From Macrostomum lignano (lineage: Eukaryota), in contig NIVC01001232.1 of NCBI GenBank assembly GCA_002269645.1, forward strand, positions 20,393 to 84,392: a DNA stretch of 64,000 nucleotides, given 5' to 3'. Under the pieces are notes generated by a model that was given only the letters and a program-made list of their open reading frames with translations, did not search any database and was not told where the DNA came from. Shown piece by piece: positions 1 to 64,000 of the stretch. A program made the translations under genes and the position numbers. Position 1 is the stretch's first letter. Every line of letters begins with the position of its first letter.

Positions 1-158
1 TCATGTTAGTTCATCTTGTGGGTAATGTTTTTTTATAAAAAAATCATAGCATTAAGTACTTTAAAGTACTTTAAAAGCAGAGGGTTTTTTATTTCCAAAT
101 ATTGATCTTGAATTTTGTTTGGGGAATCTTTGCATAATTTACACTATATGTATTTTGT

Positions 159-925
159 ATGTGTGGGTTCCCCAACAGATATTCACCAGACAGATATTTT
201 TTTCTTCAGGCTGATAATTCAAACAAAAAATGAATTCATGTTTCGGGATACATTCCTTACTCTGACGCCATATTCAGCTTTAAAAATTTGTAAGCAGAAA
301 TTTTCTGTCCCAAAGAAAAAAAAATTGGCATGAATGCAAAGTGTGTTAAAAGACGAATTCATTGGTACCCCTTACAAACACATTTTGGAAGCAAATATCT
401 CGGGAAATACAAAAGAGAATCATGTGTCTAAGATGTCATTGCAAAGCTGAGACATGCGTCAAGAAGTGATAAAAGTTTCAGAGCAAATAATTAAAGCATT
501 GAGACGCAGCAATAAATCAAAGTTTTGGTTTATCTTGGTTGAAGATTGTTGATCAACAAAAACTTTGATTTATTGCTGCGTCTCAATACTTCAATCATTT
601 GCTCTGAAACTTTTATCACTTCTTGACGCATGTCTCAGCTTTGCAATGACATCTTAGACACATGATTCTCTTTTGTATTTCCCGAGATATTTGCTTCCAA
701 AATGTGTTTGTAAGGGGTGCCAATGAATTCGTCTTTTAACACACTTTGCATTCATGCCAATTTTTTTTTCTTTGGGACAGAAAATTTCTGCTTACAAATT
801 TTTAAAGCTGAATATGGCGTCAGAGTAAGGAATGTATCCCGAAACATGAATTCATTTTTTGTTTGAATTATCAGCCCGAAGAAAAAATATCTGTCTGGTG
901 AATATCTGTCGGGGAACCCACACAT
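159..925. mobile_element. Foldback/MULE-like non-autonomous DNA element (near-perfect palindrome, arms ~370 bp)
   Basis: 159-~528 is the reverse complement of ~555-925 with few mismatches. A 9-bp direct repeat GTATTTTGT flanks both ends (150-158 and 926-934). Confidence 0.85.
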
Positions 926-2699
926 GTATTTTGTTTTTGTATGAGCAATAAATCAAAAGTAAAAAATTGATTGTTGGTCATCCTCAATTTTTTTCTGAAT
1001 TTTCAATTTCAATTTCAATTTTGATAGAAAATTCACTTTTTGAATATCTCTTTAATTGCTACAAATTAATGTGTGCACATAGCTTGTAGGCTTGAAAATT
1101 TTTATGGCAAATGAAATCATTAAATTGTTAGATGAAATGACTTTCTACAAATATTTGCAAATGAAAAAGTGGCAAACACGTAGCAGATGAAATCACCATT
1201 GATTTAAATAAGCCACTAATATAATATAACATACTATAATAATATAATAATAATAATAATATGCCTAGTAAATAATTTTCCTTAGATTATAAATGCTATT
1301 ATAGAAAAATTTCTATTTTAATTTAATAGAACATTTTAAAGATATCTTTTGCAGGCCTCTACACTACCACACTTTGGATCATGTAGTATATGCCCAAAAA
1401 TTTGGATGTGCATTAATCTTGCATGCCAAAGGTAGGCCTAGGCATGGCATGCACAGCACAGTTAGCAAACATCACTCTTAAGAAAATAGTGTATGCACAC
1501 TTGGCATGCACTTTATAGAATTACACAAGAGTTATTGTAAAATAGAAAAATAATGAAAAAAGTTTAATTTTTGTTTGGGCATGCACCCAGAATTATCTGG
1601 ACTATGGCTACACTGCTACAGGCCTACACAAAGTAATCTATATTAAAATTATATTAGGACATGATGACTTGTGGCTATACCCCCCTCCAATTCATTAGCA
1701 TCCTTACTTAGGGCCTAAGCTGAAAAGGATGTATATAGAAAGGAATAAATTACTTTTTAAAGACTTTTGTTATCAGTCATCTAAACCCAGAGCTTAATAT
1801 ATTGTCAGCAATTTTATACTGTAACTGCAACTTTGTAAACCCTAATATTATGAGCTTACCTGTGAATCAAATCTATTTAGCAGGGCATGAACCCATTCAC
1901 CAGGTTTACGATCAGCCATTTATTACTAGCGCCAAAATTCAAACACCCATAAAAAGCAAGACTAGTGAGTTTTTAGTAATCAGTATAAATGAGTAAAAGA
2001 GTTAAATATAAGCGAAATTTGACGAATTTGATAGAAGAATGATGGCACTAAAACTTTTTATTCGAATTTTAAATAGGCGATTCCCATAGTTTAAGGTACG
2101 ATAAAGAGATACAAACAGTTGGTAGTTACAAAACGCAAATTTTTTTATTAAATTTTACTACTTTACTAAATTGGATTTATACTTAAACAAAAACAATATT
2201 GTTTCTTGTAAAGATACATTTTAGATTATCGCTTTTTAGGTAAGCAAGATAAAACAATTTCCAAGAATTAAAAAATAGAATTTAGGTACATTAGCGCCAG
2301 AGTATTCAACATAATAATTATAAAATTTTATTCTTTATTTGATTTCGTTTAATTTTTAAGGAAAATATTTACCATTGCATTGTAAACATTGAATTACGTG
2401 GTCAAATTGGTACCCGAGCCATGCAGTAAATGGAACAGAAAGCACTTAGACTGGTGGCCGCTGCACTGCAGACCTCCGTCACCCCCAGGCAATTATAACT
2501 AATTATAAAAGCATTATTTATTCACTATTTTTGTAGTCTAAATTAAAAGAGCTTCTTGGAGGACCATAAATAAATTGTTGGATACGGTGTACATGTGCAT
2601 GTACTACGTCTCAGGGACGTTTCTGCAATCAACAATTAAAAGAAATCTTTGAAGAAGACTCTATTGGATACGTAAAATTAATTTTTTGCACCCCCGTGC

Positions 2700-5697
2700 A
2701 AATATTAGTGCTGACACCTGGTATCGCGGCCAGATCACCGGACCGCGCAAGACGTCGGTTGGCTTGGACGCCGTGCCTCGGCTGCGGCAGCAGAGCTCAG
2801 CACAGCAGGGACTCGCAGAGGTCGGCGCAGCGCGCAACGTCGCACTGAGCGGCGGCGCGAGCGCAACCGACGAGGGCGACTCCATGGCGCGGCCATGCAG
2901 GCGCCTGTCGCCCCCAGTCCCTGGTATTTGAACTATGGATCCGCCGGGTGGCTTCGGGAACCACGACGCAAATCTCCATCTGGCCCCAGCTGTACCAGAA
3001 CTCTTAAGGCCCCCTGACGTCGCATCACTCTCGCCAGCTGACCCACGACCTACAGCTGGACCTCATCATGCTGCAGGAGATTTCTAATCGTGGCTGAGCC
3101 GGGGCTCCTCTCTTAGGATCTCGGAGTCGGCTGCAGCCTCCTGTACACGTCGGCAGACGACTGCGGCCGGGGCTTTGTCGGTGTGCTGATCGCGGACCGC
3201 GCCTTTGGCTGAGCGTGCACAGCGCTTCGCGGGTCGACCTGTGCCTGCGCGCCCGCTGCATCCGGCTGTTTTGCGCGTATGCACCCACCGCTGCTCACCC
3301 CGAGGAGGCTCGTGCCTTCGTCGACTTCCTGGCTAAGCAGCTGGAAGAGGTGCCAAACCGCGACACGCCGGCGATGCTCGTAGACCTGAACGCAGTTCCG
3401 CGGAGGTTCGAGCGTTCGCCCTATGTCGCAGCAGGACGCGAGAACGCCAACACCGATGCGCTGGAGGATCTGCTTGACCGGCTGGACCTGGTGTCCGCGA
3501 ACACCCAGTTCTGCAAGCCCCCCTGCCCGCCTAGTCACCTTTGCGGGCTGAAAGAGAAGGCGACGGAGCGCACGCGCCCGGACCGCCACGAGAAGACTGG
3601 CGCGACTCGATCATGCGCTGGTTCGCACTCGCGAGCGCCGCCGCGTCACCAACTGCGACATCATGGCTCCTATGGCTCTCCGGTCAAACCATTGACTTCT
3701 GCTCTGTGACTTGCGGCTCCACGACCAGCTCTACCGACCGCCAAAGCAGCGACCACGGTGTTACTATCGCGCTCTGTCGGATACCCGCGTGAAGCGTCAT
3801 TTCGCGGGCGCCTTCATCGGCGCGCTTGGAGACCAGCGCGAGGCGACGTATTACGACATCAGCACCGCTATTAGAGCCGCTGTCGAGCAGACGGTCCGGC
3901 TGTTGCGGCCAGCGCAGAAATCGCTGCATGTCTAACAGAGCGACCCGACCATCAGGCAGGCGCGGCTCAACATGGAGCGACTCCGCAGAAACCGGTGGCC
4001 CACAGGCGACGCTGAAGACGCATTTGAGCGCCTCCTAGATGAGCGGCTTCAGGCCGCTGTCGACGACGCCGTCCGGTTCATCACTGCAGCCGGCCCCGAC
4101 GTGAAGAGCAGGGCTGTGTGGACGGCCGTCCGGACCCTGACGGGGCGCAAAAGGCGCGTGGCGCTGAACCTGGCCGGCGACACCACGGAAGAGCGCAGGA
4201 ATGAATTGCGCGACTTCTTCGCCGGCATCGTGAACACGCCCGCTTCCCCGCTGCCTACCAGTTTTGCACTCCCATTGGACACGCCGCTCCCAGCTGAGGA
4301 CTTTTGCGCCACCCCAGTCACCACGGAGGACGTTGTGCTGTTCGCTCGGAACACATCAGGTGGCAACGCGCACGGCCCCGACGAAGTTCCGGTCGAAGCG
4401 CAACGGCTCTGCTGTGTCGCGTCATGAACCGCGTGCTCGTCGGCGCCCCCGCGCCCACCGAGTGGACCGTTGCGCACATCGTGCCGATCCCGAAGAAGGC
4501 AGGGACAACGCGGAAAGAAGACCACCGCGGAATCGCGCTGATGTCCTGCACCGCGAAGCTCTTCAACCGGCTGCTGCTCGATAGTCTGCAGTCGGTGCTA
4601 GACCCGTACCTGCGGTGCGAGCAGAACGGATTCCGGCCGCAACGCGGTACAGTTACACAGATCCTTGCACTCCGCCGTGTCATCGAGGAGGCGCACATCC
4701 GCCAGTCTACGCTGATCATTGTCTTCGTTGACTTTCGAAAGGCGTTTGACTCGGTGTTGAGAGCCGCGCTTCCCTTTGTCCTTCGAGCCTACCGGATACC
4801 CAAGCAGCTAATCGACTCTGTCATGGCGCTGTATTACGACACTCGAGCTGCTGTGGTGACGGCGGACGGCTTGTCTGACCTGTTCGACACTTTCTCTTCC
4901 TCTTCGTGCTGCTGCTGGACTGGGTGCTTCAGACCACACTCCCCTCGGCTGACGACGGCTTCCTGCTGCGCAGACGTATCGGTCGCGCTACGGCGAAAAG
5001 CGTCTGAGCGTGCTTGGCTACGCCGACGACCTCGCCTTCCTATCCTCGTCCGTTGAAGGCGCCCAGCGCCAGATTGACAGGCTGGTCAAGGTGGTATCGA
5101 GCGTCGGTCTGGTTGTCAACACGCTGAAGACCGAGGTGCTGACTGTGCCGGCCGACATCCCAGCGGACCTGATGTGCCGCGGCGCAAACGGGCAGACGAC
5201 CAGGCTCGCACGCTGCCAGCGGTTCACCTACCTTGGCGGTCTGGTGCCTCACGTGGAAGAAGACCTCTGGCGGCCTAGAGGGGACTTGCCTGGGCGGCCT
5301 TCCGTTCAATCCGGGCCGCCGTCCAGTCCGAAGCGCTGCCCGACCGCCAGAGGGCTCGGCTGTGGCAGGCGGTGGTCGAAACCGTCCTGCTCTTTAACGC
5401 CGAGACGTGGATGCTGAGAGCCACGCTGGAGCGGCAGTTGGACTCGGCGCACTCAGGGCTGCTCCGTGCGGCCTTTCGAGCTGACGAGAGCGTCGGGACC
5501 GAGGCCCTGTACGATCGGGCCAAGCTGCAGCGCCCGTCTATCATCCTGCGCCGGCGGTGACTTCAACTGGCGGGCCACGTGATTCGGGCCAAGGGCAACT
5601 GCCCCCAACCTGCTCAGGACGTCCTGCTGCTTACCTTGCAGGGCCCACTCAGGCGGGGTCAGGCCAAAACCCGTCGATACGTGGACTGCCTCCTACG
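2700..5697 (+). mobile_element. Decayed APE-type non-LTR retrotransposon (LINE; endonuclease + RT, several frameshifts, 3' end missing)
   Basis: Endonuclease motifs LDLIMLQE, IRLFCAYAPT and RLDHALV. RT motifs IVPIPKK..DHRGIALMS, QNGFRPQRGT, VFVDFRKAFDSV and YADD (LGYADDLAFL at ~5010), split over frames. Confidence 0.9.
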
Positions 5698-8600
5698 CGT
5701 CTGCAGGAGATCCGGCGTGAAGGATGAGAAGGAGGAAGGGTTTTCGTCCAAGACCGACTTCTTCATAAGTCTCATGGGGGAAACTGCCTACGACAAGCTG
5801 CGGAACCTGGTCGCTCCGGCGAAGCCAGAGAACAAAAACTTCAAGGAATTGAAGGATGAAATTGAGAAGCATGTCGTGCCGCAGAAGAAACTGGTTGTAG
5901 CTGAGCGCTACAAGTTTAACTTACTGAAGCAAGATGAATACGAATCAGCGGCAGATTTTGAGAACAGGTTACGTGCTCAAGCTGACCGATGTCAATTCGG
6001 AGATTTCCTACAGGAAGCTTTGAGAGACAGATTCGTAGCAGGACTGCGCAGTGAGTCGGTGGTGAAAGAGCTGCTTATCAAAGACCCGCTGACCCTGGAG
6101 CTGGCGGTGGAGACTGCCACGGCGCAAGAGCAAGTAAGCAAGAGTGCCTTAAGCGCTAATGGAAAGGTGGAAACAGTCAGTGCGACCAAGGGCAGAGTAC
6201 AACAACAAAACAGGGCCCAAGCTCAGGGACGCACATTCAGCTAGGCTTGCAATTTCTGTATGAAAAGGCACCCGCCAAAGGCATGCCCCGCGTTTGGAGC
6301 AAAATGTCGAAAATGTAAGAAAATGAACCATTTTGAAGCTGCATGCAAGCTTAACAAGCCAGCTAGCTCACATGGAAGGATGGCATCCGGCTCCATCAAA
6401 GGAAAGCCATCAATGCGAGAGTGTGCAGGAATCGAGGAGGAGGATAAACCAGCCAAGGACAATGAGCTTTTTAGCCTATGCGATGACCGGGACAGATCAA
6501 GCGTCTGGATCAATGTAAAACTGAACGATAAGGACGTTGCTATGATGGTGAATTCTGAAGCATCAGTGACCTGCATTCCTAAGATTTTGGCTGAACAACT
6601 AGAACTGCATTAGACAGACCCAAATTGTCGACTAACATCATACGGAGGACAAGACCTACCAGTATGTGGTACCGCAGATGTTCGAGTTCAGACCGAAGAT
6701 GAAAGTGAGTGCTCATTACCTGAGGTAGTCATGGATATGAACGCAAAGCTGGTTATTGACCGAAATTGGTTTAGTATTTGGGTATTGAAGTTACTAAGCG
6801 TCGTTGTCAAGCTGCAGTGGCTTTTAAGTGAATTCAAGTGAAGTTGGAAGTCCGAGAAAACACGAGACCGGTGGTATCAAGGGCCCGACCCATTTTCGCT
6901 GGTACCAGCCGTTAAGAAAAGATTTTAAGATCTGGAAATGCGGAAGATCATTGAAAAAGTAGAGCAGCCGGTGTTCGCTAGTCCGATTGTAGTCGTTCCC
7001 AAAAGCTCGGGAGACATCAGGCTGTGTGGAGACTATAGATGGGTCAACCAGTTTTTACGGCTACCGCCAATCGATATGCCAACAAAGGCGGATGTGCAAC
7101 GAGCCATTTCAGGATGCAGTCGTTTCACTGTGCTAGATCTGAAGGATGCATACCATAACCTTGAGCTGTGCGAGGACTCACGGGATATCACTATTATCGC
7201 AACACCTTTTGGTTACTTTCGGTACAGGGTATTACCATGCGGACTGTCATCTGCTCCTTGATTGTTTCAGAACATTCTATGTGAGTTGCTTCGGGATGTC
7301 CTCGGAGTGTTGGTGTTCATTGACGACATTCTAGTCTGTGGAAAAAACCGGGAAAGTTTGGCCGAGAAGACGGAAATAATACTTAAAAGGCTGCAAGAGA
7401 ATGACATCACACTGAATGCTAAGAAGTGCCAGTTCGACAACGAGGAGGTCGAGTTTCTAGCCCTTAAGATCTCAAAGGAGGGATGCTGCATGAACGAGGA
7501 TAAGGTGATGGTAATACAAAGCATAGAAGATCCAAGAAACCAGGAAGAGCTGAGAACATTTCTGGGACTGATAAATTTCTATGCGCCGTTCATTCCGCAA
7601 GTGGCCACGAAGACTGCCATTCTGTATGACCTGCTGAAGAAAGATGTCAGCTGGACATGGCAACAAGAACACACGGAGGCCGTGGCCCGTGATGCAATTG
7701 AAGCAGGACATTACATCAAGGCAGGTGCTAGCGCCGTACGATCCAAGTGAGTAGCTAACTCTGACTACAGATACATCGCCCTCCGGCATTGGAGGAGTGC
7801 TGGAGCAGAATGGAAGGCCTGTAGCGTTTGTGTCCAAGAAACTCACACCTGTCGAGTCGCGATACAGCCAACTTGAGCGAGAAGCTCTTGGTGTGGTTTT
7901 GTGCGTCAAGAAGCTAAATAGATTTTTAGCCTATCGAAGTTTTGTGATTGTGACAGATCACAGGCCGCTAGAATTTCTGTTCGCATCTCACAAGGACCTC
8001 CCTGAAAGAGCGAGCAAACGAGTGCAGCGCTGGGCGGAACTGCTTGCAACGTACCAATATAACATGAGGGAAACGGACACAAGAAATTCCACATGCAGAC
8101 GCGCTATCAAGACTTCCAACTGACGGAAACAACTGGAGTGATAGGTCAGCGACTGAAGCCGTGAACGAAATCGCTGTGGTGGATATCGCCTTGTCCGATG
8201 AAGGACCAGTCACCACTAGAACAGGTGGTCCAAGAAGACAAGGAGATTCAAGACGTTCTCAGTCGATTGCGATCTGCTGAAGATGTGACAGAGCAGACAG
8301 AGCAGCGTTCCGAAGAGTGCAGAATAGACTAAGCTGTGGTGATAATCTACTACTTTTTGATAATCGAATCGTCATCCTTGCAAAATTGAGAGCACAAGTT
8401 ATGCGTTTTCTTCACGATTCTCATCCGGGAATGCAAGCGATGAAAGCATGGGCACGACAGTATGTTTAGTGGCCCAATATGGAAGCCGAGATAGAAAAGT
8501 GCGTGGCAGAGTGTCGCACGTGTCAACGCCTAAGACCTTCACAGAAAGCTGTGCTCAGACCATGGCCAGTGCCAAAGGAAGCCTGGTGCCGAGTTCATGC

Positions 8601-9293
8601 TGACCTAGGTCAATTAGAAGGAAGAATTTTCTGGTGGTTTTGGACGCCGAATTTTTTGCTGCCGAATGGGTTCGAGATATTGACGCAGCGGCTGTGATTC
8701 AAGTGCTGCGAAGAACATTTTGCAAGTTCGGCATCCGGGAAGTACTCGTCACTGACAATGGACGACAGTTCGTTGCTAATGAAACGGAAGCCTGGTTGAA
8801 GCGGATGTGAGTGCTACATCTTAAGTCTCCTTGATATCATCCCGCTTCGAATGGCGTGGCCGAGGTCGCAGTAAAAAGGTTGAAAACCAAGTTTAAAACA
8901 GCTTAACGACCCAGACCCGGAAGTTCCAAAGCAACAGGCTTTGTACGCCATTCGTGTCTGCCCGAGAGCCAACGGTGTCGCTTCGTGTCGAGAAATGTTT
9001 GGTCGCGAGTTCAATACGAGGAATTGTCACTGTTACATCGTCGGTCGTTTCAGGACAAGAAAACCGATCAAGTCCACAATCCTGTGTGGGTTCAAGACCC
9101 CTTTAACAAGGAGTGGAGGGAGAAGGAGTAATTCAAGAAGCGATTAGCGAACAGCTGAAACGAGTGTGGGACCATCAAGGACGAGACCTGGTGGTACACA
9201 GGGACCATGTCAGAGACAGAGCAGAGGCAACTAACAGAGCGGATCCGGAGACCACCAGAGAGGTACCAAGTATCTTAAAGGAAAAAGGGATAA
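5698..9293 (+). mobile_element. Decayed Ty3/Gypsy (Mag-like) LTR retrotransposon internal region: gag, PR, RT, RNase H, IN; 5' LTR absent
   Basis: Gag ...YDKLRNLVAP..VVAERYKF..LRDRFVAGL with tandem Zn knuckles (CNFC..HPPKACPA; CRKCKKMNHFEAAC). Degenerate protease VNSEAS; RT ASPIVVVPKSSGDIRLCGDY, VLDLKDAY, FIDD; RNase H YSQLEREAL, TDHRPL; integrase LHDSHPG..CRTC. Many stops and frameshifts. Confidence 0.9.
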
Positions 9294-9640
9294 TGTGACT
9301 TGACTGAGTACTCGTACTTGTATTTATATTGTCAGTTTAGACCGTTTTGCTTTTTTCTATGGGCTCGCATGAAGCCAAGAGACAGTACCAGCTTTAAAGC
9401 CCGCTGTGTGGCAAGCTAAAATATAGAAGAACCTTAAGAGGTCTGGAGCGTAAGAAGTACGCAATTATTTTGCAGCACTACTTGACGACTTGTGCAGCTT
9501 ATTTTAAATTCAAGACATAACATACGGGATTTGCAAGAAAGAAATCTGATAGAAAAAGATATTGCCCATTGAGAAATTTGATTGCTATCCAAAATCTTCT
9601 AGCCGAACTCTATAGCTGCTAAGCCGAAGCTTAGGAGTCT
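9278..9640 (+). mobile_element. Polypurine tract (9278-9290) and probable start of the Gypsy 3' LTR (TG at 9294; right end not defined)
   Basis: AAGGAAAAAGGGA followed 3 nt later by TGTGAC, directly after the integrase remnant. No second LTR copy is available in the window to confirm. Confidence 0.45.
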
Positions 9641-9670
9641 GCCGGTGAGTTTCCAGCGATCAGACGAAAG

Positions 9671-9715
9671 NNNNNNNNNNNNNNNNNNNNNNNNNNNNNN
9701 NNNNNNNNNNNNNNN
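9671..9715. other. Assembly gap (45 N)
   Basis: Run of N. The flanks match 11102-11134 and 11231-~11337. Confidence 1.
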
Positions 9716-10619
9716 TCGTCAACCAATCCGGACGTATTTATAGGAACGGCGGCTATTCAAATCACGCGGTCTCACAGTTGGTCGCGAAGTTGGAGTGAAG
9801 CCCGCTGGCTGCACGAGGAGCAGTGACCCGTGACCCATTAGTCCAGTCCATGGACTCAACAGTCGTTACGCGGCCTTCAATCCGACCCAATTGGAGATTT
9901 CGACTGGCAAATTTCAAATTCGGCTAGCAGATTTCGAATTAATTATCGAACTTTCATATAGACCCCCCGATACGTAAACGCGCCATAGCTCGTAGCATAT
10001 GGGTCTGACTTATCCGCTCGCTCGCAGTGCGATGCTCCCTGACTTTTTAAATTTCGGGCTGCACGTTACACATGTAAATAACGTACAAGCTATTGCAATA
10101 TTTCTGGAAAATTAGCTTTACGCATAAAGAGCTAAGCTAGATTACATTCTATAGCTCATTGTAGTTTGATATACGAGCTAGATAATACAAAGTGTTGGAG
10201 AAAAGCATTAAAAAATCTGTTCTTTGGTGCTATAACTAGGCTTTGCCTGCGTGGCTACAGTATACGCTTGTATTGAGGGGTTTGGCAGCGCTTTTGAAAG
10301 CATATTCTCACACAGTTCACTTCTTCGTGTCGTAAATGTATGCACATCTATCTCTCTCGCCCTGCCGCACTTGGCTACCCAGGCGAAAAAAAATTAGGCA
10401 ACGTCTGCTTGTTGTTTGGTTGGCAGAATTGTCTTACCTTAAAGACACTATTTAGTCGTACTCCTGCTTACACGAACGAGAGTTTAGGTATAATGTACAA
10501 TAAATTTCGAATTTTCTATTATTTCTGTAGCCTGTCTTGCCAGTCCCGCGCTGAAATGCGATGATATAATTTCAGAGCACTGCAAGCATATTATTTTTCT
10601 TTCAAAGCGCACTAAAGTA

Positions 10620-11804
10620 ATGGCTGCAACGATGGCGCTGCCAGCTGAGCATAGCAATCTGCACAAGGCAACTGCAGCGCGCGTCGGACTGAACAGAGTT
10701 CTGGTTAGCCACCTACAATCTGCAGTACCGTCTTCACGAGATGGTCCAAGTCGACGAACTAACAGTTACAGTGGTGAACAATTCTACTTTCAGCTGCTCA
10801 AAAATCAGGTTCAGATTCCCGGGCAAGTGTCACCGACGTGCGAAGCTCGACGGACGGACAGCAAAAAACAAAGCACCAGCTTGGAGCAACAGAGATTCTC
10901 GACGCACGTCAGTACTGGTCCGACGACGAGAACTGGCACGCGAAGAGTCAACACAGACGACCGGTCAGGCAGAGCCGCACGCTTGGCCAGTCAGACGCAG
11001 CACGCAGGCCTATTACAGTAACTGCCCTAAAAGCCAGAATCCGACGGCAGCGAAGAATCAGGCAAGCCACGGCAGACGAGGCAGCAACGTCCGAGGAGGA
11101 GTCTGCCGGTGAGTTTCCAGCGATCAGACGAAAGAAGTTCACCAGGCCTAGCAGAAGCGAGATCGCCGGTCAGCAGACGCAACTAGCTGCTAACAATGGC
11201 TTTCACAACGGTAACGCAATCGTGTACCCTTCGTCAACCAATCCGGACGTATTTTATAGAACGGCGGCTATTCAAATCACGCCCGGTCTCACAGTTGGTC
11301 GCGAAGTTGGAGTGAAGCCCGCTGGCTGCACGAGGAATTCCAGACGCGGGGCTCAGAACTGGGAAACGTTTCAGCTCAGCCGCCTGCTAGACAGGGTCGA
11401 CGGCTGACCTCATTCGGCGAAGGTTCTGTACCAGTTCCACGCGGTCGGAAGCCATCTCGAGATGGTTACGCTGGACAGTTTTTATCCCGGGTAATCAAGT
11501 ACAGGTAACCGCAGAGAAGAGTGCTCCGGCAATACGGTTTAAAAAGAGAGTGCAAATTAGCGATCAAGAAAATTCAGCTGAGAGATTTCGTCAGTTTTGG
11601 AAGGACACACTTATGAGTCAGGACATTTATAGCCCGGTTGATGACTCAGTTCCGCATCAAACAGCGGCTACTGGCAGTCAGTCCGTCGGAGATCCGTTTG
11701 TTCGAGTCTCTGTTGAGCCAACCAAAGTGGTGATCAAACCCGATCTGACACGGAAGCAGCCGGCTTCTGGCTACCAATTAAAGAGGAACTATGGTTTCTT
11801 TTAG
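10620..11804 (+). pseudogene. Unidentified coding-like relic (overlapping frame-shifted ORFs), partly duplicated at 9640-9830
   Basis: GC-richer than its flanks, with ORFs 10620-11021, 10838-11407 and 11550-11804 and an AATAAA at ~11893. No family recognised. Confidence 0.25.
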
Positions 11805-12796
11805 CCGTCGGCATTCTTTCATAAGTCCCTGATTGATCAGTTTTAAATTTTATGATTAAATGTACGACTTGTAACTCAGTTGTCATATGTGGAATAAATG
11901 ATTTTATTCTGTAAACTTTTTTCTACTTTGTAAACGTTCAGCTGATTTAATTGGGTATTAGGAAACCACAAGAACGTATTTGATTCTATGCTTTGAAACT
12001 GATTGAAAGTTTATCAGCTATTACCTTCGATTCATAATTAGCACACTAGCTCATATATATTGTATGTTCATATAAAGCTGAAACCTCAACTCAAACACTC
12101 GATCACTTGTTCGTGTTTGTGCCCTGGAGAAGCGAACTTACGCATCGTTAAATGAGGACAACGCACTCGCTGCTCGTACGTAATGTTTGAAGTCTGGCTA
12201 TTTACTGCATAATAATTGCATTAAAACAGTTGGTACACAACAGAAAAAGAAACAATTGTAGCCAATGAGACAGCAGCATCGGTCGCTATTATTGGAATAT
12301 TTGGTATGTATTTTAGTAGCATTGTACGAATTATAGCTTCGGGGCGGGGATTTTCAGTTTTTAGCATTACTCATTTTTACGATCGTACATGCATGTACAT
12401 GTACGATAGAATTACTGGTATGCTCAAAATTAAGTCCTAAAATTTTTATACTCAGCGCACTTTTCTCAATATGCTAAAATGTGCGTACGTGTAAGCCTTG
12501 ATAATAAATTTTATGAGCGTATTTTATCTTACAAAATGCAAATTCTTCCAAATGCACTTGAAAACGGGAATTACGTAAAAAGGCCTGCTTAACGTGTACA
12601 TCAGTACATGCAACTGCAGTTCGGAGAAATGGTGTAAATTTTATGTTCAGCCTAAAAAATATACCAACGCGAGTGCAGAGTCAGCTTTTTAATTAAGTAC
12701 AATCTTTTGGTCACTTACGTGTACAACTTACATGTATTATATTATAACATTCGTGTGCATTAATGTAGCTTGATTACATACATGTACCTGTATATG

Positions 12797-13192
12797 CAGG
12801 GGCGTCGCAATCGAGGGGGGACAGGGGCCGGGGGACTTGTCCCCCCCCCCAGTAAAAGCTATGGGGGGACATGCCAATGCTTTGCCCCTCCCACCCCACC
12901 TTGTGACCCGAGTTGGAAATCAATAACGTTGCTTTTAGGGCGACAATAGCGCCTGTACGTGGCACCAAAATGAGTGCCTGCGGCGCTAAAATGATCATCA
13001 GTGCCTGCGGCGCCAAAATGAGTTCTTTCGGCGCTTAAAATAAGTGCTTCGGCGCCAAAATATAAGCGCTGACAACATGCACCGATTCTGAAAATAATGA
13101 ACATGTAGGAATTTATAGTCCCGTGCTTGTCATGTTACATGTAGAATTCTGGCCTTGTGCCCCACCATAAAAAATCCATGGCGACGCCCCTG
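12797..13192. mobile_element. hAT-like MITE
   Basis: TIR CAGGGGCGTCGCAAT / ATGGCGACGCCCCTG (14/15 match). 8-bp flanking repeat TGTATATG/TGTATATT. Internal short repeats GTGCCTGCGGCGC. Confidence 0.75.
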
Positions 13193-13710
13193 TGTATATT
13201 AACTATACATGTAAGATAGCTATACATGCAGCTGTACGCGTGTGAAGAATTTAATGTAATGTTCATTACATCAATGTAAGCTAATCGTGGATTGATCGAG
13301 TCATATTGGATGAAAATTTTGAAATTTCGACCATGCATGCACTGCACTTTTACGTGCAACATACAGGCAAGGACTACTCAAGTAGAACTACTCTACTACT
13401 ATGCTACTTGAGTAGTCCTGCAAGTGTCCTTGCAAATATAGATTACTTTGCATTTTTAAAGCTACATACTAAATAAAAACATTTTTATGCTAATAAAAAT
13501 GAAGTATACATGGAAAAGAAGCTGAAATGCAGCAAAAAGACTTCTAAATACTGTTATGTTTATTAGTTGTAATGTTTTGTTAACTCATATTGAATAAATT
13601 TAAACGTTTGAAGTGTGTTTCTTTGAAAGGCCAGTTTTAGCACAAAATACAACTCCTTGTCAGGTTATTAGTTCTTTTGTCTATATCTGACTTATAAGTA
13701 CACAGACGCA

Positions 13711-16700
13711 ATGCTTGGACACGTCATAAAAACTAGCCAAGTTGCCAGTAGGCAATTCCTTCGTGTTATCTTGACAAAGAATAGTCACAAATGCTTGTGC
13801 AGGTCTATTTCATCGGCTTGCAACTCAACAAGCAATAGTCATCAAGCATCGTTTTTGACTTCCGGAAAGGTTGTGTTCATGAATCATCATTCTATTCCTT
13901 ATTAGTAAGTTTTCAAATGTTTTATTATTAATGCTATTTCTTTTCCTGATCAATTCATTCTTAGAAAAGTTGTTCTAAGGATATGTAAATATGTTTATTC
14001 TACTACACAGTCAGGATAGGCCTAACATGCACCATGCGCCAGAACAATTTATGGACAAAGCTATTGCACTGTATGATAGGAAAATTTGGTACCTTTATGC
14101 TAAAATGTTGTAAATTTCATTTAGATTAGACCTGAGTCATAGTTTGTTATTGGGTAATTCCATACACCACAGTCAGGATTTAATGACAGGAAGGTGGTAG
14201 ATTTCACAGAAAATTGTGGCACACACAAAGGAATTTTCTGGTGCACATGGTGCACATAGCACATGGTGTGCTGCACTCGGCGCACAGTCTATATAGTAAA
14301 ATTTTCTTAGTTAGTTTACACAAAGTATGATATGGCGAAATCCAAAAATGTGGGATAAAATGGTAAAACAAATCTGCGGACATTCAATAGAAAGTAATGT
14401 ATCTAAAAAAGGTTTTTGAAAGATAGATAGGTCTTTAGAAAATAGTTCTGGATAAAAACTATTGTTTTCATGCTTTATATTGTTGAATAAATAAGAAAAA
14501 ACCACAAAAAGCATTTTGAAAGTCCGAGTTGACCAATTTGCAATTTTTTATTTCACTTTTTTTCATTATTAAACAATTAATTTTAAGACTTGTAGGCCTT
14601 AGAGAAGGCTAATTTTTTACTACTTACAAAACAGAAAGTAATCTGTGTTTTACTTTTTATTCAATTCAAAAAGATGAAGTATTTCTAAGGATTTCAAAGT
14701 TTTTCTAAAACCATATAAACTCGCAAAAATTCATACTAATATAAAGTGCAAAGTTTGCCAGCAAACATCTTTCTCTAAAAGTAAATATATTGCTAATTCC
14801 TTGTTGCAAAATAATCTTTAAGTTGTTTTCTTTCATTTAAATATCAACTTGCATAGTATTAGTATTTGTAATATGCCTATATTTAGACTTCAAAATTTTG
14901 GGCAAAAAATGGTACCACAAAATGTGAACCCGGCATCCAAATCAGATGCTTAATGTATGCTCATTAAGCGACAAAGAACAATGAAATTACACTAAAACAT
15001 GTATCATTGCGGTATGTATGCAGGAAAAAAGAATTTTCCAAATCACTTTAGTAGAAGCTGAGTAAAATGCAATTTTCCAATCCTTATGGGAATTCCAATG
15101 TGTTACCCAGCTTCCAAATCAGATGCTTACTGTATGCTCATTAAGCGACGAAGAACAATGAAATTACACTAAAACATGTATCATTGTGGCATGTATGCAG
15201 GAAAAAAAGAATTTTCCAAATCGCTTTAGTAGAAGCTGAATAAAATGCAATTTTCCGATCCTTACAGGAATTTGTATGTTTAAATAATAAACTTACGTTG
15301 AATACAATTTATTGCAAACAAACTCTACAAAATACACGTTGTCAAGAGTAACGAAAGTGATAAACAAATAAACCCTTGAAAATAATGTTAAATATGTTGT
15401 AGAATTATAGAGTGTAACATTATAAGATAGTTAAAGTTAATAAAATACATTATTATAGCTTTTCTAGCATTTTCATTCGACTCATTTTAGGTCGTAATTA
15501 AACTTACCATTTCAACAAATCATTTTATTAAAAATAAAGCTATACGAAAATAATTTGTGCTTTAATAGACTTTTTTACCTTTTAAAAACTTGAATAAATT
15601 TATTTTATAGCTTTATTGCTTTCAAATTGCCAAAAAACGAATTTTCATAAAACTTGCCCCCGATTTTTGGATTTCACCATATGTGAAAGTGTATTTGCTC
15701 CTTTTTTAAATATTCAATTTAATTCAAATAGCACACTAAGTTTTTTCTGAATATACAAACAATACATATTAATCTGGCAATCCTACAGTTTTCCGCTTTT
15801 AATTATTTTTCGAAAAATTATAGCAGGCACAGCAGGAATAAGAAATGACGATAAACTTACATAATAGTCACTCATGATAGTCACAACAGTTAACATGGAT
15901 AATAATGGCATATCCAATACAACATGTTCCCGAATTGACGCTCTTGAAACAGCCAGCGCCATAAAAACTCTTGGAGGTACATCTCGAATGTCTCTGGATG
16001 TGTACTATGCATACTTGGCCTTGCAGTTGGCCCATGCATCCTCAATGGTGTTTGTATAGATGGTATGATCATTGGGGTCAACAAACCGGATAGAGTGATT
16101 AATGGTCACATGATTGGCCAGAATTAATTATAGGCAGCCCATTAGTCAGTGATCACTCGGAAAAGCCAAAAAATAATTAAAGCAGAAAACTGTAGGATCG
16201 CCATTAATCTTTCTTTTATTCACAATTATAACTAATGCATTTTTCAGAACCTATAATTTGTTATATTGCTATATAACAGTTACTAGGCCTAATACAAGTT
16301 CTACATTTCTTTCTTGGTGCACATGCACTTTTTTATTTGGCACATAGTGCACAATTAAAAATTTGATTGGGGACTTGTTGACCTTCCTGACCATGGTATA
16401 CAAAGTAGACATTTTCATTCAAAGGCATAGAAATATTTATATTAAATATAAACTATTAGAGCTATTAATAAATTAAGTAGTATCAATGCACAAACAGCCT
16501 GATTCTGAATCTAGAATCTAGATTGATTTCTAATTGCCATATAAAGGTTTTATAACATTTTCACTTAAATTACCTAAAATATTCTCAAATTTTATTTTTT
16601 TAAGTTTTAAACTTTATGGTTGATAATCATTTTGTTTATTATGAATAAACTCTGAAACAAGACAGCCACATCATTAGATAGGGCAGGGCCAGGGATCATG

Positions 16701-19546
16701 ACAATGCTCACAACAGCCAACTAATCACAATCATATTCAACTGCAAACTACTCTGCTTTGTGATTCACTAATTGTCACAAAACTTTTTTCAATAGATGTT
16801 TAAATTGAATATAAAATTTCTTGAAATGTTCCTGAATCATTAGATCTACTCAACATTAGATCCTGAAATCTAGTGTTGAGTAGAGTGTAAAGTCTAAGCA
16901 TAACCTACATGGTCCCCCCAACTCCATCAACTAAACAGCCAATGGCGGCAGCTGCACACAAGTCGCAGTCTTCGAGGCGGAGTTGTAACTGGCAAAGTGC
17001 CAGCTTTTGCGGAGTCCGTCACTGAAGGAGACATTCGCTGGGAGAAGCAGGTTGGCGACACTGTGGCCGAGGACGAGCTGGTAGCCGAAGTGGAGACAGA
17101 CAAGACCTCCGTGCAGGTGCACTCGCCCTGCGCTGGCGTCATCACGGAGCTGCTAGTGCCGGACGGCCAGAAGGTGGTGGCCCATCAGGAGGTGTTCAAA
17201 ATTGAGGCTGGCGGAGCGGCGCCCGCTGCGGCAAAGTCGGACAAGAAGGCGGCCGTGGAGGAGAAACCAGCTGCACCGCAGCAGCAGCAGCCTGAGCAGC
17301 CCAAGCAGCCTGAGCAGCAGGCACCGGCTGCACCCAAGGAGGACAAGCTGGTGGCCTCCCAGGCGCCGTCCAAGCCGCCCCCGCTGCCTCAGGCGGCGGC
17401 TTCATCGTCAGCGTCCGCCCCTTCGACTTCGACTGTCGGCGCTCGATCGGAGCGTCGCGTGAAGATGTCCCGGATGCGTCTGCGCATCGCCGAGCGATTA
17501 AAGGAGGCCCAGAATACCTGTGCTATGCTCACTACCTTTAATGAGATTGACATGTCTAACGTCTTCGAGATGCGGGCCAAGTGAGTGGGGAAAATGAGCT
17601 GGTGTGAGCCACCCTCCCCCAGTCCTTCACTGTGTGTGCCACCCTCCCCCAGTCCTTCACTGAGTGTGCCACCCTCCCCCAGTCCTTCACTGTGTGTGCC
17701 ACCCTCCCCCAGTCCATCACTATGTGTGCCACCCTCCCCCAGTCCATCACTGTGTGCCACCCTCCCCCAGTCCATCACTGTGTGTACCACCCTCCCCCAG
17801 TCCATCACTGTGTGTACCACCCTCCCCCAGTCCATCACTATGTGTGCCACCCTCCCCCAGTCCATCACTGTGTGTACCACCCTCCCCAGTCCATCACTGT
17901 GTGTGCCACCCTCCCCCAGTCCATCACTATGTGTGCCACCCTCCCCCAGTCCATCACTGTGTGTACCACCCTCCCCCAGTCCTTCACTGTGTGTGCCACC
18001 CTCCCCCAGTCCTTCACTGTGTGTGCCACCCTCCCCCAGTCCTTCACTGAGTGTGCCACCCTCCCCAGTCCTTCACTGTGTGTGCCACCCTCCCCCAGTC
18101 CTTCACTGTGTGTGCCACCCTCCCCAGTCCTTCACTGTGTGTGCCACCCTCCCCCAGTCCTTCACTGTGTGTGCCACCCTCCCCCAGTCCTTCACTGTGT
18201 GTGCCACCTGTACAATCATTACCATCGAACATGCCCTCAGGTTCCAGCCGGCATTCGAAAAGCAGCATGGGGTCAAGCTGGGCTTCATGTCGCCATTTGT
18301 GAAGGCGGCCGCTTACGCCCTGCAGCAGCAGGCGGCTGTCAATGCGGTCATCGATGGCGGCGACATTGTCTACAGGGACTACGTTGACATCAGCGTGGCC
18401 GTGGCCACTCCCAAAGGCCTGGTTGTGCCTGTGCTGCGCGGCGTTCACAACATGAATCTGGCCGACATTGAACACGAGATTGCGGCGCTTGGCGTCAAGG
18501 CGCGCAAAAACGAGCTGGCTATTGAGGTATGCGGCTTCTTTGTTGCAAAGTTCTTAGGCTGCCTTCTGGAATGAAACTGAGAAATGCACATAAACTTAAG
18601 GGTTAAATTCCCTGAATTAGCAAAATGGCAACATTTTAAAATGTCCCTAAAATGACTGAATTCTAAAATATCCCTAAATGACTGGATTCTAAAATATTCC
18701 TGCGCATCGCCGAGCGATTAAAGGAGGCCCAGAATACCTGTGCTATGCTCACTATCTTTAATGAGATTGACATGTCTAACGTCTTCGAGATGATTCTAAA
18801 ATATCCCTAAATGACTGGATTCTAAAATATCCCTAAATGACTGAGTTCTAAAATCTCCCTAAATGACTGAGTTCTAAAATCTCCCTAAATGACTGAGTTC
18901 TAAAATCTCCCTAAATGACTGAGTTCTAAAATCTCCCTAAATGACTGAGTTCTAAAATCTCCCTAAATGACTGAGTTCTAAAATCTCCCTAAATGACTGA
19001 GTTCTAAAATCTCCCTAAATGACTGAATTCTAAAATCTCCCTAAATAACTGAGTTCTAAAATATCCCTAAATGACTGAATTCTAAAATCTCCCTAAATAA
19101 CTGAGTTCTAAAATATCCCTAAAGGACTATATTCTAGAATATCCCTAAATTACTGGATTCTAAATTATCTCTAAAGTTTATTGGTTCTTAACTGTCTCCA
19201 GAATAGCCGGCTGCCAGCATATCCCCTTGTATTCTAATTTCTCTCCCCCCCACCATCACGCCAATCGCAGGACATGGACGGCGGCACGTTCACAATCTCA
19301 AACGGCGGCGTATTCGGCTCCCTGTTCGGCACGCCCATCATCAACCCGCCGCAGTCGGCAATCCTTGGCATGCACGGCGTATTCGACAGGCCCATGGCCG
19401 TCAACGGCAAGGTGGAGATTCGACCAATGATGTTCGTGGCGCTCACCTACGATCACCGGCTGATTGACGGCAGGGAGGCTGTCACATTTCTGCGCAAAAT
19501 CAAAAGCTTTGTAGAGGATCCGCGCATTCTGCTGCTAGGATTGTGA
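13711..19546 (+). CDS. DLST: Dihydrolipoamide succinyltransferase (E2 of 2-oxoglutarate dehydrogenase), ~465 aa; exons 13711-13904, 16939-17580, 18241-18526, 19271-19546
   Basis: Lipoyl domain [70 protein letters not shown] and catalytic DHRLIDG. All introns are GT-AG and phase-compatible (2,2,0). Exon 1, a mitochondrial-presequence-like stretch, is less certain than exons 2-4. Confidence 0.95.
14935..15272. repeat. Tandem duplication of ~160-180 bp in DLST intron 1
   Basis: TCCAAATCAGATGCTTA...ATCCTTA occurs at ~14935-15093 and ~15113-15272 with few differences. Confidence 0.8.
15776..16202 (-). mobile_element. Non-autonomous Merlin (IS1016/IS1595-like) DNA transposon retaining the transposase C-terminus
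   Basis: TIRs begin GGCAATCCTACAGTTTT / GGCGATCCTACAGTTTT. Perfect 8-bp TSD ATTAATCT (15768-15775, 16203-16210). The minus strand reads [23 protein letters not shown].. then ..[20 protein letters not shown]. Confidence 0.85.
17602..18208. repeat. 30-bp minisatellite (TGTGTGCCACCCTCCCCCAGTCCTTCACTG), ~20 copies, filling DLST intron 2
   Basis: Direct periodicity visible in the sequence. Confidence 0.95.
18635..19170. repeat. 26-bp minisatellite (GACTGAGTTCTAAAATCTCCCTAAAT) in DLST intron 3, interrupted by an exon-2 fragment
   Basis: Direct periodicity, interrupted at 18700-18792. Confidence 0.9.
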
Positions 19547-20179
19547 TCGCCTTTGACTAGCTTGGCTCTTTAATAATACTTTTTGTTCCCCAAAACCAAC
19601 TATGATGCAAGCACCATTGGCTAGCTACTGTATAATTATAAGTAATAGTAATTACGAGCGTACTTAGTGGTACCATAGTATTAATAGATTTGGCGTTCTT
19701 TTTACTAAAAATTCATAGAAAGTCAGTAGTAAATTCGTAGGAAGTCCATGGAAAATCTATGGTAAATCCGTGAAAAGCCCACGGAAAATCCTTGCAAAAT
19801 CTACAGCTAACCCATGGAGTCGTCTGTAGAGTTGTATTCTATAGCATACCGTAGCTGCGAGTAGTTATGACCACAGATACTGGAATAGCTAGATATGCCA
19901 GTCAAAAATATTCTCGTCTACTCCTTTTCAGTAGGATATAGGGTTTTTTGTTATTTTAGTAAATATAAAACTGCTTAATTTTACAATATATTTAAAGTTT
20001 TTGAAGCTGCAACAATCGCCTCTGGCCTTCTACAAGCAGACCCATTAAATTAGCATCTTTATCCTGTTTGAAGCTGCACCCAAATCCAGTGCGTGTGCAC
20101 AGCGAGCAAGAGGGAAAGGGGTGGCGCCCTAGCCCGCAGCCAAGCCGATTAACAGTTTGGCTTTCCTCTTGCCTTCTTG

Positions 20180-20330
20180 TGTCTGACTTTGACCTCTTTC
20201 CTTACTGCTCTCTCATTGGCTGAGCTAGATTGGGCCTGCCCCCTAGGCTGAGGTTCGCCTGTCTGACTTTGCCCTCTCTCCTTACTGCTCTCTCATTGGC
20301 TGAGCTAGATTGGGCCTGCCCCCTAGGCTA
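20180..20330. repeat. Short tandem duplication (~70-80 bp)
   Basis: TGTCTGACTTTG..CTTACTGCTCTCTCATTGGCTGAGCTAGATTGGGCCTGCCCCCTAGGCT occurs twice. Confidence 0.8.
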
Positions 20331-21045
20331 AGTTTCGTCCGTCTTGCGTTCACTTGTGTACATCGAGTTCAATGCTGGTTGCTCATTCTCAATCCCATAT
20401 GCTCCTGAGGTCGCAAACACCAAAGAAAGGTAAAGGATATATTGCTGCCACTTTAAAGTTAAGTGACCCTGCGCATACAAGCTATTGATAAAAGAGTAGA
20501 CGCTCTGCTTTTTCACGACTTCAATTGCGAATGACACATCTAGTTATACTAGTATCTGAGTATATGACTGAGTAAATAGGTCAGTTTGCCTTTCTTCTGG
20601 TTTATAATTCTTCTATTTATTGCAGGGAACACACAAATTATTAACACAATCAGAAATACAAGCCAAAAGGTAAAATGATGCACCACTTTTTGTTGAATAA
20701 AGTCAGAACTATGTGCTCATTGTTGAGAATTCATTTCGAGAAAGTGAAAAACTCTGTTTATTTCTTAAATTTCTAACCTAGCAACTTAATTTCGAGGCGT
20801 GGCTCAATTTTTCGGTTTATTTCTGTTTAAATTTTCCTGTGCTGCTTCAGCCCTACACAGCAAACCTAAAGCCTGTTTTCTGAGAAGGTGCTTTCCGTCA
20901 CTCTCCGTGCTCGGAGTGACAGTTGAGCACAGCATGCAAAGTCCTTTGTTAATTCTTAAAAGAAAACAGAGCCCATTTCTTCTCCGCTTGTATTTTAGCC
21001 AGCCTCGTCTCGTCTGGTTGACTTGCTACTTTCGTGAGTAGTATA

Positions 21046-21346
21046 TGTTCTGGAGGTTTATATTTTGTTATACGAGCTCGTATTTTTGGGGGTTTTGCTA
21101 ATTTAATTGTACATGTATTTTTTCTTTATTTAATGTACATGAGCCAACCCCCCTCTCTCTCTGCTAACCTCACCCCCATGTTAAATATTAATTAAAAAGG
21201 GCGTGATTTTGGTAAGCGTGCTTTTTGCTAAGTGGTTGGTTGTTTTGTTTTGCCTGCGCGAGAACGCAGAGGTATTGAAGCCTAAAAGCATCCGATTTTT
21301 GCCTACTTAGTTATTTTTCGGTTTCGAAGAGTTAGTCGATTTAACA
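21046..21346 (+). repeat. 5' LTR of BEL/Pao element
   Basis: Near-identical to 27401-27701, with TG..CA ends. Confidence 0.97.
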
Positions 21347-21348
21347 AC

Positions 21349-21366
21349 TGGTAGCAGAGCGTGGTT
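21349..21366 (+). promoter_or_regulatory. Primer-binding site, complementary to an initiator-Met-type tRNA 3' end
   Basis: TGGTAGCAGAGCGTGGTT lies 2 nt after the LTR and matches the remembered eukaryotic tRNA-iMet acceptor-end pattern TGGTAGCAGAG. Confidence 0.75.
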
Positions 21367-21371
21367 CAAAA

Positions 21372-24300
21372 ATGCAAAAGGACGGAGAAGAATTCGAGTC
21401 GAACTACCCGCCGGCTGACGAGGAAGAACGCAAGCTGATGGACGCGAAGGCCGCCAAGACGAGGGCCAAGGCCGCATTCACCAAAGGAAGAAACCGGCTG
21501 GTGCAACAACTCGCTGCTGGTGGTCAAGACGGCGCCGAAGTACAACAGCAAGCGACTCTCATGGAGAAGCTGTTCGAGGCTGTGACCACTGAGCTGGAAA
21601 AGCTGTTGGAGCTCGCCGGAAACGACCTGCCACTGCGTCGCCAAACGATCAAGGAGCTGGAGAATGCTGAAAAGGACTACGGTGAGACTGTGGGTCTGAT
21701 GACCGAGTTCTGGAAAGATCGTAGCAGAAGCGAAGCAGCTGAGAGGGAGGAACAGGATCGCTTGGCGGAGTCTGAAGAACAGCAGAGGCGTGAGGAAGAG
21801 CAGCGAAAAGTGCAAGCCGCAGAGCACAGAGCGCTGGAGTTGGAAGAGGTGCAGAGAGAGCTAGAGAGAGACTATCAACAACGGCATGAGCAGTTGGCAG
21901 AGGAGCTGAGGCGACTGAAAATTGTTACTGGCAGCACTAAGGCAGAGAGCCCGTGTGAAAGGGCAAGCCCAGGTTCAGGTTTGGCTGAACAGTCGATTGG
22001 GGCTGAGGTGGGTGTAAGCGCTGCGCCAGACAGGAGTGAAAAAGCTGATTGGACTGCCCACGAAGGGGGGTCAGGCGAGCGATCGATAAACCAAAACCCT
22101 GCACCCAGGCCAGCCACCTCACAGTCAGCCAGTGTACAGTCGCAACTCAGAGAGCCAATCGTTCAGCAGGAGTGTACACAGAGGGTGAGAGAAGAAGCGG
22201 AGAGGCAGGTCAGTCAGGACATGTGGCGGCAATTGCAGCGGGTGGCGATTCCCAGTTTCTCAGGTGATAAGCGTCAATACGAAGGGTGGAAGGCGGCCTT
22301 TTACGCGTGTGTAGATGCTGCACCCTCCTCTCGAGTGTACAAGCTATTGCAACTGAGGCAGTGTCTGCAGGGCGATGCGCTAAAGCTAATAGCCAACCTA
22401 GGGCATTCTGAATTTGCGTACAAGGCGGCTCTGGATAGGTTGGAGAGAGAATATGGAGGAGAGAGGCGCCGGCTGGTGCTAGTGTTGGAGGACCTGGACC
22501 GTTTTCGGCCCATTGTGACGGAGAGTGCGCCTCAGTTGAAGAAGCTGGCTGATCTGGTGGATGTAGCGGTTATCAATCTGATGGAGGCGGGTCGTGAAGC
22601 TGAACTAGACAGCAATGGATTGCTTCATCTTCGCGTGCAAAAGAAATTGCCGACTGACACCTTGGCACGGTACCACCGATGGGTCGGGGAGAATGGCAGA
22701 AATGACACGCTCAGCGCTCTTCATCAATGGCTGCTGCGGGAGGCTGAGTATCAGACGGTTGCTATGGAGGCAGTGCATGGAGTTGCGGCACATAATGGGC
22801 CAGGAGCAGGGAAGATGGAGCAAAGTAAGAAATTCAGCGGGATGCAGCGCACGGAAACAGCTCGAACGCATTTTGGCGCTGTCGCGGAGTCAACGAGAGC
22901 CGATGAGCAGCGCAAGAAAAACTGCCGTGTCTGTGAAGGAAGCCATGGCGCCTGGGAGTGCCCGAAGTTTGTGGAGATGGATGTAGTGAAGCGATGGGCC
23001 GTTGCTCGTGAGAAGAAGCTGTGCTTTCATTGTCTCGGCGTCAATCACTCTGGTTTAGCTTGTCGGCGGTCTAGAACCTGTGGCGTAGATGGTTGCCAAG
23101 GAAAACACCATCGAATGCTTCACCAGAAGCGGGAGCCGAAACCAGCAGCTGCAGTGACGAGAGGCGGCGAAGGAGAGGCACGAAAACCCGCGGAGGACAT
23201 ATCAGCGGCGACGAAGAAGGAGCGCACTATGCTGGCTGAAGTCGTAAAGGAAACTGCGTTGAGGACGGTGCCGGTGATATTGGTGGCTGGTGAGCGCCAA
23301 GTTCGGATCAACGCGTTGCTTGATGATGCGAGTACGCGCACGTACCTCAATGCGGACGTAGCAGCAGAGCTGGGACTCGAAGGTAAACTTCAGCGCATAA
23401 ACGTTAAGGTGCTCAACGGAGGAGTCGAGTCGTTTGAAACAGCGCCTGTAGAAGTGACAGTCCGGAGTGTCGATGCAGCGTTTGAGACAAAAATTGTTGC
23501 TTTCACAGCGGAGAAAGTAACCGGCGGAATGAAGGCAGTTGATTGGAGTCAACTGGCGGAGCACTGGGCGCATCTGAGAGGCATTCCGTTTGAGTCAACA
23601 TCAAGCCGGAAGACGGTTGACATGCTTATCGGTGTCGACAATGCCGAGATGCATCTGGCTTGCAAAGAAGTCTGTGGAATGCCAGGGGAACCAATAGCTC
23701 GACTGACTCCTATTGGATGGACCTGCATCGGGCAGTTAGATTCGGATGAGGGAAGCAGCAAGAGCGGGGAATCGTTCTTCTGCCACGAGTGTCAAGATCA
23801 GGTCGACAGTCAGGTTCGAAGGTTGTGGGCGATCGAGGAAGTTCCTGATGTAGCTGAGCTGAACCGCGAAAGAGGGACGTTAACTGCGGATGAGCAGCGT
23901 GCTGTGGCGGTAGTCAAGGAGTCGATGTCGATGGTGGAAGGAAGATATCAGGTAGCCATTCCATGGAAGTTTCAAAATCGTGCTCTGCCGAGCAATCGTG
24001 AAGCTGCGGAACGCAGACTGATCAGCACGGAGAAGCGACTGCAGAGGAGTGAAGGATTGCCAAAAGCGTATCAGGAGGTGTTGGAAGGTCAGTTGGAAAA
24101 ATGTTATCTCAAGAAGGTCGAAGACAGCAGTGAGCTTCAAAACACCGAATGGTACCTGCCGCATTTTCCGGTAATCAGAGAAGACAAGGACACCACCAAG
24201 GTCCGTATCGTGTTTGACGCTTCCGCGCGCTGCCAAGGAGTGAGTCTCAATGACGTCATCCTTCCAGGACCGAAGCTTCAGAACGACCTATTTCAAGTGC

Positions 24301-25769
24301 TCCTTCGATTCCGTCGCGGTCCAGTGGCAATCGTTTGCGACATTGAAGAGATGTACCTCAGAATTCGCCTCAAGCCAGAAGATCGGCGCTACTTTCGATT
24401 TTTGTGGCGAGACAGGAACGAAACGGGCAAACCTGAGGTATTCGAGTTTCAGAGTGTCGTTTTTGGAGTTAATTGTTCGCCGTTTCTTGCTCAGTTCGTG
24501 TCGCAGGAGCATGCTAGGAGTCATCAGGAAACTTTTCCAAGAGCGTCAGAAACAATTCTGAAGTCGACCTACATGGACGACAGTTTGGACTCAGTGAACA
24601 GCGTGCATGAAGCTATCCAGTTGCGCCGCGAACTGACAGCTCTGTGGAAAAAAGCCGGCATGCGTGCGAGAAAATGGATGTCGAACGCGTCTGAGGTGTT
24701 GGAGACAGTAGCTCCGGAGGATCGAGCGGTGAAAGCGCAGCACGTGCTTCGTGGAGAAATGGCGACGTCGAAGGCGTTAGGAGTGACTTGGACAGCCAAT
24801 GATGATATGCTCGCGGTCACGGGAAATGCAGGTGCGAAGGAAGTGTCCGTTGAGTCGAAACGACAGCTGCTCAAGCGCGTTGCGATGGTGTTCGACCCAT
24901 GCGGGTTTCTGAGTCCATTTACAGTTCGCGGTCGAATTCTTCTGCAGGAGATTTGGCAGAATGGAGCGGATTGGGATGAGCCCTTGGACCAGCAAGTTGC
25001 CGCGAAGGCTACGCAATGTGCAGCGGAGATTGAAGAGTTGAGCATGCTGAAAATTCCACGATGTCTATGGCCTGATCCTACCAAAAAGGCAGTGCTACAC
25101 GTCTTTGTGGATGCATCTCAGGTGGCTTACGGCGCGGTAATCTATCTCAGGAGCGCCACAAGCCTGGACGAAATCTGTGTTCGTCTTGTAGCCGCAAAAG
25201 CACGTGTAGCTCCATTGGCAGCATGCAGCATCCCCAGACTCGAGCTCATGGCGGCGGTGCTTGGCGTGCGACTCGCCCAGACGGTGGCAGATGCGCTCGA
25301 TTTAGACCTGAGAGAGTCGGTGTTCTGGAGTGACAGTGCAAATGTGCTCTGGTGGCTTCGAGGTCGCAGTAGAATTAGAGTAGAGCCGTTCGTAGCAAAT
25401 CGTGTTGCGTTCATTCAGGAGGCGGTGAAGACTTGTCAGTGGCGTCACGTGCCGACCGATCTGAACCCCGCTGATGCCGTATCGCGAGGCTGTAGCGCCA
25501 AAGACCTTTGCCAATCAGCGGTCTGGAGCGCGGGACCAGAGTTTCTGCTGCTAGATGAGGATGGCTGGCCGGCAAGGCTAGTTCCGACATCGGTTGACGG
25601 AGATCAAGAAGTTCGGCGAGAGGCGAGCAAGAGTAGTCAATCGGCGGCCGTAACTCTGTTGTCGAACGACACCACAGACAACGATTGGCGTTTGACTCCA
25701 GAGCGATTTTCGAGCTACCGCAGGCTGCGTAGCGTGACAGCATGGGTTCAGCGCTTCAGTTTTGGGTGA
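21372..25769 (+). CDS. BEL/Pao Gag-Pol (Gag, Zn knuckles, protease, RT, RNase H), truncated by frameshift
   Basis: IPSFSGDKRQY..W gag region, CRVCEGSHGAWEC/CFHCLGVNHSGLAC knuckles, LLDDAS protease, VRIVFDAS, YMDD, FVDASQVAYG, IPRLELMAA. Confidence 0.92.
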   Translation: MQKDGEEFESNYPPADEEERKLMDAKAAKTRAKAAFTKGRNRLVQQLAAGGQDGAEVQQQATLMEKLFEAVTTELEKLLELAGNDLPLRRQTIKELENAEKDYGETVGLMTEFWKDRSRSEAAEREEQDRLAESEEQQRREEEQRKVQAAEHRALELEEVQRELERDYQQRHEQLAEELRRLKIVTGSTKAESPCERASPGSGLAEQSIGAEVGVSAAPDRSEKADWTAHEGGSGERSINQNPAPRPATSQSASVQSQLREPIVQQECTQRVREEAERQVSQDMWRQLQRVAIPSFSGDKRQYEGWKAAFYACVDAAPSSRVYKLLQLRQCLQGDALKLIANLGHSEFAYKAALDRLEREYGGERRRLVLVLEDLDRFRPIVTESAPQLKKLADLVDVAVINLMEAGREAELDSNGLLHLRVQKKLPTDTLARYHRWVGENGRNDTLSALHQWLLREAEYQTVAMEAVHGVAAHNGPGAGKMEQSKKFSGMQRTETARTHFGAVAESTRADEQRKKNCRVCEGSHGAWECPKFVEMDVVKRWAVAREKKLCFHCLGVNHSGLACRRSRTCGVDGCQGKHHRMLHQKREPKPAAAVTRGGEGEARKPAEDISAATKKERTMLAEVVKETALRTVPVILVAGERQVRINALLDDASTRTYLNADVAAELGLEGKLQRINVKVLNGGVESFETAPVEVTVRSVDAAFETKIVAFTAEKVTGGMKAVDWSQLAEHWAHLRGIPFESTSSRKTVDMLIGVDNAEMHLACKEVCGMPGEPIARLTPIGWTCIGQLDSDEGSSKSGESFFCHECQDQVDSQVRRLWAIEEVPDVAELNRERGTLTADEQRAVAVVKESMSMVEGRYQVAIPWKFQNRALPSNREAAERRLISTEKRLQRSEGLPKAYQEVLEGQLEKCYLKKVEDSSELQNTEWYLPHFPVIREDKDTTKVRIVFDASARCQGVSLNDVILPGPKLQNDLFQVLLRFRRGPVAIVCDIEEMYLRIRLKPEDRRYFRFLWRDRNETGKPEVFEFQSVVFGVNCSPFLAQFVSQEHARSHQETFPRASETILKSTYMDDSLDSVNSVHEAIQLRRELTALWKKAGMRARKWMSNASEVLETVAPEDRAVKAQHVLRGEMATSKALGVTWTANDDMLAVTGNAGAKEVSVESKRQLLKRVAMVFDPCGFLSPFTVRGRILLQEIWQNGADWDEPLDQQVAAKATQCAAEIEELSMLKIPRCLWPDPTKKAVLHVFVDASQVAYGAVIYLRSATSLDEICVRLVAAKARVAPLAACSIPRLELMAAVLGVRLAQTVADALDLDLRESVFWSDSANVLWWLRGRSRIRVEPFVANRVAFIQEAVKTCQWRHVPTDLNPADAVSRGCSAKDLCQSAVWSAGPEFLLLDEDGWPARLVPTSVDGDQEVRREASKSSQSAAVTLLSNDTTDNDWRLTPERFSSYRRLRSVTAWVQRFSFG

Positions 25770-26794
25770 TCGGTGGGCGCGAAGCCATTCGAGAATGGGA
25801 GAAGGAGTGCGCGCGATGCAGAAGGCAAAAAGCAGGACCGGAGGTGCAGCAGATGGCGCCGCTGCCAGAGGCCAGGCTGAAGAACTCTCTCCGAGCGTTC
25901 AGCTTTGTGGCAGTCGACTTCGGTGGTCCGTTTGAAACGGTACAAGGACGCGGAAGACGGCGAACGAAGAGGTATTTGGCCCTGTTCACCTGTTTGGAGA
26001 CGAGAGCCGTGCACCTAGAGATGGCGTATAGCTTGGATTCTGACTCGTTTCTGAATGCTTTCGCGCGCATGATCAACCGTAGAGGCCGGCCACTCGAAGT
26101 TTACTCGGACAACGGCGGCAACTTTGTCAAAGGCGAGCGAGAACTACGAGAATTCGAAAACGAGCAGCAGAACAAAATCCAGAGAGCGGCAGCTGAGCGC
26201 GGTATCAAGTGGCGCTTCCAGCCTCCGTCGGCGCCCCATTTCGGCGGCGCCCACGAAGTTATGGTTCGCGCCGCTAAGCGAGCTGTGCGCGCCATCCTTA
26301 GCAACGCTGACATCACCGACGAAGAGCTGCATTCCGCCTTCACAGGTGCGGAAGCGCTCATCAATTCCAGGCCGTTGACATACCAAACCAAAAGCCCAAA
26401 GGACGACACGCCGTTGACGCCAAACCATTTCTTGCATGGACAACTGGGTGGTGACTTTGCTACGGAAGTCTCGACCGAGATCAGCCGCGACCCGCGCCGG
26501 CGGTGGCGACGTGTCCAAGAGCTGGTGCGGCACTTCTGGCACCGATGGCTGCGTGAGTGGGTGCCAAGACTCAACGCCAGATCCAAGTGGGTCAAGGAGC
26601 AGCCGGATCTCGCCGTCGGCGACATCGTCTTGGCGCTACGAGCGGATGCGCCTCGAGGACACTGGCCGCTCGGGCGAGTTCTCGAGGTATTTCCTGGACG
26701 AGACGGCCATGTGCGCGTGGCCAAGGTGCGGACTGGCGGTGGGACAGTGCTGCGACCCGTGACGAAGTTGTGTGTGCTGCAGCGAGGTGAATAG
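25757..26794 (+). CDS. BEL/Pao integrase (out of frame with Pol, N-terminally deleted)
   Basis: QFWVIGGR..CARC, VDFGGPF, YSDNGGNF, APHFGGAHE, INSRPLT, HWPLGRV. The His-His half of the HHCC motif is missing. Confidence 0.9.
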   Translation, partial: QFWVIGGREAIREWEKECARCRRQKAGPEVQQMAPLPEARLKNSLRAFSFVAVDFGGPFETVQGRGRRRTKRYLALFTCLETRAVHLEMAYSLDSDSFLNAFARMINRRGRPLEVYSDNGGNFVKGERELREFENEQQNKIQRAAAERGIKWRFQPPSAPHFGGAHEVMVRAAKRAVRAILSNADITDEELHSAFTGAEALINSRPLTYQTKSPKDDTPLTPNHFLHGQLGGDFATEVSTEISRDPRRRWRRVQELVRHFWHRWLREWVPRLNARSKWVKEQPDLAVGDIVLALRADAPRGHWPLGRVLEVFPGRDGHVRVAKVRTGGGTVLRPVTKLCVLQRGE

Positions 26795-27400
26795 TGACTG
26801 TTGACTTATTGCTAAACAAAACTTTTCAAATATGTAGTTTTTTGACGGCTAGTTTATGGTGTTTGGAATTATTTATCTTTTTCGTGTCATTATTTGCCGT
26901 TTTTTGCTCCTAATAGCTGAAGTGGTGATGGATTGCTTATTTTTGCGTATTTTGTGTTTTTTTATTCTGAGTAAAAAGACCTGTTGCTTGCTTGAATGCG
27001 AGTTCTTTTGGCAGTTTTTGTGCTTTGATATTTTTCATATGTTTACAGTAGGGATTATTTAAGTTTTCAAGACATTTTTCATCCCGTGTTATTTCACTAA
27101 TTATCGTTTGAGCATCTTTGAGTTCGTTTGTGTTCGTTTCTTAGCAGAGATTTTTTGTGTTGGCTAGCGATTGCAAAGGTTTATATTTGGCACACTATCT
27201 TCTGATCAATTGACACTTCACATTGCATGCGTTCTTAATGTTAATTTCTGATTTCGCGTGATTTATTTTTTTGTTTACAGGAGTTTACTGTTTTTTTCGA
27301 ATTATGCTTGCACCTTTTTCAATTAATTGTACCTAAGTTTCTGGGAGGCGATTTTTTTTCTGCTTTTTTTGCTGATTGGCCCCAATCAGGAAGGGGGGAA

Positions 27401-27701
27401 TGTTCTGGAGGTTTATATTTTGTTATACGAGCTCGTATTTTTGGGGGTTTTGCTAATTTAATTGTACATGTATTTTTTCTTTATTTAATGTACATGAGCC
27501 AACCCCCCTCTCTCTCTGCTAACCTCACCCCCATGTTAAATATTAATTAAAAAGGGCGTGATTTTGGTAAGCGTGCTTTTTGCTAAGTGGTTGGTTGTTT
27601 TGTTTTGCCTGCGCGAGAACGCAGAGGTATTGAAGCCTACAAGCATCCGATTTTTGCCTACTTAGTTATTTTTCGGTTTCGAAGAGTTAGTCGATTTAAC
27701 A
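27401..27701 (+). repeat. 3' LTR of BEL/Pao element (PPT AGGAAGGGGGGAA at 27388-27400)
   Basis: Match to the 5' LTR, preceded by a purine tract. Confidence 0.97.
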
Positions 27702-28256
27702 GTATATCTACTAGCTAGTAATAGCTTAAGCTTGAAGCGAATATATTCTAGAATTAGCCCTGTTTAAGCCCACTCCCTCTAAATCTGCTTGTCCAGTATT
27801 CGATTTGATGATTTCGTGTTCAATTGAACTCTGCGAAAAAAGTTGAATAGACCAACGAGTTGTGCTTGTTGGTAGTAGCAGCTTTCAAAACCTTTTGCCT
27901 GTCTCTTCAACCCCCTCGGCAATGTGTCCCTAGATAGCCTGTTGCCTAAGCATATTTTGTTTTGTTTAAACTGACTGCTCTGTTAGGAAAGTCCCTTACT
28001 TTGCGACTATTTTGAATATGAATATATACTTACTAATAAATAATATAAAATGAGACTAATGGAGTATATAGTATATCAGCTAGTGACTCTAGTTTGCAGT
28101 TTATCAGGCCTTGATATTATCTATCTTCGGCTTGCAAAGTTGTAGATTTACATTAAAATCTATAGATTTTTAGCTACTCTAGCAGTGCTATCCTTGTTTT
28201 CTACTTTCTTTGAAGAGGCAAAAATTTATGCAAACAATCTTCTAAAGCATAATCTG

Positions 28257-29030
28257 CCGGTTGCTCAAAACCTGGTCTTTGTACCCGGTGGTTGTTCAAA
28301 CCTGGTCTTTGTACCCCTTGGTTGCTCAAAACCTGGTCTTTGTACCTCTTGGTTGCTCAAAACCAGGTCTTTGTATCCCTTGGTTGCTCAAAACCAGGTC
28401 TTTGTACCTCTTGGTTGCTCAAAACCTGGTCTTTGTACCCGGTGGTTGTTCAAACCTGGTCTTTGTACCTCTTGGTTGCTCAAAACCAGGTCTTTGTATC
28501 CCTTGGTTGCTCAAAACCAGGTCTTTGTACCTCTTGGTTGCTCAAAACCAGGTCTTTGTACCTCTTGGTTGCTCAAAACCTGGTCTTTGTACCCGGTGGT
28601 TGTTCAAACCTGGTCTTTGTACCCCTTGGTTGCTCAAAACCTGGTCTTTGTATCCCTTGGTTGCTCAAAACCAGGCCTTTGTATCCCTTGGTTGCTCAAA
28701 ACCAGGTCTTTGTACCTCTTGGTTGCTCAAAACCAGGTCTTTGTACCTCTTGGTTGCTCAAAACCTGGTCTTTGTACCCGGTGGTTGTTCAAACCTGGTC
28801 TTTGTACCCCTTGGTTGCTCAAAACCTGGTCTTTGTATCCCTTGGTTGCTCAAAACCAGGCCTTTGTATCCCTTGGTTGCTCAAAACCAGGTCTTTGTAC
28901 CTCTTGGTTGCTCAAAACCAGGCCTTTGTATCCCTTGGTTGCTCAAAACCAGGCCTTTGTATCCCTTAGTTGCTCAAAACGTTGTACCCCTTGGTTGTTC
29001 AAAACTGGTCTTTGTACCCCTTGGTACTTA
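28257..29030. repeat. 31-bp minisatellite (GGTTGCTCAAAACCTGGTCTTTGTACCTCTT), ~25 copies
   Basis: Direct periodicity; spurious ORFs cycle every 31 aa. Confidence 0.95.
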
Positions 29031-29535
29031 AAGTTGTTCTTTGTACACATGGGTTGTGAAATCATAGGGCTATAGGGCTAATACAAAAACAATTGCCGTG
29101 ACTGCTGTGAAATTCAAGCGAACTGTGTAGAGTTGATTCAGTTTTGAAATGAAGCAGATATTATCAAAATCGAGAGTGGATCAGACTAAACATTGGGAAA
29201 ACTTGTGGTTGGGGTGGGGTAAGAGTAACGAAGAAGAGGCTTCCCTGATTTATTTTTTTGTTCCTTGTCTTCTTGAGTTGAGTAATTATTAAAAATATAC
29301 TATATGCTTGACGTCTAAATTTAGCGAAAGCTATTATAGGTTGCTTTGTACAGCACTGAGCTAGAGCATCGCAAGTGCAGACTCATAGGGTACTAACGTA
29401 ATTGGTGTACTCGGTGTCTTGCATTTATAGGGGGTGATACGTAATTTCCATCTCAGGAATAGCTGAATATACCGAGGCTGTATTAATGTGCATAGTAGCT
29501 TTTCTATTAAGCCAAACCGTCGACTTCAACTAAAA

Positions 29536-31886
29536 ATGACAGAATCCGTCGATCTGATCGCGGATGGCGGCGTGACAAAGAACTTAAATCAATCATCGGA
29601 CTTCGACGATGACAAATCTCGGGTAACTAAACAGGCTATCTTTATACTCAGAAACAGTTTAGATTGAATGCAATTACATACTGTACATGAACATTAGTTT
29701 TGCGTGTTTAGTACTTGTCTGATCAACAGTGTTTATATAAGAAGCCTGTATTCAAGTTCAAGGACAACTCAAGCAGAAGAACGCAGCAAACTACGTTAAT
29801 TGTTACTTTTGTTATAAGGGAGATCCAATTGTTCATCTTTTGATGAAGCCTTCTACATGTGTACAGTATATCAGTTTTTCGATTAGACAAATAGGATCCT
29901 TCGAATTATAATTTTATAATTGTGCTGCAGTAATCTTATTAGTTAAATTTTCCACGAAACGTAGCTTCATGCCTCTTTATTTGAGTAGTTCTTGCCTGTA
30001 TTTTGTCTCGAGCGAAAGCATCAGTCTTTGAAAAGTCTGTTCATCCCATTAGGCCACCTATAGTAAGAGTTCGAAGCTAGCTGAATACATGTGCATGTAC
30101 TTTACAGTAACAATAAAATGTTCTCTGAAAAATGCACTCGAAAAAATAATTATCTCGCACAGACCCAAGTCGACATTACGTCTGACGACCCGCTCACATT
30201 CGAGTCGCTGGATTGCTCCAAGGCAGACGGCGCTGTTGAGCTGATCAATAAATCTTTAACCACTTCGTTAGCGTCCCTCAGCTGCATTTGCCAATTGCCA
30301 GACGGTCGACTCGCAGTGGGCTTTCAGCAGAGCCTGCTGCTGGTGTCCCTGGAGGAGACCGCCGCTTTTGACAACATCCCGCTGCCAGCCCGCTGCTCTG
30401 CCAGCTGCCTGCACGCCGACTCTCGTGGCGACCGCTTACTGGTCGGCTGCTTCAACGGCTCCGTCCTGTACATCCCAATCGGTCGTTCGGGTCCCGTTCG
30501 GACGCTGCATAAAGCGGCAAATTCGGACGGCTGCTCGAAACGCGTAGAGCTTCTCTGCTCATTTGGCAGAAGCGGCAGGTACCTGATCCGCCGTCTGGGT
30601 GAGCCGGTGTCGCTACTGCTGCCCGCCGACAGCTCCTCCAGTCGCAGACGCTTTATCTGCCGGCCGCTGAAGAGCTGCATTCTTGACCTGCCAACTGACC
30701 AGTCGCGACCGATTGGAGCCTGCATGCTCTCCGGAGACAGAGCGCAGTTGCTGCTGGTGCACGGCTGCTCCTCCATGGGCTGCCTGGATCTGCGGCTGCT
30801 CAATGCCGACGGCAAGGTGGTGGCCAAGCTTGATGGTCACAAAGTGAGTGGGGCTGCGTGTACTTCACAGTTCAAGGAAGCTCACAACTCACAACCCACC
30901 CAGCCAACCCTCACAGCCCCAGCCAACTGACAGCTCACAACCCAGCCATCCAACCCTCACAGCCCCAATTAACTCACAACCCACCCAGCCAACCCTCACA
31001 GCCCCAGCCAACTGACAGCTCACAACCCACCCATGCAACACTCACAGCCCCAATTAACTGACAGCTCACAACCCACCCATCCAATCCTCACAGCCCAATC
31101 ACAGCCAAACCCGAATTTCCAAACCCGCCACCTGCAGTGCCACTCGAGACGTCTCTTGGCAGTCGGCCCGCTGACCGGCGGCTCCTTAACCGGCAGCCGC
31201 TCGTCAGCCCTGCTGGGCACTGGCAGCGAGACTGGTGAAATCAAGATCTGGCTGGCGACTCTGGCTGCTGGAAAAATTGAGATGCAACAGGTGCGCGGGT
31301 GTTTTATTTGGCAGTCTGCAGTCACCCTGTCCCCCATCAAGTAGATCAAGGACCCCTTCATGATTGGTGCATGCACTTCCATGTTTTTACATAGCTCTAA
31401 AGACAATTTCAATCAAGAATTTCGTCTATAATTAATTAGTGTGAGAAATTCAATTTAGATTACTTGGAAAAGTAGACGAATAAAGACTTTAATAGTAAAA
31501 TCTCTCAAATAGACCGAAAAATGTCACCATAAAAGAAATTAGAAATGACAATTATAGAAGAAACGTCACCAGGCATTTACACTGTGCCTTTGGGGCTTGG
31601 TTGTCATGGGGCGTGACTCCCACATCAAGCCTCAGCTTAGGGCCCGTTTCCGTGCACAAGCACCCCGAAATCCATATGACCGAATGTTAAGCGTGGTTAA
31701 ATTTCTAATGCAGCACTACTTGAAACTATTTGCCAGCTACAGTCCTACCAGCACACCTCTGAGGTGGCTGTGCTAGAGCTGGTGCAGTTGCCAGGTGAAC
31801 AGGAGCCGGCCCTGCTAGTTGGAGACCGTACTGGCCGACTCGAGATCTGCCGGGTACTGGCAAAGGTGAACGAAGCCAGTTTATAA
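29536..31886 (+). CDS. Divergent WD40/beta-propeller-like protein, ~354 aa; exons 29536-29622, 30163-30843, 31138-31290, 31743-31886
   Basis: WD-like blades (DRLLVGCFNGSVLYI; GHK|CHSRRLL..LLGTGSETGEIKIW; HTSEV..LLVGDRTGRLEI). All junctions are GT-AG and phase 0. First and last exons are tentative. Confidence 0.6.
30885..31105. repeat. C/A-rich degenerate minisatellite (~45-bp unit) in WD40 gene intron 2
   Basis: Repeated CTCACAACCCACCCAGCCAACCCTCACAGCCCC. Confidence 0.8.
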
Positions 31887-32339
31887 TCGGTAGTTTGGGT
31901 CCCTGACATGCCATGCTGTAAAATAATATTACCTTGTTACGCTCGTTTTTTTGCAAGTCATCAAAAATGTCGTCCAAACAAACAAAATAATTTTTAAGTC
32001 CTCCATTGTCATTTCGCGTTTTTTTGTCTTTTTTCTTTCGCGTGAACCAAAAAACAGTGCGTTTAAACTTAATCGATCGATTGCATTCCTAGTGTAAATA
32101 TCAATTTTATTCATTATTTTATTTACTGTATCAAGCCATTTTTTCATACGTGTATTTAAGAAAAAAATATTTTTGCGTCATTTACTAACCGTCTAAATAT
32201 ACGAGTAAGTGGCTAAATTGATGAAGCTGAGGTTTCTCGGACTTTTTTGAAAACTTTTTTGAATGAGTTATAGCTCTCTGTATGACTAAGATAAGATCAC
32301 ATGCTGAGTTTGAATTCTGCCTATGATCAATTATTCCAG

Positions 32340-32880
32340 TTGTCTATGACTCAAGCTGTCTATGACTCAAAGTGTCTATGACTCAAAGTGTCTATGACTC
32401 AAACTGTCTATGATTCAAACTGTCTTTGACTCAAACTGCGGTACTTAAAGTGTCTATGACTCAAACTGTCTATGACTCAAACTGTCTTTGACTCAAACTG
32501 TTAATGACTCAAGCTGTCTATGACTCAAGCTGTCTATGACTCAAGCTGTCTATGACTCAAGCTGTCTATGACTCAAGCTGTCTATGACTCAAGCTGTCTA
32601 TGACTCAAGCTGTCTATGACTCAAGCTGTCTATGACTCAAGCTGTCTATGACTCAAGCTGTCTATGACTCAAGCTGTCTATGACTCAAGCTGTCTATGAC
32701 TCAAGCTGTCTATGACTCAAGCTGTCTATGACTCAAGCTGTCTATGACTCAAGCTGTTTGAGTCAGGCTGTCTATGACTTAAACTGCGGTACTCAAAGTG
32801 TGTATGACTTAAGCCGGCTGTCAATGACTAAAGCTGTCTATGATTCATTCCTTCCTTGATTCAACCTCTCTATGACTCAA
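32340..32880. repeat. 16-bp minisatellite (GCTGTCTATGACTCAA), ~30 copies
   Basis: Direct periodicity. Confidence 0.95.
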
Positions 32881-33169
32881 ACAGTCTTAAACATGTCTTA
32901 AGCAGAGTACACATGATCAAACCTGATGCAAGTTAGTTTTTATCAAATTACACCACGTGCAACGGTAGCACGTTGGAAGGCAAAGATACAGTTTTCTCGG
33001 TTGCAAACCACACTGCATGTTTACAGAAATAACAGACTTCTGAGTCAGATGGTTAAGCGTACCTACTTTATTGATAGGTAATATTTAGACAGATTTCCAG
33101 AGCGGAGTTATCAGTTTTGATCAATTCGACAATATTTAGATATTTTCGTTTGGTTAGCAAGTAATCGTG

Positions 33170-33460
33170 GGTAGGTAGGTTGGCTGATAGGTTAGCAGGT
33201 AGGTAGATAGGTAGGTAGGTTAGCAGGTAGGTAGATAGGTTAACAGGTAGGTAGATGGGTTAGCAAGGTAGATAGGTTAGCAGGTAGTAGGTTAGTAGGT
33301 AGGTAAGTAAGTTGGCAGGTAGGTAAGGTAGGCTAGCAGGTAGGTGGTAGGTCAGCAAGTTGGTAGGTTAGCAGGTAGGTAGATAGGTTAACAGGTAGGT
33401 AAGGTAGGCTAGCAGGTAGGTAGGTCAGCAAGTTGGTAGGTTAGCAGGTAGGTAGGTAGC
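33170..33460. repeat. Degenerate (TAGG)/(TTAGCAGG) satellite
   Basis: Low-complexity repeats just downstream of the TRP-like gene. Confidence 0.85.
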
Positions 33461-33603
33461 TAAGCAGATAACGTAAAGATTTTAGCAGGTCAACAGTCAG
33501 CAATGGTACTGCCCACAGCTGGAACAGGAGGCGCTACTCAGGAAGCCGGCATCCAGGATGCGGCATCTCATATACTGCGGCCTTTATCCAGCCAGTGCCG
33601 TCT

Positions 33604-35478
33604 CTACTCGCTGACGCAGTCCGCCCGGAGCCGCAGAAGCCGAACTATCAGGGGCCGCCTCTTTGGCCGTCGTTTGAGCAGTCGCCTCAGAATGAGCCGG
33701 CGCAGGCGCCACTCGGCCAGGCAGTATTCATGCACCTGTCCGGCCAGGCTCATCCGGCGCCGCAGCTCGGAGTGGCTTTCCATCAGGCTGAGCTGCCTGG
33801 TGAGCCGCGCGATGCAGAAGTTGACCAGGAAGATGCCCAGCAGGGAGTACAGCGCCGGCTGAGACCAGGCCAACAGCTTGCTGGCCGGGCCAGAGCCAAA
33901 CTCGCCCAGGCTTAAGGTGAAGCGGAATGCCGCCGCCATGCTGTCCCCCACTAGCTTCATGAAGGCGTAGGTGCCAGCGTCCACGTGATCCGGCAGCGGC
34001 TCGGCGGTCGTCAGCGACGCGGCCGACTGCGGCAGCGCCAGCGCGACCGTCAAGCTGATGAGGATGGCCGGCACGAACACCAGGTAGATGAGCTTCATGC
34101 ATTCCTGGATGCACTGCAGCAGGTCGAAAAATATTCGGTATTTTTGCGCCAGGTGCGCGCTGAGGCCCAGCATGAGAAACAGCAGGGCGTTCATCTGCAA
34201 GGTGAACAGCATCCGCAGCGACTCCGGCTTCAGCACGGTCGGAAGGCCGGCGCGCTCGACGTAGTTGCCAACGCCCGGCAAGAAGAAGGAGGCCTCCATC
34301 GCCATGATGGCGAGGCCACCGACAACGAAGCTGAGCAGCAGGCCGTCGTGGACGTCGTGGTGATAAAATAAGAGACTGCGCAACCACTGCAGCGGCAGGT
34401 AGCGCCGGCGAGCGGGCGCCAGTATGGCGTGGTTTCCAACTGCCTTGATTGCCAGGTAGGTCTCGCTAATTATCGCCATCATCATCTGTGATACCTGTCG
34501 AAGATGGGCTCCCCATCTGGCCAGCTCAAATCCCAGCGGCGTCAGCCGGCTTACGTAGGTGTAAGCATCGTCGCTGCCAACCAGCACGACGGTGCCGTTA
34601 GCGCGGAACGTGTCCGCCGTAAACAGGCGCACGGTGAGCGAGTAGCTGCCGTACAGATGCAGCAAAAGGCAGAGCAGCGCCAGCACTGGCGCCAAGTGGA
34701 CTGTTGGAAAGGCCGCAGCTAGGTTGGCCGCGTAGGCGCTGGTTGCGGGACAGCGATAGAACCGGACGAATCCGTCCGGCAGTGTCTCGCCCATGCGATC
34801 TTTCAATGCCAGAGCGAAGTGCAGAAAGGGCGACTTGGGGAATCGGGACCCGGTGGACCAGCGGTACTCGCTGATGTCCCACTCCGTTTGGAGGCAGCGG
34901 CCGGATGTTGAAATTGTCGACACGGCCGAGACGTCCAGGAATACGGCGGCCATGTGGAAGCAGCGCCACAGAGCGGCGTACTCTAGCGGCCGCAGCTGCT
35001 CTGCGGTGGCCTCCGCGGCCAGAAAGCGACGGCAGGCTGTCGGGCGGTGAACGGCCAGCTCTGCAAAGAAGTCGGCCAGAGGTTTCTCGGCCTGCGGCGG
35101 CTCACGACAGCAGTGATCAACTAGGCGGAACAGCAGCAAGTTGCCGGAGTCAGCTGCCCCGGGGTCGGCCTCGAGACAGTCAATTGCTCGACAGGCAAGC
35201 GGCAGGTGGCAGCTCAGCAGGATGTCCAGCAGCGGTCGAGGCCGGCGGTCCAGCGACTCAGGGCAGCGCGTCTGTCGCAGCTGGCGCTGCCTCTCTTGAG
35301 CATCGTCCGTTGAGCTGTCACCCAGAAGCAGCAGCCGCCTTCGCTTGTCCTCGGGAAGACGCTGAAACTTTGACAGAAAATCAGCAGGTCGTCCTTCGTA
35401 CAGGAGCTCCAAGAGCTTGAGCAGCTCACTGTCAGCATCCTCTTCATCAACGCGCGTTTTCAACTTCTCAGTAGTCAT
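33604..35478 (-). CDS. Intronless divergent TRPV-like cation channel, 624 aa
   Basis: Ankyrin-like RPLEYAALWR..AAVFLD, linker EWDISEY, about six hydrophobic segments, pore-like AFRFTLSLGEFG (cf. TRPV1 FKFTIGMGD), S6 LVNFCIARL and a TRP-helix-like tail. Confidence 0.7.
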   Translation of the reverse strand: MTTEKLKTRVDEEDADSELLKLLELLYEGRPADFLSKFQRLPEDKRRRLLLLGDSSTDDAQERQRQLRQTRCPESLDRRPRPLLDILLSCHLPLACRAIDCLEADPGAADSGNLLLFRLVDHCCREPPQAEKPLADFFAELAVHRPTACRRFLAAEATAEQLRPLEYAALWRCFHMAAVFLDVSAVSTISTSGRCLQTEWDISEYRWSTGSRFPKSPFLHFALALKDRMGETLPDGFVRFYRCPATSAYAANLAAAFPTVHLAPVLALLCLLLHLYGSYSLTVRLFTADTFRANGTVVLVGSDDAYTYVSRLTPLGFELARWGAHLRQVSQMMMAIISETYLAIKAVGNHAILAPARRRYLPLQWLRSLLFYHHDVHDGLLLSFVVGGLAIMAMEASFFLPGVGNYVERAGLPTVLKPESLRMLFTLQMNALLFLMLGLSAHLAQKYRIFFDLLQCIQECMKLIYLVFVPAILISLTVALALPQSAASLTTAEPLPDHVDAGTYAFMKLVGDSMAAAFRFTLSLGEFGSGPASKLLAWSQPALYSLLGIFLVNFCIARLTRQLSLMESHSELRRRMSLAGQVHEYCLAEWRLRRLILRRLLKRRPKRRPLIVRLLRLRADCVSE

Positions 35479-36288
35479 ATTGCGTTTTGCTTGGGTGCTT
35501 CAGAACATCCCGGTCAGCTCGCAACAATAGCTACTCCGTTCAAGAGTGGATTCTGAGCAGGAAACGACTCAAATCTCGGGGGATGTTTGCTTTGCTTATC
35601 TGTGCCGCGTGGTTTTAATTAAAACTTATTTGCTTGCTTCCGGCTATCGCAAGATGAGATTGCACTAAAATCAACACACGCCTGTCGAACTAGTAGCTAA
35701 CTGCTTATTAATAATTCATTCTTCGAGCGCAACACGGCATGCTGGCCAGGAGCCGCTATTCAGTGCCCTGAAACCTGATTCCGTGCCAACTAGTCAAATG
35801 ACTCGCACAACTTTTGCTCTGACTAGAGAAAAAGGTCCTCTATGCAACCGGCATATTTTTCATACCATGGAGCGTTTGTCGTCTGCGCGTCAATGCTAAA
35901 TGATTAATGTGCTCTGGGGAACCAAAAGTCAATACACTGGGTGAAATGGATTTACACTTTGCTTACAAAAAGTGAAGGAAATCCAGACGTACAGCGGCTG
36001 GCCTCGACAGAAATGTGCATGGCAGTGCACTGGTGTAGTAATTCCCTGACTGGATGCTTGGAATAGGAAAGAGCAGTGGCGGAGTGGGTAGTTGCAGCAG
36101 GGCTTGCTCCTAGAGGTCTTTGCAAGGCCTCCCAAACACAGTTGGATCTGAAATAAATGGACGCAGAACGGGGCAGAGGGAAAGCACTGAAAGAGAGAAA
36201 ATAATGAGAGATGCTTTGCACGCCAGGTCAGAACATATAGAAGCCCAAACTGTCTTCTCAATCAAGTTAATCCAAGCCTGCACCAGCA

Positions 36289-39046
36289 ATGGCAGCTGCA
36301 ATGCAAAAAACTACCTCCAAGTCATACAAGTGCACCATTTTGATCATCGGGTTCGTAGCTTACCTGATAGCCGACAGCTCTTACAACATCAGCGGGCTGT
36401 TCTATGCCGCCCACCTGGAGGCTTTTCCGCAGCAGACTGGCCTGCTCGCCGTCGTCTACGGCATGACCTATGGCGCCGGCCAGCTCATGTCGCCGCTCAT
36501 GGCGCTGCTGCTGCGCTCTCAGGGCGAGAAGCGAGTCGCCGTCGGCAGCTCGGTCTGCATGTTCGCCGGCTATGCGATCAGCTACTTTGCCTCTGATGCC
36601 CGCCTGCTGTTGCCCACCTTCGGCCTGATGGTGCCGCTGGCCGCGGAGGGCCTGTACTTCTTCCCCATGACGCTGCTGGCGCACAACTTCGATGGGCGAC
36701 TCACCTTGGCCAGCGGAGTCGTTGCCAGCGGTTGCGGCGCCGGTCTGCTCATGTCGGCTCCAATCACGCAGCTGCTCATCGGCAGCCTCACTTGGCGTGG
36801 CGCCGCACTCGTGCTGGGCGCAGCGGCGCTGAACGCAGGCGCGCTGGCGCTGCTGATCCGGCCGAGGGTGCCAGCGAGTCGCGACCTACCATTGGAGGAG
36901 GTGCCATTGGAGGTGGCGTTGGAGGCCGGCAAAGGCGAGGACAACGCGGCCGCGGCAGGTCGAGGCCGACTCGCTCGGACGGTGGAACTGCTGCGGATCT
37001 GCGGTCCGGATACAGCGTTATTCTACTTTGCTGCTCTTCTTCAGGCAAGAGACAGGACTAAAGCTTTCAACTGTTTCAACTGATGCTTTGACCTTGAACG
37101 TGCATTCTAGGTGGTGTCTGACGCAGTTAGCCTGATAATACATGAACATGTATATATTGCACTAGTTTTCTATGCCGCATTGATTTCAAACTGTTCCAAC
37201 AGACATTCAGCATGGTGACGGCCATCAACTTCGTCCCCGTGATGGCCAGCGAGCTCTCCGTCCCAGAGTCCCGCATCGCCCTGTACCCAGCCGGCTACGG
37301 TGCCGCCTTCACTATTGGCAACCTGGCCTTTGGCTACCTGGGAACCCGGCTGGAGCCGTTCCTGGTCGACTCGGCCAGTCTGTTTGTCTCCGCCGTTCTG
37401 ACTGGCATCCTGCCAGCGTGCGTGCGGGTCTCCGAGGCGCTGGGCCTGGCCGTTTACTGCGGCATGGGCGCCTGTCAGGTAAGAAGTGTTGTGGTACAGC
37501 AACCGAATTTTACAGGCGTAGGGTAAACTGGGTTAATTTTGACCACCGGTTAAGGCCCGTTAACTGGAACTGATTAGTTGATAATTAATTAGATTCGTCA
37601 GGTTATACCGACGCAGATGGTGCGAATGAGAACAGCTAAAGGAACAGGGGGGGTCTTTCTCGAAAGCAACTTACGATCGACCATAGACGTAAGTTGGGTA
37701 AGCTACACTTACGGGTTGCTCGAAGGGCTCGCAAGTTAGCTATGCGTAAGATTGATCGCAACTTTACGAGTTCGTAACTTTGCGCAAAAGACTGTTTCTC
37801 GAAACGTTCGTATGTCTATGGTCTTTCGTAAGGTTGATCTTAACCCTACGACTGCTCGGTATCAATCGTAAGACGCACATAAGCACTAATCGCATAGTAC
37901 GTGAAGCTTTAGTCAAGCCAAGTCAAGTTAAACTTTATCGAAGGGTCTTTCTCGAAAGAAACTTACGATAGACTAAGTAAAGATATTTGCAGATTTATGA
38001 CCATAGACATGCAACTTTTCGTTTCAGATACGACTTACGAACAGCGTAAGCCACGCAAAGTCTAAGTGAGTTTTGAGAAAGCGTCTTACGACTGAACTTA
38101 CGCTACACGTAAATTTCTTTCTTACGATCTAACTTACCATAGAACTTACGTGAGTTTTGAGAAACACCCCCTGAGGGCAGAATGGAAATTAAGCAAAATG
38201 ATGGGTGAGAAGTGATCGCCAAGGCCAGCGCTAGGAGCACTTATGTACAGCAAGGTATTACAATTTTGTTTTTGTTGATCTCCGAAAGTTGCATGAGTCG
38301 CAAATTCAATAAAATCCAAAATCTTACGCTTGAAAGCACTTGGCACTTTCCATTAGACTCTCGTTGCATTTTTTCGATTAGCCATTTCTATAGTTTAGAT
38401 TGACGTTAAAATTACATTCGTAACAAACTTGACCCTGCAGGGCGGCCGGTACGCACTGATGGTCAGCCTGATCAAGCTTGCGGTCGGCCTGCAGCACTAC
38501 GAGATCTGCACTGGACTCTACGTGGCCATGTTCTTTTTCGGCTCGTTTCCTGCGCCCTTTCTCGGTCAGTGGCTGCGCAGACAGCACGGCGACTATTCGG
38601 CAGCGTTCCAACTGGCTTCAGGGGCGTTCGCAGCCGCGGGACTGGCCACCCTGGCCGCCTGGGCGTTGCAGCCGCGACGCCGTTGGCGGCAAGGACGGCG
38701 CGAACTGCAGAGTCTGGCCGATGCGGATGCGAATGCGGATGCGAATGCAGATGCGGATGCGGAAGCGGATGCGGATGCGAATGCGGATGCGAATGCAGAT
38801 GCGGATGCGGATGCGGATGCGGATGCGGATGCGAATGCGGATGCGGATGCGAATGCGGATGCGAATGCGGATGCAAATGCGGATGCGAATGCGGATGCGG
38901 ATGCGGATGCGGATGCGGATGCAAATGCGGATGCAAATGCGGATGCGAATGCGAATGCGGATGCGAATGCGGATGCGGATGCGGATGCAAATGCGGATGG
39001 AGACTTCAGGTCACTGTTTTTCTGCAAAGATGCTCATCCGACGTAA
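36289..39046 (+). CDS. Monocarboxylate transporter family (SLC16/MCT, MFS), ~545 aa; exons 36289-37044, 37203-37478, 38441-39046
   Basis: [56 protein letters not shown]. Intron 1 is GC-AG and intron 2 GT-AG, both phase 0. Confidence 0.85.
37645..38173. mobile_element. MITE-like element (PIF/Harbinger-like ends) in MCT intron 2
   Basis: Imperfect TIR CAGGGGGGGTCTTTCTCGAAAG / TTTTGAGAAACACCCCCTG, with repeated CTTACG motifs and an internal TIR copy at ~37943. No clear TSD. Confidence 0.55.
38718..38998 (+). repeat. Coding hexamer microsatellite (GCGGAT/GCGAAT)n, ~47 units, encoding an (A-D/N)n tail
   Basis: In frame within MCT exon 3, before the stop at 39044-39046. Confidence 0.9.
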
Positions 39047-39753
39047 AGTACGGTTGCCTAAAGTTTTGTCATACTAGTTGAAATAGAAAGTAATTTAGCC
39101 AAGAAAGATCAGCATTATTTCTGAGTTAAAAACAAGATTTCGCCACTTGTGTATATTGTTTATATTTATTATCTGCAGACGTGCAGTAGAGTAACACTGC
39201 TTTCTTACGCTGGAAATTATTTGAGTGTAACGCAGTCGTATGCTAATATTTCCTTATTTTAGTCCATTATTGCAATCACTGAAGCCTGCATGAAGGTGCT
39301 GATTTACCCACCGATTTAATGACAATCAGTTTGCGATATTTCTACTTCAGCTATAGAACTTCTGCTTGAGCAATATCGATCGCTGTAATCGAACTCCTGC
39401 CCAAAAAATGTACGTTTTCGTGGGCCTTTAACTTTCGTCACACGCCGTTAATCAAGCACCTATATTAATTCGTAACAAGCGGTGTTCGTATACAGGGCTA
39501 CGTGTACCTTCTGCACAGTTTTCAATGCCGAACTGCATCACTAGTAAGAGAAAGAGCAAAAACGACTTCTGTAACTGCTGGACTAAAATAGTAACAGAAA
39601 AGGGGGCGAACTGTGAATAAAAATTCAGGAGATAAAACAGAATTAAGTCAGGTATTTCCATGCTGCCCTTCTGCACACACGCTGGACAAAAAATCTACAC
39701 AGGCTTAATCTGAAAAAGTTAGATTTAAATTTTCACCTTTCCCAATTGGGCCA

Positions 39754-39891
39754 GAAGTGCAACCGACAGCTCAGCCGTAGCTATTGCGCGGCGCATCTGA
39801 AGGCTGCGTACGGCTGTTCAGTCCATGGACTGGGGGGTCGCCACACACACAGCCTCAATTACCCCAGCTTATGCTGGCCCCAATTTTTCAC
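39754..39891 (-). mobile_element. SINE-like repeat copy (same family as 48167-48365)
   Basis: Shares CCGACAGCTCAGCC..GGACTGGGGGGTCGCCACACACAC..TCAATTACCC..ATGCTGGC with the 48.2-kb copy. Confidence 0.6.
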
Positions 39892-39895
39892 CTTT

Positions 39896-41290
39896 AACAT
39901 GCTTTGAACTTGAACGAGCACTCATTCAGGAAACATCTAAGTTGTGCCTAGATTGTGCTTAGGTTGTGCCTTGTCTGGGATATATATTTATTGGGGCAGA
40001 AGCCCTAGTTTGATATTCTGTATTGATTTTTAACTGTTAGGGTTAGAGTTAGGGTTAAGGTTAGGGTTCAGCATGGTGACAGCCATCAACTTCGTCCCCG
40101 TGATGGCCAGCGAGCTATCCGTGCCAGAGTCCCGCATCGCCCTGTACCCAGCCGGCTACGGTGCCGCCTTCACCGTGGGCAACCTGGCCTTTGGCTACCT
40201 GGGAACCCGCAGCCGCTCCTGGTCGACTCGGCCAGTCTGCTTGTATCCACCGTTCTGACTTGCGTCCTGCCAGCGTGCGTGCGGATCTCCGAGGCGCTGG
40301 GCCTGGCCGTTTACTGCGGCATGGACGCCTGTCAGTTTGAGCTGATTGATTGATTTCAACCTGTGATGCTAGAGACAGATGTGATTTATATATGTGTGGC
40401 TAATTGTGGATGTTTATTTATTTTGGGCTCGAATTGATCTGGAATCATTGGAGGCCTTAAAGGTCGATTGCGCGTTAGTTTACCCAGAATAGATCAGAAT
40501 GGGGTGTCAATTTAGTTCAAAACAGAACAGCGTACTTTATTCGATGGGTCTGGAGATCCATGGGTCTCCAGCTTCGATGGGTCTCCAGCTTCGATGGGTC
40601 TCCAGCTTGGGTCTGGAGAGCTGTTCTTTTGGCTTCCTTTCGGCAGTATGGTCTTCTGTTATTTCAAGATTCTACCCTCATCGCCGATCCAATAGTCGGG
40701 TTGGACAGAGAAACTAAGCCATTCTAGAACTACGAGTAGGTTTACATGCCTCCGATCCTCATGCTATTTACCGTAGTACTTGGTACTAGAAGTTGGAGAA
40801 TTTGGCATTGAAAATGACTTCTTTTCTCGCGAATATAGACGTAAAGTAGCATCATTAGTGCTTAGTAGTACTGGGAGCTTACCTTACAAACTGTTTACTG
40901 AGCGCAAACAAAACGAAAGCAAATATAGTAAAGTAAAAAATACGAGCTAGTTTGGACGTCAGCGTCAGCTGGAAGTTCGGACTTGCTGCACTTGTGAATT
41001 ACAGCAGCTCAGCTAATGGCATGGCTCACTTGTTGCAACCTGCTTCATATTCAGGAGAATCAAGTAACAGATATTCGACAGTTTATAATACATCTCATTC
41101 GACATTTACAGCAAGCGCAACTGTAGGGCGTTCGGCACGCTCTGATAGCCGGTCTACTGAACATTGCCTTCGGTCTGGGCCACTACGAGCTCGTCGAGAT
41201 CTGTGCCAGGTTGTACTTTTCCATCGTCTTCTTTGGCGTCTTCCCGGCGCCCAACTCAGTTGGCCATTGGCCGCATCAATGGTAGTAGCG
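39896..41290 (+). pseudogene. Partial pseudogenic paralog of the MCT gene (intron-1 trace, exon-2 copy 40067-40335, exon-3-like 41127-~41290)
   Basis: The exon-2 copy is highly similar but has a 4-nt deletion (~40209) and has lost both acceptor and donor. 41127 onward reads GVRHALIAGLLNIAFGLGHYELVEICARLYFSIVFFGVFPAP versus exon 3 [39 protein letters not shown]. Confidence 0.8.
40037..40068 (+). repeat. Interstitial telomere-like tract (TTAGGG)x5, two units imperfect
   Basis: TTAGGG TTAGAG TTAGGG TTAAGG TTAGGG TT. Confidence 0.75.
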
Positions 41291-42076
41291 TTTCATCTGG
41301 TGTCTTGGGCGATGACCGCGGCGCAATAGACGAGAACTGCAGTTGAGAACGTTTGATGTCGCCAAGTGAGCTGCAAAATCTGGTCTGTTCCTGAGCAGTT
41401 TCATTGTACTACGCGCATTTTTGTAAAGCACGGGATGCACTCTCGATTATCAAGTTTAAAAACAGATCTAGATTTTATCATTTGAGCTCTCGACGTTTAG
41501 AACCAAAACAAAACATCACACAAAATGTTGCTTTCATCATTGAGCTAGATCATTGAGCAAGCCTTGTTTTAGAATAGAATAGGTCAGCGATAAGATCAAC
41601 AAAACATTAAACTAAGAGTGCTGGAAAACTGCAAGTATTGCTCTAGTTTTACTAAGGAGATTAATTTATAAAAGCAAAACAGGCAAATGAGAACCCGTTA
41701 TCGCTAAAAAGTGGCTCGACGTGCCACCGCCTGTTACATACTCGTAGAAGCCAAAACGTACTTTGCGGTCGAATGGACGGCATTGCAAGTGTCAGTGGTC
41801 ACATGCAGCCTAGCCAAAGTTCATTATATAGGTGTGGTCAGGCGAGTGTACAGGCCTTCTAATTGTACGCCTCGTCTCTACCCCAAGTTGCCCCAAGATT
41901 AGAGTTAAGAGATTCACCTGGTGATGAGCTGTCACTGAGCGCTGGCAGAGTGTGCGGCATATTTTACGCACAGACTGCGATCCGACTGGCTACATTTTGC
42001 TTCGCCCTCAGGCTCAAGCAGATCTCTTTGCTGTATTACTCGGAATCGCTGAATGTCACTCCTCCACTAGCTGAGC

Positions 42077-43483
42077 ATGGCTAGCAACATGAGCAACGTC
42101 ACAGAGGAGGTGACGAGGCTGCACCTGGTGGACCCGCTGACTGGTCTACGCAGAATGCTCTACCTGGTGACGCCGTGGGAGTCCAGCGCTCCGGAGGTGG
42201 ACAAAGTACCCAAATTTGTTGACGAAGCCATCCCGTACTTTCTGCTGCTCATATTTATCGAATATATAATCCTGGTGTGCAAGGGCCGCAGAAAGGCCAT
42301 TCCTCTTAACGACAGCATTGGCTCAGTCAGCGGCGGCTTGATCTCCCAGCTGCCACTGCTGCTGGCGCGCAGCATCGAGGTGTCCAGCTACATCTGGGTG
42401 TACGATCACTGGCGCATTGCTGACGTACCCTCGGACTCGGCCTGGGCTTGGCTGGCCGCCCTGGTCGGGGTGGACTTCTGCTACTACTGGGTGCACAGAA
42501 CCGCGCACGAGGTGAACTTGTTCTGGTCTGGCCACCAGATGCATCACAGCTCGGAGCGGTACAACCTCACCACTGCGCTGCGCCAATCCGTGCTACAGCG
42601 TTACTTTAGCTGGTTTATCTACCTACCACTGGCTCTGGTGCTGCCGCCATCTCTGTTTGCCGTGCACATCCAGTTCAACCTGCTGTACCAGTTCTGGATC
42701 CATACCGAAGTGATCAAGAAGCTGCCTGCGCCCATCGAGTACGTGATGAACACGCCGTCGCATCACCGAGTCCACCACGGACGCAATGCCTACTGTATTG
42801 ACAAGAACTATGGCGGCACTTTCATTCTGTTTGACCGGATTTTCGGCACTTTTCAGGCTGAGAAGGACGACGAGCCGCCTGTGTACGGCCTCATCCATCC
42901 GGTGAACACCTTTGACCCCATAGAGCTGCAGTTGTTCCATCTGAAATACGTGCTCGGCCTGTGGCGCCAGCACAGCAACTGGACGGACAGATTCCGCGCC
43001 TTCTTCTACGGACCCGGCTGGCAGCCAGGGACACCTCGGCTCGGCACTGACGATTTCCCGGAAATCGAAAACCCGGTGCAGTATCACAATCCCCAGGTGC
43101 CCGTCTGGGTGACTGCCTACGCCACCCTGCACTTCTTCGCTATCCACGTTGTCTACATCTACCTGGCTAGCAACCGGCAGAGCCTGTCTGTGCCGGCCGT
43201 GGCTGTCAGCTGTGCGCTGATCCTCCTCACCCTGTACTCCATCGGCCGCCTGATTGACGGCTTCCCCCGCTCGGCCGCCGCCATCGAGCTGATGCGCTGC
43301 ATCGTTGTGACTACTCTGTGCGTCGCCCTGCACAGCCGGCAGCCGCCAAGCTGGCTGACTGGCCTTGCTCAGGGCCTGCACCTGCTGTCCTCCGGTCTTT
43401 GGCTCTACATGCGAAGCCGAGATCGGAAGCAGCAAAAGGAGCGGTTAAGCATGTCAAAGAAGAATTCGGCCAAAGTGGAATGA
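42077..43483 (+). CDS. AGMO: Alkylglycerol monooxygenase (TMEM195), intronless, 468 aa
   Basis: DFCYYWVHRTAHEVN, GHQMHHSSERYNLTTALRQS, QFWIHTE, NTPSHHRVHHGRN, DKNYGGTFILFDRIFGTF, WQPGTPRLG. Confidence 0.95.
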   Translation: MASNMSNVTEEVTRLHLVDPLTGLRRMLYLVTPWESSAPEVDKVPKFVDEAIPYFLLLIFIEYIILVCKGRRKAIPLNDSIGSVSGGLISQLPLLLARSIEVSSYIWVYDHWRIADVPSDSAWAWLAALVGVDFCYYWVHRTAHEVNLFWSGHQMHHSSERYNLTTALRQSVLQRYFSWFIYLPLALVLPPSLFAVHIQFNLLYQFWIHTEVIKKLPAPIEYVMNTPSHHRVHHGRNAYCIDKNYGGTFILFDRIFGTFQAEKDDEPPVYGLIHPVNTFDPIELQLFHLKYVLGLWRQHSNWTDRFRAFFYGPGWQPGTPRLGTDDFPEIENPVQYHNPQVPVWVTAYATLHFFAIHVVYIYLASNRQSLSVPAVAVSCALILLTLYSIGRLIDGFPRSAAAIELMRCIVVTTLCVALHSRQPPSWLTGLAQGLHLLSSGLWLYMRSRDRKQQKERLSMSKKNSAKVE

Positions 43484-44739
43484 TTTTGCGCCGAGAAAAA
43501 TCCAACATTTCGGATTTAAGATTTAGAATTTTCTGCTTGATTTTCAACTTTAATGAATTCTCATGCTTTAATCTGCCAAATTATCATATAAAAATCAGTT
43601 TTGACTGTGATCTAACGTAGTTTTAATCCGATAAATTTTATAAAATAAAATTTCCAGCCGATAAGATTCATTTAGTTTATGGAGGTGACTACTTGAAGTA
43701 GAGCTGTTTCCTAACCTTTTTGGATGCCTAAATGTTATGTATAGTCGAATAGTTTTGGCCTCAGTTCAATAGCTTGCTGGAGCATAAGATTTTTAGCCTC
43801 TAATTTTGTTTCTTTGGCCTGGAAGCGGCTCAAGACTTAAGGCTCAAGTTTCTTGGCTGGGGCGGAGCGAATCATACAGTATGTGATTGATCGATAGAGA
43901 TGCGAAATCGCTGATTGGAAAAGGAAAGGGTTTATATTTAGCACTGCAGTTGCTTCACTACATGTGGAAAGTTTTGTAACTCCTTCGAGCGAAACTCGAA
44001 TGGATAGCAAAGTGAATAACATTGCCGATAAATTCTCTCACATCATGTACGAGTACGGTCTTCTGGATATCTCCTACCTGAAATTTCAATAGCCCAACAG
44101 GCATCGCGCGTCAATACCTCGTCGATGAATTTGCTTTAGAGACCAGCTGATAGATTTTTAAAGCGGTTAAACAGAATCATAGCGTTTGCAATGCTGCATC
44201 AGCCAGTCTGTCTGCTTTTGTTTACGATCCACGCAAAGGCATAGACGAGAGGGAAGCGTGCAGTAACGTACTTGGAGGAGCCCACCGAATTGAGAACAGG
44301 CCGCAGCGCCCTATAAGTCTTCATTTTCTCTCAAGAAGGAGAGGCAACCAAGTTGGAAGTCGACTATCAATCCTGGATGAGAAAGTCGACTTTAAAATCA
44401 ACTGATTTTTCCGTATTTGTCGTAATTTTTCGATTCTCGTGGTGCCTTCGACAGTGGCATCATCGAGATTAAGCATCATTGTCGGAGTCCAGCTTAAATG
44501 TCACAACTTGTCCGTCCGTATTCAGCCGTAGAAAAGCTCAATAATCAACTCATTTTTAGTATCCAAAAACCGACAGATTGTTAGTTGTTAGACTAGCAAT
44601 CTACGCCCCCGTTGGGGAGCCAAAGAAATGCAATACACGTATTTTTAATAAGCTACATGTATCCTTGAAATCTTAAAAAATCTCCTGTCAAAACTCGCGG
44701 TAACTGATTGAAAACTATAAAAAATTCTGCTATTTTTCT

Positions 44740-45170
44740 GTTGTTCCCATTCCTAAAAAGCCGGGCACCACAAGGCTTGAAGAGCATCGAGGCATCTGCC
44801 TTCAGTCCTGCACTGCGCGATGATGTTCTTCAAATGGAAACTATCATCGCGGTTGCAACCCGTTCTGGATCCGTATCCTGGATCTTCGCCGAGTCATCGA
44901 GGAGGTGTGGATACGCAATTCGATCCTGACTGTTGTCTTCATAGATTTCAAGAATACATTCAAAGCAGTGGTATTCTTGCTCCCAATGGTACAACGTGCC
45001 AGGCTCCCGCAATCATGGCGGCATGAAAGCTGCTGTGTCAGCACTGGACAGCTTGCCTGACTTCTCTTCTACCAAACGACGACGGCTTTCTGCTACGGCG
45101 ACGCGTGAGTCAACAACAACTGGAGAGACGTCTTAGTGACCCACCGAGGGGGGGGGCATATGCAACAATC
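44740..45170 (+). mobile_element. Old LINE RT remnant related to the 2.7-5.7 kb element
   Basis: DLRRVIEEVWIRNSILTVVFIDFKNTF versus ALRRVIEEAHIRQSTLIIVFVDFRKAF; ACGACGGCTTTCTGCT is also shared. Confidence 0.7.
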
Positions 45171-46630
45171 AGCGTTTCGTCGACTGCGAGGCCCCCGGCC
45201 AGAGACGCGCCCTATAAAGTTGTTTTTTTTATAAGAACTGACAGAACATCTTGTTGTGCTGCTGTCTTGTACATGTATGCATGAATAACGTTGTCAAAGT
45301 TGTCGCTTCGTAGCTTGTAGCTTGAGATCAACTAAGCTGGTGCTTTTTTATATTTCTACAATGCTCAAAACATACATAACGCGCTACAACAAAGCCGCAA
45401 CTCCAAGTTTAATGCATTTGCGTGACTTACACTGCCTCTGTCTGCCCCGCAAACCATTTATCTACAATTGTTGTATAAAACGATTCTCACAAAATGGTCT
45501 GGGCATGTAATTAAGTCTGACAACAATAGACAATGGGAAGGTACTCAAAGGCATTTCAGCATCGCTTTGATTTGTCCAATAAATCGCGTGACGGCAGTTT
45601 ACCACCGTAGCAATAGAGCCAGGGACTATTCAAGTTCTAGGGACGGGGAAGGACAAAGTTGGAGACTGATATATTAAAAGCTTAGTCCTCGAAAAGCATT
45701 ACTTGGATACTCGTAGGTTTCACGACTGAAAAAAACTCACTTCAAGGGAATACACACAAAGTAGGCTCCCAAATTCTGTTGTTTTCTGTTCCCTGGCATT
45801 GAGTATTCCCTGAATAGAGCCTACGCTCGTAGAAGACTGAAGAGCCACCGATTAATCAGGGACTTGAAGTAATGGAAACATATTTAACAGAAAATTTATC
45901 ACTTTTTTGTTGATTTGCTGCTGCATCACTCGGCGCAACTTTATGGAAATGACGACGAATCGACCTTCCTTAAGACAGCTGGATGCACAGAATAGTTTTG
46001 GGGTTGAATTTGTTTAAATCTGTTTTAGACACAGTATACAGTAGATGGCAGCTATCTGCAGAACTCTATGAATAGAGCACATATTCATTGGGTTTCCTGT
46101 CCTGTCCTTTTCTGTACCAGGGACAAGCAGCCATTCCAGTAAATCAATGCATCTCATTTCTGCAGCGCAATGCTACTTACCTAAACAAGAGCTCTTACAG
46201 AGCTCTTACAGTAACTGATGATATTGGCATGCATCTTTGGCAGGATGAGGAGAGCAGATGTAAGAGAGGGTGAAATGATTCAGACTTTGCAAATGGCATC
46301 GGGAGTGCCTTCCGTTTCCATGCAGGTGGAAAGCTGCAGATTAGAGTGGATTAAGGAGAACAGGGGGGCGCAAAGGACGCGTATCTCAAAAAGCCATTCC
46401 AGAACGTTTCAGTTTAGCTCAGCTACTCTGCCTTCTATCCCCTTGTTGGCGATCAGAAAGCGATTCCACTACGATTGGCCAAATCCTGTGTCCACTAGCG
46501 AACCCATGAGGAGCATTCACTCTCTGAGAATATAAGACCGACAAAGCTGTTTTTTAATTATTAGACCAGAATACAAAAAGTCCCCAATTTCCCAGACAGA
46601 GAAGTATTACAGCTCGGCAGCAGGTACGAA

Positions 46631-48724
46631 ATGTCTCGCCTTCATTTAGAGAGAGACAGTAAAATCAAAAGCATCCGCATCGATCCCGCTGATACTACTA
46701 ACGACGACTCCGTCCAACCCAAGTCAGCAAAACGACCTTCCTCTACCGAAGCCGTCGCTGACCCCGATCTCAGCGCTTGCAACCTCCTCCGGCCCTACTT
46801 TACCTTTTTCTCTTGGATCGGCTTGCTACCCGGCCTGCTGACCGGCTGGCGGCGGCGCCTGGTCACCACCGTTGCCGCAGTCTTAAGCTTGTTGGCGTTC
46901 GTTGAGGCAGCCGCAATCAGTATTCAGCAGCTAAGGATGTCGCGGGAACTTGACGCCAGGGCGATGCTCTCGACAACGCTGATCACTTTTTATCTTTACT
47001 GCAGCTTTTCGCAGTCCATATTAGTGTACTTAAGCTGCGTTGGTCGCTTTGTCGATTTCTTTAAATTGGTCGACAACGCGCTGACAAGCCTCAAAGACTG
47101 GGGCGCGCCCGGCAACTGCGTTGACAAGCACTGGGAGAAAAGCTGCCGTCGGCACCGTCTCTTGTTCTGGGGTGGCACCGCCGGCGTGCTGGCGAACTCT
47201 GTGTTCTCAGCCGTGCTCATTCTGCTGCTGCCGCGCCGGAATCCGTTCGAATACAGTCTGCGCTTGCTGGAGCCGGAGGAAGCCCTGGCGCCAGTCTACC
47301 AGATTGAGTGGCGTTACATTTTCTGGCGAGTCGGCATCTCACTGCTGCTGGTAGTGAAGACCTGTGTGTGGATCTACTCAATGCTGATCTTCCTCATCAT
47401 AGCGGCGATCGTCGCCTCCGTCTTCAGCGCCTATGACATCGTTCTGGACAAGCAGCTCGCCCAGGCTGACTCGTCTGGTGTAGGCGAAGTTTCTGGCAAG
47501 CAGGTTCGAGTCTGCAGGCGACACTTTGTAAACCTACTGGACCTGCTGAAAGCTGCTGACGGTCTAGTCAGCAAGTACCTGTCTGCCACCTTCATGTTCG
47601 GCCTTACCTGTCCGATCCTGCTGCTGTACTATCTAATCCAGTTTCCTGAGTCGCGACAGGAGACTCTGTTCCTGTTCATCATGCTGTTCTGGGTGGCCAT
47701 GGGATTCGCGTTCCTGTTCGTTCCGGTGGCAGTGGCCGGGTACATCAGCGATCTGGCAAGTCTAACTCAGCAATCAAAGCTTGCTATTTTTTGTTCTGTT
47801 CTTTGTTTTGTTTTGGTCTCAAAATTGAATTTCGGGCATTTATTAAAAGCCACCAAACCAAACCTACATTTTCAGACAAAGAGACCGAAGCAAAATATCC
47901 AGAGGCTCACGGTTGTGCAAGAGCCACAAGAAGTACGATCTTTTTATCAGTGCCTAATGTGAAGCATTTAACACCGCAATTCTACCGTGTTACTAAACTC
48001 CGATCTTGCAGCTCGTCCAGTTCGTAAACATTTTATCCTCGGAAGACAATGGCCTGACCTGCTTCTCCTTATTCGTAATCAAGAAATCTTTGGTTCTAGA
48101 AGTGAGTAGCCTTTTGATCTCGTGATTTAATAATTTAATAATTGATTTTTATAGCTGCTCTAGGGCAGATGTGCAGCCGACAGCTCAGCCTCGCAGCTAC
48201 GGCTGTTTAGTCCATCCAAGGACTGGGGGGTCGCCACACACACCATCAATTACCCTACAGCTAATGCTGGCACCCATTTTACAGCTGGGTGAACTGAAGC
48301 AATGCTGAGTTAAGTGCCTTGCTCAAGGACACAAATTGTTCCGAGTGGGTCGAGAATCGAAATGGTCTACGAGCGTAGACTCCAGCGAGTGTAAAACGTC
48401 CTTATGAACAAACAGACAGTCCCGTATTAACTGCACTCAGTGTGCTTAAGAAACGCATGTTTGAGCAAGTAATCTGTAGTTGGCAGACCTACATGTATAG
48501 GTAGAAGCAATCAAATTAATTAAATGATGGCTGATCCCAATGGTGAGTGGAGCACTATGGTAGTTGCCATGCAAATAATTGCTTCTTTCCCGACTCATTC
48601 ATTTCAGCTTGCTGGTCTATTTCTGACCTATTTTTTCCTGCTTGTGCAGATGAAGCCGCCAGATTGCAACTGCTGCAACCAAACATCTGCTGGGGCTACG
48701 AATGGCAACGCCACGACTGGCTGA
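46631..48724 (+). CDS. Gustatory receptor-like (GRL) 7TM ion-channel family protein, ~462 aa; exons 46631-47755, 47876-47932, 48012-48101, 48608-48724
   Basis: Multiple TM segments. The spliced C-terminus reads ..LVQFVNILSSEDNGLTCFSLFVIKKSLVLE|LAGLFLTYFFLLVQM and contains the TYhhhhhQ motif. There are three phase-0 introns (GC-AG, GT-AG, GT-AG). Confidence 0.85.
48167..48365 (-). mobile_element. tRNA-derived CORE-SINE-like element in GRL intron 3
   Basis: CCCATTTTACAGCTGGGTGAACTG..GTTAAGTGCCTTGCTCAAGGACACA resembles the CORE-SINE reverse strand. B-box-like TTCGATTC on the minus strand at ~48352-48362. A second copy lies at 39754. Confidence 0.55.
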
Positions 48725-49386
48725 TCTGTTATCGACGCCCAGGAAGCAAAGTTAGCTACCGATCCATTCCAACTTTTAAACGACGTTTATAGCTACTTGG
48801 ATTGAATTTGGGACTTTGATTTATCATCTCGTATACTCTCCCAGTTTTATTCGCATCTCCCGTCTCTGTGGCTGTGCAGATAAAAGTTTAATCACTTTTA
48901 TAGTAAGGTTTAGTGTTAAAAGAGTCATCTCTCTAGCTCTATATATATATAGGCTCTATGGTTGATACCTTTTGAGCATTGCTGTAGTGTACATGTATTT
49001 AAATGTATGTACTGCTGGAGTTTTCTATGACTTGTTAAAAAGTTTCACGCGTGTGTTTGGATGGATTAAAACGAGAAGAAGACACTAAATATAACAAATT
49101 ATCCATAAAATATTCTAGTTTTTGAACAATATGAGTGTTTTAACTTTTAATTGTAACTTTTCGTGGTTTACGAAAAGTAATCTAATTAAAACATTTGATA
49201 TAATTTACAATTCTAAGCATTCTAAAGTACGGCCTATTTCAAAAAATTTAATGTTTCTAAAAAAGTGCATTATTAGTTAATGTTCAATTCTGAAGACTCA
49301 CAGAGTACATCGTCTTTCACTAGACTACGACTAGGCCTACACTTATTATTTTGCATAAAATTACAGCAACAGGTTTTATCACAAAA

Positions 49387-52300
49387 ATGACTTTAACAAG
49401 CTTTCTTGATGTGAAAGCCGATCAACCAAAATCAGACGAAACGAAGATCGACCTGCTGAAAAGCCTAAATGTTAATGCCATCAATGTTGGAAATGTTACT
49501 GGCCAAGAACATCCAGCTACTGTCGTAAGTTTCTAGATGTAATTTGAATTATTATGGTGTGTTTTTTCTTCTGTCTTGGTCATGTTTATTTCCTTATGGC
49601 TCATTTTATTTTTTTCATATCCTAGATGGCTAGGCGCCTAGTAGGCCCTATAAATAGCAACTAGCCCTAGCCCCTATATAGTATATAGTCTAGAGGCCTA
49701 CCCAGCTAGGTAATATCATTTTTATTGTCTAGTTTAGAATTCAGCTGAATGATTAATGGACATAGGCCTAGTGCAAACAGTTAATGAAAGATTAACTTTA
49801 GGTTAGGCCCTAAATAAAAAACTTAAGCCTAGCTTAGCTAGACTCTATACTAGAGTCTAGACTTACATGGCAATGTCCTAGTTTCCTGCATTAAATTATT
49901 TTGACATTAAATTTTAATCAAATAAACCCAAATGAGTTTAACAAAATATACATTAGTAATAGTATAGCTTTTAACCTTTTTAAGCCTAAAGACAAATAGT
50001 TTATAAATTTAATAAAGATACTAGTGATAACCCATAGTCTGGAACTAGAATGTGGCCTTTATGGAAAATTCCAGTGTATTTTTTGCCCTCACTGACAATC
50101 TTGGCGTACTCTTAGTGTATTGAATTGTCAGGGTCAATATGAATTTTACACAGTTGGCATAAAAAATAGCCGAGTTCAGGGCTAATATAATTGTATAGTT
50201 AAATATCAACAAACAAAAGCTCTTTTAAAAATAATTGGAAACTAAAATAAAAAATATAAGGTAATTTAATGGGAAAAGTAAAATTAAAGCAAAGAATATC
50301 AGTTTTAGTAAAAAAAAATAGCATGCTAAAGTTTAGTAAAACTTTTATTTCTAAAAATATATGTTCTTTAAAAAATTGGCATACAAATAACTCTGACCTT
50401 GGTGTAATTTTTTTAAATTTTACATCAGTGTAAAATTGAAAAAACATGAATTTTCATTCTAGCATATGCCTGCCATAATCTGGACTATGGGTGATAAGTG
50501 ATAACCTTTTTGACTCCCACTTTAGCATTTAGCAAGTTTCTCTAGCACTGACTATCCCATAGCCACAAGAAGTACTTTGGCAACTTCCTGTACTAGATGA
50601 TCTATTACTCTATTATATTGTATATATAATAGGCCTCCAGTTTTTAAAACAATTTCCTAGAAAAAGTTGTTTTTCAAAAATGTATTACTGTTGTTATACT
50701 ATGCAAATATTAAAAATATTTCTTATATGCAAAATATTCTAAATAATCTATGTATTAATACTTTGTTTTAAATAATAGAAAAATATTTACTATAAAAAAG
50801 AGTTAGCTAGGAGCCAAAATTATTAACCTTTTCTTGTTTGTTGGTCTTGTACCATTGTTTTGAACATTGATCAAGCTTCAAATCAGCCTTGGGCTTATTA
50901 TCACTCATGTTACTTTTTTCAAATAATAGATAGTGACATAAGAGTTACCCCAAGATTGAGAGTTCAGTCTATTCTCAGAAAATGAGACATCCAAATCTAG
51001 GATCTGAGAAATTGCCTTTTTTATGTTTTTACTTGTTTGCTTGTCTAGAAATACTGACAATAAGACTTGTTCTATCTATAGTACTTGATAATCCAAAGGA
51101 AATGCCAGTTATAGCCTTGGTGCTATACTAGATTTGACATCAAACCTATACTATATATGCTATGTCAAAGTCAATTATAAGAGAGCACTACTAGATATAC
51201 TTAAGGATATATTTATATTTCAATCCTTGGAAAATTTGCAAAGGATAAATGAGCCATAATGGATAATAAATGTTTGGCTATCAGTAGGCTTGAAGTATAT
51301 CCTGGTTTTAAGACTTGCTATTGCCATTGTGGTCTTAGAGGATGATAATATCTAGAAAATTGACCTCTATGTTGTTATAGCTCAGTTGCAGCAAATGTTT
51401 GGGTCAAAGATGTTTAAGTATTGATGGAACTAGACTAGCTCTACCTGCTATACATTACAAGATCTCAATGTAATGAAGCCACAGTTTATGCTTCTGCAAG
51501 CTAGTCTCTAGGCCTCTTTTCTTTCAATAGCCCATGTAGATTTTGTAGTATCTAGGCACAAATGACTTCCCCATGGTAGTATCTTTCATATGCTAGGAAT
51601 TATGTATGATTCCTATATAATAATTGGAAATTATTATGGGCCAAATTGGTTAATAATTGGCCAGAACTACTTGGAAAATAAAAAGAATAAAAAACCCTAA
51701 ATCAATATAACTTTTTAAACCTAAGGCTCAAAGCCAACATTTGGAAGTCAATATAATGATTAATGGTATGAAATTTTTTTCTAAAATGAAATTCCTTTCT
51801 CAAATTATAGTTATTAGCTAGAATAACAGGTTTGAAACTCCTATTTTTTATTAGTAGTACTTTTCCTACTTAAAAGCACCTAGAAAATAGTCATAGTGAA
51901 CCTTGAATCTAGAAATGAAAAATGCATAGACACTTTGTATGAAATTGTAAGAAAGAAATATAGATTCTAGAATATAGTATTTTTTACACTATATAATTAA
52001 AGACCGGCTGAGAACTAAGAAACTCGTTAAAGAGAGTTAGAGAAGGAGAGAGGTCACAGCATATTAAGTTCCAAATTGAGTTCTAAAAATGGCAATCAGT
52101 TTCAAGCCTTTAGGCTCTTCATCAGGCCAAAAAATAACATATAGTGTTTGTTTTAAATTAAGATTCTTTTCACTAATATTTTCAAGAATTTCTATAAGCT
52201 TTTCTGACATTTTGAAGCATTCACTAAGCATTCATTGTATAAAGTTTCAGAGTATAATTAAAGTCATATAGTGATATTTCAATACAACAAAAAACTAACT

Positions 52301-55300
52301 CAATACCTAAAGGATCTAATAAAATCCTTGTTAAGGATGGGGAGGGGGGTTACATTTCAAATACAAGAGTGTCAACACATCTTTATTTGATAAATAATAT
52401 AGTAAATAAGCAGTAAATAAATAACACTGCTAACTGCAGTTGTGTCAATATCAATGCTAATATACAAGGTGTATTCAAAAAGTTCTTTTCAGTCCTCTGG
52501 CATTTACTTTTAGAAAGCTTTGTAAACAAAATTTTAGCGATTTCACCAGGTTATGTCTATGCCCTAAATGTTCATAGGGTTTGTTTGCAACTATGTCTGA
52601 GCAGCGAACCTTTCTATCAGCTACCACTCATTTTTTGGCCATGGTGGAATCATTTTCAAAACAAGACGTTCGAAACTTGATGAAGTTTCCGTTTCTGCAA
52701 GGAAAAAAGCCGCCGGATATGTTTAGGGAGCTTCAGCAAGTGCTTGGCAACTGTGCACCAACTGAGCAGACAGCGAAAATGGTACCGGCTATTCGCTGAG
52801 GGAAGAGAGAGCGTTGTGGACAGCTGGGATCCTGAGACAAAGGCCCAGTCTGCCGAATGGCTTCCAGCACATTCTCCAAAACCTCAGAAGGCCATCAGGA
52901 AGCAAGGTGCGCTGAAGATCATGCACGTCATGTTCTTTGATTCCCAAGGAATCCTGCTGAACTGGGCACAAGGAACCACCGTCAATGGGGACTACTACAA
53001 GTGGATTCTGCAGGAGTTGCGCCCAGCAACATGCTTGGGCGCAACCTTGGGATTCACTCGGCCGTTTCTATTGGCAACACACACATGTATGTCGCTATTG
53101 GACAGAATAGTAGTCACGTGACTGCTCTCAGCCAATAGTGACTTACATGTGTGTGTTGCCTATAGAAACGGCCGGGTGATTCCCAAGGTTGCGCATGTAT
53201 GCCCAGCAATACGAAAGAGGCTATCACTGACTCTCTTAGATCTGCTGGAAACCGGCGTGATCCTGCTGCACGACAATGCGCCAGCACATCGCAAGCACAA
53301 CGTCGTGGAACTCTTGAGCAAATAGGGCTGGAAAAAGCTCCAACATCTACCCTATTCGCTTGATTTGTCACCGTGCGACTTTTTCTTATTTCCATTTGTG
53401 AAGAGGCACCTGAATTTGTTTGACCAACCGAGTGAAAAATATTAGCTTAAGAGTATACTGATAGTTGTACCTGCATCTGAACATTAAATATGAAAATTTC
53501 CAATGTTTTGTTCTCTAGATGACAGAATTAGATTTTATGCGATCACACTACTTGCAGTAGGAAACCGCTAACAAATTACGAACAAATTATTTTCACAAAC
53601 TACTCCAGAATACGAGTTCTGTACTATTTTTAGTATTATTTTCCATATTTAGTAAATTTATTAATTCATTAGTCCTTTGTGCTTTGGGTTTAAATATTTT
53701 CTACTGTATTTTTTACTTTTTTATAAAAACTGGCCGTCACATTTCTGCTATTCTGGGCGTTTCCCCCGCTCTCTATTCTCTCACTGCCTTCCCGTGTGTA
53801 GCTGGGGCGCCGCCCTTGTTATTATTACCTTCCATCTATCGCCTAGTCTAGCCAGACAACTCGCTATATGGAGTAGTTTAGCAAACTTTCTATACCTCTC
53901 TTTAGTTAGTTACCTTCAGCGGTCTGTCTAGATACTACAGCCACTACGGTATGAACTTTGTAATATGCCCGGCAGTCTTCGCACTGTAAAACTATATTCA
54001 CCATTACACCATTACCCACCATACCCACATACCCATTAAAATACGCTTCGCTGCCTGCTGTCCTGAAATATATGATGTCACTCCCCGTGGAATATATGAT
54101 GTCACTCCCTGTGGAATATATGATGTCACTCCCTGTGGAATATATGATGTCACTCCCTGTGGAATATATGATGTCACTCCCTGTGGAATATATGATGTCA
54201 CTTCCTGTAGAATATATGATGTCACTCCCTGTGGAATATATGATGTCACTCCCTGTGAAATATATGATGTCACTCCCTGTGGAATATATGATGTCACTCC
54301 CTGTGGAATATATGATGTCACTCCCCGTGGAATATATGATGTCACTCCCTGTGGAATATATGATGTCGCTTCCTGTAGAATATATGATGTCACTCCCTGT
54401 GGAATATATGATCTCACTCCCCGTGGAATATATGATGTCACTCCCTGTGGAATATATGATGTCACTTCCTGTGGAATATATGATGTCACTCCCTGTGGAA
54501 TATATGATGTCACTCCCTGTGGAATATATGATGTCACTCCCCGTGGAATATATGATGTCACTCCCTGTGGAATATATGATGTCACTTCCTGTAGAATATA
54601 TGATGTCACTCCCTGTGGAATATATGATCTCACTCCCCGTGGAATATATGATGTCACTCCCTGTGGAATATATGATGTCACTTCCTGTGGAATATATAAT
54701 GTCACTCCCTATGGAATATATGATGTCACTCCCTGTGGAATATATAATGTCACTCCCTGTGGAATATATGATGTCACTTCCTGTGGAATATATAATGTCA
54801 CTCCCTGTGGAATATATGGTGTCACTTCCTGTAGAATATATGATGTCACTCCCTGTGGAATATATGATGTCACTCCCTGTGGAATATATGATGTCACTCC
54901 CTGTGGAATATATGATGTCACTCCCTGTGGAATATATGATGTCACTCCCTGTGGAATATATGATGTCACTCCCTGTGGAATATATGATGTCACTCCCTGT
55001 GGAATATATGATGTCACTCCCTGTGGAATATATGATGTCACTCCCTGTGGAATATATGATGTCACTCCCCGTGGAATATATGATGTCACTCCCTGTGGAA
55101 TATATGATGTCACTCCCCGTGGAATATATGATGTCACTCCCTGTGGAATATATGATGTCACTCCCCGTGGAATATATAATGTCACTCCCTGTGGAATATA
55201 TGATGTCACTCCCTGTGGAATATATGATGTCACTCCCTGTGGAATATATGATGTCACTCCCTGTGGAATATATGATGTCACTCCCTGTGGAATATATGAT

Positions 55301-58300
55301 GTCACTCCCTGTGGAATATATGATGTCACTCCCTGTGGAATATATGATGTCACTCCCTGTGGAATATATGATGTCACTCCCTGTGGAATATATGATGTCA
55401 CTCCCTGTGGAATATATGATGTCACTCCCTGTGGAATATATGATGTCACTTCCCGTGGAATATATGATGTCACTCCCCGTGGAATATATGATGTCACTCC
55501 CTGTGGAATATATGATGTCACTCCCTGTGGAATATATGATGTCACTCCCTGTGGAATATATGATGTCACTCCCTGTGGAATATATGATGTCACTCCCTGT
55601 GGAATATATGATGTCACTCCCTGTGGAATATATGATGTCACTCCCTGTGGAATATATGATGTCACTCCCTGTGGAATATATGATGTCACTCCCTGTGGAA
55701 TATATGATGTCACTCCCTGTGGAATATATGATGTCACTCCCTGTGGAATATATGATGTCACTCCCTGTGGAATATATGATGTCACTCCCTGTGGAATATA
55801 TGATGTCACTCCCTGTGGAATATATGATGTCACTCCCTGTGGAATATATGATGTCACTCCCTGTGGAATATATGATGTCACTCCCTGTGGAATATATGAT
55901 GTCACTCCCTGTGGAATATATGATGTCACTCCCTGTGGAATATATGATGTCACTCCCTGTGGAATATATGATGTCACTCCCTGTGGAATATATGATGTCA
56001 CTCCCTGTGGAATATATGATGTCACTCCCTGTGGAATATATGATGTCACTCCCTGTGGAATATATGATGTCACTCCCTGTGGAATATATGATGTCACTCC
56101 CTGTGGAATATATGATGTCACTCCCTGTGGAATATATGATGTCACTCCCTGTGGAATATATGATGTCACTCCCCGTGGAATATATGATGTCACTCCCTGT
56201 GGAATATATGATGTCACTCCCTGTGGAATATATGATGTCACTCCCTGTGGAATATATGATGTCACTCCCTGTGGAATATATGATGTCACTCCCTGTGGAA
56301 TATATGATGTCACTCCCTGTGGAATATATGATGTCACTCCCTGTGGAATATATGATGTCACTCCCTGTGGAATATATGATGTCACTCCCTGTAGAATATA
56401 TGATGTCACTCCCCGTGGAATATATGATGTCACTCCCTGTGGAATATATGATGTCACTCCCTGTGGAATATATGATGTCACTCCCTGTGGAATATATGAT
56501 GTCACTCCCTGTGGAATATATGATGTCACTCCCTGTGGAATATATGATGTCACTCCCTGTGGAATATATGATGTCACTCCCTGTGGAATATATGATGTCA
56601 CTCCCTGTGGAATATATGATGTCACTCCCTGTGGAATATATGATGTCACTCCCTGTGGAATATATGATGTCACTCCCTGTGGAATATATGATGTCACTCC
56701 CTGTGGAATATATGATGTCACTCCCTGTGGAATATATGATGTCACTCCCTGTGGAATATATGATGTCACTCCCTGTGGAATATATGATGTCACTCCCTGT
56801 GGAATATATGATGTCACTCCCTGTGGAATATATGATGTCACTCCCTGTGGAATATATGATGTCACTCCCTGTGGAATATATGATGTCACTCCCTGTGGAA
56901 TATATGATGTCACTCCCTGTGGAATATATGATGTCACTCCCTGTGGAATATATGATGTCACTCCCTGTGGAATATATGATGTCACTCCCTGTGGAATATA
57001 TGATGTCACTCCCTGTGGAATATATGATGTCACTCCCTGTGGAATATATGATGTCACTCCCTGTGGAATATATGATGTCACTCCCTGTGGAATATATGAT
57101 GTCACTCCCTGTAGAATATATGATGGCACTCCCTGTGGAATATATGATGTCACTCCCTGTGGAATATATGATGTCACTCCCTGTGGAATATATGATGTCA
57201 CTCCCTGTAGAATATATGATGGCACTCCCTGTGGAATATATGATGTCACTCCCTGTGGAATATATGATGTCACTCCCTGTGGAATATATGATGTCACTCC
57301 GAGTGAAATATATGATGTCACTCCCTGTGGAATATATGATGTCACTCCGAGTGAAATATATGATGTCACTCCCTGTGGAATATATGATGTCACTCCCTGT
57401 GGAATATATGATGTCACTCCCTGTGGAATATATGATGGCACTCCCTGTGGAATATATGATGTCACTCCCTGTGGAATATATGATGTCACTCCGAGTGAAA
57501 TATATGATGTCACTCCCTGTGGAATATATGATGTCACTCCCTGTGGAATATATGATGGCACTCCCTGTGGAATATATGATGTCACTATAACGTTTGCTTT
57601 CCAGTCGCAGGGGTTATCATTAATTCCTATTTATTCCCCCCCCATAATTCTTCACCAGCGACCTCCCACCTACTCAGTGGAGTATGTCGAGCTTTACAAC
57701 CACCGTGCGGCCAGGCGCCGCCGGCTGTGCCGCATCTTCGCCTGGCTGCTGGCTGTGTTCCTCCTGCTGGACATTGGCGTCGTGCTGTACATCGGGCTGC
57801 GCATGCGCCAGCACCAGCGCAACGGTTCGGATTCGGCCGACTCGACTGTCAACTGCCGGATCCGATTTCGCCAGGCCGACGGGCGGGTTGAAAGCCGAAG
57901 CGAGCTGGTTAAAACTGACGGCTCCGGCCGCGTACTGATGCAGCCGTCATGGGACTCGGACGGCCGGCCAACCGTGCTGCACAACCAGCTGAGAGGCTTC
58001 ACTCTGCTGCGCGCCCCGTCCGCTCAGCTGTGCTTTGTGAAGCGCTCGACCTGGCGCAGGCACGACTGGGCCAGTAATGTTGTCATCTGGGCCAAGGTGG
58101 GGCTACTGGGTTGCTTACTGCGTTCAGTGTATCTGCGTACGGCAGCTGGGCCGCCTCTCCGTCACACCTTTCTATTTCACTTCTTACTCTCGTATCTCAA
58201 TCTCACCTCTCCCTCTCGCATCTCAATCTATTCTCACTTCTCCCTCTCGCCTTTCCCTCTCGCATCTCAATCTCACCTCTCTTTCTCGCCTCTCCCTCTC

Positions 58301-58385
58301 ACATCTCAATCTCACCTCTCCCTCTCGCATCTCAATCTATTCTCACTTCTCCCTCTCGCCTCTCCCTTTCGTATCTCAATCTCAC

Positions 58386-58462
<77 letters not shown>

Positions 58463-61400
58463 CTCTCCCTCTCCCTCTCGCATCTCAATCTCACTTCTTC
58501 TTCTCGTCTCCCTCTCACTTCTTCCTCTCGTCTCTCCCTCTTGCCTCTCCCTCTCACCTCTCACTCTCATCTCCCTCTCACTTCTCTCTCCTCTCTCCCG
58601 CCTCTCCATCTCACCTTTTCATCTCACCTCTTACCTCCATCTCACCTCACTCTTGAATCTCAACCTCACCTCTCCCTCTTAAATCTCCCTCTTTATTCTC
58701 CCTCTCAGCCCCGCCCTATCTTCCCCTTATCCCCCCGTCTCTCTCAATCTTGTTTGAGTAATTTTAGACATATTTTATAATTTTAGAAACACAAAAAGGC
58801 CCCACAAAATCCGGGAGCTTAGCTATTCGAATATACTATTTTTAGGAACAGAAAAAGGGCTTAGATACTGTCGAACAAGTAAACAATTAGTCAAGAAAAA
58901 AGCCCGATAGCTGCGGGACTATGGTGTGTAAAAGTAACAAGGGTGTTAATTAGAAAGCCTAGTATAGTAATTGGCAGCTGAGGATATTCAGCAGAATCTT
59001 TGTACGAACTTCACGAATAGTGTACGGCTTTGACTACGCAAATCGAAATATAGAAATCCAGAAGTGCATTTTGCAGGTACGAGTAAACATGTTACCGTTT
59101 TTTATACACAAAAAGTATAATCATGCAAAAATGATTGGAGCACTACCTACCCGGATTAGTAAAGCAGATTTATAACAATATCGTATCCTCACCGCACCGT
59201 AGGAACAACACGAAGTCTCGGCCAAGACCATCCAATACGTCCGATTGGCTGTCCGCTATCCTCCAATCAGCGAGCGCGATCTCATGTCCTACGGCAGCGA
59301 GGCCTGGCACATGTGCCGCGGCTACCAGACCTACCTAGTCCAGCCAATCATCTTCCGCTACACCTTCAAGTCAAAGTCTGTTGACGCTGGCAAGGAGGAC
59401 TCTTCTTCGACTGATGAGGAGCAGAAGGAATGCCCTATGCTGGACTGCGTGAACCCCTGTCCTGGAAATCAGTACCTGCACGATGAGAACGGCTGTCGCA
59501 CCTGCAACTGCGGCACCGGTAAGCTGCTCTCATAAATCTGTCACTGACTCATAGATCTGTCACTGACTCTCGTTGATCTGTCACACTCTCATAGATCTGT
59601 CACAGACTCTCTTTGATCTGTCACTGACTGTATTTGATATGTCACTGACTCTCTTTGATCTGTCACTGACTCTCTTTGATATGTCACTGGCTCTCATGGA
59701 TATGTCACTGACTGTCGTTGATATGTCACTGGCTCTCTTTGATATGTCACTGGCTCTCATGGATATGTCACTGACTGTATTTGATATGTCACTGACTCTC
59801 TTTGATCTGTCACTGACTCTCTTTGATATGTCACTGGCTCTCATGGATATGTCACTGACTGTCGTTGATATGTCACTGGCTCTCTTTGATATGTCACTGG
59901 CTCTCATGGATATGTCACTGACTGTCGTTGATATGTCACTGGCTCTCTTTGATATGTCACTGGCTCTCATGGATATGTCACTGACTGTCGTTGATATGTC
60001 ACTGGCTCTCTTTGATATGTCACTGACTATCTTTGATATGTCACTGACTCTCGTTGATATGTCACTGGCTCTCTTTAATATGTCACTGACTCTCATTGAT
60101 ATGTCACTGACTCTCATAGATCTGTCACTGACTGTATTTGATATGTCACTGACTCTCTTTGATCTGTCACTGACTTTCTTTGATATGTCACTGACTCTTA
60201 TAGATCTGTCACCGACTCTCATCGATATGTCACCAGCTCATTGATTTCCGAGAAGCAGTTTTTCAACTAACAATCTGTGCTTAACCTGCCACGGAGGAAT
60301 AACTTAATTAGATGGCTCTCACATATAGTGCACTCAAAAGCATAAGGTTAATTATGCTGCAAATCTTCTGTTAGCAAAGCATCGCCTATTGTTTCCATGG
60401 TCTCCCCTCGCGCTACTCGAATGCTCTCTGTTAGCTAATTACTGGAGTGCTTAATGTTACTAGTCTATCGATTCTAATGTATATAAAATTCTGAGCTACA
60501 CTGAGCTAAAAATAATTCAGATGTGTTACTGAATTGGAGCTCTGCATTGCATTGTCTGCACCCAGACTGCACTCCCGCTGCGGGACCGGCAGCTTATTAA
60601 ATTTTACTGCCGTACTCAGCTCGCTGACTAGCAACTGCTGCACCAAGAGTAATCGAAAATGTTTAAAATAGTCCCAACAAGTTTACTGCAGGACCCCTAG
60701 TTAGGCTATACTCCCAGATCCTCAGTTACTGGGCCAGCCTCCCAGATCCAGTTTCTGGGCCAGCCTCCCAGATCCTCAGTTGCTGGGTAGGCCTCCCAGA
60801 TCCTCAGTTGCTGTGTCAGCCTACCAGATCCTCAGTTGCTGGGTAGGCCTCCAAGATCCTCAGTTGCTGGGTAAGCCTCCCAGATCCTCAGTTGCTGGGC
60901 CAGCCTCCCAGAGTGTCAGTTGCTGGGCCAGCCTCCCAGATCCTCAGTTGCTGTGCCATCCTTCCAGATCCTCAGTTGCTGTGCCAGCCTCCCAGATCCT
61001 CAGTTGCTGTGCCAGCCTTCCAGATCCTCAGCTGCTAGGCTAGCCTCCCAGATCCTCAGTTGCTGGGCCAGCCTCCCAGATCCTCAGTTGCTGGCCAGCC
61101 TCCCAGATCCAGTTTCTGGGCCAGCCTCCCAGATCCTCAGTTGCTGTGCCAGCCTCCCAGATCCTCAGTTGCTGTGCCAGCCTTCCAGATCCTCAGTTGC
61201 TAGGCCAGCCTCCCAGATCCTCAGTTGCTGGGCCAGCCTCCCAGATCCTCAGTTGCTGGGCCAGCCTCCCAGATCCTCAGTTGCTGTGCCAGCCTCCCAG
61301 ATCCTCAGTTGCTGTGCCAGCCTTCCAGATCCTCAGTTGCTAGGCCAGCCTCCCAGATCCTCAGTTGCTGGGCCAGCCTCATAGAGTGTCAGTTGCTGGG

Positions 61401-61908
61401 CCAGCCTCCCAGATCCTCAGTTGCTGGCCAACCTCCCAGATCCTCAGTTGCTGGGCCAGCCTCATAGAGTGTCAGTTGCTAGGCCAGCCTCCCAGATCCT
61501 CAGTTGCTGGGTAAGCCTCCCAGATCCTCAGTTGCTAGGCCAGCCTCCCAGATCCTCAGTTGCTAGGCCAGCCTCCCAGATCCTCAGTTGCTAGGCCAGC
61601 CTCCCAGAGTGTCAGTTGCTGGGCCAGCCTCCCAGATCCTCAGTTGCTAGGCCAGCCTCCCAGAGTGTCAGTTGCTAGGCCAGCCTCCCAGATCCTCAGT
61701 TGCTCTCGCTAGAAAATAATGCCTTTCTCTCCCTCTCCTCGCAGCCTCCAATGATGCCGAGCCTGGAAACCGTGACAAACGCGCCGTCCCCGAGGTGCCG
61801 CAGCCTCGGCAGCAGAAGCCGCGCCGCCGGCAGCTGCAGATCGACGAAGGCGTCCTGCCAGGCGAGGACGGTCGCAGCGTTCACATTGTCGACGTGATCG
61901 AGTTTTGA
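49387..61908 (+). CDS. ITM2/Bri-like type II membrane BRICHOS protein with antistasin-like module, ~351 aa; exons 49387-49524, 57659-58096, 59203-59518, 61745-61908
   Basis: Basic RRRR then a single TM. BRICHOS-like VLHNQLRGFTLLRAPSAQLCFVKR and WHMCRGYQTYLV (cf. ITM2B LCHDKETYKL). CPMLDCVNPCP..DENGCRTCNC, then RDKR. GT-AG junctions in phases 0,0,1 keep an open frame. Exon 1 is less certain. Confidence 0.78.
50031..50491. mobile_element. MITE with TIR CCCATAGTC(T/C)(G/A)GA
   Basis: CCCATAGTCTGGA at 50031 and TCTGGACTATGGG ending at 50491, flanked by the direct repeat TGATAA. A related end is seen at ~1597-1609. Confidence 0.6.
52463..53410 (+). mobile_element. Decayed mariner (Tc1/mariner DDD) transposon, internally deleted, 3' TIR not seen
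   Basis: 5' TIR-like TACAAGGTGTATTCAAAAAGTTC; HTH LMKFPFLQGKKPPDMFRELQQVLG; DPETKAQS, FFDSQGIL, LLHDNAPAH, PYSLDLSPCDFFLFP. Confidence 0.9.
53030..53200. mobile_element. 171-bp palindromic mini-element nested in the mariner
   Basis: Hairpin 53039-53194 centred on GTCACGTGAC. 9-bp direct repeat GCCCAGCAA at 53021-53029 and 53201-53209. Confidence 0.8.
54066..57587. repeat. 24-bp minisatellite (GATGTCACTCCCTGTGGAATATAT), ~147 copies, 3.5 kb
   Basis: Direct periodicity; homogeneous centre with variant units at both edges. Confidence 0.98.
58180..58750. repeat. Pyrimidine-rich degenerate repeat containing (TC)~36 at 58389-58460
   Basis: Visible low-complexity CT tract in BRICHOS intron 2. Confidence 0.95.
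59528..60240. repeat. 21-bp minisatellite (GATATGTCACTGACTCTCTTT), ~34 copies
   Basis: Starts about 10 nt after the exon-3 donor; direct periodicity. Confidence 0.95.
60708..61705. repeat. 28-bp minisatellite (GCCAGCCTCCCAGATCCTCAGTTGCTGG), ~35 copies
   Basis: Ends about 40 nt before the exon-4 acceptor; direct periodicity. Confidence 0.95.
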
Positions 61909-63204
61909 ATCGTCTGTTGAGACAGAAGAGAAAACTATTTTCTTAAGTTGTCGCTTTAACTAATAATGACTGAAAGTAAACACTATGCTGTAATCATGTG
62001 TATTCTAATAATAATTGATTAATATTCGTTCGTTTGCGTCATCATTCGGCTAATTTTTAGTTTATTAATGCTGCAAATAAAAAATATCTGTTGTATTTTT
62101 TGTTGTCTGCATGCATTATCATTTATTCAGGCTTATAAATCCTAATAGTTCTGGACAGAGCGTTGCCCTGTTCTGCAAACACTTAGCCCACGGATTTCGT
62201 TAATACAATGTTTTCTTTAATAGAAAGACTCGCAACGAACCCAAAAAGGGAACGTTTTTCTTCTTCAAGCCAAGTTTAGTTGCTATTTTTAGAAACAAAA
62301 ATGCTTCAACGCCGGCGGCCGTGTCAGGCCCGCCCCCCCCCGCCGTCCCCCTCTCCCTCTCCCTCTCCCGACCGCCGCCTATTCAATAGGCCATGCACGT
62401 ACTGGGGTGGCTGCTGCACTGCCCAATGCTCAGCTCAACCTTATCGCCCTGCCTGCCTGCCTGCCTGCCTGCCCCTCTCTTGCCTCCACAAGCCAGGAGT
62501 AAGCCGTCGAACGCCGGGTAGGAGGGAGGAGGGATCCTATTTTATTTAGCCTCAGACCGGTGCGCACCGCAGAATAGTCAGTCTCTCCCTCTCTCTATAT
62601 AATTTACTTCTCTTGTTCTGGTCTGTCTGATAGGCCAAACTGTGTTCTATAAAGTTTCTGCATCCCAAGGCAATTCTATCTCCCCCCTCTCTAGTAGCAG
62701 ATTCTTGCGCTGGAAAATTATTCAATCGGATCTGTCTGATGCTGGTCAATAGGCATTCTCAGCTGCGCAGCTCTACTAGCTAATAATATTAATATTATAA
62801 TTATAATTACATTAATAATATTAGCGGCATCGACATTGTACAACACCTGACGGATCAGGATCAGGTGAGTTTTCTGATTCTAAATGGCTGTCTATCTAGC
62901 TTAACAGATCTTCACAATTATATAGATTAATGTATTATTACGCTACGCAATCTACTCATGTAATAAATAGTTTGTCGTTCATAAACCTGTTTAACCTACT
63001 TTTGCCGTTTTGTGTGTGTTTCTGTTTTTGTTGCTTTTTCACTTTTTATCCAGCTTTAAAAATCGCTACGGCACTCTAATTAAAGTTAATTCAATATACG
63101 CGCCTATGAGTGCAATATTCTTATATGTTATCGTTTGTTTCTAAATTTTCATTATCATATCTTGCTGTGTCGGCTTACTTACGCATCTAATTTATTTACT
63201 ACCT

Positions 63205-63820
63205 GCAGTAACTCTCAGTGCCTCACAGTCACTCTCAGTGCCTCACAGTCTCTCAGTGCCTCACTCAGTCACTCTCTTAGTGCCTCACTCAGTCTATCAG
63301 TGCCTCACTCAGTCACTCTCTTAGTGCCTCACTCAGTCTATCAGTGCCTCACTCAGTCACTCTCTTAGTGCCTCACTCAGTCTATCAGCGCCTCACTCAG
63401 TCACTCTCAGTGCCTCACTCAGTCTATCAGCGCCTCACTCAGTCACTCTCAGTGCCTCACAGTCTCTCAGTGCCTCACTCAGTAACTCTCTCAGTGCCTC
63501 AGTCTCTATCAGTGCCTCACTCAGACACTCTCCCAGCGCCCCACTCAGTCACTCTCCCATTGCCTCACTAAGTCACTCTCCCATTGCCTCACAAGTCACT
63601 CTCCCATTGCCTCAGTCACTCATGGTGCCTCACTCAGTCACTCTCCGATTGCCTCACTTAGTCTCTCTCAGTGCCTCACTCAGTCACTCTCCGATTGCCT
63701 CACTTAGTCTCTCTCAGTGCCTCACTCAGTCACTCTCCGATTGCCTCACTTAGTCACTCATAGTGCCTCACTCAGTCACTCTCCGATTGCCTCACTTAGT
63801 CTCTCTCAGTGCCTCACTCT
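63205..63820. repeat. Degenerate ~22-bp minisatellite (AGTGCCTCACTCAGTCACTCTC)
   Basis: Direct periodicity; lies between a donor-like CAG|GTGAGT (~62865) and an acceptor-like CTGCACAG (~63825). Confidence 0.85.
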
Positions 63821-64000
63821 GCACAGCGCCCATGAATCAGTTGCTGCTGAATAGCTGAACAGGTTCTGTAGTGAAACAGTACATTAAGCTCATTTTAATG
63901 GTTTTGATTGAAATCCAAATCGAAACCAAGAAACGCAATTTCCGGAAGTGAGTGCGAGTGCGTCGTAAAATGTTTACGAGCTTATACTCGTAAAAGTTGC

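Follow-up and report, generated by a model that had tools for sequence, protein, structure and literature searches.

The window analysed here, a 64,000-nucleotide stretch of Macrostomum lignano contig NIVC01001232.1, contains on its forward strand a four-exon gene whose 351-aa product is uncharacterised and annotated as 'hypothetical protein'. The full product matches PAA70496.1 (BOX15_Mlig014342g1, Macrostomum lignano) at 100%. Its exons and predicted features are as follows.

49387..49524, + strand: coding exon 1 (codons 1-46, ATG at 49387); donor GTAAGT; matches the N-terminus of P0001/P0033
57659..58096, + strand: coding exon 2 (codons 47-192); AG acceptor at 57657-58, donor AAG/GTGGGG
57662..57673, + strand: PPTY (residues 48-51), a PPxY motif on the predicted cytosolic side, read from the sequence
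57728..57799, + strand: signal-anchor/transmembrane segment CRIFAWLLAVFLLLDIGVVLYIGL (residues 70-93), predicted from the sole Kyte-Doolittle peak (2.5)
57971..58096, + strand: first half of BRICHOS (Pfam PF04089; hhalign register against ITM2B)
59203..59518, + strand: coding exon 3 (codons 193-297 and the first base of codon 298); acceptor ...ccgtag, donor gtaagc
59203..59334, + strand: second part of BRICHOS (residues 193-236), with Cys230 in motif WHMCRGYQTYLVQ (Pfam PF04089, hhalign)
59431..59511, + strand: antistasin-type six-Cys module CPMLDCVNPCPGNQYLHDENGCRTCNC (residues 269-295), from profile searches, Pfam and HMM
61745..61908, + strand: coding exon 4 (codons 298, remaining bases, to 351); acceptor ...ctcgcag, stop TGA at 61906-61908
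61771..61782, + strand: RDKR (residues 307-310), the sole lumenal R-x-[K/R]-R site, aligned with RRRRR in the orthologue
61783..61905, + strand: C-terminal peptide of 41 aa (residues 311-351) whose release is predicted from the motif
61819..61830, + strand: PRRR (residues 323-326), a further basic site that only the M. lignano copies have
61831..61905, + strand: conserved acidic tail QLQIDEGVLPGEDGRSVHIVDVIEF (residues 327-351), 60% identical to the orthologue P0002
62076..62081, + strand: AATAAA polyadenylation signal, 168 nt past the stop codon

Gene model and conservation

Exons 57659-58096, 59203-59518 and 61745-61908 have GT/AG borders and keep the reading frame across the joins, and their translation includes PPTY, a single hydrophobic segment, CPMLDCVNPCPGNQYLHDENGCRTCNC, RDKR, PRRR and the terminal ...VHIVDVIEF. 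Exon 2 encodes PPTY, a juxtamembrane RRRR, the transmembrane segment, a linker that contains Cys112, and the first half of BRICHOS; exon 3 encodes the second half, a Ser/Asp/Glu-rich linker and the six-Cys module. This three-exon splicing, already proposed in a preliminary description of the locus, is right: the borders are canonical, the frame is kept, the product is identical to PAA70496.1, and annotated M. lignano gene models were built on a genome-guided RNA-seq assembly (PMC5730564). The joins are also confirmed because a relative, P0002 (Logan contig L002), encodes the same parts (transmembrane segment through BRICHOS, six-Cys module and basic site to tail) in a single open reading frame (ORF) without interruption. 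The proposed model was nevertheless short of a complete coding sequence, having no start codon and missing exon 49387-49524. The missed exon lies 8 kb upstream of the remaining coding exons, and its 46 codons, AT-rich and poorly conserved, encode the cytosolic N-terminus. The introns of the gene are full of minisatellites.

A total of three intact 351-aa copies are present in M. lignano, the two further annotated copies having 99% identity to the product described here. Exon 2 is 99.5% identical in a second genomic copy (L001), and between two genomic copies there are 10 synonymous and 5 non-synonymous differences (dN/dS 0.15). The gene is not a chance ORF, given this ratio and the AATAAA signal past the stop codon. 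P0002 has 46% identity to the M. lignano protein, with synonymous sites near saturation; L002 begins inside an intron, and the comparison covers the region downstream of PPTY. Identity varied by region, from 90% in the transmembrane segment (residues 57-96, the best conserved part of the protein) to 61% in the knot formed by the six-Cys module, 60% in the tail, 45% in BRICHOS and 17% in the spacer, and all 10 of 10 Cys positions are common to both proteins. Judged by the dN/dS between copies and the protein identity kept with P0002, the gene is under purifying selection, the conservation arguments being those of one comparison between two family members.

These two were also the only full-length family members recovered when 1.84 billion representative proteins were searched with a profile; matches outside the family were Pfam Antistasin proteins, and no ITM2 protein was recovered, although the search was exhaustive. 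A literature search found no description that pairs BRICHOS with antistasin, and nothing on BRICHOS in Macrostomum, on the three gene identifiers or on the SRA run; the supplements of two M. lignano papers held no expression data for the gene. The architecture had been put forward as undescribed, and both the literature and the 1.84 billion representatives agree with that view.

Membrane topology, BRICHOS and the six-Cys module

The single Kyte-Doolittle peak bears out the type II, one-transmembrane layout predicted earlier, in which the cytosolic N-terminus would carry PPTY and an RRRR stop-transfer cluster. Asp84 sits mid-membrane in CRIFAWLLAVFLLLDIGVVLYIGL. The protein has the four-region layout of BRICHOS proteins, with a transmembrane segment (70-93), linker (94-150), BRICHOS (151-236) and C-terminal region (237-351). 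The last is 115 aa long, and those of known BRICHOS proteins are 29-149 aa (PMC2751770).

BRICHOS was the sole Pfam domain found in its region. PF04089 scored 24.3 and 24.1 bits in M. lignano (E = 3.7e-5 and 4.2e-5) and 18.1 bits in the orthologue (E = 3.2e-3), with a cut-off of 25 bits, so the match is significant by E-value yet lies under the Pfam gathering cut-off. The original BRICHOS call is supported by these sub-threshold matches (E of 4e-5 and 3e-3), which span profile positions 6-90 of 91 in both orthologues, and by a conserved Cys pair, Cys171 and Cys230, kept in both orthologues and aligned with ITM2B Cys164 and Cys223. In BRICHOS domains this pair, on strand 4 and the short helix, makes the intradomain disulfide. 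Alignment with hhalign against 24 ITM2B sequences was weakly supportive (E = 0.035, probability 1.5%, correct register), and 5 of 300 column shuffles reached the real score; against single human ITM2B and proSP-C sequences, hhalign was not significant. In the register of this weak alignment, Asn155 (Asp in the orthologue) falls on ITM2B Asp148. Asn occupies the conserved Asp position, early in the domain, in 2.7% of single BRICHOS domains (PMC9627735).

Structure-based comparisons were less informative. In phmmer and profile searches of the PDB with the whole protein, no BRICHOS chain was matched. AlphaFold2, run on a three-sequence alignment, gave unreliable models with a mean pLDDT of 41.5 for the M. 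lignano target and 44.3 for the orthologue, from which only the order of secondary-structure elements was used. That order, b-b-b-b-a-b-a, is compatible with the BRICHOS fold, a beta-sheet between two helices, with Cys171 and Cys230 falling in a strand and a helix in these low-confidence models. Foldseek of the first, unreliable model (pLDDT 41.5) against the PDB gave no match below E 0.1. Given the weak domain calls, existing BRICHOS surveys probably missed the family.

The module between BRICHOS and the cleavage site has the spacing C-x4-C-x3-C-x11-C-x2-C-x-C with a conserved Tyr/Phe, Asp and Gly-Cys. In an alignment of 31 modules, the six Cys were invariant and Asp18 and Gly21 were at least 90% conserved. 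The profile of these 31 modules matched 1SKZ, 1C9P, 3BG4 and 1HIA in the PDB, the structures found being antistasin, bdellastasin, guamerin and hirustasin; phmmer of the single module against the PDB returned only non-significant matches to the mGluR5 cysteine-rich domain. A leave-out HMM scored the module at 38.6 and 45.3 bits, compared with 7.6 bits for the best of 2000 shuffles. Pfam PF02822 covered positions 1-26 of 26 at 16.3-17.9 bits, below its cut-off of 21.2, and the module is 62-67% identical to repeats of crinoid proteins. Profile matches, HMM and the alignment with inhibitor structures thus support the antistasin class first assigned to the module, and at the sequence level it is a true antistasin-type repeat of the short six-Cys form.

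Its reading as a serine-protease inhibitor is doubtful. In leech inhibitors the reactive-site P1 residue immediately follows the second of these six Cys, in a loop whose length is constant. The equivalent is Val275 in M. lignano and Ile in the orthologue, whose loop is one residue shorter, and the solved inhibitors carry Arg, Lys or Met at the aligned position. The repeat is also short: the leech antistasin-type inhibitor domain is defined by ten Cys (PMC7851590), and the present module has six, the nearest upstream Cys being BRICHOS Cys230. A separate idea, that the knot inhibits the convertase at the neighbouring site, was rejected because the P1-equivalent residue is not basic.

Cleavage sites and C-terminal tail

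The acidic linker of the preliminary description is present in M. lignano but has no counterpart in the orthologue. Past the module, each orthologue has one lumenal RX[K/R]R site, at the same position within the diverged spacer, which favours the predicted furin-type cut at RDKR between module and conserved tail. Convertases cut known BRICHOS proproteins and free a short C-terminal peptide (PMC9714404, PMC2751770). The additional cut once suggested at PRRR, yielding a pyroGlu 25-mer, finds no such conservation and would be specific to M. lignano.

In M. lignano the tail is strongly acidic (net charge -5, pI 4.05), the charge in the orthologue being -4, and two beta-strands were predicted for it in the low-confidence models of both. 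Neither orthologue has any Cys past residue 295; nearly all BRICHOS families have a Cys pair in the C-terminal region (PMC2751770). A cut at RDKR would release the tail only. BRICHOS and the knot would stay on the membrane stub, and the earlier wording of a 'secreted three-part system' is therefore off.

Proposed processing, alternatives and known systems

We consider it probable (roughly 60%) that the protein is an ITM2/Bri-like type II membrane proprotein with an added antistasin knot. The predicted lumenal order is a linker with one conserved Cys, BRICHOS, the antistasin-type repeat, RDKR310 and the 25-residue acidic tail. The protein would be inserted in the membrane with its N-terminus in the cytosol, where PPTY may recruit WW-domain ligases of the Nedd4 type for sorting after the Golgi; in proSP-C the PPDY motif binds Nedd4 ligases, going by references listed in PMC8201155. 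BRICHOS would fold in the ER and shield the beta-prone tail until a furin-like convertase cut after RDKR310 to free a 41-residue peptide, which in M. lignano may be shortened to a 25-mer by a further cut at PRRR326. The membrane stub would keep BRICHOS and the disulfide knot; the knot would there most likely be a rigid module for binding, or an inhibitor of a non-trypsin type, and not part of the released product. Such a BRICHOS proprotein would vary a known kind of protein in a modest, lineage-restricted way. More tentatively, the knot fused between chaperone and client, as regulator or docking module, and the release of a Cys-free acidic beta-hairpin peptide could mark a macrostomid-restricted BRICHOS family with a new class of client, e.g., a signalling peptide or a building block of functional amyloid.

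The main competitor is an unprocessed membrane-anchored ectodomain protein, in which the basic stretch is a flexible linker and the tail is a hairpin packed permanently on BRICHOS or the knot. Conservation is lowest in the spacer around the basic site, RX[K/R]R is not a rare motif in an Arg-rich protein, and for most human BRICHOS proteins the AlphaFold models place the C-terminal peptide in the face A groove of BRICHOS. We nonetheless regard this as unlikely, since the sole lumenal basic site keeps its position in a diverged spacer and is stronger in the orthologue (RRRRR), and since convertase processing is the rule in the superfamily. Somewhat less likely still is that the antistasin-type module is the effector, a membrane-tethered or shed protease inhibitor with BRICHOS as its folding aid. 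Over its full length the module aligns with that part of antistasin, bdellastasin, guamerin and hirustasin which bears the reactive site, the knot is conserved more than BRICHOS (61% versus 45%), and Met36 of guamerin indicates that a non-basic residue is tolerated at P1. Against these points, the repeat has only six Cys and not the ten of the leech domain, Val/Ile and the shorter orthologue loop fit a conserved canonical binding loop poorly, and such repeats have no established function outside leeches (PMC7851590).

An arenicin-type antimicrobial precursor, in which BRICHOS chaperones a membrane-active beta-hairpin freed by furin for defence, would have the same order of BRICHOS, basic site and short predicted hairpin, and precursors of this type have been described from other lophotrochozoan worms. 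The antimicrobial peptides known to be linked to BRICHOS are disulfide-stabilised beta-hairpins and are generally described as cationic. The tail described here lacks Cys and is negatively charged (net -5, or -4 in the orthologue), and the protein has a long cytosolic N-terminus and signal anchor, not a signal peptide. The antimicrobial analogy drawn at the outset therefore fails on tail charge and Cys content, and we rejected this reading as very improbable. An annotation artefact or decaying gene copy is the least credible alternative. Minisatellite-filled introns in a repeat-rich, polyploid genome and a first exon conserved no better than its flanks favour it, but three intact 351-aa copies, a dN/dS of 0.15, canonical splice sites, RNA-seq-based models and an orthologue that is intact despite near-saturated synonymous divergence all speak against it.

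Research on BRICHOS treats it as a natural anti-amyloid chaperone; what sets its known families apart is mainly the client peptide that each escorts. The preferred reading, an ITM2/Bri-like proprotein with an added knot, would if true add a family with a second folded module between chaperone and client, and an acidic client with no Cys, which would set it apart from Bri23, SP-C and the worm antimicrobial hairpins. The practical weight of this is limited by two known family members and weak domain calls. Since M. lignano is amenable to transgenesis and RNAi, function is testable in vivo.

Among known systems, ITM2/BRI (ITM2A/B/C; Bri2) and the invertebrate 'group A/group I' BRICHOS proteins share with this protein the type II single-pass layout with a cytosolic N-terminus, a linker Cys before BRICHOS, the BRICHOS Cys pair, the motif after its second Cys (CRGyqTYlvQ here, CRGKETYKLQ in ITM2B) and a short beta-prone peptide at the C-terminus, preceded by a furin-type site. 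In group A, as in the M. lignano family, the tail has no Cys pair. In comparison, the profile-profile similarity to ITM2/BRI is not significant (probability 1.5%), a six-Cys antistasin repeat separates BRICHOS from the cleavage site, the strongly acidic tail has no sequence relation to Bri23, and the predicted released peptide has 41 or 33 residues versus 23; the Cys pair of the ITM2B C-terminal peptide (Cys248, Cys265) has no counterpart in either orthologue. ProSP-C (SFTPC) is likewise a type II BRICHOS proprotein with a cytosolic PPxY (PPDY versus PPTY) and a transmembrane segment as its best conserved part, and hhalign with a human proSP-C sequence found no alignment beyond that segment. 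Its transmembrane helix is the mature product and nothing follows BRICHOS, whereas the knot, cleavage site and tail follow here.

Antistasin-like repeats (PF02822; leech antistasin, hirustasin, bdellastasin and guamerin, Hydra antistasin, CRIM1-like proteins) have the same Cys spacing, Tyr/Phe, Asp and Gly-Cys, but the M. lignano protein has a single short repeat with Val/Ile in place of the Arg/Lys/Met of inhibitor structures, inside a BRICHOS proprotein, a context not found elsewhere. The polychaete precursors (arenicin, alvinellacin, nicomicin and capitellacin) also come from lophotrochozoan worms and combine BRICHOS, a basic site and a predicted hairpin; they are signal-peptide prepropeptides with disulfide-stabilised hairpins, whereas the present protein would be membrane-anchored with an acidic Cys-free tail. 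Chondromodulin-1 and tenomodulin likewise combine a type II anchor with BRICHOS, a furin site and an element rich in Cys in the C-terminal region. Their Cys-rich domain lies past the furin site and is the mature product, whereas the M. lignano module precedes the site and would stay with BRICHOS.

Gene model and genomic copies

The window belongs to the nuclear genome of the flatworm Macrostomum lignano. The gene under study has four coding exons and encodes a 351-amino-acid product:

49387-49524, plus strand: coding exon 1, ATG plus 46 codons with a GTAAGT donor, 8 kb upstream of the next exon
57659-58096, plus strand: exon with an AG acceptor and the donor AAG/GTGGGG
59203-59518, plus strand: exon whose 3' border is a GTAAGC donor
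61745-61908, plus strand: exon terminating with TGA

An AATAAA lies 168 nt 3' of the stop codon. The three downstream exons, proposed in a preliminary description, are real and, joined in frame, yield exactly the peptide features quoted there, but that spliced model lacked a start codon, the first coding exon having been overlooked. The spliced product was 99 to 100% identical to three NCBI M. lignano "hypothetical proteins," and the full protein is identical to PAA70496.1 (BOX15_Mlig014342g1); the protein is already in databases as "hypothetical." The M. lignano gene models rest on RNA-seq processed with StringTie, TACO, TBONE, and TransDecoder (PMC5730564), which gives the splice junctions indirect support from transcripts. 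NIVC01000352.1 carries a second, collinear genomic copy, whose noncoding DNA is 93 to 97% identical to that of the window. Purifying selection acts on the gene: the two copies differ by 10 synonymous and 5 nonsynonymous changes, a dN/dS of 0.15.

An orthologue of 266 amino acids (P0002) was recovered from a 1,023-nt Logan contig (SRR30276812), with 46% identity to the M. lignano protein by BLASTP, or 52% over aligned residues; synonymous sites between the two are near saturation (pS about 0.7). Its transmembrane segment, BRICHOS domain, six-Cys module, basic site, and tail lie in a single unbroken reading frame, and the two downstream M. lignano introns are absent from its sequence. This single-frame layout is independent support for the M. 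lignano exon joins. The contig opens with a pyrimidine-rich stretch within positions 1 to 110, and its 5' 98 nt finish in ...tttgTAG, immediately abutting the conserved VEYVELYNH. Since this stretch looks like intron sequence, the contig is probably genomic or unspliced and would not show the N terminus of the orthologue.

Domain assignments and novelty of the architecture

BRICHOS was the sole Pfam family in its region in all tested proteins, at positions 6 to 90 of the 91 in the profile, with every score below the 25-bit cutoff (window protein, E = 3.7e-5, 24.3 bits; second M. lignano copy, E = 4.2e-5, 24.1 bits; orthologue, E = 3.2e-3, 18.1 bits). Conservation across the superfamily is limited to one Asp and two Cys (PMC2751770), and 2.7% of single BRICHOS domains have Asn at the Asp position (PMC9627735). 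Profile-profile comparison with 24 aligned ITM2B sequences extended across the entire domain and kept the register expected, pairing Cys171 with Cys164, Cys230 with Cys223, and Asn155, which is Asp in the orthologue, with Asp148, in a match that was weak (E = 0.035; probability, 1.5%). The motif that follows the second Cys (CRGYQTYLVQ versus CRGKETYKLQ) supplied most of this signal, and the real score was reached by 5 of 300 column shuffles. Two AlphaFold2 runs on three-sequence alignments (pLDDT 41.5 and 44.3) gave low-confidence models with four strands, a helix, a strand, and a helix bearing the second Cys, an order compatible with BRICHOS (PMC9714404) in models too weak to carry weight; a Foldseek search with the model of pLDDT 41.5 found no match. 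Membership in BRICHOS is likely, if formally not established, and placement within the ITM2 subfamily is no more than a lead.

We searched 1.84 billion representative proteins with a profile of the family (the M. lignano protein and its orthologue). Full-length matches were restricted to the two family members, and 11 other matches were confined to positions about 251 to 317, the region of the six-Cys module. Pfam Antistasin was found in all nine of these other matches scanned (over the cutoff in eight, with 5 to 10 repeats in several), and the closest were crinoid proteins, either uncharacterized or CRIM1-like. In an alignment of 31 modules, the six Cys were invariant and Asp18 and Gly21 nearly so; its profile matched PDB structures of antistasin (E = 8e-6), bdellastasin, guamerin, hirustasin, and gigastasin. 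When both family members were left out of the HMM, it still scored them at 38.6 and 45.3 bits, versus no more than 7.6 bits for 2,000 shuffles. Given these relatives, structure matches, and leave-out scores, the antistasin-like call of the preliminary description is sound, despite Pfam antistasin scores of 16 to 18 bits, under the cutoff.

That description had also called the architecture unfamiliar from described families, which agrees with our searches. No paper pairing "BRICHOS" with "antistasin" or with "Macrostomum" was found in the literature searched, and the only unusual architecture in the text of the largest BRICHOS survey consulted, with 13 domain groups, is a multi-BRICHOS precursor. 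Among the 1.84 billion representatives, there was no other BRICHOS plus antistasin protein, which would be detectable only if its six-Cys module or BRICHOS resembled that of the family. The architecture is real, appears undescribed, and is lineage restricted, with weak domain calls.

Proprotein layout and alternative readings

The protein has the layout of a type II BRICHOS proprotein, and ITM2/Bri is the closest known plan. Residues 1 to 69 are predicted to be cytosolic, with PPTY at 48 to 51. HRAARRRRLC immediately precedes the sole hydrophobic segment (residues 70 to 93; Kyte-Doolittle, 2.5), and the charge balance (+4 before the helix, +1 after) fits an N-in, type II orientation. All ten Cys are positionally conserved in the orthologue (Cys70 next to the membrane, Cys112 in the linker, Cys171 and Cys230 in BRICHOS, and the six of the antistasin-like module). 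Identity to the orthologue was 44% in the linker, 61% in the antistasin-like module, 17% in the spacer, and 60% in the last 25 residues. The acidic linker reported earlier, a Ser/Asp/Glu-rich stretch N-terminal to the module, is found in M. lignano but deleted in the orthologue.

The transmembrane/juxtamembrane stretch (residues 70 to 93; window 57728-57799) has a mid-membrane Asp and is 90% identical to that of the orthologue, compared with only about 45% for BRICHOS. For a signal anchor, such constraint is unusually strong. Bri2 undergoes intramembrane cleavage, and one might speculate that the near-invariant segment has a sequence-specific role in the bilayer, in partner binding or intramembrane cleavage.

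As a proprotein, the product would insert N-in, and PPTY might recruit a Nedd4-type ligase for sorting, by analogy with the PPDY of proSP-C, for which such recruitment is described (references in PMC8201155). BRICHOS would shield the beta-prone tail until a furin-like enzyme cut after RDKR310 and freed it, leaving BRICHOS and the antistasin-like module on the membrane stub. Both orthologues have a single lumenal R-x-[K/R]-R site, placed identically between module and tail (RDKR310 in M. lignano, RRRRR in P0002); of the two basic sites suggested earlier, RDKR310 is thus positionally kept, but PRRR326 occurs in M. lignano only. An ectodomain protein that stays unprocessed is, in our estimate, an unlikely alternative, and an artefact would be the least probable explanation of all.

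Cleavage at RDKR is predicted to release 41 residues (pI 5.6) and further trimming a 25-mer (net charge, -5; pI 4.05); the predicted peptide of the orthologue has 33 residues (net charge, -4). The tail core common to both, L-x-[IL]-DEGVLP-x-E-x-G-x-x-VH-x-[IV]-D-x-IEF, forms two strands in both low-confidence AlphaFold2 models. The tail is free of Cys, as in invertebrate group A, whereas all other BRICHOS families have Cys in their C-terminal regions (PMC2751770). An antimicrobial precursor, by the arenicin analogy drawn in the preliminary description, is very improbable: the acidity of this Cys-free tail argues against an arenicin-type membrane-active peptide.

The module had further been read as a serine protease inhibitor. 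The P1 residue of the inhibitors, which follows the second Cys in the PDB alignments, is Arg34 in antistasin, Lys34 in bdellastasin, Met36 in guamerin, and Arg30 in hirustasin. The equivalent is Val275 in M. lignano and Ile in the orthologue, whose loop is also shorter by one residue. This makes a conserved canonical inhibitor loop doubtful, and the module is unlikely to inhibit a basic-specific convertase. The module has the short 25- to 27-residue repeat form of Hydra antistasin and not the ten-Cys domain of leech inhibitors (PMC7851590). On these grounds, a protease inhibitor tethered to the membrane seems distinctly improbable.

Surroundings in the window

The region is gene poor and repeat rich, with GC-rich exons (57 to 65% GC) and minisatellite-filled introns:

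4304-5417 and 7262-7750: non-LTR and LTR retroelement reverse transcriptase fragments (RVT_1), in the 5' part
16997-18574: dihydrolipoamide acyltransferase-like gene exons (lipoyl domain, 2-oxoacid_dh)
21372-26794: BEL/Pao-type LTR retrotransposon, open frames of 1465 and 350 aa
36289-37083: MFS_1 match of an MFS-transporter-like exon
38700-39000: long GAC/GCA-type hexanucleotide repeat at the end of that exon, putative (DA/NA)n reading
42077-43483: single-exon alkylglycerol monooxygenase-like ORF, 468 aa (FA_hydroxylase, AGMP_C)
46631-47962: unbroken 443-aa ORF with several hydrophobic stretches, immediately upstream of the BRICHOS gene
52684-53322: mariner-type transposase remnant, first intron (Pfam Transposase_1, E = 1e-7)
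54067-57586: 24-bp minisatellite AATATATGATGTCACTCCCTGTGG, 146.7 copies, 97% identity, 3.5 kb of the first intron
58177-58616: CT-rich 13/26/109-bp array
59539-60233: minisatellite, 21 bp x 33
60711-61704: minisatellite, 28 bp x 36
63212-63819: minisatellite, 24/46 bp x 14-28

The 443-aa ORF had no Pfam match. The 1465-aa frame of the BEL/Pao-type element, which is possibly recent, carries gag-like DUF1759, RT, and Peptidase_A17, and its 350-aa frame carries integrase and DUF5641. The acyltransferase-like exons are split by a minisatellite intron that looks Pro/Ser coding, with frames open on both strands.

The first intron of the BRICHOS gene, between exons 49387-49524 and 57659-58096, holds both the mariner-type remnant, which appears decayed since it is split across at least two frames, and the 3.5-kb minisatellite, which is open in several frames on both strands and produces spurious ORFs of about 960 to 1240 codons. 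Each intron and the 3' flank has its own minisatellite, and the second genomic copy has the same four arrays from 58177 onward, in different copy numbers. The same alkylglycerol monooxygenase-like gene also lies upstream of the paralogous BRICHOS copy there.
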